This document shows positions 1 to 64,000 of a DNA stretch of 64,000 nt, piece by piece. The DNA lies in the NCBI GenBank assembly GCA_903813345.2, contig CAIIXF020000001.1:23374001-23438000 (forward strand), given 5' to 3'. The notes below the pieces were generated by a model, which did no database searches, was not told the origin of the DNA, and saw only the letters and a program-made list of their open reading frames with translations. The stretch's first letter is position 1, and every line of letters begins with the position of its first letter. The stretch is from Owenia fusiformis (taxonomy: Eukaryota). A program made the position numbers and the translations under genes.

Positions 1-1342
1 ATACACCTATATGTATCAGCCACCTCATCACAGGTGCTAATCTTAACGATGCTGTGGAAAATGATTTCCTTTCCTTTTTCTGATGCTGTGGAGTTCTCTT
101 CTTTCTCACTGCTACAGACATTTGGTCTAAAATTCGAAATTGGAAATTTTAATTGCTTATTGTCATATATAAATTTAAAATAAATTTCATATGTAAATAT
201 TGAAAATAGCATACAATCAATTAATAAAGTAGGAATGTGAATGTTTGAAATTAAGTTTGATTTAGGAAGGTTTTTGGTCGAGCGGTCTTCAAAGCTTGTC
301 AGTGTTATTTGTTGTAGGGCAAGGGATATTTAATGTAATCGTTGAAATAGAACTTACCCCTCATACCATTGTCCATGGTTGACACGGATACCAACTATCA
401 GCCTATTTAGGAAATCTTCGAGTGACTCTCCCCCACGTCCAATGACATCCAATGGGTGCGATGTTCTCACAGTGATACTAGGTGAGCTATGAAAGACATG
501 GGGAATTACATATTAACAAGGCATTTAAGTGCAAAATGTCACCACCTGCCATTTGTTACAGACGCCGATCGTCGAACACCATCCACAAAAGATTAGAGAC
601 ATAACAATATACCACCACTTCTGGTGGTGACATGACCGCCATTTTGCTGATCTAAAAATCGGAGAGCCAAATTAAAATTTTCGAGGCATATCTGAGCTAA
701 AATGAAAATATTACGTTCATATTTTTCTCGTAATAAAGTGCCAGTATTGCTAGCAAAGAATGAGAATCATGTTATCACTTTAACCTTATAATCGAACCAA
801 AAAAAACTTTAATGTAACGTGGATTATCATAAATAGACTTAATTCAGCACAAGAAACGGTAAACACCACCTTCACGCGTTTACAAGCACAAGTGAGGTGA
901 AGAAGATAGGAGGGGAGGTCCTGTGACTTAATGCAATACAAATTATTGAACTTCTGAGCTAGTATTAACCGGTGAAGATCTACAATATTGTACAATGTTA
1001 TAACTGAACGAAGTCACGTTTGAATAATTTAGAGGAATTTCTATATGTTATATCTTAATATATAGAGAGAAGAGTGAAGATCAACTATATGGAATGTAGG
1101 CAATATTATGTTATTTTAAATAATGTGATAAAGTGGCCTAAAACAATAATAGAAAAAAATAAATCATAAATATATGTCATGTATTAATTGATAACTTACA
1201 AATCGCGCAAAGAGTCATCTATCCATGAATGTTTCCACGGTGATTTGCCTCGTCGCGCATGGTTGCCATGGCGATCTTTCCTCCTCCTCGCATGAATTCC
1301 ACTACACACAAGCACCAATATAAGCAGAACTAACAGCCGCAT
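1..1342 (-). CDS. Secreted protein of unknown family, 5' part only. Coding exons 1342-1200, 402-358, 126-<1; non-coding first exon about 1695-1641. Translation MRLLVLLILVLVCSGIHARRRKDRHGNHARRGKSPWKHSWIDDSLRDL-LIVGIRVNHGQWYEG-PNVCSSEKEENSTASEKGKEIIFHSIVKISTCDEVADTYRC...
   Basis: Minus-strand GTAAGT donors at 1640, 1199 and 357; AG acceptors at 1351-1350, 404-403 and 128-127. Phases chain (2, 2-2, 2) with no stop. The N-terminus is a typical signal peptide followed by a basic RRRK cluster. Confidence 0.8.
514..632 (-). mobile_element. Short HINE/MITE-like element, ATGTCACCA family
   Basis: Terminal hairpin ATGTCACCA..TGGTGG/TGAC, internal GGCGTCTGTAACAAATGGCAGG and 3' GGTGGTGACATTTTG. Related copies at about 2994-3090, 6334-6475 and 42990-43110; the same 3' end occurs at about 61711 and 62332. 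Confidence 0.6.
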
Positions 1343-1689
1343 GATATTTCTAAATAGAAATAAATTTGATCCGTCAAAAGTAATCCATAAAATCTCCCAT
1401 TATCTTTCTGTTACGCCACTAATGGTAACAGAATCAATCAAATTTCCTGTTCTGTGATTTGAAACTGATAATTACGTTGTTTAATATCGCCAAATGTAAT
1501 TATCACTTGTTAGAAATGTTGGTTCATTTACTTTCAAGACACTCTATAGTCCTTGCGTATTAGCACAACATTTAACTTTCTGATACCTTATGGACCTATC
1601 ATAAATATATTTGTGTAATAATTCGATCATTCGAACTTACCAGTGCCTATGGCTCTATCCAATGTTTTGTTGTGTTGTTCACTTTCGTT

Positions 1690-1725
1690 CTTCAGTGAAG
1701 TTGTAGTTCACTTGTCATACTTATA
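1690..1725 (-). promoter_or_regulatory. Putative core promoter (TATA-like box plus initiator-like site) of the left-edge gene
   Basis: TATAAG at 1725-1720 (minus), a TCACT Inr-like motif about 28 nt downstream, then a short non-coding exon ending in a GTAAGT donor at 1640. Confidence 0.5.
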
Positions 1726-2993
1726 GTGCTTTATCTCTGTTTGTGCTGTAATCACATCTCATTGGCCTTTAACATGAGGCAAGGCTGTGTAACTTCACTC
1801 GCGTTTACTGTAAATCTTTATAAAATCCGAATATTTTTCACTATTCCTCATGTAACTCCCGGGGTGTAACTCCTTACGAAAGTGTTGTAACTTAAGGTCA
1901 CGAAGGTATGACTTTTACTTAGTGCACGTGACGATAACAGTCACTGAAACGTTCTTTTTATGTTTGTCGTTTCAACAGGTAAATCCAAGGAGGTATTGTA
2001 TTCAGTTGTACGCTCTCGATTTTAAAGAATGCACAAACATTTGTTTTGATTTACCTGACTCATAGAAGGTTTATGACCAAAATATAAAACTTGTTAGTCA
2101 CAAAAATTAAACTCGGTACTCTTTTCATCTCCGTCTGATACAGAGAAAATATAAAATGCGAATGATAACCACGATAGAGTAAATCCACACACTCGTCAGT
2201 TTAACTGTTACGTGATACTGTATATCAAAAATAACTTTATGAAGATATATGCGTAACTATATCTATATTGGGTACAAATAGATCTTCCAGCTCAACTAAA
2301 CTGTTCAATTCCTACTCAACAGTCTGACAAGAAAATCGAGTTTCCATTGCCATTTGGACATCTAATTCCGACTTATCAATACACATAATTTCATTTTACG
2401 TTAGGATAATATAATAATATTCGCTTCTTCTTTCACAGATCTTACTTGTGTCCAATTGAAAATGAGAATATTTGTGAAACCAATAAACGATCTGTTATAA
2501 GAGTCAACTCCAACTGAGTCTCTAGGAGTAATTGCAGAATCAATACGCATAAAAATTATTTTCAACACGCAAGAGAAAGAAATGACAATCAATCGAGGGT
2601 TTCTTTATGGTCAAATTATACACGCAATGACTTATATAAGAGTCCCTATTGGGATGCAGAAACAGAAATCCTCAATTAGCATGCAAGATTTGTCGTACTT
2701 TAGTTAGAAGTGACACGGAATCGTGCAAAGATATTGTTTGCCGATAGGATAATTATAACTATAGCATCTTAGTAACATAAACATTTCATTTTGCTTATAT
2801 GGCGATATCAGAGACCGAAAATAACTAAATTTTCGAAATAACGCAATGCTGGCAATTGGTTTAACTTAGTACATGTTATCAGACTCGGGTGCATGAACAC
2901 TAAAAATAAATAGTATCTTTTCCATAAAGAAAAGGTATTCTATTTTTCATTTTTTCTGTTTTCATTTGATCGCGTATGATCGTGAATTTTAGT

Positions 2994-3090
2994 TTTTTAT
3001 GTCACCAACACAGTGGTGACATATTGTTTTGGTCTCCAACTTTTTCGTGTTCGGCGTCTGTAACAAATGGCAGGTGGTTACATTTTGCAG
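2994..3090 (+). mobile_element. Short HINE/MITE-like element, ATGTCACCA family
   Basis: TTTTT-ATGTCACCAACACAGTGGTGACAT hairpin, then TCGGCGTCTGTAACAAATGGCAGGTGGTTACATTTTG, matching the reverse-strand copy at 514-632. Confidence 0.6.
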
Positions 3091-3984
3091 TCTATTGTTA
3101 CTTTCTGAGTCATACTGAGCCTTCGTCGTCTTTCTTTGAATTGAAATAATGAATGTATTGACACTTCAAAATGCCCTTATGTCCTAAAATGATCGCCATT
3201 TTATGTCAAAGCTTGGACCAGAGTTGCGCTTCACCTTTTCGAAGAGCTAAAACTAAAGTAGTTAGAAACCACAAAAAGAAAAGGCTTTTGACGGAACACG
3301 GTTGTCTTACTAGGTGTCAATTAATCTACATTACCATGAGCACATAATCTACCAGATTCTACATGATAAACGCATATCTTGCCCCTCCAGCATATTAAGC
3401 AAGTATTTTGAGTAATAAATCATTGCAATGTGATGTTCCGTGCGCTTCAATTAGACTAAAAGCATCAATGCGGAATCCATTAGAATCAGAAGACGTGGGC
3501 TACAAAACAGTCATCGGATCTCAACTTCTTACATAACATTTTTTAATAATAGAATATGCAAAAAATAAATACTTGAGCATATTGTATTCTAACTTATTTT
3601 TCTTAATATGGAAAATTTCGCAATTTAGTGTGGCATATATTGTATATACCACGCGACCATAAATATATGTACATGTTATTGTATAGCAATATACAATATA
3701 ATATAGTTGAATATACCTGGCATATTCAACGTAACAAACGTTCATGATACTACATGTAAAAGCGTATGAAGGTCAGGTGTCAATTCTGCGATCGATAATA
3801 TTAGTCCCTGATCTGGACCCTCTGAAAAAAAGTTTTGTTGTCCGGTACTTTCCCACATAAAATGATTGTACCGTTTGAAAGAACAGACTTCCCTCTTAAA
3901 GAAAACACCTCTTCTATTGATGTAAACAGGGGCAAAAGGCACCAAAACGGGGTTAGACAAGGTGGCATTCTGAAGTATCACTTT

Positions 3985-4848
3985 CTTGTCATCACGATTC
4001 CAGGTAAACCATCAGACGGATTTACTTCAAGTTTTCACACATGTTACATGGTAAGAAGTTCTAGAGCTGATTAACTCTGCGGCGGCCATCTTGCATTCTG
4101 GCGGCCATCTTGGAATTTTTTTCAGATAAATATTGTCATCGCGATTCCACAAAAACCCCAGATGTAATGATGTACTTCAAATGTTCACACATGTTACATG
4201 GTAAAAAGTCCTAGACCTCATTATTTTTTCGGTGGCCATCTTGCATTCTGGCAGCCATCTTGGAAGTTTTAAGATAAATCTTGTCATCACGATTTCAGGA
4301 AATCCAACCGGATTTACTTCAAATTTCCACAAATGTTACATGGTAAGAAAATATAGAGGTGAATAACTTTTCGGCAGCCATCTTGCATTCTGGTGGCCAT
4401 CTTGGAAATTTTGGGATAAATCTTGTCATCGTGATTCCAGGAAAACAACCTAACAGATTAACTTCAAATTTTCACACATGTTACATGGTATGAAGTTCTA
4501 GAGCTGATTAACTTTTCAGTGGCCATCTTGCATTCTGGCGGCCATTTTGGAAGGTTTATAGATAAATCTTGTAATCACGATTCCAGAAAAACCACTTCAC
4601 AGTTTTACTTCGAATTTTCACACATGTTACATGGTATGAAGTTCTAGAGCTGACTAACTTTTCGGTGGCCATGTTGCATTCTGTCGGCCATCTTGGAAGT
4701 TTTTAGATAAATCTTGTCATCACGATTCCATGAAAACCACGTAACAGTTTTACTTCAAATTTTCACACATGTTACATTGTAAGAAGTTATAGAGCTGATT
4801 AACTTTCTGATAGCCATCTTGCATTCTGGCGGAAGTTTGTAGATAAAT
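3985..4848. repeat. Subterminal tandem array of about 6 x 145 bp in the left arm of the Academ-type element
   Basis: ATGTTACATGGTA-type motif recurs at 4041, 4191, 4333, 4478, 4624 and 4769; most units carry two GGCCATCTTG motifs. Confidence 0.9.
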
Positions 4849-4850
4849 AT

Positions 4851-5336
4851 AAAATACAGTCAAAGCATTTACCACCAACAAAGGATGCTCTCATTCTCCA
4901 TATAAATAGAGCCAACTATCAGGCCTATATTTGGCGAAACGCAGGCAAATCAATGATTGATTATCAATCCCCCACATTACATGGTTGGACATTCAAAGGG
5001 AATAAACTACAAATTAAGTGGATGGAAAACGGTCCTGCCCCACAAGAAATAATGGAGCTTGTTGCTTGTAGTTGTAAAGGAGCGTGTGACTCAATGAGAT
5101 ATAGTTGTAAGAAACAGGATCTCATTTGTGGAAGTTCATGTAAGTGCCGCAAAGGTGTGTGTGAGAACTGTCCAACCCATCAGCACGATGATGTTGATGA
5201 GAGCGACAATGAATTTGAACCAGTTGATGACACCATTACACCAAACATTGAAGATCAGGAAGAAAATGAATTACCTGAAAATCTCTTACCTGACAACTGG
5301 ATGAACCAACTTGTCAAAGTTGATGCCATAATATGA
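4851..5336 (+). pseudogene. C-terminal remnant of the Academ-type transposase (post-XPG region plus CXC/Cys8 zinc finger)
   Basis: The frame upstream of the annotated ATG reads KHLPPTKDALILHINRANYQAYIWRN, followed by HGW..L.IKW..GPAP..I.ELVACSCKGAC..SC....LICG..CKC...CEN. It begins abruptly at the end of the TIR array, so the 5' part is deleted. Confidence 0.75.
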
Positions 5337-5359
5337 ATTATCTCACCCTGTATATACAC

Positions 5360-5836
5360 TGGTGATCCGCTCGATTACAGGTACGATTTGTCCTTATTCC
5401 TTATTTCATGCGTTGTAGGCAGAATCCTCTCAACCTTTTTCCCCACAAACGTGAATCAGTATCAAATGTCTTAGAAAATGTACATGTTTGTGAAAAATAG
5501 CTCAGAAGACGACAGAATCGTCGATTTAATTCCTAAATTAAGTTACATAAAGGTTTGGGTTAAAAGTGCAGATCTGAACTGTTTTTTCGAAATACCGTTT
5601 ATGTAACTTAAGTGAGGAATTAAATGTACGATTATGTTGTCTTCTGAACTATTTGTTTGCAAATATGCACATTTTCCTAAACATATGATACTGATACACG
5701 TTTGTGAGAAAAAATGTCGTGGGAATTCTGCCTACAAAGTGTGAAAGGAAAAAGGAAAAATCATACCTTCGATGTTCCCACATTTTGTTACCGAAACAAA
5801 CCGTTTAGGTAACCAGCATAATCGAGTGGATCACTA
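5360..5836. mobile_element. Palindromic MITE nested in the Academ-type element
   Basis: Ends TGGTGATCCGCTCGATTA and TAATCGAGTGGATCACTA; diverged inverted arms about 5378-5572 vs 5596-5768; no clear TSD. Confidence 0.65.
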
Positions 5837-7619
5837 TAATATACCTTAGTAGTCTTTAATAATGTTAGGGAGGATGAGTTGTTAGGCATACTATGTCATG
5901 TTAGATCATGATCTATACTATTTTTATTACAATTTACCAGTTACACTTTCTCCATGCTAGGTTCTGTTATAACTTTTGTTCCGTTTCCTATGGCATCCGT
6001 GCTTTATACATTTACATTCACAATGGTCCCTTCCTGGTATATTTTTTTAGGTTTTATGACTGTTAAATTCTATAGTCTTGTTAAGACCACTTTATAAACA
6101 GGTTTATTATTACTTTTATGACTTAAATTATATAGTCTAGTTAACACCACTTTGTAAACAGGTTTATTATTACTGGTGTAACTAACACAACGAAAAAAAA
6201 TATAATTAATTTATTTGATTTTATATAACATGAAATTATTTTTTCTTTTCGATAAAACATTGTTTATTAGAAATATATTTAGTTGAAAACTATCACAAAG
6301 TTTATTTTGGTTCAGTAGATTTTTCTATACATTATTTTTATGTCACCACCACTAGTGATTGGCTGACATATTGTAATAGCTTCGAACGTTTATCTTGACA
6401 CTGTTCAGTAGTTAATGTGTACTGTATACTTAACAAGGTGTGGTGACATTTTGCATGTTTCTGCATCGTCACTACTATTGAAAGCTTATGTTGATATTGT
6501 AGCAGTGTTTTTTAAGTTCTTTTTGTTGGTACAATTAGTTTCCAAACCCTATACTTATATCGATCTGACACACAGTTTTAGTGCAGGTTTAAGTGATTTT
6601 TGTTGATTATTAAACGCAAAGAGCACATGTGTCTCGAACTCGCAACATTGTGGATACAGAGCCCATTCACATAGTTTGACATGCTGGTGCTCTGAACCAG
6701 CTTGTTAGTTAATATCTGACCAAGAGATAGCTTGCTTTCCCGATGAAGAAACGTTATCTGCAGCTTTTATGAGTACTATAGTATCTACAACTATTTTTGA
6801 TCTTATGAGTATTGGATATCATTATTTTTCTTCAACATGTATTTTAATGACTTCAGTATGAATGGAATGTCCCTCGGAGTTGTGGTCGTTGATGAGGAAT
6901 TGGTCATTGAACGGTGTGGATGCTGTTTATTCCCATATATTTATATTTTGTTTGCCAGTTTTACACTTTACAGTTTGCTTTTCCCACTAGGTTGCTTTAC
7001 ACTTTTTTCCTTTCTCATTTGTCATTTTTGTTTATATTTAGTAAGGATATGATACGCAGGTCTCTCCTTCTGTGTGATCACCTGTCTAGAAGATAATTCA
7101 ACTGCATGAAGAACATTTCGTTGACATGATGCACAGTGAAAGGTTTTCCACACATTTACATTTTCGTTTAAAAGAGCTTTAATTCCGTTATATACTCAGA
7201 TCAAGGCCAATTTAGCATACATTTCGCTCTCAAAAATCACTGTGCAATAATGGATTTCAAAGAAATGTTTAACGTTTTCAATAATCTTTTTTCTTTTTGA
7301 TGAAATGTAGTTATTTATTCTAAAAATCAATCGATGTCATACACAAAATGCATTTAAGTGGTGTAAAGTACAGAAACAGAGTAAAAATATGTATTTTAGA
7401 ATATCACCATGTGTTACCCCACTGCAGCGCCTCTTGCCCATGTTTATATCAATATAAAACATGATATCATACACCAAATATGCATTTATGTCAAATTATG
7501 TGGTTTAAAATACAGAAAAATAGATAACATTCTCCTTAGAATACCACCTTGTGTAACCCCACTTTACTGCCTTTTGCCCCTGTTTATATCAATATAAAAG
7601 GTAGCATGTAACCTTCCTT

Positions 7620-8120
7620 GTAACATGTGTAAAAGTTTCAAGAAAATCAGTAAAGTGGTTTTCCTGGAATCACAATGACAAGATTTATCCAAAAAACTTC
7701 CAAGATGGCCGCCAGAATGCAAGATGGCCACCGAAAGGTTAATTAGCTCTAGAACTTCTTACTATGTAATATGTGTGAAAATTTGAAGTAAATCCGTTTG
7801 GTTTTCCTGAAATCGTGATGAAAAGATTTATCTTTAAACTTCCAAGATGGCTGCCAGAATGCAAGATGGCCACCGAAAAAATAATGAGGTCTAGGACTTT
7901 TTACCATGTTACATGTGTGAACATTTGAAGTACATCTGTTATGTGGTTTTTGTGGAATCGCGATGACAATATTTATCTGAAAAAAATTCCAAGATGGCTG
8001 CCAGAATGCAAGATGGCCGCCGCAAAGTTAATCAGCTCTAGAATTTCTTACCATGTAACATATGTGAAAATTTGAAGTAAATCCGTCTAATGGTTTACCT
8101 GGAATCGTGATGACAAGAAA
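7620..8120. repeat. Inverted copy (about 3.5 units) of the 145-bp subterminal array in the right arm
   Basis: CCAAGATGGC..CCAGAATGCAAGATGGCC units at about 7700, 7841 and 7989 are reverse complements of the left-arm units. Confidence 0.9.
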
Positions 8121-9071
8121 GTGAGACTTCAGAATGCCACCTTGTCTAACCCCGTTTTGGTGCCTTTTGCCCCTGTTTACATCAATAGAAGAGGTGTTTT
8201 CTTTAAGAGGGAAGTCTGTTCTTTCAAACGGTACAATCATTTTATGTGGGAAAGTACCGGACAACAAAACCCCTTTTCTAGAGCCCTTTTGGAAATCAGA
8301 TCGGGGACTATATCCCTCTTAATAAACGACCACCCAGCTGGAAAGGCAGCCAACCTGAAATATGATTTTTCCTCTTAATAAAGGCTGATGGGCGTTCATT
8401 TTCAAATAAACGTCCATACAGAATAAAGACTTAGTGGGCATATTAGGGAGAAACTCCGGTATCGTATATGACAGAAAAGTCAATTGTGGTTAAAGAGGAG
8501 GTTCTCGAGTAAAATGTAAAAAATATAATATGTACTTCAATATGATGAAAGAATATATTATACATTAATATGTTATTGTTCTTTAGTATAGTCCATTGAC
8601 AAGAGCAATTTCGACATGTAACTACTGTTATAGGACCCCGGGTATAGGACTAAGTATTGTAGTTCCGTTGATATTGAATATACCCATCGAAAGTTATGGT
8701 AGCCCAACTCCAAGCCATAATTACACAAATAAGCTGTTTGTAATTGGAAGAGCTCTTGTTGCTTTTCCTAGAATGTCTATAAAAAGGGTTAAATTAAATC
8801 TAATTTAGAAGGAATCAGGAATCATAGATCTCGTCTTAAATTAGTTGTGCTATTAAAGGTCACTATAAACTTAAACTAAGGTGCGCTACCATCTGAGAAA
8901 GAAACTTGGACATTTTCGATACCGTTTGAATTAATCTAATCTAATCATAAAGTATTAAAATCCAAGGAGTTGATCTTCTCTTAAAGGATCACATTCTTGC
9001 GGTTGAACTACTTTTTTTTTATTTGTAATATATATTCATTATCATTATTTTTCACTTACAATTTACAATAC

Positions 9072-9220
9072 CCGCTATGGCTCAGTGGCAGAGAGAGTCA
9101 AGGTTACCAATATCGCTTGGCCCCGGGTTCGATTCCCGGTTCAGACAGGTTTGTTTGTGCGTTATGTAATTCTGGGTGTTTGACTGTAGTGTGCGCCAAA
9201 ACTCCAGAAAATCCCATTAA
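9072..9220 (+). mobile_element. tRNA-derived SINE head
   Basis: Pol III A-box TGGCTCAGTGG (9078-9088) and B-box GGTTCGATTCC (9126-9136) in a CCGGG/CCCGG T-stem; no convincing acceptor or anticodon stems. Confidence 0.55.
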
Positions 9221-10415
9221 CTGATGTTGAGGTAGGTTACTATGATTTGACCCATAGTCATTATAGATTGGTTCATTGACTATTCACTTTTACTTGTCTG
9301 CACTTAAAAAAGTGACACGAAAGGGCTAAACGGCTTACACCAAGGTGCGACCGTCAAAAAGATGAGTTTGACAAAAATCTTTTTTTTCAAATAATAGCAG
9401 CGAGTATATGAAATAGGAGGCACATTTGATATTGATATGTATGATAGTCCATTTGGGGGTGGTCATTTTTATTGAAAACAATAATATTGAAGAATTATAC
9501 ATTTCTGACCTTAAAATGCCATTTTAATGCGAAAGTCAGGGTTGCTATTAATTATATTCCTATTTTACCTATTCAATGTTTTCTACATATTACACTTACC
9601 ATTATATTCATTTTTGGCAAAGTAAATAATAATGGGGCTCACACAAGGATCCACTTTATTTACAACTTTTTCATATTTAGTGATGTTTTGAAAAATCACT
9701 ACGTTTAACAGAAAATTATTTGTTATAAAATGTTAAACAAAATAATGATTATGTGTTTGTTTCATTGTATCAACTGAAAAATCACAATTCATTGCTCTTG
9801 ATCTTAGAGCGGCAGAGCATATACCAGTATGACCAATCTTCAATACAGTTGATCCTTGTGTGATCCCTACTATTATTTACTTTGCCAAAAACTAATATAA
9901 TGGTTATTCAGATATGTGAAAATCATTTGAAAGTCAAAATGAGAATAATATAATTAACTTTTGAATAAAAAAGCATTATAAAGTCAGAAGTACCAAATTT
10001 GTACCATAATTGTTTTTAAGAGAATAACCATACCCTAATGGACTATATCTACATATCAATAACTAAATTTTGCGAAATTTGCTTTAAATTTGCGTTTTTG
10101 AAAACGCACCTGCTGATACTTATTCAATTTAGAACCACAACATAAAGTAACTCTTTCATGAAAAACTTCGTCAGCTTGACAGAAGATTACTGAGTGCAGT
10201 CATTAATATGACCTCATATTTGGATAACCTCTCTTCTGTTATAATTTTACTTGAAATTGGCAAATTTTATTAAAACAAAAATGATCGACTATTACTTTCG
10301 AAATGTCAATTGAAAAGATATATTGCTCTAACCGAATTGTAGTAAAAAATTGATTTGACATATTTATCTAAACAAAACAATATCGGTCCACGTTTTCTTT
10401 TTAATGGAATTGTAG

Positions 10416-10530
10416 CGTGGCTGCTAGTTCAGGCGGTAGAGCATCAGAATCTAGACTAGAAGGTACTAGGTTTGGTTCCCACACAGAGCATTACCACGCA
10501 ACTCCTCGAAGGAACCCTCGGGTCCTTACA
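10416..10530 (+). mobile_element. Degenerate tRNA-derived SINE fragment
   Basis: GGCTGCTAGTTCAGGCGGTAGAGCATCAG (A-box-like) and a decayed B-box GGTTTGGTTCC. Confidence 0.4.
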
Positions 10531-10604
10531 GAGTGCCATATTTGCTTATTAAAGTAAATAGACGATTTTGCCACCCTCCCGCCATATTCTTGTGTATCTT
10601 TTTA

Positions 10605-11770
10605 ATAATACTAGCAAGCTACTGTTCGAGTCGGTCACAGCAGCCCCACATGGCCTTAAAAATAATTCCAAATACCTGGCTATTGACTTTTAACCTTTTC
10701 TGATGCATGAGATGAACTAGCCCAAAGGCCTTAAAAGGCTTAATACCTAGATATTGACTTTTGACCTTGAATTAACATGACCCATCAATAATGACTTTGA
10801 CACCAAGTCGCCTAGTAATGGGTCACCAAGCGTCACAGCATCCCCCGAGTGAAACACCAATACCTAGATATTGACCTTGACCTTGAGATGATCTCAAATT
10901 GAACCATTAAATCATGACTGACCTCATATCACCTTATCACGAGTCGCCAAGGGCCACATCACGACAGCAGCCCCTGTGGCCTTAAAACGCCAAACACTAA
11001 GATATTGAAATTTGACCTTAGATTGACCTTGACCTCAGGTCACGTTTCAATGGAGTCAAGTGCAGCAGCCGCCCCAAAACTCCAAATATTTAGATATTGA
11101 TCTCTGACCTTGACCTATAACAATGACACTGATCTCAGGTCACTTTATCATTGGTGATCAAATGTCACAGTGTAGCCTTAAACGAGCCAACTACCTAGAT
11201 TTTGACCTTTGACCTCATTATAATTTTGAACCATAGATATTGACTTTGACCTAATGTCACCTTAACATGAGTTGCCAAGGGTTATATTAGCCCCCAGGGC
11301 CTCAAAATACCAGAGATTTTGACCTTGTAGGAATGACCTTGACCTCAGAACACATTAATGGGTCCTCACATGAAGCAGCATCCCCGAAATGCCAAATATT
11401 CAGATATTGACCTCTGACCTTGAGATGACCTTGACCCATACACAGTGACATTAACCGTAGGTCACTTTATCTTTGGTGATCAAATGTTACTGAAGACCCA
11501 CAGACGCTAACTACCTATGACCTAGATATTGACCTTTGACCTTGAAATTACCTTGAAATCACCTTATCATTGGTCGCCAAAGGTCACAATTGTTCTCACG
11601 TCAACTTGTTAGATATTGACATTTGACCTTGAAATTTCCTTGATCCATTCAGACCTTGACTTCAGGTCACCTAATCATTGGTTGTGGAGGGTCAAATCAA
11701 CGGCCATGTGTCTTAAAAAGCCAACTACCAAAATATTGACATTTTACCTTGAAATAACCTTGACTTTTGT
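10605..11770 (-). repeat. Degenerate tandem array rich in GATATTGACCTTTGACCTTGA, probably the core of a HINE/Helentron-type element
   Basis: About 10 irregular units with ACCTAGATATTGACC, GGTCAC and CAGCCCC motifs. The minus strand ends in ...GCTTGCTAGTATTATT at about 10605. Confidence 0.65.
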
Positions 11771-11779
11771 AGAATACAC

Positions 11780-12155
11780 TTTTTATGAACAAAAATGAAA
11801 CATTCAAAGTTGAAAACTGACCGTTTGAAAATAAAATTGCTGCTAATGTTTCAAAACGAAGGTATCTGTATTGTAAAAATAGGTACGAAAAATTTCGAAC
11901 GGAATGCGTGACATATACGTAATTCGCGGAAAAAGTCCGAACGAAATGCGTACATTTTTTTCCGGCGTTCGTATTTTTGCTGTGTAGACGATCTTTTTTA
12001 GAAATTTTTCTACAGAAATATTTTGGCGTGACAATTACCAGGTAAAATGCGTATTTGCGTGACATTTTCTGTCACGCAAAAATAACTGGCGTGACTTCGA
12101 ATTCTTCAGCAAATGCGTGACAAATACGCAAATTGCGGGACAGTTGACAGGCCTG
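11780..12155. mobile_element. One-ended DNA transposon fragment (hAT-like terminus)
   Basis: Repeated GCGTGACA and AAATGCGTA subterminal motifs ending in CAGTTGACAGGCCTG at 12155; no partner end found. Confidence 0.4.
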
Positions 12156-12599
12156 AAAAACGTAAATGTTGCAATGAAAGCCCACACATATATTGTTGCA
12201 TATCAGTCTAGTGCAGCTGCTACAGGTATCACTCTGACAAACATCGGTGAACAAATCAAACTTGATGTGATGCAAATCGGTATCTTTTAATTTGGCGTCC
12301 AAGCAGAATGTTGGACAAAATGGCTGTTAGATAAACCATCAATAATTGAATTGTCAAAAGTTGTATTTATAAAATCAATTCCTGCCTCATCACTGTTACA
12401 CCCATTACTACAAGATGTTGTCTCGACTAGATCACTGTCTGCAAGCTAAAAAAAGTATCAAAATCACTTCCTGCTTTATCACAATGAACTTTTGTTACAA
12501 ATAATTTCAGTAAAATGCAAATAGAAGGCCAATTTGATATTAATATGGAAAGATAGTCCACTTTGGTGTGGTTATTTTACTGCAACAACTAAAAATATA

Positions 12600-13574
12600 C
12601 AGGGTGACCCAAAAAAATGCAACCCTCCATTTCTTCAATATTTTTCTTAAATGGAGATAAATTGCTCTGAAATTTGGCACACAAGGACTTCATTCAATGT
12701 GGGATCCTCTGGCAAAGTTTTAATAATCATAGTCTTATATTGATAGAGTTATGGTTGTTTCAAAATATGCTCCAGACATCGTCAATTTCGCTGAAAACAA
12801 ACTTGCAATGTTCAAGGAAAACTGTTCATAACACGGATGCATTCTTCCCCATGGGTATGGCTCAAATCTTTGCAGCCATTGCTTGTTGGAGTTCTGCAAT
12901 TGCTGTAGGGTTATTTTCATACACATTGTCCTTTAAATAACCCCATATATAGAAGTCAGGGGCATAGAGATCAAGACTGTGGGATGACCATGGGTTCTCC
13001 ATCCTAGGAGAGATAATCTTCTCATAGAAATGACTAGTGAGCCAGGCTATGCTATCATTAGAAGTGTGAGGAGTAGCTCCATCCTTCTAGAACCACTGTT
13101 CTTGTCTATTGAAGCCTGTATGTCATTTTAGAACTGTCTAGAACTTCCTGGGAAGGCCAATATTGCGCTGTGTGTTAACAGTAACAGTGTTGCCATTATC
13201 AACCTCAAACCAAAAAGGGCTGAGGATTTCATGTTTGGAAATTGGCAGTCCAAGCTGTGCATTTAACAGAATGAAGGGGCCTTTGAAGCACTACATCTGG
13301 AATTTGTGATCCCAGAACACATTATTTCTTGAGTTTACATGTTCAGAAAGAAGTGAGTGTGATTCATCCGAAAACCTAACATTGGAAATGGACGACATTT
13401 GGAGCATATTTTGGAATGACCATAACTCTATCTATATATGACTATGATTATTGAAACTTTACAAGAGGATCCCACATTGAATGAAGTCCTTGTGTGCCGA
13501 ATTTCAGAGCAATTAACCTCCATTTAAGAAAAATATTGAAGAAATGGAGGTTTGCATTTTTTGGGGTCACCCTG
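12600..13574 (-). mobile_element. Decayed Tc1/mariner element of the DD41D (rosa/Visitor) family
   Basis: TA TSD (12598-12599, 13575-13576); TIRs of about 190 bp starting CAGGGTGACCC. Minus-strand remnants FSDESH and WF*KDGATPH...WSSHSLDLYAPDFYIWGYLKDNVY, with exactly 41 residues between the 2nd and 3rd catalytic Asp. Confidence 0.88.
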
Positions 13575-16500
13575 TATATGTACATGTATAATGTCTCGTA
13601 TAATGCCTTTTTATTCAAAAGTCAATCATTGTATTCCTATTTAACCTATTAAAGGATTTTTATATATCTGAATAATCGTTATATTCATTTTTTGGCAAAG
13701 TAAATAATCATAGGGTTCACACAAGGATCAACTTTATTGAAGCCTTTTTGTACTGGTATATGCCCTGCAGCTCTAAGAGCAAGAGCAATGAATTGCGATT
13801 TTTAGTTGAAACAATGAAACAAACACAATACCATCATTTTATTTAATATTTAACAAATAAAATTGTGTTAAACTTAGTATTTTTTTAAATCATCACTAAA
13901 TATGAAAAAGTTGTAAATGAAGTGGATCCTTGTGTGACCCCTATAATTATTTACTTTGCCAAAAACTAACATAATGGTAATCTAAACATTTAGAAAACAT
14001 TGAATAAGTAAAATAGGAATATTATCATTAGCAACAGTGACTTTTGAATTAAAATGGCATTTCAAGGTCAGCAATATATAATTCTTCACCACTATTTTTT
14101 TAAACAAAAATGACCACACCCAAATATACTATCATACATATCAATATCAAATATGCCTCTTATTTCATATACTCACTGCTATTATTTGAAAAACATGATT
14201 TTTTCCGAACTCATATTTTTGACGGTTGCACCTTGGGGCAAGCCGTTTAGCCCTTTCGTGTCACCTTTTTAACTGCAGACAAGTGAAAATGAAAAGTCAA
14301 TGAAATAATCTATAATGACTATGGGCCACTTCTTAGTAATCTACCTCAACATCGGTTTAGACTAACTAAGCCACTTTGGAAGCGATTTGGCGCATACTAC
14401 TGGGTGGTTCACGACTCGTACAAAAGGCAGTGGTGTGTACCTGTATGTCTGTGTACCTGTGCACACAAAAGAACACAGGGCTCCTTCAAGGAGGGGTTTC
14501 TGACTCTATCTTCGATAGTAAACTACGTAAAATACGGAACATACCAATGAGGTATTACTCGCCAAATATGGCGGTAACCAAGATATATAAAATAAAATAA
14601 CGATTCACACATAAACACTTTTGGGTACTTAGAGTAGTCGAAAGAGCTACCTCATTATAACAGAGCTATAAAAATATAATAATTGGGACATGTTTGTACA
14701 ACATAAGCATGCAGTTTAACTACAACGAGCTCGTGAGCTTGTCAGTTTTGTATACGGAAATAAAAAACAAGGAGCATCGTAAAGTATTGACTTTTCATGC
14801 TTTTAGGCATATTATATGTAATGTTGATGTAAAAAGTGTGACGGCAATAGAGAATATGATCAGGCGGGATACACTGGCAAGAAAAGGGCATGGCTTTTCG
14901 GGAAAGGTCTGGCGAACGGAATACTCTGGCTGTCACATGCAATACATACATAAACCAAAATGTACACGAACGGCGAATCAAGATTTGGTAATAGATACTA
15001 ACCGAGTAATACGATTGTATTTTGAAAAATAATATCTTGATGAATGCATAAAAAATTATGTTTGCTTTCCACATATTACGATGATATTTTAGCTTATTGC
15101 TTCTAAAGGAATCGTGAGGTATCCAGGACTAGAAAGATAATTAGTTCTAAACACCATTGATTTTCGTTGGTAACAATTTATAGAAATATCGAAAAATTGT
15201 TGCAGGTAATTACCCAAGGAGGATTGGCTCCCAGGATCGACCCTCGATATTTTCTAACAATGAAAACGTCGAAATTTTCTGAAATCAAAACCGACTATAG
15301 AATTTTTAAAAAACAGTTCAAAAGATTCAAACCAATATCTCGATCATTTCTTGTGAGTTTTGGAATATTTTGTTAAGAAATAAGATCAAAATTCAAGATT
15401 CAAATTTTAAAGTAAACAAAATGGCGACTGTTTGAATTCGAATTTTACGGTATCACGACATGCCCATATATGGGACAGAATATCATCGATGTTGCACTCT
15501 GGGAGCCAACCCCCTAAATTACCAGAGAAATACAGTAGTTGCCTTTTCAGTGTTAAATGTTTTGATAGCTTGTTCAATTACTTTTAACACATTTTTGTTA
15601 AAGCCAGAATGTTCCGAGGAAACATACTTTACCGATTTGTCATTTGCACACCGTAAGACAATCCTATTGACCAGAGTATTCCGCACTATTATACATACAT
15701 TCATTTGTATTTTTGGTACCGCCTAGTACCGTACAATTGTACCGGTACGATTGTGCATTGGATGTGAAAATTTGCAGTAAGTGGTAACTTATTTTCTGGC
15801 ATTTATGGTATCCAGAAGGATAGAGATGGAGATGGTGTGGCTTACCACGATGGTATAGTTTGTAATTCACAGACTGCGTTTCTGTACAACTTATCCTGAG
15901 ACAAGATAGATGTCACGTCAGTTTAATAAGAGTAACTGTCGCACCACCTATACATTCAGATACTCATAACATCTATCTGTTTCACCTCAGGGCAGAGAAG
16001 AAATGAGATGCCATGGTTTATTATGATGCCATCTATATACTAGTTGGTGTTGATACTAATGATTTGTTCGCAAAATAGGATTAGATTTAGAGTAACATAA
16101 GTGTGTGCCGCATGCCCGTAGCCAGCTTTTGGTGGGGAGGGGGTCTAACTTATATAATGATAGTTTGATTTTGGGTCCAAATCTTTTTTTTGGCCCCACA
16201 AATAGAAAGAACGTCCTCCAAGAATGCAACAAAGGTACTTTTAGGTCCACATGTTTTAGAAGATATCGGAGGGGAGGACCCGTCCCCCGTTGTGTCTGTG
16301 TCGCATCGCTGTGTTAAGAACATTGATGATTCAAAAGACACAATTAAGGGGCGAGGCACTGTATGAGAAGGCAGGATAATCTGGAAAGACTGGGTTGGGG
16401 AGATGCAATCAAGGGAATATTTATACTTTTCAGTATTTCATAAGAATAAGATGTCTCCCTTAGCTAGTATCGGGACTTTGGGCGCATCATAAACATACTT

Positions 16501-17350
16501 GTATATGGGACTGTCTGTCGATCAGTTCTGATTATTCATATTCATCCATCTGCCGATCTACCTTCCAAGGTACACCTCAAGTAAGAGTTGGACTTTGTGC
16601 ATCACAAACATATGTTTACGAAAAATAAGTATTCAGCTTAGGATTTCATCTCACGATCAATATCATATTTTAAACCTCAAAATGTGTTTTTCAAAGTGCT
16701 AGTCCCAACCTATATTTGATTTTTGTAAAAAATACTTGTTAATATTTTGAAACCCAGAGGCTATTCCGAATTCCTACCCTCTGTCAAACGATACCCTGTC
16801 AAATGTAGCGGCAAGGGAGGTCTATGAATCGAAGAGATATCATAGGGCGTCCTATTAAGAGGGGATAGAATCTGATCTGTAGCAGGGTGATTCAATGTCA
16901 GAATCAGAATATTGAATGAATATGAAGAGAAGGCGTTGTTTATATTTGTGGCATTTATTAAACATGCGCTTCTTTACAAAATAGCACCAAAGGAAATCTA
17001 GTGCAAATTTTACAATTGTTATGCATAGAATAGCTTAATATTTCAAAAAACCACAAACTGAAGTTTACAATGTACAGAAACATATATTTAACTGAACTAA
17101 TATAGCCCAAAAGTGAGTACAAAACGCCCATGGTTTACACAATTTTACCACATGTTCAGTAAAATTGTACCAACTAGGATAACTCAGAACTTGGGGGTCC
17201 ACAACACCAAAAAGGAAGAGGGGATCAACGGTGCAAATACGTACAGTGAATATATGAGTCATGAAATGTACGATGATGAGACATTAGGAATTTTTCGAAA
17301 CATGACACTAAATGTTCTGTACGTTGCTAGTTGATCCCGTGTACATTTAA

Positions 17351-17746
17351 AAGGAAAGATATTCCCAAATATCATACTGGTATAGCGCATGCATCCCATT
17401 TTTATTTTCTGACTTATTTTAATGCAGTTGTAAATACATTAACATTACATGGATCGTACACAATCTGTTTATAGGGAAAAATGTCAGAGATCATAAAATG
17501 CATGTCATATTTTATTGTGTTCCAAGATTTTCAATGAAAAAGAAAATGCAAAGACTCGATCGAGCCGATGCTGTCGAAGTGGCCATCTTTGAACATTATT
17601 TCAACATGGCGACCTCTTGTAGATTTATTCATAATCTCATTAAATCTTATTCTAAAATCACAAATATAAATGATAATTACTGGGATCACTATGAAATGGT
17701 CGGTTAAGCTAAACCACCATAAAAAATGTTCGGGAATAGTATTCCT
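17351..17746. mobile_element. Possible TTAA-flanked (Kolobok-like) MITE
   Basis: TTAA-AAGGAAAGATATTCCC ... GGGAATAGTATTCCT-TTAA imperfect TIRs. Confidence 0.45.
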
Positions 17747-18119
17747 TTAAATGCACTTGTACTACAAAGACGGAAGATTCCGAGTTACTGACAACAGTTC
17801 TGTACATTGTTCCCTGAGGGCCTAACGTTTTCCTTACCAAAAACCTCCACTTCTTGCCGCTCGGCTCAGCATCTTTACAAAATTACACATTTTGAATACA
17901 TCTCACGACCACGGTGAAGAATTCAATTTAGTTAACTATCTAACCGATCTTCGATATCGATGGACTAGCTATTTCTCGAATTTGTGCTCAAACAACGCAC
18001 TGATTTATGTACAAACATATTTTTCCAACACAGAGGTAGTAGGTTGATAGCTATAGAGGGCGTTGCAACACCCTATTAACATAATACAAAAGCCGATTGG
18101 GAAAAGCCTTAATGAATAC

Positions 18120-21100
18120 TGTTTATTGGAAGGATTTCAAAGTTAAAATAATCCGAATGTTCATTTGATCACTCTTCAACTTATTGAAATCAATTCAAAA
18201 TTATAAATACATAATATTAAAAAGGCCTGATATCCCATCTTCGACTTCAGGTATAATAAGTTGAAGCAAATGAAAATTTGTGAATCAAGATGTGATGTAC
18301 GTCAAAGTATTTTCACCAAAAAGGACTAACAAAATAGATTTAGCAAAGATTCAATGTAACTTGCATGATAACTTTTTCTGACAATCCCTCGAATTGACCA
18401 TTTGAGTACTTATTTACAAGGTACATGTAAATGTACACATTATGTACATAGTGGCATCAATAAGGCATTGCTGCACAATGAGATCAAGTGGAAAATGTAT
18501 TTACAAATATACCAAAATAAATACTTAAACTTGGCATGTTTTCGTTCAGTCGTGGAACTTTATTTTCTTGTAAGATAAAATTCCACGAAAGATATCCGAA
18601 TTTTTTAGTTCAGGATTATCATTTTTACAAATAAACTAAATATATAATATGCATAAATGCAACATATGAAAAATGTTTAAAAACGGTATTAGGTGCATAT
18701 TATACTAAATCGGATTTTAGTTCCTAAAAGAGCTATAACCGATAAAAATTAAAATATCACTTTAACAAACATACTTTAAACTGTGAAATGGAATTAAATA
18801 TGGCAAACTAATTACGTGTTAAACCTTCGTACAAAAAATTAATTACAGATTAACTAAATCTTTAAAGTGATTTGAAAATATTATATGTTCCCTAATTATC
18901 TACAAACCAGTTTCAGCTAACAGATAGATTTCTAGAATTAAAAACAGTGATTTACAGTTTCGTATGGCACCCTGAATTCAAACAATAGTCAAAAACACAA
19001 AAACAACACGTACACTCAAATATAAAGAAGATAAAAATGTCCTTGAATTGAAAATATTGAATAAGATCCATTTTAGATCAGCATCGATGGCAATTTTTAC
19101 GACTTTTAAAGCACTGGAGAGGCTGTATAAGACGATGTAATGATGGAAACTACTTATAAAAGTAAAACTTCATTTAATATGCGCTTGTCGATTCTCGCAT
19201 CTCACACACCAGGTATACGTGTGGAGGACTAAGAATAGGCTCCGTTCTCTTACTTTCATGTGAATTAAATATTACTGAATATTTATCAGTGTTTTGAATA
19301 AACATAGTTCAGTTAGCCATTCCAATGATCCACAAAGGTCAGTGAAGATCGATTGCTTCCTCTTTGTTTTTGTTGTTGTGCCAGATTTCATCCTCAAGAT
19401 TTTTAAGTCATTTTTACCACAGTCTCACAGCGCCATCTACATCACCGTCTCGAAACGATATCTATATTGCCGTGCTGCACTCGCGCCATCTATAGTACGA
19501 TCCTTTGACTTAATCTGAAAGCAGAAAATAAAATACAACCATTTAGAGATGAGAGTGGACTAAAGGTTTTACTCTAAGGTTCGATCTTTAAATTTTGTCA
19601 AAATGAGTAGGGACGACAGGGGACAATTATATGATAAAAGTAGAGTGTCTGTGCGAAAGTATGTCAGCAAGCAACGTGTATTAAAGGTGCGGCAAAATCG
19701 CTTGAGAATATTGAACACATTCTTTACTGTAGCCCCAATATCCGAGCACTTCGTTCAGTGATATCGTACCTTCTCTGTATTTGTACCCGGGGATCACTAT
19801 AAGATCTTTAAAGGTGATGTTCCGTCAGGGTGCGGATGAATGTATACCCGGTGATGAATAATTCAACATCACCAAGGTTTACATCCACCCAACCATGAAG
19901 GTAGAAATAGCTGTGTTAGAAACGTCAATGCAATAATTAGTTACTGAGCCATGCGTGTTTCAGCGCACAGCTCTTTGGATTAACCCCCGGGGATTAAACC
20001 ATCCAACCATTCATGATCATTTAACTTATCTAATATGCAAAGTACTTAATGAATAAAGAATGCGATATCTTATTCCAAAAAATGTCAAATACCTAAATAT
20101 GTGGTGTTTGATTTGGAAATTTTTCATCGGTAGTTTTGATTAGTTTTAATTAGTTCAATACATCCTACTGCATTATCAACTTGTGTCATCATATTCTAAT
20201 AAGATATAGCGTTCATTTAAAGATGTCACTACTAGTCAACTTCAAAGAAGTGCAAGACATGCCAACCATCATGGCATTATTTGTGACAACCAACCCAGAA
20301 TACTGCAATTGTAAAGGGTGAAAACTTTACATTTTCTGGTATCATCATTTTCTGATAACATTTAGCGTTCATTAAAAAAAATAATATTGGAATTGCACCA
20401 TGTCGTATTTGCATATACATGTAACGTAAGTTACACATCTCTTGTAAAACGATATACGTACTCTACTCTCTGGCTCCCCCATCTAAGCTAAAGACCTCAT
20501 TGCCTTTTATAACTATCAGGTAAATTACCATAAGGTCACTTAAATCACGAGGATAAATTCTTGACATAAGACAATGGAAAGTTGTCTTATCTAATCAGTA
20601 ATATTACTTTTTATTGACGAAATAAGGACAAGTGAAACATTTTGTTAATTATAGACGTGAGAGGCTTCAACTTCTCACCCCGGTCAGCCCAATAAAAGAA
20701 ACACGTATGCGGGAAAGTAAATATGCGATTTCAGGTGATATTAGGGTCACGATAACAGCCACCAGGTCATCATGTTATCCTAATTAAGCCAGAAATAAGA
20801 CATTTCCAGCCCCCAATGGCCATTTTTAATGGAGCCACGGTCTTTTGGTGCCCACTAGATTTATGTTCCAGCCCTGGCAAAGGTGCGTGACAGTTCATCT
20901 TTAAAGATATTATTAACATTTATTGAACCATTATTCTTCGCCTCGTGAAAGTTATGACTGCCCTATGTCCGAATATAATTCTTGGTCCCAGTGTAGTGGC
21001 ACGAGGTAGAACAAGTACACGACCCCCTGACCCCCCTAGACAAAGGCTATTGGAAGTTAATACATGGTCTATATGGTTGCTATAGCGACCTTTCATTCAT

Positions 21101-24100
21101 ATTAATTTGCACAAAAATTCATTCAAATAATTTCCATTGAAAATTTTATAAAAAAGTGTCATTGTGAAAAAGTATGGATCAATACACGAGAACACTTTAT
21201 TTTCTAAGTCTATATATATACACGAATTGCAACAGCTTTTTTTCGTGAATACACGCTGTAAAATGCACTCAATGCTATACATTTGAATAAAAGCGATTTT
21301 GTGGCCTTTTTAGCATAATTTAATAGCATTCCAATGGAGATGAATAAGACATGAAAGCAACGTTAACTTGTGGTTTAAAAAGAAAATGTCACTAGCTCTG
21401 TTTAAAGAATGTAGTACGTATGTATAACCACTGCGGAAATGCTCTTATAACTGATGCAAAAATATGCCCAATGATTTATAGAATTATATACAAATAATAG
21501 ATCTGTTTATTGTTTTTATTTCACTTTTATTGGGGGTTCATATGATATTGAGGGCAAATATGATTAAGTCAGCCAAGGGGTGAAGGGTTAAGATGACAGA
21601 AGAGAGGGGTATTTATCTGACATCCAAGAAGCGTCAGTTTTTGTAAACTTCCAACTGGGGGCAATCTCACCAAAGGTGGGTTAACCACAAGTAGCTACAA
21701 GCTACAAACCTTGAGAGATTCATCCCTAGTTTCGATAATGTATCACAAAATGATTTACAAATGTCGCCAGTTTTGCTTTTTGTTGACGAATTCCTAAAAT
21801 CGAAAAGCATTTACTCATGCGAGTTGAACATTTCTATGACTTCTAGGAGACGTAAGCTTCACGTATGTATGCTAGATTTAAATTCTAACATCCCAACACC
21901 ACGTACTGTATTTCAGTTACAGATGCCATGGAAACAAGATCTGTTCATGTCAGAACTTACATAAACACTGGGCCTTAAATACGATCTCTTTAGGAAACAA
22001 ATACCAGACCCGAAAACCACGTAGATCTGTTAGTTCTTATCACATGTCCCCAGAACTAAAAAAATTCGACAGAATCACAGTACAACATTGCAATGGTTTG
22101 AAGAATTCAAAAACATTTCCGTTCAGCTATGGGCCATCCTTATGATCTTTATACTAACAGGCTTGCGTTCGGTTTTCTATTGAAACAAAAAGTGATATGC
22201 ACCGGATTGGCACGATTGTTTGAAGTACAGTGTAAACCGGTGTGCAATACAAACATGGAACCTAAGTTATAACAACACTTGATCAAATATTTTAAGTACT
22301 ATGAACATTTTATCCACCTAAGACCAAACAGGCTAAATTTGCAGAAATATTAATGAAGTCGTGAAATCCCACTTTCCAAACACTGCCGACAGAACATAAT
22401 ATACGCCAAACAAAATCAGACCTTCAAACGCATCAAATGTAAGCTACCATGTTTCACTAAAATATACAATAGTAATGTCTGATTCCGTCACATGTCACCA
22501 TGTGGTGATGATCACCGTCTTCCAGGATTCCTCCGCAAACACCTGTCTCGATCAGACCCAGGAGCGTAAGGCCAGGGGAGAGAAACTGCTATCAGCGATG
22601 CTATGAAAATCGCCAGGATGAGTGTGGATCTAGTCATGAAACATGAAACATGGACTTGACCCACAATCATCTCGGAAATCAACAAAAATAAAATACTAAT
22701 CAAAGTATTGTTTTCCTGATGGCATCTCTTGTTGTTTTGCGCCATAAGTTGACGGTCAACGTCAACAGTTGGTTCATCTGTCATCGTAACTGGAACACGT
22801 GGTCGGTAGATATCCCCAACATATGGTTAAAGGTCAATGGTTACAAATTGTTTAAAGTTTCATAAACGTCAACCTCTTAACTCATATTTCATTTTTATTA
22901 GTGCATCTTTAGTCCTTCCTATAAAACTGTTGAGTAGTTTCAAAATGTTCTCATCTAGAAAACCAGTCTTGCATAGTTCGCCCATGTGTTTCTGCTTCCC
23001 GCGCACTTGGACCGTCGTGTTTGCGATGCACTGCGAGGCCTTCTTCTCCAACAAATGATCGAACTAATATGTTGGTTGGTAATTTAGGTCAGCGTTTTAT
23101 GCTGTGCGCTCGCACAATACACGATGGCCCGCCAACTGTTTGTGACCTCCGACCTTCTATGAAAGGAGCCTGTCAAAACTATTCAATTCGCATACCAGCA
23201 AATATGTATGCCTTAGTTAAACTGCAATGAATTGCACGAAAAAACCACTACTGGCAATTCAGGAAATATTATCGCTAATTAATCACTACTACCAGAAACT
23301 GAAACCTAATTACAGCTCATTTGATAATTAATTGTAAATTGGCGATTTTTCGTTTTAAAAATTTCCCTTTTTTAATTTCATCTCTGTGCAAACTTAGTAT
23401 TTACCAATCAAACAGATATTTGATCTGCCATGAATCCCTCACAATGGTTTCTGCTTGTATTTAATATTTGCTTCCAGTGAAAAACCAATAAACTCCAAAC
23501 TCTTGTCATTTCAACTCGCATTTCACGCGCATGCGTCGATGTTCGACTGCATTCAAAATCATTTCATATTCAAAGATGTTTTCGCTCCAAAGATCCTTTT
23601 AAAAGGCCGATGCTTCATGAACGTGTGCTGTATGGGAATCTGATGATTCTATTGTATGGCTGTTTATGCGTCGTTATTTCCAGTAAGCCACTTCTAATGG
23701 AGCCACTAGTGGTGATCTATCATTTAGGGATGTCCCATGTGATGGCCCAAATAGAGGCCCGCTTGTGCACTTGTGCGAGAAAACATGTTTGTGCACCAAA
23801 ACAGCATAATTTTTACTTTCTATAACGTGTTGATCAATGATCATGTTTACGGGTATGTTTAATAGTGTTGATGCTAAGTCGATGGCCAACGGCGTCAATG
23901 ACGTCAATTGTGCAACCATGTGAACCGTTACACAGCCTTTAAAACAACCTTATTTTGTACCAATGCCAAATATACCTGTCCCATTACGGATTATGACCTA
24001 TGATTGACGAAAACATGTTCATCAAATGCAAATCATATTTTAGTTATTGCAAAATTAAGAAATTGTGTTAGAAAAACAAGAAAGAGTGAACTCCCGTTGA

Positions 24101-27100
24101 TTAAAGGTCTACACTCCCATCTTTTAACAACAAATATTTTAATAAGCATGTTTGACTGTCGACTCAGTTAAGACTGACATACAGTAAGCCTACAAAGTGG
24201 TAATCAAAAATAATTGGTGTGACGTTAACCTTAAGGAGGTATATGACTTCGTTTTGACTCCATTTCATTAGTTTTAGTTGAAAAACATCTTGGTGAAGGA
24301 ATATATTTTGGTGAATTTTTGGTGAGACACTAGCCTATCGATTCAGGCCCTCGTGATTGGCCTCGCCCATTGATATTATCTATAAATATATCTAAATAAA
24401 ATAGACCTAGAGTCAGACAGCCATGAATAATGGTGAGGGAGAGGAGAAGATATATCTCACCATTACTACTAGCGGCCCGACTAGCGGGTACAGGACCCAG
24501 ATACTGTATTTTTCAGTCAAAACTGCTGCAAACTAGTGCAATCGCAATCACCTATTATGCTGCCATCTTTAAATAACACAGAAAGGTTTTTGAAATTCAG
24601 TGCATCCACCTTTCGTGACCATATGTATACGGTGATTGATGATAGGATGATATCAACGGAATTTTTCAAACTGAGATTTCAGTCTGCTGTGTAAGAGAGA
24701 TGTCATGAGCATCACATTTTCAAATTGTCAATAAACACAGTAAAAACAAAGAATAGCCATGAAATTAAGCCGAAACTCATTTTAGAGAAAATGTATGACA
24801 CTGACGACGTACACACAAATTGTAATCTTGTGATATTTTTTTCATAAGGTTAAACTCAACTAGTTTCTAATCATTCTGTGTTGCTACTTTAAGAATGCTC
24901 AAAATGTAATGATTAGTGAATCATTTCTTACATTGATTTTCCGATTCTAATTGTCGAGCACTAGTCTGACAAATAACTTGATAATAAGGTTAGCTTCGTG
25001 AATCAGACCCAAAATGACGAATGACAAACAAAAGAAATAATTTTGAGAATAGTACAGAACAACTTACGATGATCCGGGCGATGATCTTCCGATGATCTCC
25101 GATCCTTGTGACGACGATTCCATTGTAAGTCTGGTGGGAGTCTGTGTTATACCTTGGTCCATGCTGTTAATGAGTTATGGTTTGGTAAAACAGATGTATC
25201 GCACTTCCTTTTTGGTGTATTCTGATCGCTCCACTCATCATTGCAATAGGATTCAGTAGCAACTGTAAAAGTAATGAAATAACGATTATATTAACGAACT
25301 ATATGGTAATTACTGTTATGTAAAAATTGTACCATCGTGTAGGCACACATGGTTGTCCAGTTCATCACACGTCCTTGTAAGACGCACATCCTACAGCGTC
25401 ACTCCAGTTTCATTTTCAATCATTATTATTCAATCTGCGTAGTACTCTTTTTAATATCGCGAAGCACAACAAGACGTTATAACTTTTGCTGACCATCACG
25501 TATGTTCTGACTAATGAGCTCCTTTTTACATTTTTTGTCCTCACGTCTATCAGCCTGTTAACTGTTGTTTTAAGTTACTTGTTTATCTGATTATACCCCA
25601 TGCATTGTACATGTATACTTCCATTGAATGATTGGGCCATATCTAGCCTTGGACATCTGGATGGCCATGGTCTAGCAAACAATGTAAATATTTGTAAACA
25701 TTTCATGGAATAATAGACAAATGAATTTGCTTTAATACGTTTAGTCGTCCACTTCTTTCCATGCTTTTATGGAGGAGAAAAACGAGAAATAGAAAACGCC
25801 ATTAAATCAGCTATCATTGTTTATGTTAATCTCATCCCTGTTATTGAGTTCATTTAGGTTGAGAACTTCTTCAGAGAGCCATCCGAGGCCAATAGTCTGT
25901 CCTGAACAATCACTGATTGCTTTGGTCAAAATATAGGAACGGGGGTGAATTGAAGTTAAGACTGAAAAGGCGAGTTTAAATCAATTTTATTGTAAGTTTA
26001 TTGCGTCTGTATCAGAGTCATTGAGTGGGATGGTGAAATAAACTTGTTAATTCACGTACCACTGCGTCAGACTATATTTTTTATAATGACACTGCAAAGA
26101 TATACCCAATCTGACTGAAACTCGAAAGTGCAAAGGAGAGCGAGTTTGAAGGTGAACGTGTATTTTGGTACCGAAAATCTGGCATGTTGAACTTTAGAAA
26201 CGTTATAAGTTCAGTCCAGGAATAACCCGCAATAACCTGCGGTTCTTCTTGTGGTCTATGCCCAGATTCCGGGTCAGGTCAGACAGAGGACAGGGTCTAA
26301 CCGCTAAAACACCTTCCCAAAACCAGCAAATAAAACCTGTCGGAATAAGTGTATAATTTGTTCAAATATGCAATTATTAACAAAGATGTTATGAAACGGA
26401 TGAAATCATGAAATGTGTCATTGTTTCAGTTCGAAAAGCCAACAAGAAAGCCAATATTGAATTCACCCTCAAACTATTGGCATCTCTAAATTAAAGTCAA
26501 ATATTAATTATAATTACGGGTTTATTATATCTCTGGAACTTTGAGTTGAATTAATACTTATATCAAAGATGATTCATTAATTTAGAAAGATAAAGATAGG
26601 GAAATAGGGATTGCTCCTAAATTTATTCCGTCTTCAACTTTGACTCGATGATGAAAAGCAGCTTTTGCTTTATTGATTTGAATACCCTCAGCAACCAAAA
26701 AAGCCTTTGCAATCCCATTATAAATGCATTGCCTAGAAGACTTCTCGACATTTTAATTGGTCGATCAATATCGCATGAACCGTAAGCACCTGGGATACAA
26801 TATACCTTCTTTGTCAGTATACCATGCTTTAATAGTGCCTAGATCCAGACCATTAGACGGAGTCAGACTTAAACCGTAAACATGTTGACAACACAGAAGA
26901 AAAAATATAGAGATAATTTCTAAATCCACTTCTCACGCCTAGCCTAATTTGATTAAGATAATAAAGGTAATATTTAAGTAGAAAAAAATGTATTTAAATA
27001 CGATATGATCAAGTTGACCTTGGCTATCCTTTAAGTGACCTGCACGAATTGACAAACCACATTTTAATCCAGCCTTGGTGATCCTGAGTTGTATAAACAA

Positions 27101-30100
27101 CAGTATAAAAATAAAATTTATTGGACCAGAGACTAGTTTTTCTATATTTCGATATTTCAATGGATTGTTAATGCCTTTTATGTTTGAATTTTCATTTGAA
27201 CAATCTCTTTAAAAGCCTTTTTAAAGCTGGACAAATTAAAATCGAGCAAAGCTTCTATTGTCATCATTTCAACTAATTTTTCTCACTAGTTTTCATCTAT
27301 AACAATATACCGCAAATAAAGGAGTCAACACAAAATTTGAAAATGGGACGTGAATATCTAAAGTCAACAAAGCACGCGGAAATTTTCTCCATGCTTAACT
27401 ATTGACATCCTCATGCAGTATGAAGGGCGCATTCAATTTTTCATTTTTATCTGTTTAATTAAATTAAACACAAAATGACCTTATATGCGCCCCATTACTA
27501 TTTGATGACATGACCTTACAAGCGCCAAACACAAATTAAAGCAATAGCTCCAATTGGGGGTCATTTTAAGGTTATAGCATATCATATCTGTTTTATTGTA
27601 GATTTATTGTAGATTAAATTGTTTGTTTTCTATTTCTATTAATCTGGTCTACTTGAACTTTAAGGACAAATGGGAATTAATGGCGTTAACTCCTCCTACC
27701 TTACACAATTTGAAATCCGTAGAATCGAGTTTGAACATTTTAAGACATTACAAACTGACCTTGGCCAAATTCAACAAACGACTAAATGCCTCCAGCATAA
27801 TTTATGTCTATAAGTCAGACGCATGACCTATACAAGTCATCAAATTTTCGAAACTGAAACTGGCGTTTGTATCCAACGATATCTCAAAATATGACTTCAT
27901 TTGTTTTAAGGTGAAGGTGAACTTTTTCAAGATGGCGCCGAAACAGGAAACGCTTACAAAATTAATGTCTCACTTTGACTCTGTCACAATTCTTTTAGTT
28001 CCATCTATCATTTATATGACCAGGCTAAATTCGGTAATGTGAACAGAAACACTAAACAGGTCGAAAGAGGAATTTCAGGCCTCTGAAAATTTGACAGAAA
28101 AACAGAGAAAGAATACTGCAGGGAAGGTCTCTTTTTAGAAAAAAACTAATTCAAACCCCAGAAACAAAGCAGCTTTCGAACTTTAAAAACCAGGAAAAAA
28201 TGTTTGAAGAAGTGTGCTTTCTTCTTTTTTGGGACGTTGCTCGATTTTGATATTTTGTGCAATTTCAGAATTAAGTTTAAAAGGAACGGTTTGTCACACT
28301 ATTCCTTGTCTCAACATTTTCAGTTAACATTTTTAAGTTTGAGTTTGTACTTTACAGTTTCATTATGATGATATTACATTCATGAAATAAAAGCAAAGGC
28401 TTGTCTGGAAGATTTTGAAAATTTCTGATCTTGCACAACTCTCAAGTTTTCTGTGTAAATCAGGTTTCAATTAAAAAAATCTCAATAACTTGAACGCATT
28501 TGTTTTAAAAGGAAGAGTTCATAAAAATCTCATCATTCACCCCATAAAACGTCTACTTGTTTTTGTTTCATGAAACTAGATCATTTTGATCATTGATATT
28601 CCCTAGGTTTCGATTTTAAATGATGATATATATTATTATGTCAATATTCATTTGGATAACAATGGATTGAGTATACTTCTCATCTTCGAATTTCAAATTA
28701 CTTATTGTAAGGACATGAGACAACATATGCTTTGTTCAAGGACATCCAAAGTACAATAGTCGTGTCTGTGGTTACCCATCACCATGACCACCGCTCCTAC
28801 TACCATGGCGATGTGAATACAACCAGATCTTTTGCGGTCAGTTTGAAGACGTTGGAGGAAACATCTATCACTTTAGTCACTTCAATGTGGTAAACAGAAA
28901 GTTTGAAGAAATAACGATAAGTTCAGAAGTTGATTTCGACTGTTCGTGCCTTGTGCTTTGTGTTAGTTTGGACTTTTTATTTGCTTGGACCCTTTTATTT
29001 TGAAAATTCGGCACCGTTTCCAAAAATCGATGGCCAGTTTCCTAAGGAAGGTCTATTTTCCTAGGAATGAGGTCTAAAATGAATGGGGATTGAATGGGGT
29101 CTAGAAAGGCCCAAAGGGCCAAACAAAACAAAGGCAGGTCTACAGGGATGACAAAATTACAAGCATCATTACTTACAATCTAATAAAACATCTCCCAAAA
29201 GATAGGTTACCAGTTGGGGAAGTTGTTTAAGTTTCAAATGTTTTCTATGAATAAAAAAGGAATAAAAAAAAAAAAGTTTCATAGTTAAAATATTGGGAAT
29301 AAAAAATGTTTAAATTGTCCCAAATAATAAATGTGGTAACCATACTTATAGAAAAATGAGTGCATTATTGTAAACCTTTAGTTTTCGTCAAAAAAGTTTT
29401 CACGTCGGGGATTTTTTAGAAAATAGACATGACAAGGAATGGTATGAGCCCAAAATATTTTAGAATTGAAACAATTTTTGTCAAGAGTACTCTGACTACT
29501 ACTTGCTAGATCTGATACTACCTTTAATTTTCTTTGCACCCCGTTTCCACACATGCAACGAACAATGTAATTTTGATCATGATAGAAAACTGAAAGAAGT
29601 ATTATGTTTTATGGCAATTCGATGCCCGGATTCGATGTAGGCATAGTTCGATATAATAATGTCAGTTCATGGGGTACATACTTGGTGTGGGGGATTAACA
29701 CATATTACCTATTATTCTAAGATAAAAGACGACAAAACTATAATTGTATTTTTCATTAACGAAAGGTTACTCAATTTCAGAGGCAAGGCTAATAAAAACA
29801 TGTCCTAATATCTGTGCTATGTTTTGAGAGAATATCGGGTTAGTATGCTCCCGGAACCTGTCGACTCTGACTCACGATACATTGGATATTGCTTACTGAT
29901 TAAACTCTGCGTGTATTATTGTGAATTATCTCTACAAATACAGAATCAAGGATATCGATATTTTTTCAAAGTGCACCCATTTTTCGCCTTAATTTCATTG
30001 TGAGCAGCCACGGAAGCGAAAGAGGGTTCACTTGGTACAGGCTGTAGCTAAAACTATGTTAACTAGGAACTCTCACAATATTATTGACATTATCGACATA

Positions 30101-31700
30101 ATCGACGTGTCAGTCCATAATTTTTATCATTTTTGTTCAATAATGAATTATATGAGATTCAGAAGCAAATAGGGAACAACGACCTTTAGTTATAAGCCAG
30201 TACAGGCAAGACGAGGTCATGTTAAAATGCACCACTAATTCCACCATATATATTATAAAACGTATTATTCTTTCTCAAAATAAGTATCATTAGTACCAGA
30301 GAAACAACCATTTTTAAATTGATTAATGAGAGTTTGGAGGTCTCCTTTGATTGGGGTTAGACACAGTGTCATCAGGTCATCAAATAGAAGTATCAAGTAA
30401 TTGATAATATTGATCTATAAATCATTAATTTCAGTAATTTCAACATTAAAAGTATATCATTCTTAATTTAACTTAAAATTATTTACCACATTTTCTAAAG
30501 TGCACATGCGAGGGCAGGAATATTGATTTAACTTTGACAAGTGTTAAGAGATTCTGACATAATAGATTTAATAGAAAAAATCTAGGCAATGATCCAGCTG
30601 ATTTTTAAAACTTAAATTTACATTCTCACACTTACCATAGAAAGGAGTACTATGGTGAAGAGTACTTATACACATATCACATGATTCTTCAAAGCGACAT
30701 TATCACCATTATTGAATTGACAACATCACATTGAATTGACATTGTCATATCATTGAAATGACATATGGGGGTATACAATAAGAGAGTTCACATCAGTTTA
30801 TGTTATTCGTATTGTAAACATGTTGATTAAGTGACTCGAAAATAAGTTTATCTGCTAAATGAAAGTAAGCCACTACGTCAATGATTTCCACCTCCTCATA
30901 CAAGTAACCTACTGATATTAAGGTAGGTCCGTAAGTTGATAATTTTTACTAATTTTCATGATTATGATTACCCATGATAATCAATGAATTGGGTAATATT
31001 TTTTCACAATAAATGTTGACATTTACATATTATAGTAGAATACACATATAAATGTGAAAAATATTACCCCTTTCATTGATTACCAGTAATTATAATCATG
31101 AAAATGAGTAAACACATTTCTAGACATACAGATCTGCCTTAACCTTTTCGTATGGATGCTGTACATTTTTTTCAATTTGATGATTCCATAAGGCCCGTGG
31201 CGTGATGTAAGCTTTACAATAACATTCAAGATATTCTTGACACGTGTTCACTGCTATTGCCGTTAAGACACCTTATCTCTGTCGAATAATGATTTGATTA
31301 TATTTACAGATATATTATTTAATACACGTTTAGATACAAATTCTTTAGAAAACTAGTCAAATTCGAGCGTTCTTATGAATTGTACTTACCAAGGAATTAT
31401 GGTGTGTTACATCCATCAAATATCTTCAGCCGAATATCATCCATTCCATAGACGGTGTTAACAAAGCATTTTCAATGTATCTTCAGTTATAAGTGAGTCA
31501 CATCCTACAACTAAGTACTGGATGTCTAACTGCAAGGACTCACTGTCCTGTTTACCCAATATATATTCATTCGTCCTTCATTTGTTGTTTATATTCGAGA
31601 TCGATTTTTACCATTTCCTCTATATGTGGCATGAGTATATCTATTCTAAAAACACTAATTTTCGAATATTTTCGCGTAAAGCTAGCGAGTGCGCCTCATG
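18120..31700 (-). other. Candidate spliced transcript with only short ORFs (microprotein or lncRNA): exons about 31700-31390, 25262 (or 25163)-25068, 19514-about 18120
   Basis: GTAAGT donors at 31389 and 25067; polypyrimidine-CAG acceptors at 25264-25263 and 19516-19515; AT-rich 3'UTR-like tract with minus-strand AATAAA near 18560 and 18122. The exon linkage is inferred. Confidence 0.35.
30922..31138. mobile_element. Palindromic MITE flanked by TTAA (Kolobok-like)
   Basis: TTAA-GGTAGGTCCGTA ... TACAGATCTGCC-TTAA; internal arms pair (TTTTCATGATTAT/ATAATCATGAAAA; GGGTAATATTTTT/AAAAATATTACCC). Confidence 0.7.
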
Positions 31701-32396
31701 CATCCTGATCATATTTCAAAATAATTCGATTGCGGATCACAATCTAATCCGATGCATCCCTTTGTTTTAGCGAGAGGTGTATAATAAATAGTTGTGGAGT
31801 AAATGTGTTTTATATGGTTGACCTGAGGATGACCCCTATCTCTTTAAATACAACCAACAGTCGAGGTATCCAACTTCCCATAATGCATTGCGATTATTAC
31901 CAAACGGCTATCATTTCATGATTCTTATCTTATGATTCACGAACAATTGATTTTTTATACATTCAATACTTTCGATTGGCGTGATTCATGGTCTATTTAA
32001 TAACAGCTCCTGTTGTTGCAGAACCATTTTTTACATGACCTTCTTCATATTGGAAAAGAAGCTGCTTATGCTATCGATGGGTTAGTAAGGCAGCTACGGG
32101 AGTGTGTTGTATGAGTCCATGCTGAACTGTTGAACTCGCGGCGCTTGTCCCCGAATGGCCGGGTCGTTATTGATAAGGGGATACTACACGCTCGGCTCAT
32201 AGTCCCGGAGTCACTGTCACCGAGGGTTTATTTGTATTATCGATATCGGTTGATTGTTCTAATCATTTTCAGCAAATCGAATATCTGGTCTTATTTGTAG
32301 AATTAATTGTTTTATTGTTATTTTTGTAGTTTTCATCAAATTATGATAATGGTTGTTGTACGGAAGAAGCTTGTTGGCGAAAATAGGTGCGAAAAA

Positions 32397-32492
32397 TGAC
32401 GTCAATGAAATGATATCTAATATATTTTAATCAGTATCAACAAAACTGAAGATCATATGAATCTTTTGACCGATTATCAAACTAAGGTAAGT
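32397..32492 (+). promoter_or_regulatory. Putative promoter and first non-coding exon of the 299-aa gene
   Basis: Full CRE palindrome TGACGTCA at 32397-32404, TCAGT initiator at 32431 and a strong AAG|GTAAGT donor at 32487. Confidence 0.45.
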
Positions 32493-34123
32493 CAAGTCCC
32501 TTAGTAACATGGCCTTAAATTGACCAGTGGATGACTCACAAATAGCAATTTCAACCGCATGTTTACTCAGAAAACCTCAGATAAGGACATGACGTTTTCA
32601 AGAACCTCTAAACCAGCTAGAATTTTTTAGATCCTTTGTTCAAGGATACAGATTATCAACCAACCAGTATGAGTGTGTTTGCTGGGTGACTAGTGTCTGA
32701 AATCAAGTTCAGATTAAACATTGAAAATTTATGATTTTTTGGCCAAATTTAGTTTTATTGGTTCTGGGAAACATTTGTGATTTTGAGCCCCGAAAGTCTA
32801 AAAATTATCCGGCATAAGAAATATGGGGTCTCGATAGTAAGAAATATTCGTAAAACCATGGTAAAACCATGTCCATCCATTTTTAGGATTGAATGTAGTT
32901 GACAAAACAAATTCTAAAGTAGTTTGTTTTAAGACAACATGTGTGTAACATCGCAAAATAATTTCACCAAATAAATAGCGCAGAATATACCAAAGTACTT
33001 TGTACCGATTACGTAATAACGATGCAAATTAAACATGTTGATAAGTTATTTTTCCTCAATCACAAGAAATATTTGACATTTTCCAAATATATGCATCGAT
33101 TTGAAAAGTTTTTAAAAATCTAATTTTAATGTACCCTTGCACATCTTCCATTGGTATTTGTCAGTTAGCTTTTGATATTTAGGTTTGCAATCTTGAACTG
33201 AATACTGTACGAATCTGATATAACACCATCAATTTTTTTTAAAAAATCAGAATTTTCTTTTTTAGCTCAAAACATTTATTACATGGTCTGAAAGTCTTGT
33301 GAGTGACATAACATTTTTCAGAAAGTTACCATAAACTTGTCTCTTTGTTACCTTAATGGATATGTTAGGAATTGATGCAATTATAAAATATAAAGGCATA
33401 AAATGAAAAACTGAGTTTTTACCCATTAAATATAAACAACACAATCACCAATGTTTGAGTCGTTCATCGGACGAACGGATAGACAGACGGACAGAGGTAG
33501 GCTACATCATATCCTTATCGAACTGAGTTCGTTGGGATCATTTACCATTAAATATAAACAACACAATCACCAATATTTGAGTCGTTCACTTCAGTGGCAA
33601 TTCAGGAAAAGCCAACAGTGCAAAAAAAGAGGTCCCAGCACTGTCGTGTATGACATCTATCAGTCAGTAGTGTATCGAAACTATCAATGACTGTATGAAC
33701 CCGTAATTTCTCAAAATGGATCCCAAATGGATATAAAGGTATGACAAATTGATATTGCATCGATTTTCCTTTTACCTGTTGTAGTTGCATTCATATTTGA
33801 TTATGCAGAAATCCCGCAAACGTATCGATCGTAACCATAGTAAACATTATTAGGATACAACTATTGCAAATTTTTACATGGCTCTTGGGATCCCCACAGA
33901 TAGAAGATATTTGATTAACAAAAAATGTAGCTAACAGCAGAAACGAACAACTTTTTAAAAAACAAAGTATTTAACGTGTGATTTATAAAACATGTGTTCC
34001 CAGACACACCATAAAAGGATCGTTTCTCGGTTGCAACATTATTTTCCTAGAAATTGAACCATATTTATGAAATAATCAATTAACTCGGATTGCAAAGGTA
34101 GCTGGGAATACATTTTACACAAA

Positions 34124-35709
34124 ATGACACTCAGGCCTGTGATCGTAGATGTGGTTATATCTGTAGTGAGGATTGGAATATGTAGCACAATAGGTATAAG
34201 TGTAATGCTCCTGATACGGTGGATTCTCGTGGTCCTGGTGGAACAGATTCAATACAGGTTCTTTCCTGGTTCAATATCTAGGCCTGTCAAGAGCTCGAAA
34301 AAGAAAGGTAATGGATGTTTTCTTAGAATTGCAGCTACATGTCATGAGACATGAGGACAGGGAATCCAGAGATAAATCATTTCGAAAATCACGTTCTTTT
34401 GTTATATCAATAATTTTCTTGTCTTATTCATTTCGAGTCAAGTGTGGTTATGTTCCTGAATAACTTTGAAAGTCCTTTTTAGGGTAGGGGTGTAGCCAGC
34501 TTTCAGTCAGGGTGGGGGGGGGGGTGCGATTACCAATATGTTTTACAAAAATTGAAACCTAGAAATTTATAAAAAATAAAAGGCACTCTAAAGTTCCTTT
34601 CTTCAGTTCTTCTTCTATTCATTTCCTCTATTTTTATTGGTTATAAGGGGGGAGGGGGCTACGCCTATGTAGGGATCAGTTTTCTGAAAACTTCGTACTT
34701 CATAAAGATAATTGAATGTGTTATTTATGTATATACCTTCAAATGATTTAGCCCCATTTAGCTGTCTAGTGGTGCATGATGTAGTGCTTAATGCAGAAAA
34801 ATACTAGAATTAAGAAAACAGAGTTATTTTAGATTCTCCATTTAAAAAATGATAAATACAATATACAATATGAATAAGAAATAATGGAATATTTATAAGC
34901 AAATATAGAAAAAGAGGACGTAAAACTGTTCTATTGATCAATTTGATTAATAAATCAAATTAATTATTCATTGTGAAAATCTGTTTGTTTCAGCTAAATT
35001 CCGTTACAAAAATGAGGCGAAAATATTAGATGTATCAGAGCTATGTAACAAATACGAAGAGATTTTATACACAGATGTCCATGCGGATAGATGCGGGTGT
35101 CTTTTCTATAAGAGTGGGAAATATTTCACCCAGACATTCCCAAAGACTATTGGTAGCTGGTTATGTAAGAGACTCGCCCCAGAGGATAAAGAAATTGCAG
35201 CCATTACATCAGCCCTTGTCTGCATCACTTCGAAGCAAATAGAAATCATCAAGGTTCCCGATGATGCCATCAATGAAGGCAATCAACACAATATCATCAA
35301 TATCAGTAAAAGCTCACATAAGCTGAAGAGTATATGTATTGTTTGTCACCACAAGAGCATCTCTCGTTTGTTAAACAGTAAAAACAGGAGCGATGACAAT
35401 GATGAGTTCATTGATGATTGTATGCGAGTTGTAGATGATATAAAAACAAAGATCAAAATCAAAGCTGAATGGAGACTGAAAGAAGAAAACCCAATAACAG
35501 GAAAACTTGCTCAATCTTCAAATAATCAATTTACGAACGAGAACGCACTGATAAATCTTAAGGAAAACATAAGCGACGAAGTGGACCTGAGTAGTATACT
35601 ACAGTTTTCCCAGAAAGGATTGACACATAAACGGTTGTCCACACTTCCCAATAAGATGTTCAATACATTCCTAGATAAATTACCACAACTTCCAAGTGAT
35701 TCTGATTGA
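34124..35709 (+). CDS. Uncharacterised protein of about 299 aa with an N-terminal hydrophobic (signal-anchor/TM) segment; coding exons 34124-34307 and 34994-35709
   Basis: ORF 34124 ends K-K-G|GTAATG (phase 1). The TTTCAG acceptor at 34993 opens a stop-free 716-nt exon in the matching phase (AKFRYKNEAKILDVSELCNKYEEILY...KSICIVCHHKSISRLLNSKNRSDD...LPSDSD*). An upstream acceptor TTTTCCTAG lies at 34050. Confidence 0.75.
34485..34669. mobile_element. MITE of the CAGGGGCG family with 5-bp TSD, in the intron of the 299-aa gene
   Basis: Ends TAGGGGTGTAGCC and GGCTACGCCTATG; TSD TAGGG at 34480-34484 and 34670-34674; related in reverse orientation to 41849-42126. Confidence 0.8.
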
Positions 35710-36839
35710 TAAAGGATCTATGTTTAGCCGAGTGATAAATAACTTTTATTTAGCCTCTTTTTCAGCTATTTTTTAACTCTTTTCCCCGAGTGCAAACTAG
35801 ATGATGAGCAGGTTATCATGTAAATGTCCGTCCGATGAACCATCCCATATAGATGTGATATGTTGTATACGATGTAAGAATAAAGCTATAAAAAGTCTAA
35901 AGAGTGTTTATTGTTATCTTTTTAATTGTTCAAAAATATTCGCCGAATTTTTGTGGTGGAACGACTTTCAACAAGCAGGATAAGCTCCGTCTAGCTTTTA
36001 CGATTTTTCGGATGTTTCAGTTAATTTTTCAATAACCCAATGAATCTGGTCAAAATGCTTGCAAATCTAGAAAATGACATCTCGGAAAAATAAAGCCTTT
36101 GTCTCACAATCAATAAAAAATACATCAAAAAGCATGTACCTCTTAGTCAATGAGTTTACTTGAGTCATTCATTCAATTCAAATGAAAAAGTTATCTAAAG
36201 CTTGTAAAGATTCTATTTCAAGGGATCTCACAATGTTATTACTTACCTCTGCCTGCAACTAGGTCACTTTATTTTATTCATGTGTAAAAAGATGTCAGGT
36301 TATTTGTAGATTGACGTGACACCTTTAAATCAGAAGAAAATATTTGACCGATTCATGAATTCCAACTTATTGGTTATTTTCGGGAACTGACTGAGAGGAT
36401 TGCGAGGTGGGCTGCTGCCCCGGGGCTGCTGCTACCCAGCGCACCCCGTCATCTGACAGGCCCGAGTCTTTTATCTATACATCGAACATCCCATATCTAA
36501 GTTGGAAAATATTGATTGGTCTAACTCTAAGTTTTTTAACTTTTCATAACAGTTATTTCAGAATCATTGAATAACCCTTGCCCAAGGAGTGAGCTGTTTG
36601 CATATTTTGGGTAACAATAATAATGTTAAATGGAATATTCGAGTTAATCGGCAACTCATGTTAACGGCCATCTACTAGTTCGACGTCGCTTCTAAAAGAG
36701 TTTATAACTAGACGCGCGCATGGCAACGGCTACCTCGAACAGAATACTACATGTAGTCTCTGTCGTTCACAAAGTATATTTGATATAGAGATTTTATAAG
36801 AATTTGCTGTCAAATTTGTGTACAGATACTTTTGGATAT

Positions 36840-37030
36840 CTGATTGAGTGAATGGATGAGTAAGTTGATTTGTGATTCAGTGAATAATTGAGTGAGTGGG
36901 TTATTGAGTAACTTAGTGCTTGAGTGGGTTGGTTAAAAGTGAGTGGATGGGTGAGTGAGTGGCCGTTGGTGAGCGAGTGGATGGTGTCATTTGTTAAGTG
37001 AATGAGTAATCGATTGTTTGAAGGGGAGTT
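36840..37030. repeat. Degenerate (TGAG/TGGA/TGAA)n tetranucleotide tract
   Basis: Runs such as TGAGTGAATGGATGAGT and GTGAGTGGATGGGTGAGTGAGT. Confidence 0.75.
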
Positions 37031-37750
37031 AAATGGATGCTTTCATATTTAGATCGTGGAATATCCATTTGTAGCAAGTGATATTTACGCTACTAGAAAT
37101 AATACAATGCATAAGTGAGACATTCCAAATATTACAGCCTCCGTCAATTTATAAATTAATTGAGTATATTTATATTAACTTGATATGAATGATTTGGATA
37201 TTTACATATATGCATAATCAACTCACGATAGAAACATTAAGAGATTAATTACATTTCGTAATTGAAAAGTTTGATTGATTTATCAATAATTGCTGTCCAG
37301 TTTGAATAACGCAGACAGTAAGTTGTGTAAGCTCATTGTTCTTTGTGAATTCATTGTGACCTTGTGAAAGGTCATTATAGCCTTCGATCTCACATTGGTA
37401 AATATTGATCAGCAGGATTTCTCAGAGAAATGAACCCCGTGATGTATCAGTCTGCATAATATCGTTACCAATGATGTTAACAATGACATTTACCTTTTAA
37501 TTTGACCTTGGCCTCCAAAAAGATGGTCACTTGCGTGTTTCGATTTTTTGTTTGGAAATAAGACCAGAACTAGCGATTCAAATTCTAAAGAGAAAAATGG
37601 CGCCTGTTTGATTTGTAATTTTGTAATTACGGCATGACTCCATATATGGTAGAATATCGAGTTGGAACCATGGTAGCCACAATCTGTACTATCATTGGTG
37701 TTGGCCCGAATAATCAGTGACCTTAACACGAATTTCATGCTGAACTATCA

Positions 37751-37993
37751 CAGGGGCGGATCCGGAAACTAACAGGTGGGAGGGGATGTATTTGAAGTCT
37801 GACAAAAAATTAATGGCCCATTTTCTTAATAATTTGGCCTATTATAAAAAATAAAGCCTTAAAAGGCCAATTTAGTTCAAAAGGCCCATTAATCGGGGTC
37901 ATTTTCGGGCTCAGAAATTTGTCTGAGCCCATTTTTTCTGCGCCCACGCAAGGGGCTTGAGCCCCTGCCCCCCCCCCCACAGATTCGCCAGTG
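37751..37993. mobile_element. MITE of the CAGGGGCG family with 5-bp TSD
   Basis: Ends CAGGGGCGGATCC and GATTCGCCAGTG; TSD TATCA at 37746-37750 and 37994-37998; a related fragment lies at about 59416-59575. Confidence 0.8.
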
Positions 37994-38509
37994 TATCACA
38001 TGCCCTTTGATTGACATTTGACCATGGAGCCAAGTAGCTGAGTTGGCGACCCTTGTACAAAGACGGAGAACGAAAATACAGGCAGACGCTCTTAAACTGA
38101 CAAGCGACAAGATGACAAGCGTTCCATCGCAAATCGACATTGAACGTTTGAAATATTAGAAATAGTATCTATTCAACAATAATACATTGCGATTTATGAA
38201 TACCATGTATAGCCCAACATATATCAGGATATTGCAAATCTATCTGAAATCATGTATTCTACATTGTTCAATTAACAAAGCATTTTTCTTTTCTATTGTG
38301 AAAGTTTCGAATTCCAATCTCTCATCATGGATTATTACTTGTGCTTTACTAGAAAGGGTGCACCTAATTATTAATGACGTTTTGTCTCTGTCCTTTAGAT
38401 CTATATACACCCCACATTACTTCATCGTTTTGCATTCAGGTAAGAATAATACCTGAGACCCAATTATGAAATACAATCCAGGGTGAATCAATTTAGAAAC
38501 GTTGTTTTT

Positions 38510-39336
38510 CTATAGCTCCAAGTCCTTCAGTTTCTGAGCGATATCACTTATAGTCTTATCAGCTAGGGTCTGGTCGTTCATACTGGGACAGTGGCCAATG
38601 ACGATGGCTGTCTTTGACGTGTATAAGTAGATGCCGTCCTCGGATGCGTTTCGACCTTTTGCCACGACGTCAACTACGTCATCGCCATCAAAATAAACAT
38701 AATCATGGCCCGCAATGGGAATACCATCGTTCACAAAAGGTGCAATTTCCTTTCCTGAAATATAATATACAGCTTATGTGACCAATGTTGAATAAATGCA
38801 AAATATGTTGACCTATTTGCCAGGAACGTTGACCTGTTTTTTTAATTTACGATTCTTCGACAATACCAAGCACAAGCTTCATAAGGAAACATTTGTAGTA
38901 TTTCTGTAAGGTGCGTTTTTATTTCGCAAATGACCATCCTCGATCTAAATCGTTTGAAGAGGTAGGTCACCAAGTGCCTTAAAACATTAGTAGTTAACAT
39001 ATTTATTTTGCCTTGTCATGGACTGTTAAAACGTTCTTGATGAAGATGAGCTAACAGTAATGGTACTTCAAGATACTTACTGTCAAAGAACTATACTAAT
39101 TTTAATAATGTATTCTTCAGTTTAAAACTAAAAAATAGCATACCTCTGAAAACCCTTGCAATTTTATTTGCTTCTTCTTCTTTGAGAATCAGGGCATTTG
39201 GATGATCCGCACGATGCCAGAGTCCGCCGTCCCTCAAGCCAATGATGCAGGCCTTGTCAATTTGTGGCTCGCCCTTTAGGTTCCTCGAATTGCTGATGAG
39301 CGAGTCAATCCAAGCGTTCCATGTCATGTCAGCCAT
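38510..39336 (-). CDS. PFN: Profilin-family protein, 145 aa, divergent; exons 39336-39144 and 38754-38510
   Basis: MADMTWNAWIDSL..IDKACIIGLRDGGLW..HPNAL.LKEEEANKIARVF-R-GKEIAPFVNDGI.IAG..Y...SKTAIVIGH...IAQKL follows the invertebrate profilin pattern. Phase-1 intron G|GTATGC...TTTCAG|GA joins the two ORF-track fragments in frame. Confidence 0.9.
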
Positions 39337-41076
39337 AATTCAAGTCCACCGTTGCAAGTGTTTAGAAGAGAATGGTTTGGATTACCTCAAACGGTAGCGA
39401 CGTTGCCGATAGAGCATATTCCAGACACTACATTTACGCAAATCCAGGATCGATCTGCGAAATATTCAGGAACCCAACAATCGATGGATTCGGAGAATGA
39501 GATAAAAATTAGAACCTGACTCGCGAAGGCGTCGTATTTTTACTTGGTAAGCGGCCATGCACACTTTATTCATTTTTTCAGTATCAATTCACCTTTTACA
39601 GCCCTCAATGAGATACTATTATTGAAAGAAGATATTAAATATGTTTCTATTGTTTGTGAACTAGGCGAATGGGTACCGTAGCCACGAGGTTGCGAGTAGC
39701 CTGAGTGCCAGAGCTTATTATATAAGGCTGATAGAACTATTGAAAAGGGTATGAATCGTTAACCATGAGGTCTGGGGGTAAGAGCTTGGAACGTGAAGGA
39801 AGATATCATTTAGTCTGATGGGTAAGAGCCTAGTGGATTACGTAATTGTATAGAAAGGGTATGAACCATTTATCGTGCTTGAACATTGGGAATACGAAGT
39901 TATTGCTTACGTGTATGAATCAGTGAGTTCCAACTATATAACCAAAAAATTAAATGAATATATAGAAAAACATCTACCAAAAATACGAAAATAAACCAAA
40001 AATCAAATATTCTATAACAATATATTTAAACAGTAACACATCAACTTCATCTTCAACTGCATCTTCATTTGAAAATATTAGGTGCATAATATTTTGAATG
40101 ACCCCTATGTCAATTCCAATAACTTGATCACGAATATTAAAGATACGTTCATGAAATTTCACCTGTGTGCAAAATTGCACCCGATGTTTTACTGTAGCAC
40201 AAACATTATAGCAGGATTTAATACGGGTCCGCCATGGAGCGCTTGTACTCGTATCTTGATTTAAATTCTTCCAAACACATTAATTTAAAACAAGACATTA
40301 ACATGAAAAAATGTCACTATCTAGTTGCTCACAATATCATGAGTTCAATCTTAGTAAAATTTGAACATTTAATTTGATTTTTTAAAAAAAAATTGTTCAA
40401 TTCGAGGCAAGTTGAAAAAAGTTAGATTTGAACTCTGAGAACTTGTAAATGATTTTGAAAAAATCTGAAGTATTTGTTAAGTTATTGGAAGTTGAAAGAA
40501 TATGTTACAGACGCCAACCACCAACCGCCGTCACAAAACAAACAGACCACAAAAATACTGAATACCCTCTTTAGCTATCCTCAAATAAAATATAGTTTGG
40601 GTGGAAGATATAAGACATGACAAAGAATGACGAGCCTAAATTTTGGAATTCAAAAATTTTTGTTCAAGTTAGGTTGCTCGCTAGATCGGATACTATCTTT
40701 AAAGTAGTACATAATGCCTGAACTCTAATATCATTGGCATTTTATATTCTTTTAAAAACATGTAGAATTATTTGCTATTTATAACCACTACATAAAAAGT
40801 ATGTAAAACATGCTTATTTTCAAAATGTAAACATATTCCATCTAATATTTCAATTGCAGTTTTATTGCTGCAGATGAAATTCGAAATATCTAGTAATAAG
40901 AGTAAAAATCATAATAACAATTTAATAATTTGTCCCAGATCATTACAAAACCAAAAGCAATGCAAAATATGCGACAAATCGTCTTGTATTCATCTTACCC
41001 ATATCAATAAGTAAAGAAATGAAAAACACATTATGCATTATTTATTTGAACGCATCAATTTATCATCATAATTTTA

Positions 41077-41084
41077 TATAAAAA
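41077..41084 (+). promoter_or_regulatory. TATA box of secreted-protein gene A
   Basis: TATAAAAA about 70 nt upstream of ACC-ATG at 41149. Confidence 0.6.
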
Positions 41085-41148
41085 CCCACGAGTGTCCACA
41101 TCGAAATATTCTCACCATTGACGAGAGCACAAACGCCTAACGACAACC

Positions 41149-44100
41149 ATGAAGACAACTCTGACTTTGACATGCGCAGTTTTGCTCTTCAGTATCTGCC
41201 AGGGAGGTGTTCGTCGCGAAGCTGCTGGTGAGTTTTACAATAGTTAAATAAAAGAGATCTGATTATTAGTCCCGAGCCCGACAAATGTTTTTCACAGATC
41301 GGGATATGATGAATCGAAGATACACTGTCACGTAATTTTATAGGGCTCGCGGGATAGTCACGAAGTCAAACACCTGTATCTTCGATTCATCATATCCCGA
41401 TCTGTGAAAAACATTTGTCGGGCTCGGGACTAATAATCAGATCTAAATAAAAGTAGCGTGCTTTGAATACAACTTTAAAAATAATATAGATGTTAGAAAT
41501 TGTGTCTTCTTGAATCTAGAATATAGGAATTAAGGACAAATGTTTTTATCATCTTAATTTCCTCTATACACTTTATTGTACAATCTAATCTCTTGTCACA
41601 TTATAAATTGACATAGCAAATAATGTCCCAAATTAAAGTTTAGCTTGTTACAATATCTTGTGTTTGTAAATGGGTCTACCATGCTTTTACTGCTAGAGAA
41701 TTTGTCTTAAGATTGCCTCCCATATTTTTCATAGGCCTCTAACTTGTTTTTCAGCAATATTTCTGTTAATTGCTTCATGTAGTTATTAAGTACTTTCCAG
41801 TCAAGTTTGGAGATATGTGTCAAATACTGTAGCAAATTCATATTCATTCATAGGCGTAGCCAGGAGGGGGTGCGAGGGTCCGATCGCACCCCCCCCCCAT
41901 AGCAAATAAAATAGGTACATTAGATAGAAGAAGAAAAGAGCTTTAAAATGCTTTTTATTTGAAGTTTCTAGCCAATTTTGAAGGAAGTTGCATCAATTTT
42001 TGTAAAATTCAAAACAAATCTTCAATTTTTGGGGTTTCTTATACCACGATTGCACCTCCCTGACTGAAAACGGATATTTTGGCGATCGCACCCCCCCCCC
42101 CTCACTGAAAGCTGGCTACGCCCCTGTCATTGGAGTTTTATAGTTTAATGCAGAAGTAAAAATGAAGATGCTTGATTTTGATTCTAACATTAATATTAAA
42201 CCTTTGCCACGGGGCAGGCAAAGAAGATTATCAAAATTGTATTTTTAAAACATGTGAAAATTGTATTTTAAAAATAGATTATATGATTTAGGCTTTTGTT
42301 TTTGAACATTTTTATTATTTTCAAAGCTGGATTTGAATCGTGTGAAAAGAAAATCATGCTAGAAGTTGAGAAGGGATGGGTGGCTCAATTTAAAAGTCAA
42401 GCCATGAATGATTTCTGTGGAATGAAACAGGTATGTAGACCATTAAATTGTTTTCATTTTCTACTGATTTATCTTATATCTGAATAGAGCTGAAGTTACA
42501 TACTGTTTAACAATGATTTAAAATCTACACTATACTCAGGCTTGATGAATTTTAAATGAAATCGTCAGTCATTCTGAACAACTCCAACACAACATAAAAT
42601 AAAAATGGCTATACAAGTGCCGATCAAAAAGTTTTTTACCGTTGGCTCTAGATTTTATAATAAGAGGAGTTGGCTGCTCAAACTTGAGCACGAGACAGAG
42701 CAGATAGTTTGCTTGAACTTGTATGAGTTTCATACAAATTGGGTTATTGGTAGTGATTGACTAGATTTCAAGAAGCTGCACATAGAATACTCTGTAAAGT
42801 TCTCCACTAAATGGAATATGCTATTATAACAGTAGCAGACATAGACTGGTGCATGTAACTTATAGATAAACTTACCGCCATTTCAAACTTTCCCAAAGTC
42901 GCCATTATGTACCTTAACCTCGTTGCAGCCTCGTTTTGGATAGATATGCTTGGCTAAACCGCGTCACCTCTGTCCATACTGGTTATCAGTACACAGATGA
43001 TGACATGTTGTTATAGTCTCCAACTTTTTGTGGGTGGTGTTTGGTGATCGGCGTTCGTAACAAATGGCAGGTGGTGGTGGCAATATTCATGTTAATTATG
43101 CCTTGTCTAGATGTTGGATCGTTATCATTTTTTAAAATATATGTTTCAATACTATAAGTTGCTTCGTTTTGACTTTCTTGTTTAATAACACCTTAATGAA
43201 TTTACCATCTAAATTGAAATTGATCCAGGCCGAAGTTAATGGTGGGAGCGATGCCCTCGCCTCTTGCGGTAATGATATTTCTGCAGACTTGATACAGAAC
43301 GAGCTGATACACTGGGGAATTGTATTGAAAGAAAAGGAACAGGAATGTCCCGGTCTGAATGTGGATGAGAAAATCTTTAAATATCTGACACCAAGTAAGA
43401 CTTTATTTTCAACTACACCTACCCTGCGCGCAGAAGCTAGTTATAAACTGCAGAAGAAGCTCTCTTTTAAGAAGTGAAGCCAAACGAATGCAAAGGGTAA
43501 ATTAAAACTACACCTTAACTAATTCAATTTGAGGCTGCGAGTTTGATTCAACTGTATTCCATCAACCACTTGTCTACTAGGTCAAACCACGGATATACGA
43601 ACTTTAAATTTATAATATTACTACGTCCGGTGGATTCATTCTATGAATTTGTGAGATAACTATAATCACAGGCTGGTATCGAAATATTTGTCCGCTGTGA
43701 CGGAGCATGCTATTTTTCATAAAAACACTAAGAATACTTCACGATTTATTTTTTAACTCATATATTTCGTTATACCATGCAAAATTACTTACTCCATGCA
43801 ATGGATATATCATTTGCGGGTAACTTTCACTTCTGTTTGAAGTCCAATTACGCTGGGAAGAAAAGCTATTGAAAATGGCGCCGGAGTATCATACTTCAAA
43901 ATGTACCATTTCTTGTTTAACTTTCTAATAGCACGATATAGTGACACGATAATATTTACACATGGTTTCAGCATAACTATGAAGGTATAAATGAGATGTT
44001 GATGTATTTGGTCTTTTTAATTCTTTTATAAAAAATAATGTTTGATTTTTTTGTCCGCTGTGACGGAGCAGTTGCAAATGTGAACTTTGAAAATGCTCCG

Positions 44101-45591
44101 TCACAGCGGACAAAAAATATTAATACTATTTTTTATTAAAAAAATTAAAAAGACCCAATGCATTAATATCTCATTAATACATTCAGAGTTATGCTTAAAA
44201 CATATGTTAATATTATCGTGTCACTATATCATGCCATTAAAAAGTTAAAAAAGAAATGCTACATTTTAGAGTTTGATACTCTGGCGTCGTTTTCAATAGA
44301 TTTTACTCCTAGCGTTATTGGACTTCAAACAGAAGTGAAGGTTACACGCAAATGATATATCCATTGCATGGAGTAAGTAATTATCTTTGATATAACGAAA
44401 CATATGAGTTAAAAAATAAATCGTGAAGCATTCTTAGTGTTTTTATGAAAAATAGCATGCTCCGTCACAGCGGACAAATCTTTCGATACCAGCCTGTGAT
44501 AATGTAAATAACATACGAAAAGGCTTAGACGTCGTTCAAAAGAGAACCTCCAGTATTAAATTAAGAGGGACACCGGTTGTGCCTTGGTCACATTTGCTCC
44601 GATTTTCACTACGGCGCCCGGCCGATTGAGTATTATGTTCAAAATTGAATACGATATTGAACAAAACACTCAATCGGCCGGGCGCCGGCCGATGGATCGG
44701 AGCAAATGTGACCAATGCATTAGAGCAAGAGGTAAATATTCTATATTCATTTCAGATAGTGTTAATAAGGTGAATGAAATGATGCAGGCGATGGATGGTA
44801 AGAAAACTCACTTATGACAATGCTTATCATAAATAAAGGTTCTAAAATAGATATTGTGAACGGTGGAGTTGTTGAACATATAGATGGGGCATGTGTCTCA
44901 ATCACTTGTGATTTTGAAGAGAATTATATTAAATGACTTTCGCTTGATAATTTAATGTACAAAAGTAGATCCCCGAGATGCGCTAATATATTTTTTATAT
45001 TATCTGGTAGTAATGATTGTAATACAAATAATAATGATGATTATATTGTTTCGGGTTGTAGCTCTCTCTCCAGCTGAACGTACTTGCAGCAGGGAAGCTG
45101 AGAAAAAACTAGAGATTGCAGCAAATAGTCGTGTAGCTGAGATCCTCGCTGATAGTAACTCAGAAGTCACGGATATATGTGATGAATTTATCAACCAGTG
45201 GGAAATCAGTATGACATTTTTATTTCGAAAACAATGAACTTATTGCGAGCATAATTCAAAACCCAAATGTAACTTCTCAATCAACAAATAATTGATTTCT
45301 GAATCACTTATAATTTCAGTTCGAAGAAATGGGTTGATTTAGGAAGTGTATTGAATTAAAGTTTTATATTCCGATACGAAATTATTCATCTCGACATTTC
45401 TCAAAAAATATTCTCCAAAATATTTTTATATTTCAGACACGATCCCAGAACTAGAAAAAGCCTGCAACGCACCTTCAGCGGCTATGCGTACGATTGCGCT
45501 AGAATTGCCGAAAACTATCAAGGCCATATTTAGTCCATTGAAGGGCACCACCGCATGTGACGCAAATGCCACAAGGGCAAAGATACAATAA
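41149..45591 (+). CDS. Secreted cysteine-containing protein, paralog A, about 230 aa; exons 41149-41227, 42327-42430, 43229-43394, 44756-44797, 45062 (or 45074)-45208, 45437-45591
   Basis: All GT-AG introns with consistent phases (1,0,1,1,1) and no internal stop. Signal peptide MKTTLTLTCAVLLFSICQG; 8 Cys in the mature part; AATAAA at 45638; exons 2 and 3 are conserved in paralog B. Confidence 0.85.
41255..41444. mobile_element. 190-bp MITE with perfect 70-bp TIRs and 9-bp TSD (MULE-like TSD length)
   Basis: 41255-41324 is the exact reverse complement of 41375-41444; TSD AAATAAAAG at 41246-41254 and 41445-41453. Confidence 0.92.
41849..42126. mobile_element. MITE of the CAGGGGCG family with 5-bp TSD
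   Basis: Ends CATAGGCGTAGCCAG and CTGGCTACGCCCCTG; TSD TCATT at 41844-41848 and 42127-42131. Paralog B shows the empty site ATTCATTGGAG at about 47573. Confidence 0.88.
42162..42217 (+). pseudogene. Disabled ancestral signal-peptide exon of gene A
   Basis: Aligns with B exon 1 (47607-47664) but is 2 nt shorter (frameshift after ATGAAGATGCTTG), and its donor is GCAAAG instead of GTAAAG. Confidence 0.75.
43667..44498. mobile_element. 832-bp fold-back element with CAC..GTG ends and 5-bp TSD (Transib-like signature)
   Basis: CACAGGCTGGTATCGAAA and TTTCGATACCAGCCTGTG; arms of about 405 bp pair almost to the centre (about 44082); TSD ATAAT at 43662-43666 and 44499-44503. Confidence 0.88.
44584..44715. 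mobile_element. Short palindromic MITE (PIF/Harbinger-like ends)
   Basis: TTGGTCACATTTGCTCCGAT and ATCGGAGCAAATGTGACCAA, plus inner CGGCGCCCGGCCGATTGAGT and ACTCAATCGGCCGGGCGCCG. Confidence 0.75.
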
Positions 45592-48249
45592 TTGCAAGCG
45601 AACTGGACACAGTCGATTAATACTGTATGAATAGCGAAATAAAAGCAAATAATAAAAATAAATTATGTTGTATATGATATAGTAGTTATTTTCAGCATTT
45701 CACGACTTGATTGTGTATTGACCTCAACCTGCAGTTTCAGTCAACAATAAAATAAGTTACAGTAACAGTTAAAGGGTTCCGATTAGCATCCCGTATAAAA
45801 ACAATATGGCGGCTCCAGGCGAATCAACTGGATCAGTCAATTTTTAAGAAATAAGGGGAGTTCTGTAAAATCCAGTTTATTGAAATTGTCTTTGAGATAA
45901 AGTAATCCGTTTATAATGATTTTGAAAACGTTATCCAAAGAGTGATTGCGTTCAAAGAATACATGTACAACAGCCAATATAAATCCTTGTTTTAGAAACC
46001 GGTTTGTCTTGCTTTGTTTCATTTGTAGGATATTTCATATGCCAAGCTGTGTGCTATTACGTTATGGGGAAATTTAGATGCCAATTTTTCCTTATTATAC
46101 ACAAATAGAAGATCCTGAAACTTCACCCATAAATGTGGAATTGATTTGTCAAAATAAAAATCACCCTTTTATAAATGTGTGACGATCTATAATATACTTA
46201 TGCTATATATTAAACAGTTAGAATTGTTCACACAACGAGCTCGAACCTGTGAACCCTTGAGTATTATTCCGGGATCGGGCCTTTTATACTAAACGGTGAG
46301 CAACACCAGAAACGAGCGTTCGATTTGCTAAACGATATGCGTCACCCTTTAAGTAAGCAGTTCACTCTGTCAACATCTGGATCTGTCAATGATTGCATAA
46401 CAAATGAAAAGTGAAAAGCGTTTGCAAAAAACACTGCAATGCTGCTATGTAAGTCCAAGTTATTTGGGCATTTTCTCCTCTCCGGAGTTCCTGGATCAAT
46501 CTGTGAACATCAAAATATTTGTTTGGGTAAGGTCAATGAATGCCACAGTTCTAGGATAAAATACCCGCGTGCGCGTCTTACCTGTCTAAAACGAAAAAGA
46601 TATGGAAATCCTCGAAGATGTTATAAAAATTAAGCGGGCAACTTTTGACTTAGGGATAGAAAACATGATTTCTCATGATCATCTTAGACAACAGCTCCAG
46701 TAGTGTGATGAAACCAATTTGAAGTCCTGTTGAGGTATTAAAGGTCACAAAACGAAAGACCCTGATTTCCTGAATCCATCTAGAAGTATTTTTAATTTGC
46801 CTGCATAATATTTGATATCATTATTATAAAGGTTCAATAGCTTTAACCGTGATATATGTTCAAGTCGATCATCAAATAATAATATGTATACGTTTGACAC
46901 ATTCAACAGACTTGGACACGAGGTTTAATTGAAATAAGATTTAGTTAAAATCACATTTTAACTAAATTTAACCAGGACAAGCGAACTAAAATCCAAATAG
47001 ATGACGTCTATCCAATATTTAAACTATTGTCTAATTATACCAATTTTTAATCTCATATGCTGTTTTCAATATGTGAATTTCTTATTAATTATAAATAAGA
47101 ACAATATGGTTCTACCAGAAAGCACATATAATGAAACTTGCAAAATGTTAAATTAAGGTGCACGCGCTTATTAAAATTCCAATGTAAAAGTCAATGTAAG
47201 AAGTGGATGAAAGTAAAATAAAGTAATTTCTTCTCAACTACTGCAAATAACAAGTCTCTATCGATTGAAAGAGCGGGAAGCCTTTGAAATATCATTGAAA
47301 ATGTATTTGAAGGTACATTTGAACGGTGTGTAAATTAAATATACTGGTCTGACTTTACACCATTGCAATATCATGCGTATGCCCGTAGAAATATTTCGAT
47401 TCACATGAATGTTAATACTTTGTTTTGCTTTCAATAACATGAATATACTTCATATATTTTGTGACAAACTGCGGGTTTTTAATAAAATCTATTAAGAATA
47501 TTACACTTTAATATAACAATATTATATATATACGATTTCAATTCGATTTCAATACGTGTCCAACAGTTTCACATTCATTGGAGGAGATTATTGTCCAGGT
47601 GCGAAAATGAAGATGCTCGCTATTTTGACTTTAACATTGGTATTACACCTTTGTTATGGGGCAGGTAAAGAACACTATTTTAAAACTGTATAATTATCAT
47701 AAAATATACGTCAGATTAAAAATTAGATTGTATAATTAAAAGTTTCATTTACCAATATGTATTATTATTAGACTCCAGATTGAAAATCTGGAGTCTATTG
47801 CTTTTGCCAGTTTTCTTATTATTAGACTCCAGATTTCATCTGGAGTCTATTGCTTTTGCCAGTTTTCTTATTATTATTAGACTCCAGATGAAAATCTGGA
47901 GTCTATTGCTTTTGCCAGTTTTCTTATTATTAGACTCCAGATTGAAAATCTGGAGTCTATTGCTTTTGCCAGTTTTCTTATTATTCTTTCTTTCCGCGTT
48001 TTCTCAGCAACTAGAGGGACTTTCTGAAATCTGCTTACATAGTTAGAAAGGTAATGAGACCTAGTTTCCCGGAAATTAGGTCAAATTTTTATCTAGGTCA
48101 AAGGTCAAAATCTAGGTCAAATTATCATTTTGTGAATTATCTTTGTCATTTTTCAATATTTTTCAAATTTTTTTTTTAACGTGTAGCCAAGAAAAAGACG
48201 ATTCGACAGTGAGTTATCAGTTTTTTGATTACTTCTACCGATTTTGAGA

Positions 48250-51200
48250 TATTGCGTCCGGAAAGTAGGTCAAACGAAAAAGTTCTCCAAATTCAACGTA
48301 TGAGTCATGAAATAAGTGTAAAATTTCCTCAGGAATCCAAATCTGCAAACCAAATTTTGATCCGACTTCCGGTTCGGAAGCTATAGCGTTTTGAAATCGC
48401 TAAATTTGGTGCCCATGTTAAGCCAATGGGAAAAAAGACTTTTTCGAAGTGTAAAATACAAGATATAGACTGAGCACAGCTTAACATAATGAATGCCTAT
48501 AAAAGAAGGGGACCTCAAAAGCTACCTAGCTTCAAAATTTGGACACCAAAATGCCTAGGTCAAAATCTAGGTCAAATTCATAGTTTTTCCTTATTTTTAC
48601 GATTCTGACACTACACTTTAATAATTTGCTTCAAAATTTTGTATACAGGTAGCAAAGAGTGTACTAATAGTGTTAGCCTTTTGCCGTCAGAAAGTATTTT
48701 GACCCACTTTTGAGATATGGTGTCCGAAAAGTAGGTCAAAATAAAAATTTCTCATAATTTAACATATGAGCTATGAGTTAAGGGTAGAATTTTCTCAGGA
48801 ATCCGAATCTGCAAACCAAATTTCAATCCGACTTTTCGTTGGGAAGTTATGGCGTTTTGAAAGCTCAAAAATCGCTAATTTTGGTGCCCCATGTTATGTC
48901 AATGAGAAAAAAGATTTTTTTGAAGTGTAAAATACCAGATAAGGACTGAGTACAGCTTAAGATTCTGAAAGTCTATAAAAGAAGGGGACCTGGAAGGCTA
49001 TCTAGCTTTAAAATTTGGACACCAAAATCCCTAGGTCAAAATCTAGGTCAAATACATAGTTTTTCCTTATTTTTGCGATTCTGGCACTACACTTTTAGGA
49101 TTTGCTTCAAAATTTTGTATACAGGTAGCAAAGAGTGGGCTAATAGTGTTAGCCTTTTGCCGTCAGAGAGTATTTTGACCCACTTTTGAGATATGGTGTC
49201 CGAAAAGTAGGTCAAAATAAAAAATTCTCCAAATTTTACATATGAGTTATGAATTAAGGGTAGAATTTTCTCAGGAGTCCGAATCTTTAAACCAAATTTC
49301 AATCTAACTTCTGGTTAGATAGTTATAGCGGTTTGAAGTCTCGAAAAGTCGATATGATGATATCCCCATGTTAAGCCAATGGAGTCGAAGATAAAAAATT
49401 GAGAGTTGTCTAAATGTCTAAATTCTAGCTGACTCGATCAGCTTATTCTGGATGACTCAGCTTACAAGTATTCTGGATGACTCAGCTTAAAAAAAAGTAT
49501 TAAATCTGGAGTCTTAAATTGAACTTGTTCAATTTACATGTCTAGTTATTATTCATTCTTTCTTTCTTTCTTTCTTTCCGAACACTTTTTCTCAGCAACT
49601 AGAAGAACTTACTTTAACCTACTTACATGGCTAACATAGCCCATCAACCTAGTTTCTGGGAAATTAGGTCAAATTTTCATCTAGGTCAAAGGTCAAGAAC
49701 TAGGTCAAATTTAGGTAAAATTAACATTCTGTCAATTATCTTCGTTGTTACTTGTGGTAACTCCTTCATCTTTTTTTCAACATGTAGCTTAGAAAAAAAC
49801 AAATCGAGAGTGTGCCATCCGTTTTTTGATAACTCTTAGCGATTTTGAGATATGGCGTCCGGAAAGTAGGTCAAACTAAAAAAGTTCTCCAAATTTAGCA
49901 TATGAGCTATGAAATAAGGGTAGAATTTTCTCAGGAATCCGAATCTGCAAACCAAATTTCGATCCGACCTCCCGTTCGGAAGAAATGGCGATTTGAAAGC
50001 TCAAAAATCGCTAAATTTGGTGCCCCATGTTAAGTCAATGGGAAAAAAGACTTTTTTTAATTGTAAAATATGAGATATAGACAGAGTGCAGCTTAACATA
50101 ATGAATTCCTATAAAGGAAGGGTACCCAAAAGCTACCTAGCTTCAAAATTTGGACACCAAAATCCCAAGGTCAAAATCTAGGTCAAATTGATAGTTTTTC
50201 CTAATTTTTACGATTCTGACACTACACTTAAATGATTTGCTTCTAAATTTTGTATACAGGTAGCAAAGAGTGTGCTAATAATGTTAGCCTTTTGCCGTCA
50301 GAAAGTATTTTGACCCACTTTTGAGATATGGTGTCCGAAATGTAGGTCAAAATAAAAAGTTCTCCAAATTTAACATATGAGCTATGAAATAAGGGTAGAA
50401 TTTTCTCAGGAATCCGAATCTGCAAACCAAATTTTGATTCGACTTCCAGGTCGGAAGTTATGGCATTTTGAAAGCTCAGAAATTGCTAAATTTGGCCCCA
50501 TGTTATGTCAATAGGGAAAAATATAATTTTGAAGTGTAAAATACCAGGTATAGACTGAGTACAGCTCAACATAATGAAAGTCTATAAAAGAAGGGGACCT
50601 CAAAGGCTACCTAGTTTCAAAATGTGGACACCAAAATGCCAAGGTCAAAATCTAGGTCAAATTCATAGCTTTTCCTTATTTTTGCGATTCTGACATTACA
50701 CTTTAATAATTTGCTTCAAAATTTTGTATACATGTAACAAAGAGTGTGCTAATAGTGTTAGCCTTTTGCCGTCAGAAAGTATTTTGACCCACTTTTGAGA
50801 TATGGTGTCCGAAAAGTAGGTCAAAATAAAAAGTTCTCCAAATTTAATTTATGAGTTATGAATTAAGGGTAGAATTTTCTAAGGAATCCAAATCTGCAAA
50901 TAAACTTTCAATCCGACTCCCAGTTTAGATTCTATGCCATTTTAAAATTCACATTTGTTTAAAATTCACATTTGCCAGTATCCACAATGCAGATCCATCA
51001 AATATACTTTCAACAATTCCTACTTACTTACTTACCTACATACCTACTCGGCTACCTACTTAGCTACCTACTAAGCTACCTACTCAGCTACTTACTCAGC
51101 TACCTACTTAGCTACCTACTCAGCTACTTACTCAATTACTTAATCATCTACATACTCAGCGTCCTACTCAGCTCTTTACTCAAGTAAATCAATCTGGAGT

Positions 51201-54200
51201 CTTAAATTGAACTTTGTTCAATTTACCAATCTAGTTATTATTATTTTTCTTTCCGAACCAGTTTTCTCAGCAACTAGAAGGACTTACTTAAATCTGCTAA
51301 CACAGTCAACTAGGTAATGAGACCTAGTTTCTGGGAAATTAGGTCAAATGTTTATCTAGGTCAAACGTCAAAATCTAGGTCAAATCGTTAGTTTTCACTA
51401 TTTTACAAGTTTTCTCAGTCGTCCTTCGGTATTTTGGCTCCGGTTTTTTTTCATCTTGTAGCTTAGATAAAAAGCTAATTCCGAAAGGCAAATCGTTTTT
51501 TGATTACTCTTACCGATTTTGAGAAATGACGTCCGAAAAGTAGGTCAGAACATAAAAAGTCCTCCAAATTCAACGTGTGAATTATCAAATAGGTGTAGAA
51601 TGATCTCAGGAATCCAAATCTGCAAACAAAATTTCAATCCGACTTCCGGTTCGGAAGTTACAGCGTTTTGAAATCTCAAAATCGCTAAATTTGGCGCCCC
51701 ATGTTAAGTCAATGGGGAAAAAGACTTCTTCGAAGTGTTAAATACGAGATATAGACTGAGTACAGCTTAACATAATGAAAGCCTATTAAAGAAGAGGACC
51801 TCGAAGGCTATCTAGCTTTAAAATTTGGACAGCAAAATGCCTAGGTCAAAATCTAGGTCAAATTTATAGTATTTTCTTACTTTTGCGATTCTGACACTAC
51901 ACTTTAATAATTTGCTTCAAAATTTTGCACACAGGTAGCAGAGAGTGTGCTAATAGTGTTAGCCTTTTGCCGTCAAAAAGTATTTTGACCCACTTTTGAG
52001 ATATGGTGTCCGAAAAGTAGGTAAAATTAAATGTTCTCAAAATTTAACATATGAGCTATGAATTAAGGGTAGAATTTTCCCAGGAATCCGAATCTGCAAA
52101 CTAAATTTCAATCCGACTTTCGGTTCGGAAGTTATGGCGTTTTGAAAGCTCAAAAATCGCTAAATTTGGTGCCCCATGTTATGTCAATGAGAAAAAAGAT
52201 TTTTTTGAAGTGTAAAATACCAGATATAAACTGAGTACAGCTTAACATTCTGAAAGCCTATAAAAGAAGGGGACCTCGAAGGCTATCTAGCTTTAAAATT
52301 TGGACACCAAAATGCCTAGGTCAAAATCTAGGTCAAATTCATAGTTTTTCCTTATTTTTGCGATTCTGGCACTACACTTTTAGGATTTGCTTCAAAATTT
52401 TGTATACAGGTAGGAAAGAGTGTGCTAATAGTGAGAGCCTTTTGCCGTCAGAAAGTATTTTGACCCACTTTTGAGATATGGTGTCCGTAAAGTAGGTCAA
52501 AATAAAAATTTCTCATAATTTAACTTATGAGTTATGAATTAAGGGTAGAATTTTCTCAGGAATCCGAATCTGCAAACCAAATTTCAATTTGACTTTTCGT
52601 TGGGAAGTTATGGCGTTCTGAAAGCTCAAAAATCGCTAATTTTGGTGCTCCATGTAATGTCAATGAGAAAAAAGATTTTTTTGAAGTGTAAAATACCAGA
52701 TAAAGACTGAGTACAGCTTAAGATTCTGAAAGTCTATAAAGAAGGGGACCTCGAAGGCTATCTAGCTTTAAAATTTGGACACCAAAATCCCTAGGTCAAA
52801 ATCTAGGTCAAATACATAGTTTTTCCTTATTTTTGCGATTCTGGCACTACACTTTTAGGATTTGCTTCAAAATTTTGTATACAGGTAGCAAAGAGTGGGC
52901 TAATAGTGTTAGCCTTTTGCCGTCAGAGAGTATTTTGACCCCCTTTTGAGATATGGTGTCCGAAAAGTAGGTCAAAATAAAAAATTCTCCAAATTTTACA
53001 TATGAGTTAGGAATTAAGAGTAGAATTTTCTCAGGAATCCGAATCTGCAAACCAAATTTCGATCCGACTTCCGGTTCCAAAGTTATGGCATGTCCGAAAA
53101 GTAGGTCAAAATAAAAATTCGCCAAATTTAACGTATGAGTTATGAATGAGGGGTAGAATTTTGTCAGGAATCCGAATCTTTAAATCAAATTTCGATCCGA
53201 CTTCCGGTTTGAAAGTTATGGCGTTTTGAAATTTCGAGAAAAATCGATCTGATGTTATCCTGATAGAAAGTCAAAGAAAAAAGATTTTTTTGAAGTGTAA
53301 AATACGAGATATAGATTGAGTACAGCTTAAGATAATGAATTCCTATAAAAGAAGGGGACCTCAAAAGCTACCTAGTTTCAATATTTGGACACCAAAATGC
53401 CTAGGTCAAAATCGAGGTCAAATTCATAGTTTTTCCTTATTTTTGCGATTCTGGCACTACACTTTTAGGATTTGCTTCAAAATTTTGTATACAGGTAGCA
53501 AAGAGTGTGCTAATAGTGTTAGCCTTTTGCCGTCAGAGAGTATTTTGACCCACTTTTGAGATATGGTGTCCGTAAAGTAGGTCAAAATAAAATGAGTTAT
53601 GAATTAAGGGTAGAATTTTCTCAGGAATCCGAATCTATAAACTGATTTTCGATCAAACTTCTGGTTAGATAGTTATAGCGGTTTGAAGTCTCGAAAAGTC
53701 GATATGATGATATCCCCATGTCATGCATATGGAGTCAAAGATAACATTCTTAAGAGTTGTCAAAATGTCTATATTCTAGCTGACTCAGCTTATAGTGAAT
53801 GACTCAGCTTACAAGTAATTGGATGACTCAGCTTACAAGTAATTGGATGACTCAGCTTAAAACAAGTCTTAAATCTGGAGTCTTAAATTGAACTTGTTCA
53901 ATTTACATGTCTAGTTATTATTATTATTCTTTCTTTGCCAGTTTTCTCAGCAACTAGAAGGACTTACTAAAATCTGCTAACATAGTCAGCTGGGTAATGA
54001 GACCTAGTTTCTGGGAAATTAGGTCAAATGTTTATCTAGGTCAAAGGTCAAGAACTAGGTCAAATCGTGTGTTTTCACTATTTTACAAGTTTTCTCAGTC
54101 GTCCTTCGATATTTTTGCTCCGGGTTTTTTTCATCATGTTCCTTAGAAAAAAAGCTAATTCCGTAAGGCAAATCGTTTTTTGATTACTCTTACCGATTTT

Positions 54201-55420
54201 GAGATATGGCGTCCAAAAAGTAGGTCAGAACATAAAAAGTTCTCCAAAGTCAACGTGTGAGTTATCAAATAAGTGTAAAATCATCTCAGGAATCCGAATC
54301 TGCAAACAAAATTTCGATCCGACTTCCGGTTCGGAAGTTATTGCGTTTTGAAATCTCAAAAATCGCTAAATTTGGTGCCTATGTTAAGTCAATGGGAAAA
54401 AAGACTTTTTCGAAGTGTAAAATACAAGATGTAGACTGAGAACAGCTTAACATAATGAATGCTTATAAAACAAGGGGACCTCAAAAGCTACATAGCTTCA
54501 AAATTTGGACACCAAAATGCCTAGGTCAAAATCTAGGTCAAATTCATAGTTTTTCCTTATTTTTACGATTCTGACACTACACTTTAATAATTTGCTTCAA
54601 AATTTTGTATACAGGTAGCAAAGAGTGTGCTCATAGTGTTAGCCTTTTGCCGTCAGAAAGTATTTTTACCCACTTTTGAGATATGGTGTCCGTAAAGTAG
54701 GTCAAAATAAAAATTTCTCATAAATTAACTTATGAGTTAGGAATTAAGGGTAGAATTTTCTCAGGAATCCGAATCTGCAAACCAAATTTTGATCTGACTA
54801 CTGGTTCGGAAGTTATGGCGTGTCCAAAAAGTAGGTCAAAATAAAAAAAATCCAAATTTAACGTATGAGTTATGAATTAGGGGTAGAATTTTTTCAGGAA
54901 TCCGAATCTGCAAACTAAATTTCGATCCGACTTCCGGTTCGAAAGTTATGGCATTTTGAAAGCTCAAAAATCGCTAAAATTGGTGCCCCACGTTATGGCA
55001 ATGGGAAAAAAGATTTTTTTTGAAGTGTAAATTACGAGATATAGACTAAGTACAGCTTCAAATAATGAAAGCCTATAAAAGAAACGGACCTCAAAAGCTA
55101 TCTAGCTTCAAAATTTGGACACCAAAATGCCTAGGTCAAAATCTAGGTAAAATTTATAGTTTTAACTTATTTTTTAGATTCTGACGCTACACTCTAATTA
55201 TTTGCTTCAAAATTTTGTATACAGGTAGCAAAGAGTGAGTTAATAGTGTTAGCCTTTTGCCGTCAGAAAGTATTTTGACCAACTTTTGAGATATGGTGTC
55301 CGAAAAGTAGGTCAAAATAAAAAGTTCTCAAAATTTAAAGTATGAGTAATGAATTAAGGGTAGAATTTCCTCAGGAATCCGAATCTTTAATCCAAATTTC
55401 AATCCAACTTCTGGTTAGAT
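48250..55420 (+). repeat. Core tandem repeats of about 475 bp (610-bp variant) inside the HINE bodies
   Basis: GGACACCAAAAT.CCTAGGTCAAAATCTAGG-type motif recurs at about 48541, 49017, 50152, 50627, 51827, 52302, 52777, 53387, 54507 and 55117. Confidence 0.92.
51018..51185 (+). repeat. 12-bp minisatellite (CTACCTACTCAG)n near the 3' end of HINE body 2
   Basis: Direct inspection; it produces the spurious YLLS-repeat ORF 50972-51187. Confidence 0.9.
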
Positions 55421-55826
55421 AGTTATATCGGTTTGAAGTCTCGAAAAGTCGATCTGATGATATCTCCATGTTAAGCCAATGGAGTCGAAGATAACATTCT
55501 TAAGAGTCGTCTAAATGTCTATATTCTAGCTGACTCAGCTTATTCTGGATGACTCAGCTTACAAGTTTTCTGGATGACTCAGCTTTAAAATCTGGAGTCT
55601 TAAATTGAACCTGTTCAATTTACATGTCTAGTTATTATTATTATTTATTGCTCTCACTATTTACAACAGTGGCACATGAGGAGTATCAGTGCGGCAGAAT
55701 GACATATCATTAAAATACAACATATTACAGCATTAAAAAACATTAAAATATTTGTTAAAATACATTACAATACTGATAATAGACTTTTATCTTCATTGTC
55801 ATTACAGAAAGTGAAAGTGAATAAAA

Positions 55827-58800
55827 TCAATGTTTGAATATCTCTTTATTGATATCAACTAAAAATGTTTTTGATAGCTTATCAAAAGTAGAACCTAGGT
55901 CCTGTCCCCAATATATAGCTACATCATCCCCCAAAATCCAACGTGTTTTCTCAGAAATGGAAAGTTGTAAAAAACTATTGACAATTGAATCCGGGCATTC
56001 TTTATTAAACTTTTCAAAAAACATATTTCGTTGTGTTGTTGTGGATGGGCAAGTAAATAGGCGGTGTTCAAGTGTATCTTTTTCTGAGAGGCAAGTACTA
56101 CAGAACCCATCTGACAGTCCCCTCCTTTCAAGATCAGTATTCAAGCCCAGACATTTAGCGCGAGCTCTGAATTTGATATGCTGGCTGTAAAAATCCATGC
56201 CTGTTTTCAGATAATTTTCTAAAAAAGTATGGTTCTTAACAGTCTTGAATAGTGACAATGATGATTTATCGCATATTGCCTCATTAAAGCATCTTACCCA
56301 TTGTTCATTTGAAATATTTAAATAAGATGTGTACCAGTTAGTATCGTCACGGTATATAACATCATCAAGTCCAACCTCAGTTAGGATTGAGTGGACATTT
56401 TCCATAAAAGGCCATGGTGCCTTGTGACCAAGCTTAAACTCATGTAGCAAATAATTGAAAATATCTTTATGGAGTCCATTCTTCAAGGAACTTTTTAAAT
56501 AAATAAAATAATCAATCTGGCGTTTATGTATAATATCACAGATTGGTCTCCACCCAAGGTCACCAAGGAGGGATTCTCTTGCAGGGTTGCATTTGAGTTG
56601 CATTAAGGCCTTAGCCATTTTGTATTGCATAGTGCTAAGATATTTTTCGGTGGTCTTATTCAGTAACATTACTCCACAACCATGGAGTATTGCAGGCAAA
56701 AACATTCCGTTATACATTGTATTGCCAAAATCAATTCTTTTCATATTACAATGCTTTGTCAGTGTAGAGCAAATCATATTTTGAATTCTTCTTGACTTGG
56801 GTTTTAAAGTGTCTTTAATGTGGTAAGTATCCTTCAAAGAACGGTCAAAATAGATACCCAAATACTTGTAGACTTTTACTTCTGTCAATTCATGTTCCCC
56901 TAATATCCATTTTTTCTCATAATTGATTCTTTGCCCTATAACCATTACTTTCGATTTTTTCGAATTAAATTTAAAACCCCATTCAACTGCAAAAATGTCA
57001 GTTACTTTTAAAAGTTTATTCAATTGCTGCTCAGACTCGCCCATAAGCACTATATCATCGGCGAAAAATAAAGATGGAATTTTTTTACCTTTAAAGTCAA
57101 AGCAAATGTTTTCCTTTTCAAGTGAGCTTAATAAGTCGGTCATTATAATAGAAAATAATGTTGGGGAAAGGCAGCAACCTTGTTTTAAACCTGTTTCTGA
57201 GTCATACCATGGAGTTGAAAAATTTCCAAAAACCACCTTATTAGATATACCTTCATATGTTTTCCTCAGGAGTCTCCAAAATTTACCCTGTATCCCTTTT
57301 TCCCATAATTTCGTAAATAAAATATCCCGATCAATCACGTCGAAAGCCTTGGAAATATCAATAAAAGCCAAAAAAGATTTTTTGTTCTTTGCCTTTCTTA
57401 TGCCACATAGGCCCTTTAAGGCAAATATATGGTTTTCCAATCTCAAGTTGGATCTGAAGGCACCTTGTGTATCCCCAAAGATATTTCTTTTTTCGCAAAA
57501 TGACCTTAATTTACTTTCCATGATAGAAGTGAAAACTTTATAAACATTAGAATTAACTGTGAGGCCCCTGAAGTTATCTAAATTCTCAATATCATTATTT
57601 TTGTGCAGTGGTTTTAATAGGCCTTCTTTCCATTCTTTAGGAATCAGCTCCAATAGTCTTACCTTGTTAAAAAGGTCAAATAATGGTTTCATTAGCGCAA
57701 CTCCACCATTTTTCATAAATTCATTCGGTATCTGATCTGTTCCACAAGATTTCCCATTTTTCAAAGTTTTAATACATGTGGTTATGTCATCAAATTCAAA
57801 AGCGCAAAATAAAAGTGAGTCGGTTGAAAAATTTGACATTGACTTTAACTCATCAATTCTATCCTCAAGGGAAGGTGTGACATGTTTAGGGTTCTTGTTA
57901 ACTTTACCAACACTACCCCAGTACTTAATGAGGGCATCTGAAATTTGCTTGGGGTCTGTTAATATTGTGTCAGTGTCGTCGGGGTTTTTAATCTGTATGG
58001 GATACCCGGCATTAGCATTAAACATGGTCAGCGTTTTCCAATAAGTTTTAGAGCTTTTAGAGCGTTTATATGCATTTCTCGTGATCAACTTAATGTGGTT
58101 CTTAACATGAGCTTCCTTTATCTTAATTTGGACTTGTTGCTTACGGTATAAATAGAGTTCCCACATTTCATGAAGAATATCTGGGTCACATGACCCTAAT
58201 CTACTCCAATAACGGTAAAAGCGCGATGCCTGTTTTCTACTTCTGATTAAACTTTTAATATCATCATTCCATAAAACATGGCGATTAATCTGAAATTGCT
58301 TAACTCCGATAGATTTCATGGCAGCGTTCTTAACATTAGACTTCCACATATTCCAAGCTTCATCTATGTCATTAATGTTTGATATATCCCACTCCATAAA
58401 TTCAGAGTAAATGTTACCTCTAAAAAGGTCCCAATCAGTATTATCAGATATGTTCCACCTAACTGAAGGTGACTCATTCTTAAAGTGAGGCTTGAGTTTG
58501 TGGGGTTTAATATTAGACAACTTCATCACAATGATCAAAAAAGAATGATCGCTACCTACGGAAGCGTGTTCATGGTTTTGGTCAATCAGCATACTCTGTA
58601 AAATATTATCACAAAGTTCATTGACAAAAATATAATCAATAGTGGAGGACTGACCATTACGGGCCCAAGTTGTTTCCCCCTTACATTTAACAGAAAGATT
58701 TAGATTTGTCATTGTGGTAACTTCAGAAAACAGCTCAATCAAATCACCATTTGGACTATTAGATGACTTTCTGAATTGAGGCACTTTACCATTGAAATCT

Positions 58801-59180
58801 CCCATTAATATATTATGCATATTTCCATTTTCAAGTTGGGTAACATTACTTATGAGCTCATTGGTCAGTGCTTCACTAATATCTTTGTCTTTACCATCGA
58901 CTGGGAAATAAGTTACACCATAGTTAAAAATACAGTTATAATGTTTACACTGGATCCATAACCTTTCAAAATCATCATCCATTGAATCTAATAGATTATC
59001 GTTTAAGATAGTAATCTCCTTTTTAATGAAGAACCCAATACCACCGCCACCTTTACCAGCTCTGTTCTTGGAAATGAATTTATATTGATCATTACATATA
59101 GTTAAAGTATTGCACTCATTAAAGAATGTTTCTACTACCCCTAAGATATCATACTTATTAGACTTTAAGAGTTCATTCAA
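55827..59180 (-). CDS. LINE ORF2: AP endonuclease + reverse transcriptase + C-terminal CCHC zinc knuckle (at least 1117 aa, uninterrupted)
   Basis: APE motifs DILGVVET, GGGIGFF, MGDFNG, STIDYI and GSDH; RT motifs KSCGTDQI, FRGLTV, QGAFR, FIDISKAFD, GLKQGCCLSP, FFADD and YKYLG; CSTC-x8-H-x4-C. The frame stays open upstream (YLIVAFNNVQHL, the APE start) but has no ATG there. Confidence 0.95.
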   Translation of the reverse strand: MNELLKSNKYDILGVVETFFNECNTLTICNDQYKFISKNRAGKGGGGIGFFIKKEITILNDNLLDSMDDDFERLWIQCKHYNCIFNYGVTYFPVDGKDKDISEALTNELISNVTQLENGNMHNILMGDFNGKVPQFRKSSNSPNGDLIELFSEVTTMTNLNLSVKCKGETTWARNGQSSTIDYIFVNELCDNILQSMLIDQNHEHASVGSDHSFLIIVMKLSNIKPHKLKPHFKNESPSVRWNISDNTDWDLFRGNIYSEFMEWDISNINDIDEAWNMWKSNVKNAAMKSIGVKQFQINRHVLWNDDIKSLIRSRKQASRFYRYWSRLGSCDPDILHEMWELYLYRKQQVQIKIKEAHVKNHIKLITRNAYKRSKSSKTYWKTLTMFNANAGYPIQIKNPDDTDTILTDPKQISDALIKYWGSVGKVNKNPKHVTPSLEDRIDELKSMSNFSTDSLLFCAFEFDDITTCIKTLKNGKSCGTDQIPNEFMKNGGVALMKPLFDLFNKVRLLELIPKEWKEGLLKPLHKNNDIENLDNFRGLTVNSNVYKVFTSIMESKLRSFCEKRNIFGDTQGAFRSNLRLENHIFALKGLCGIRKAKNKKSFLAFIDISKAFDVIDRDILFTKLWEKGIQGKFWRLLRKTYEGISNKVVFGNFSTPWYDSETGLKQGCCLSPTLFSIIMTDLLSSLEKENICFDFKGKKIPSLFFADDIVLMGESEQQLNKLLKVTDIFAVEWGFKFNSKKSKVMVIGQRINYEKKWILGEHELTEVKVYKYLGIYFDRSLKDTYHIKDTLKPKSRRIQNMICSTLTKHCNMKRIDFGNTMYNGMFLPAILHGCGVMLLNKTTEKYLSTMQYKMAKALMQLKCNPARESLLGDLGWRPICDIIHKRQIDYFIYLKSSLKNGLHKDIFNYLLHEFKLGHKAPWPFMENVHSILTEVGLDDVIYRDDTNWYTSYLNISNEQWVRCFNEAICDKSSLSLFKTVKNHTFLENYLKTGMDFYSQHIKFRARAKCLGLNTDLERRGLSDGFCSTCLSEKDTLEHRLFTCPSTTTQRNMFFEKFNKECPDSIVNSFLQLSISEKTRWILGDDVAIYWGQDLGSTFDKLSKTFLVDINKEIFKH

Positions 59181-60204
59181 TTCATATTGTTTTGAAATTC
59201 CAAGATGCTGGACATTATTGAATGCTACTATGAGGTATAATAACCTTGAACATTAATTTTGTGGCAGATTTTGAATCGTGTGAAAAGAAAGTCATAATGG
59301 AAATCGAAAAAAACGTGGTTGGCTCGATTTAAAAGTGAAGTCATTGGTGACTTCTGTGCAACGAAACAGGTATGTAGATCATCAAATTCATTTCATTTTC
59401 TTCCGAATTATCTCTATGGCGCCGGATCCGGGGGGGGGGGCCAAAAAGTGAGCCTTTTGGTCATTATTGGGCCTTCTAAGGCCTTATTTTTTTAATATTA
59501 GGCTAAATTTTGAAGAAAATGGGCCTCAAATTTTCAAATTTTGGGCCCACTTTTCGGTTTTAGGGGCCCAAAATATTTTTCTAGTACTATTAATAATGCG
59601 AAAATAATGATTTAGAATTTACAAAGAATGAGTTAGAAGTTCTAATTGATAAAAAATCCCTTGATATCGGCGGCCACTTCAAGCCTTTAACAGCAATAGA
59701 ATAACCATAAGGCAGTAATATGCAAAAAGTCACCAACAACATATGTGTTGCAAACTCCGGACGTAAAACACTAAACATCAACCGCCGAACACCAAACGCC
59801 GATCACTTTCCACAAAAAGCTGGTGACTATTAACAATTGTTGTGGTAACATAAAAACTGCCAAAGACTCGGACTAAATAATAATTGTAAAGTGATAAATA
59901 AAAATTGCTTTGGATACTGGCATTATCATTCTTTTGGAACTTTGAAAGTACAAGAAACATAAGAAATATTCATGGGCCAATTTACGATAATTGATATTTC
60001 AAAAAATACAAAATTCGAAAATAAAAATATATTCATATGTCGATGGTTTTTTCTTGAATTGTAGAATAAACACATTATATTTTATAAATTCGTAAGCGGC
60101 ATCATTGGAATTATATTGGTATTTCGTAACCTGAGCAATTTTCAAAGGAATAAAAAATTAACATATTTTCGTTAATCGTTCAATAAGTCTGATTTAATTT
60201 CAAA

Positions 60205-60692
60205 TAACACCCCAGTCACATTTGTCGCACGGCGGCCGTACGTCGACCGCAGATCAATTAAATCAGTGGATTTCTGCGACGAGCGTAGGAAAACTACGCT
60301 CGCCTTACGGCCTCCGTACGGCGTATCCAGTTTTTTACAGGCCGCAGGGTCGCCGTAGAAATTATAACTCGGAGTCATAATATTTGTTCATTTCTGAGAA
60401 ATCAACTGGCTCAACAAGATTGAATCATTATTTGTCAATGTTTCATGATCACTTTTCATTTGATATTACATCCTAGCATTATGAATAACATTTATAAATT
60501 GTCCCGATGTAGTTAAAATGAAAGAAAAGTATTATTTATCAACAGAAATTTAGAATTCACCGTGCGGCTGCCGTGGGAAATGTGACTGCAAAAGTATGAA
60601 AGCGCAGAAATTCTACGGCGAGCGTAGAAAAGCTACTGGCCGCAGAAATGATAGACCGCACGGCGGCCGTGGGAAATGTGACTAGGGTGTTA
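60205..60692. mobile_element. MITE with TAACACCC.AGTCACATTT inverted ends (PIF/Harbinger-like)
   Basis: TAACACCCCAGTCACATTT and AAATGTGACTAGGGTGTTA; GC-rich subterminal CGGCGGCCGT motifs. Confidence 0.65.
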
Positions 60693-61451
60693 GATATTAT
60701 TGTGTGTGTCAAACAAACAATAAACATGTTTCCTTGGATATTTGTATTAAATTGTAAAAATAAAAATGTAAATAGAGTGAACGTTATCGTTTGAAATTAT
60801 TAGCCGCAAATTATTCTGAACGACCCCTATGTCAAAAGCGATAATTGAAGAAATGGGCAAGATACGTTCATTCAATTTTACACATACAGTTCTTCTCCGA
60901 TGCTCTCACTATAGGACAAAGTTTGTAGCTTCATTTGTAATATGGTTTTTCCAGAAGAGGGTGTCTAATAATAATGAATTCTTCAATACATCTGATTTGG
61001 AGGATACGTTTATATAAGACTCCATTAATCATTCCAAGAGTACCCCTTTTACTATGGCATGGCCTACTTTATAACATCATACATTATAAATAATGTTGAA
61101 AAGCAAAATATTTATTCATTTTGACTCTTTTATAATATACAAATGTAAGGCATTTTAATGTAATATATTCCTTTCGCCTTGTTTAATTATATTTGTTAAG
61201 TCTTTCAATTAGTTTAATTTTGAAAGTGAATGGACCGGGTCCTATTTTCACAGGGTCGGTACCAAATTAAGCGTTACAGGTCAAAAAGATTTTTTTCAAC
61301 TTGCTTCAAATTGACCAATTTTTTTCAAATCATCTACAAATCATCAGAAGTTCATGTCTGACTTTAGATTTGAGATTCGACCTTCATTGACCTTCTCAAG
61401 GTCAAAAAGGGTCAAAAAGGTATTTTTCAACTTGCTTCAAATTGACCAATT

Positions 61452-62612
61452 CTTTTTTCAAACTCATCTAGAAGTTCTCAAAAGTTAAATTCTGACTATA
61501 GATTTGACCTTGAATGACATTCTAAAGGTCCAAAAATATTTGACCTTCTCAAGGTCAAAAAGGAGTTTTTTCAACTTGCTTCAAATTGACCAATTCTTTT
61601 TTGAAAATCATCAACAAGTTCTCAGAAGATTCAAATCTGACTTTAGACTTCAGATTTCACCATCAATGACCTTGTCAGGGCCAGAAAAGGTCCAAATATT
61701 GTGAGCAACTAGGTGGTGACATTTTGTCATGTTATTGCCTTGTTTTCGTCTCCCACCCTCTGAATTTTCGGGGCCGCCCCAGGTGTTGGTTTAGCATGGA
61801 AATTATTTATGTTTGGGCAGGGGGGTGCAATCATTTTCATTGGAATCGATATAAAAGTATTCTGGCACTTACAATGACCAAGACGTGCAAGCAATATTTA
61901 TCATTGGGGTAAATGTTGTATGGTTATGTGTCAGATTGGAAATAAAAAGAAAGCATAGCATGTTGAATAGAAATGTACGTAAAGGTTACATTCTTCTTTT
62001 TTCAAACTCATCTAGAAGTTCTCAAAAGTTAAATTCTGACTATAGATTTGACCTTGAATGACATTCTAAAGGTCCAAAAATATTTGACCTTCTCAAGGTC
62101 AAAAAGGAGTTTTTTCAACTTGCTTCAAATTGACCAATTCTTTTTTGAAAAACATCAACAAGTTCTCAGAAGATTCAAATCTGACTTTAGACTTCAGATT
62201 TCACCATCAATGACCTTGTCAGGGCCAGAAAAGATCTTTTTCAACTTGCTTCAAATTGACCAATTTTTATCTACAAGTTCTCAGAAATTCAACTCTGACT
62301 TGAGTTTGAACTAATAATATTGTGAGCAACTAGGTGGTGACATTTTGTCATGTTATTGCCTTGTTTTCGTCTCCCACCCTCTGAATTTTCGGGGTCGCCC
62401 CAGGTGTTGGTTTAGCATGGAAATTATTTATGTTTGGGCAGGGGGGTGCAATCATTTTCATTGGAATCGATATAAAAGTATTCTGACACTTACAATGACC
62501 AAGACGTGCAAGCAATATTTATCATTGGGGTAAATGTTGTATGGTTATGTGTCAGATTGGAAATAAAAAGAAAGCATAGCATGTTGAATAGAAATGTACG
62601 TAAAGGTTACAT
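61452..62612. repeat. Near-identical direct duplication (61452-61991 and 61996-62612) covering the 3' end of an ATGTCACCA-family element plus its flank
   Basis: Duplicate ORFs 61504/62048 and 61724/62345; the second copy has about 77 extra bp near 62233-62315. Confidence 0.9.
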
Positions 62613-62665
62613 ACATCGCTCTTCCCACAAAGTTATAACATGATCATATGTGAAACTGAGAGTGA

Positions 62666-63190
62666 AATATATTGTTTCTTGGTTTGGCAATGACTCATTC
62701 GTTGCTGTAATTTAAATATAAACATAAAAATACGAATACAACTAACTTTTGATCGTACGTTTATATTTCACATAATTTTAAAGTAATTTTGTATCCTCCA
62801 ACACATGCTTAATAAGGTTTTACAAAGACAATTCAAATAATTCAAAAATTAAATAATGACGATCTAAACAGTTTTATTAAGTACTTTCATTTCTCAAAAT
62901 AATAATCTAAAAAAATTTTTTCCAAAGATATAATATATTGTTTCTTGGTTTTGCAATGACTCATTCGTTGCTGTAATTTAAATATAAACATAAAAATACG
63001 CATACAACTAACTTTTGATCGTACGTTTATATTTCACATAATTTTAAAGTAATTTTGTATCCTCCAACATACGCTTAATAAGGTTTTACAAAGTCAGTTC
63101 AAATAATTCAAAAATTAAATAACGACGATCTAAACAGTTTTATTAAGTACTTTCATTTCTCAAAATAATAATCTAAAAATATTTTTTCCC
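62666..63190. repeat. Tandem duplication, 2 x about 266 bp
   Basis: AATATATTGTTTCTTGGTTT.GCAATGACTCATTCG starts at 62666 and 62932 with near-identical continuations. Confidence 0.9.
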
Positions 63191-64000
63191 AAATATGATA
63201 TTTTAATGTTTGGAGGATACAAAATATTGGACAGCCTAACTTGAATTCACGACACTCAAGCATATATCTCCATTGTCTGCAATCGAAGATATGTCATCAA
63301 AATGTACCTTCTGGCATATCTTTCACCAAAATAATGCATCAATAGTGTATATAAATATGGCCTATGTGTTGGAGGATACAAATATTTGACAAGTCGTATA
63401 CATATAGTAAAACACACTTAATTATGTGACTAAGACATATATCAAACATCCCGCTTACAAGAGTTGGTAGCACATACATTTTATTAACATGCTCAAAAAT
63501 ATCAGTGCAATCGATACATTTTAATTAGGTTAAGAAATCCGAGTTTATATTTGCCGAAAACATAAAATATTTCTTAATTGTCTAAAAATCCATCATTAAA
63601 GTGATCTTTTTTAAAAAGATAAGGAATATTCCAAACACGTACCTCGTGGTTATTGCTTAAAGTCTGGTCAACAAAAAATACATTGCATGTCCAGGAAATC
63701 AACATATGTCGCAGTCTCTAGTACAACGTCAACAGATTTCTAAAACATCAATTATCGTAAATTGTCCCTCATATTCTATCGATAAGGGGTAAACACCTAA
63801 ATGAATTTATCATCACAATCTAATTCAGGCCGAAGTTAATGGTTGGAGTGCTGCCCTTGCCTCTTGCGGTGATGACACGTCTGCAGACATGATACAATTA
63901 CAGCTGCTCTATTGGGGAATCAATATAAAAGAGAATGAACAGGAATGTCCCGGTCTGAATGTGGATGAGAAAATTTTAAAATATCTGACACCAAGTAAGT

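Follow-up and report, generated by a model that had tools for sequence, protein, structure and literature searches.

Organization of the locus

The window, the whole stretch of Owenia fusiformis DNA that was analysed, is 64 kb in length, and positions 47762-55631 are occupied by a block of four head modules followed by four bodies (Table 1). The open reading frame of a neighbouring LINE is the sole large open reading frame in the window, and no stop-to-stop frame of 150 amino acids or more overlaps 47762-55631. Head 4 and body 1 together (47932-49545) form the only uninterrupted copy and served as the model of the whole element.

Table 1. Features of the block and of its immediate surroundings, numbered from the first position of the window
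Feature	Position	Strand	Description
Left TTA tract	47760-47769	+	TATTATTATT; adjoins head 1
Head 1	47770-47815	+	5' subTIR AGACTCCAGAT, loop TGAAA, IR ATCTGGAGTCT, 19-nt block
Spacer and head 2	47816-47867	+	Spacer TTATTATT; loop TTC
Spacer and head 3	47868-47923	+	Spacer TTATTATTATT; loop GAAA
Spacer and head 4	47924-47977	+	Spacer TTATTATT; loop TGAAA
Proposed landing pad	47978-47985	+	TTATTATT between 19-nt block and CTTT run; sole intact internal pad
Body 1	47986-49545	+	CTTT run, conserved core, 476-bp repeat (2.3 copies), 3' subTIR at 49504, palindrome, CTAG
Body 2	49546-51234	+	TTA tract, CTTT (5 units), 474-bp repeat (2.3 copies), 12-bp minisatellite TACCTACTCAGC (11 copies)
Body 3	51235-53914	+	475-bp repeat (3.3 copies), 133-bp internal duplication, tail
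Body 4	53915-55631	+	133-bp duplication as in body 3, then tail
Right TTA tract	55632-55650	+	On the minus strand, a TAA-type run 3' of the LINE ORF
ORF of neighbouring non-LTR retrotransposon (LINE)	55827-59252	-	Endonuclease and reverse transcriptase; context, outside the stack

Heads, bodies and tails

The head modules measure 52-56 bp each, fall within 47762-47985 and consist of a TTA tract, a hairpin and a 19-nt tail piece; TRF described the array as 4.1 copies of a 54-bp period over the same interval. The 5' subTIR AGACTCCAGAT starts at 47770, 47824, 47879 and 47932, and the loops, in head order TGAAA, TTC, GAAA and TGAAA, are each followed by ATCTGGAGTCT and then by ATTGCTTTTGCCAGTTTTC. 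The modules are identical save for their loops and the number of TTA units. All three adjacent pairs differ in the loop, one of which is inverted (TTC in head 2 is the reverse complement of GAA), with no differences at the other 49 positions. The stems are 12-13 bp and the loops 3-5 nt, and the chance expectation of the hairpin pattern was 0.00 (100 shuffles). Folded as single-stranded DNA the heads gave -11.4 to -12.4 kcal/mol (z -6.0 to -6.8), and none of 200 shuffles folded as well.

The bodies range from 1.6 to 2.7 kb, each starting with a TTA tract, a CTTT run of one to five units and ...TTTTCTCAGCAACTAG, and each closed by a 3' subTIR, a palindrome and CTAG. A hairpin was absent from the starts of all four. 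ATCTGGAGTCTTAAATTGAAC was located at 49504, 51192, 53873 and 55590, the chance expectation being 0, and was found nowhere else in the 64-kb window. The tails end ...TCTAG at 49545, 51234, 53914 and 55631, and in each case TTATTATT comes next. The 3' palindrome, TAAATTGAA...TTCAATTTA, has a stem of 9-10 bp, lies 9 nt before the end of CTAG and folds more weakly than the heads (-5.2 to -7.1 kcal/mol, z -1.8 to -2.8). Internal tandem repeats of 474-476 bp are present in every body (2.3-3.3 copies in bodies 1-3 by TRF, 86-90% matches). Body 2 alone among the four carries the 12-bp minisatellite, and its tail is a separate variant with the divergent ending ...ACCAATCTAG.

Pairwise identity between the bodies is 84-92%. 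Bodies 3 and 4 are one subfamily over the first 900 bp (90.6% identity) and have the 133-bp internal duplication in common; the segment behind the core is subfamily-specific, and bodies 1 and 2 carry other segments there. Private substitutions in bodies 1 to 4 numbered 19, 31, 3 and 2 respectively over 268 aligned 5' columns, and 2, 81, 3 and 4 over 248 aligned 3' columns. The four bodies are independent members of the family and not local duplicates, because they belong to different subfamilies.

A preliminary description of this DNA had given the four head positions with their loops, and four non-identical bodies without a hairpin of their own between 47978 and 55631; all of these coordinates hold, with body identity as above. 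The four-copy head array that it described was also recovered, at a period of 52-56 bp and not a fixed 55 bp, and the TTATT/(CTTT)n start assigned to the bodies is present in all four, reduced in body 3 to a single CTTT unit.

Assignment to the HINE/DINE-1-like elements

The structure of the block supports its assignment to non-autonomous Helentron-type elements, HINE/DINE-1-like and of one family. This had been the preliminary assignment also, and seven of the nine features listed for these elements, defined from excerpts of PMC4067079 and PMC7492417, were found. Complementary subterminal inverted repeats of ~11-15 bp are expected at the 5' and 3' ends; AGACTCCAGAT was present in four of four heads and ATCTGGAGTCT in four of four tails, the complementarity being perfect over 11 nt. 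An IR complementary to the 5' subTIR lies 3-5 nt downstream of it and forms the 5' hairpin. The microsatellite is represented by the TTA tract and CTTT run at the intact junction (47978-47995) and wherever one of the four bodies starts, and the central tandem repeats by the 474-476-bp units. The 3' palindrome, expected between the 3' subTIR and the terminus ~8-35 bp from the end, is in place with a modest fold, and the elements lack coding capacity. They are also dispersed and of high copy number, head depth reaching 1700-2900 per run versus 0-8 on the flank, which corresponds roughly to 3000-4000 head units if a genome size of ~640 Mb is assumed. Elements of this kind are expected to insert between two T residues with no target-site duplication; TTA tracts on both sides of every layer fit such insertion, as they would an 8-11-bp duplication. 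An autonomous Helentron with matching ends, encoding Rep/helicase and an AP endonuclease, is the ninth expected feature, and within the window the only large frame is that of the LINE.

A canonical copy would comprise, in this order, a TTA tract, the hairpin (5' subTIR and IR), the 19-nt block, TTATTATT, a CTTT run, the conserved core, a variable segment, the 475-bp tandem repeats, the 3' subTIR, the palindrome and CATGTCTAG. Comparison with Cg_HINE was by described layout, and the family may be the same as, or distinct from, a named Cg_HINE or Repbase Helitron-N. The order of modules is identical to that given in excerpts on Cg_HINE of Crassostrea gigas and Drosophila DINE-1 (PMC4067079, PMC7492417, PMC2374699), which share with the present family the 5' subTIR beside an IR, the microsatellite, the conserved block, the central repeats, the 3' subTIR and the palindrome, as well as T-rich flanks, an absence of coding capacity and central tandem repeats that are species-specific in type. 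According to the same excerpts the microsatellite is GTCY or CCGT/CTGT in HINE/DINE-1, in contrast to the TTA tract and CTTT run seen here, and the central repeat of Cg_HINE is mostly 140-180 bp and not 475 bp. Four copies nested at their own microsatellite, as proposed below, do not feature in these excerpted descriptions.

Raw reads and an independent contig

All three loop forms proved common across the family in raw reads from this species (run X15). An additional T was found at head 3 in 667 of 2581 reads, a one-nucleotide deletion at head 4 in 333 of 2942 reads, and an additional A or AA at head 2 in 233 and 119 of 1431 reads respectively; each of the four heads matches the read majority. 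Head-head junctions with other spacer lengths were seen in hundreds of reads per run and recur at many other loci, run X15 contributing at least 752 reads among those listed (140 + 110 + 101 + 112 + 289). In this run 21809 of 22105 reads lay only partly on the stretch, with a mean aligned length of 56 nt. Depth on the unique left flank was 0-8 in three raw runs, several bins being empty, and 65-74% of sampled 31-mers of 46900-56400 were present in contigs of three other samples.

An independent metagenome contig, L001, carries a tail, directly followed by four heads and then by one visible body before the contig ends. Its heads have one variable site among 22 in the stem and five among 19 in the 19-nt block, the pattern expected if each head had once been a working 5' end. 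Together, L001 and the head-head junctions fit a self-targeting hotspot, multi-headed derivatives and head-only amplification equally well.

Probable nested insertion

Insertion of one copy within another is the best reading of the block, because four complete canonical elements emerge only when heads and bodies are paired like brackets. It is reasonably probable that four HINE-like copies of different subfamilies lie here in one orientation, nested as H1[H2[H3[H4-B1]B2]B3]B4. Head 1 would pair with body 4, head 2 with body 3, head 3 with body 2 and head 4 with body 1. A newcomer would enter the TTA tract of the resident, starting 46 nt behind the start of the hairpin, and leave the resident in two parts, a head of 46 nt and a body without one; as the newcomer would bring its own intact TTA tract, the site would stay open. 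For the outermost copy the likely original target is the TAA-type tail of the neighbouring LINE, and the left TTA tract at 47760-47769 either is left over from the genomic target or is the TTA at the 5' terminus of the outermost element. We infer this order of insertion events, together with a preference for the pad behind the hairpin; TTATT may be recognised on one strand only, as would be expected of an HUH-type single-strand transposase. What is seen is most likely a mobile element targeting itself and not a new kind of element.

Several observations favour nesting. Four heads are followed by four tails, equal in number, in bracket order and all complete, and all layers share one orientation. 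The layers are independent, as shown by their subfamily-specific segments and 84-92% identity. When the layers were cut as TATTATT...CTAGT, inspection showed that their removal restores C-T/TATTATT-CTTT at three of three inner junctions. Adjacent heads differ only in their loops, and all three loop forms are common family-wide, which is better accounted for by heads drawn from the whole family than by a local duplication that mutated later. In L001, too, the conserved stems beside a varied 19-nt block are in keeping with heads that each once served as a 5' end.

Other observations count against it. The TTA tract on either side of each layer is 8-14 nt, versus 8 nt in the sole intact pad; a plain cut inside such a pad could not leave flanking tracts as long as the pad itself, and a terminal TTA would have to belong to the elements themselves, unless the tract is duplicated or expands. 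In the two innermost layers the left and right tracts match in length (8/8 and 11/11), an arrangement that resembles a target-site duplication. A pure bracket requires that the innermost pad was hit every time, for which we reckon a chance of 1 in 6 if the post-head pads were equal targets, and of ~1 in 105 if all TTA tracts were. The heads are identical and the bodies 8-16% different. Body 1, predicted to be the youngest, showed 13 differences from the read majority among those listed (48016-48069), a comparison that is weak because the majority is probably another subfamily. L001, with its single visible body, and the frequent head-head junctions could also be products of native multi-headed elements or of head amplification.

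The nested insertion put forward in the preliminary description is partly supported, by the bracket order, the independent bodies and the family-wide loops. The self-renewing sink that it envisaged draws indirect support from the recurring head-head junctions and the four-head row of L001, which agree equally with the rivals. The arrays may, as it also proposed, have formed without unequal crossover.

Alternative origins of the block

An unlikely alternative is that two processes were at work, the 54-bp 5' module being amplified alone and headless bodies being arrayed separately, with four heads and four bodies by coincidence. The heads could have multiplied by rolling-circle replication on a truncated template, or by slippage or unequal exchange between the flanking TTATTATT repeats, these 8-nt direct repeats on each module being a classic slippage substrate; the bodies could have accumulated through recombination, or as 5'-truncated (headless) copies that arrived one after another, each entering the TTA tract that follows the tail before it. 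Plant Helitron arrays that combine several 5' ends with one 3' end, cited from Xiong et al. (2016) in excerpts of PMC12628747 and PMC8268682, offer a precedent, and the identity of the heads outside their loops, the four heads and one visible body of L001 and the X15 junctions with other spacer lengths (at least 752 reads among those listed) all accord with it. However, two mechanisms and a numerical coincidence are required, and copies without a head have no 5' subTIR to define the 5' end, which makes their mobility doubtful. Adjacent heads, moreover, differ in the loop in three of three pairs and at none of 49 positions elsewhere, the loops being common family forms, and the conserved stem and varied 19-nt block of L001 are unlike neutral decay of local duplicates.

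It is distinctly improbable that nesting was real but that part of the array arrived ready-made, as multi-headed derivatives that move as units after mobilisation of an older stack from an outer head as far as its first tail. L001 is exactly what this would yield, with four heads, one body and one tail behind the tail of another element, and head-head junctions are common. Heads should then exceed bodies, whereas here there are four of each, and most head-bearing reads do not come from long arrays (21809 of 22105 partial in X15, mean 56 nt).

It is very improbable that unequal crossing-over duplicated whole bodies in tandem and that these diverged later, as in an ordinary kilobase-scale satellite. 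The bodies do share orientation and adjoin directly, bodies 3 and 4 share the 133-bp duplication and 90.6% identity over 900 bp, and Table 1 of PMC8268682, as excerpted, includes 'satellites' of Crassostrea gigas that are linked to Helitrons and have monomers of ~2 kb. Bodies 1 and 2, however, carry segments of other subfamilies downstream of the core, body 2 is distinct also in its 3' region and its tail, the 8-16% divergence of the bodies contrasts with zero among the heads, and the four heads are left unexplained.

Misjoined reads of dispersed copies are the least credible source of the block: thousands of family copies exist, and depth on the unique left flank was 0-8 with several empty bins, but dips in depth are not in themselves a finding, bodies at 84-92% identity are distinct enough for unambiguous long-read placement, the head array is merely 224 bp, and 65-74% of the 31-mers sampled from 46900-56400 recur in contigs of three other samples.

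Comparison with known arrays

The general idea that target-preserving insertion can build arrays is already known. McGurk and Barbash (2018) described tandem transposable element dimers arising from double insertion at a preserved target site (PMC5932611, in excerpt), where, as proposed here, site preference and a surviving target lead a second copy to the same place and furnish raw material for satellites. The target of the dimers is external to the element, and a target-site duplication regenerates it, whereas here it would lie inside, behind the 5' hairpin; the dimers are head-to-tail copies, whereas nesting leaves heads and bodies in two arrays.

Rolling-circle amplification has been invoked for Helitron arrays in which multiple 5' ends accompany a single 3' end (Xiong et al., 2016, through excerpts of PMC12628747 and PMC8268682). 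They share with the present locus an array of 5' ends before a body, and L001 looks alike; taken alone, it would fit a rolling-circle-amplified array. In the window, unlike those arrays, 3' ends equal 5' ends in number and the bodies come from different subfamilies, because of which one amplified template cannot explain it. A rolling-circle-amplified truncated Helitron array should have near-identical units and a single 3' end, and the window departs from this with four 3' ends and bodies 84-92% alike.

The 'shuffled' Helitron loci of the bivalve C. gigas, in the excerpted account, hold truncated or tandemised parts inserted within other elements (PMC12628747). Helitron/Helentron parts are there likewise tandemised and inserted into their own kind, but the loci are complex and scrambled, in contrast to the clean, ordered bracket of four complete elements at one internal site described here. 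Self-nesting at an element's own microsatellite was not found in the literature searched.

Significance of a possible self-targeting element

If the nest arose by mere chance, it is nothing unusual for an animal genome rich in transposons. Only tentatively can it be suggested that the TTA tract 46 nt behind the hairpin start is a true hotspot, with the machinery recruited by the resident hairpin and TTATT used on one strand only. Were this so, the family would self-nest thousands of times above chance, and stacks would shed multi-headed derivatives mobilised from the outer head to the first tail. It would also give an insertion-based origin for Helitron arrays with many 5' ends and one 3' end and for kilobase-scale Helitron-linked satellites, with rolling-circle amplification and unequal exchange unneeded for either.

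Experimental evidence on Helentron target choice was not found in the literature searched, part of it seen in excerpt. If self-targeting is real, that choice would be strand-specific, beside a hairpin recognised by the transposase and within a microsatellite borne by the element itself. It would provide a simple and testable route by which a dispersed Helentron-type element gives rise to two kinds of tandem array, one of short 5' hairpin modules and one of multi-kilobase bodies.

Architecture and class of the stack

Re-inspection of the sequence reproduced exactly the layout of the preliminary description for 47762-55631, in which four 5' hairpin modules (heads H1-H4) are followed by four bodies (B1-B4). 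The heads lie in tandem, measure 52-56 bp each (TRF: period 54, 4.1 copies) and are identical in alignment except for their loops and the number of TTA units. Folded as single strands they gave stems of 12-13 bp at -11.4 to -12.4 kcal/mol, as good a value being reached by none of 200 shuffles; the chance expectation of the hairpin pattern in the window was 0.00 (100 shuffles). Every body opens with a TTA tract, which is followed by 1-5 CTTT units and by sequence leading to TTTTCTCAGCAACTAG; it contains tandem repeats of 474-476 bp (TRF) and ends with ATCTGGAGTCT, a palindrome with a 9-10-bp stem and sequence running to TCTAG, after which another TTA tract follows. No hairpin was found at the start of any of the four bodies. 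Pattern scans and a similarity search (E 1e-5) detected no further head, tail or body copies in the other 56 kb of the window, and an ORF scan found no long open frame within the stack. The features are collected in the table.

Features of the stack and its surroundings, in window positions; read counts are from run X15 (raw reads of the same species)
Feature	Position	Detail
Head modules	47762-47985	four in tandem
Head part 1		TTA tract, 8 or 11 nt
Head part 2		11-nt word AGACTCCAGAT, loop, complementary word ATCTGGAGTCT
Head part 3		19-nt block ATTGCTTTTGCCAGTTTTC
H1	47770 (subTIR start)	loop TGAAA
H2	47824 (subTIR start)	loop TTC, 47835-47837
H3	47879 (subTIR start)	loop GAAA
H4	47932 (subTIR start)	loop TGAAA
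B1	47978-49545	with H4 the uninterrupted element, 47932-49545
B2	49546-51234	
B3	51235-53914	
B4	53915-55631	
3' part of head	47959-47977	CTTTTGCCAGTTTTCT
Counterpart in B4	53929-53947	CTTTGCCAGTTTTCT
Core motif	48071-48124	GGAAATTAGGTCAAAT...CTAGGTCAAAGGTCAAAATCTAGGTCAAAT
Spacer variant	47816	-3, 140/1875 reads
Spacer variant	47864	+TTC, 110/2081 reads
Spacer variant	47868	-6, 101/2392 reads
Spacer variant	47920	+TTCTTTA, 112/2518 reads
Spacer variant	47924	-3, 289/2868 reads
Right-edge TTA tract	55632-55650	
LINE ORF (-)	55827-59252	reverse transcriptase E 1.9e-30, endonuclease E 7.9e-11 (domain search)
Exon-like segment	47607-47665	ATG, hydrophobic stretch MKMLAILTLTLVLHLCYGA, GTAAAG
Repeat array	3984-4832	145-147 bp, 5.8 copies
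Repeat array	7619-8118	145-147 bp, 3.4 copies, opposite orientation

In the portions available of Thomas et al. (2014; PMC4067079), Vojvoda Zeljko et al. (2020; PMC7492417) and Yang and Barbash (2008; PMC2374699), non-autonomous Helentrons (HINE, DINE-1-like) carry at the 5' end a subTIR with a nearby complementary IR, a microsatellite and a conserved block, followed by central tandem repeats, a 3' subTIR and a palindrome near the 3' end. The elements of the stack share this defining module order, and their earlier assignment to the Helentron type held for seven of the nine listed features; a TTA tract stands on both sides of each layer, compatible with T/T insertion without duplication as well as with a duplication. 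Among the 10 of 45 literature matches listed for the 11-mers AGACTCCAGAT and ATCTGGAGTCT there were only unrelated primers.

Just behind the microsatellite of B4, CTTTGCCAGTTTTCT repeats the 3' part of the head (CTTTTGCCAGTTTTCT) near-unchanged, and a weaker form occurs in B1-B3. A whole element would thus have a direct repeat of ~15 nt flanking its microsatellite, which may be a footprint of the origin of the pad, the TTA tract directly behind the head.

Probable nested insertion

Four heads and four tails are present in a single orientation, and the sole uninterrupted element is 47932-49545. Since one head and one tail are required for a canonical element, only the order H1[H2[H3[H4-B1]B2]B3]B4 makes four complete elements. 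When layers bounded as TATTATT...CTAGT were excised by inspection, each of the three inner junctions again read 19-nt block, TTATTATT, CTTT run, as in the intact element. We regard successive nested insertion as the best reading of the stack and the mechanism proposed below as the likeliest, with a moderate degree of confidence. The TTA tracts argue against nesting: those flanking the layers are 8-14 nt, each as long as the sole intact pad (8 nt), and in the two innermost layers the flanking tracts are equal (8/8 and 11/11). Such lengths imply that elements carry terminal TTA, that the tract is duplicated on insertion or that it grows later. A pure bracket also requires the innermost pad to be used every time, a further point against nesting; by reasoning the odds are 1 in 6 if post-head pads are equal targets and ~1 in 105 if all TTA tracts are. 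The fall in divergence from outer to inner layers that had been predicted was not seen, B1 departing from the read majority at at least 13 places within 48016-48069, where that majority probably belongs to another subfamily and the comparison weighs little.

Rows of heads have a known rival explanation in rolling-circle amplification of truncated Helitrons, which gives many 5' ends and one 3' end; Helitron rows were so explained by Xiong et al. (2016), as summarised in portions of PMC12628747 and PMC8268682. Searched for the hairpin pattern, metagenome contigs yielded two loci, of which L001 is a true relative. It occupies a whole contig of 1463 bp, which opens with sequence ending in ATCTAG and then TTATT; four heads come next, a single body that has the same core motif follows, and the contig closes with a tail ending in AAAGCTTAG and TTTTT. 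L001 is thus a second case of four heads in a row; its contig ends after one body, and three further bodies may lie beyond the contig end. A tail stands directly before its first head, which shows that a TTA tract behind a tail is also able to receive an element. A sequence just before the L001 core reappears as the loose-end consensus of contigs from run X1 at 48071, so that the L001 type exists in the species of the window. Among the L001 heads the stem has 1 variable site in 22 and the 19-nt block 5 in 19 (Fisher p ~0.07, a rough hand estimate), a pattern not expected from neutral decay of local duplicates.

The second locus, L002, was rejected as a bacterial terminator-like palindrome, and two loci from the scan of genome contigs (prokaryote) were rejected as bacterial chance palindromes; viral contigs gave no match to the hairpin, core, tail or head block. 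Segments of the window at 61279-62276, 40375-40463 and 10862-11545 have weak similarity to L001 and were rejected as relatives of the stack, being other repeat families that lack this head. Units of ~120-145 bp that resemble an inner part of L001 (78-79% similarity) interleave with a duplicated block of ~300 bp at 61279-62276 and 61690-62610, and 62666-63201 holds a distinct 266-bp repeat (x2).

Heads and loops in the family

Raw reads were aligned to 47450-48240, chosen as a stretch without long repeats. Depth on the heads was 1700-2900 per run of the same species against 0-8 on the unique flank; depth on this flank was near zero in the raw runs, and such dips are not informative for the locus. 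The family is abundant: for a genome of ~640 Mb, a size assumed from the contig total of run X1, the depth corresponds to roughly 3000-4000 head units. In run X15 at least 752 reads in total crossed head-head junctions with the listed spacer variants, far exceeding the yield of one locus, so head rows are frequent and include other loci. Long rows are a minority: 21809 of the 22105 aligned reads overlapped the stretch only in part, and alignments averaged 56 nt, about one module.

The loops also vary in X15: at H3 a T was added in 667/2581 reads, at H4 one letter was missing in 333/2942, and at H2 A or AA was added in 233/1431 and 119/1431, respectively. Neighbouring heads of the window differ in the loop alone, and each of the three loop forms is frequent in the species, so the heads fit a draw from the family pool. 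Local duplication of one head would call for three changes confined to the loops, including one inversion, while the other 196 positions stayed the same. No difference between H1-H4 and the read majority occurred among the variants listed; if this is true of all variants, all four insertions would be young and the divergence between the bodies older than insertion.

The H2 loop is the reverse complement of the GAA in the other loops, a 'flopped' hairpin. About 16% of loop-covering reads (1431 of roughly 8800, X15) best match the TTC form, and TTCA and TTCAA variants are present. The presence of loops of both orientations in a family with thousands of members is a hint that hairpins become inverted, whether through template switching or as a side effect of transposition.

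The six largest loose-end classes of each raw run all fell within the conserved core. The core motif was covered 10,000-11,700-fold per run, several times as deeply as any one head. L001 contains it, as does, in part, every 475-bp repeat unit, and within a larger superfamily it appears to be the block that is shared most widely. Of sampled words from 46900-56400, 65-74% were present in contigs of three other samples, and a fraction of 0.05 in run X10, a marine plankton metagenome.

Independence of the bodies

Pairwise identity among B1-B4 is 84-92%. Between the conserved core and the repeats, B3 and B4 carry a segment of one type and B1 and B2 segments of other types; a 12-bp minisatellite and a private tail variant occur in B2 alone. 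Private substitutions for B1, B2, B3 and B4 numbered 19, 31, 3 and 2 in 268 aligned 5' columns and 2, 81, 3 and 4 in 248 aligned 3' columns; they are uninformative on the age order of the layers, since the bodies belong to different subfamilies. Taken together, these differences rule out local duplication as the origin of the bodies. Their divergence and subfamily segments identify them as separate family members now side by side. In the read pile-up, loose ends behind the core have a consensus that resembles B2, and B2-type copies are thus probably the most common in the genome.

Surroundings of the stack

The open LINE frame, 1141 aa, ends 177 bp from the stack. The right-edge TTA tract is a TAA-type run on the LINE strand, and the outermost element thus probably entered the simple-repeat tail of the LINE. 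On the other side, 47607-47665 resembles a first exon encoding a signal peptide and followed by a splice donor, and this candidate exon suggests that the stack may lie within an intron; raw reads of another individual have fixed differences there at 47618, 47646 and 47649. A 235-nt contig of run X1, at single-copy depth (51.9), matches 47593-47762 and continues with 64 letters unaligned to the stretch; it could be another allele, possibly one without the stack. The two arrays, built of the same 145-147-bp repeat and 2.8 kb apart, may be arms of another repeat-carrying element.

Comparison with known systems and proposed mechanism

Nested and tandem insertions of transposons are commonplace. 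In the text available of McGurk and Barbash (2018; PMC5932611), insertion-site preference combined with a target preserved at insertion is argued to lead to tandem dimers that seed satellites, and an accessible part of a review (PMC12628747) describes, for the Pacific oyster, 'shuffled' Helitron loci in which other elements harbour truncated or tandemised parts. No description of an ordered HINE self-nest at its own 5' microsatellite was found in the literature searched, whose coverage stopped short of subscription papers on Pearl, MgE and DTC84 and of all supplements.

Beyond the anatomy, we infer the following steps. The transposition machinery would read TTATT on one strand, as suggested by the shared direction of all layers and of all five ends visible in L001, and would favour a TTA tract beside a resident 5' hairpin. 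The outermost copy would probably have entered the TAA-type run 3' of the neighbouring LINE ORF. Each newcomer would then cut the resident after its 46-nt head while supplying an identical intact pad of its own. Mobilisation of such a stack, starting at an outer head and stopping at the first tail, would yield a multi-headed element with a single body, of the type of L001.
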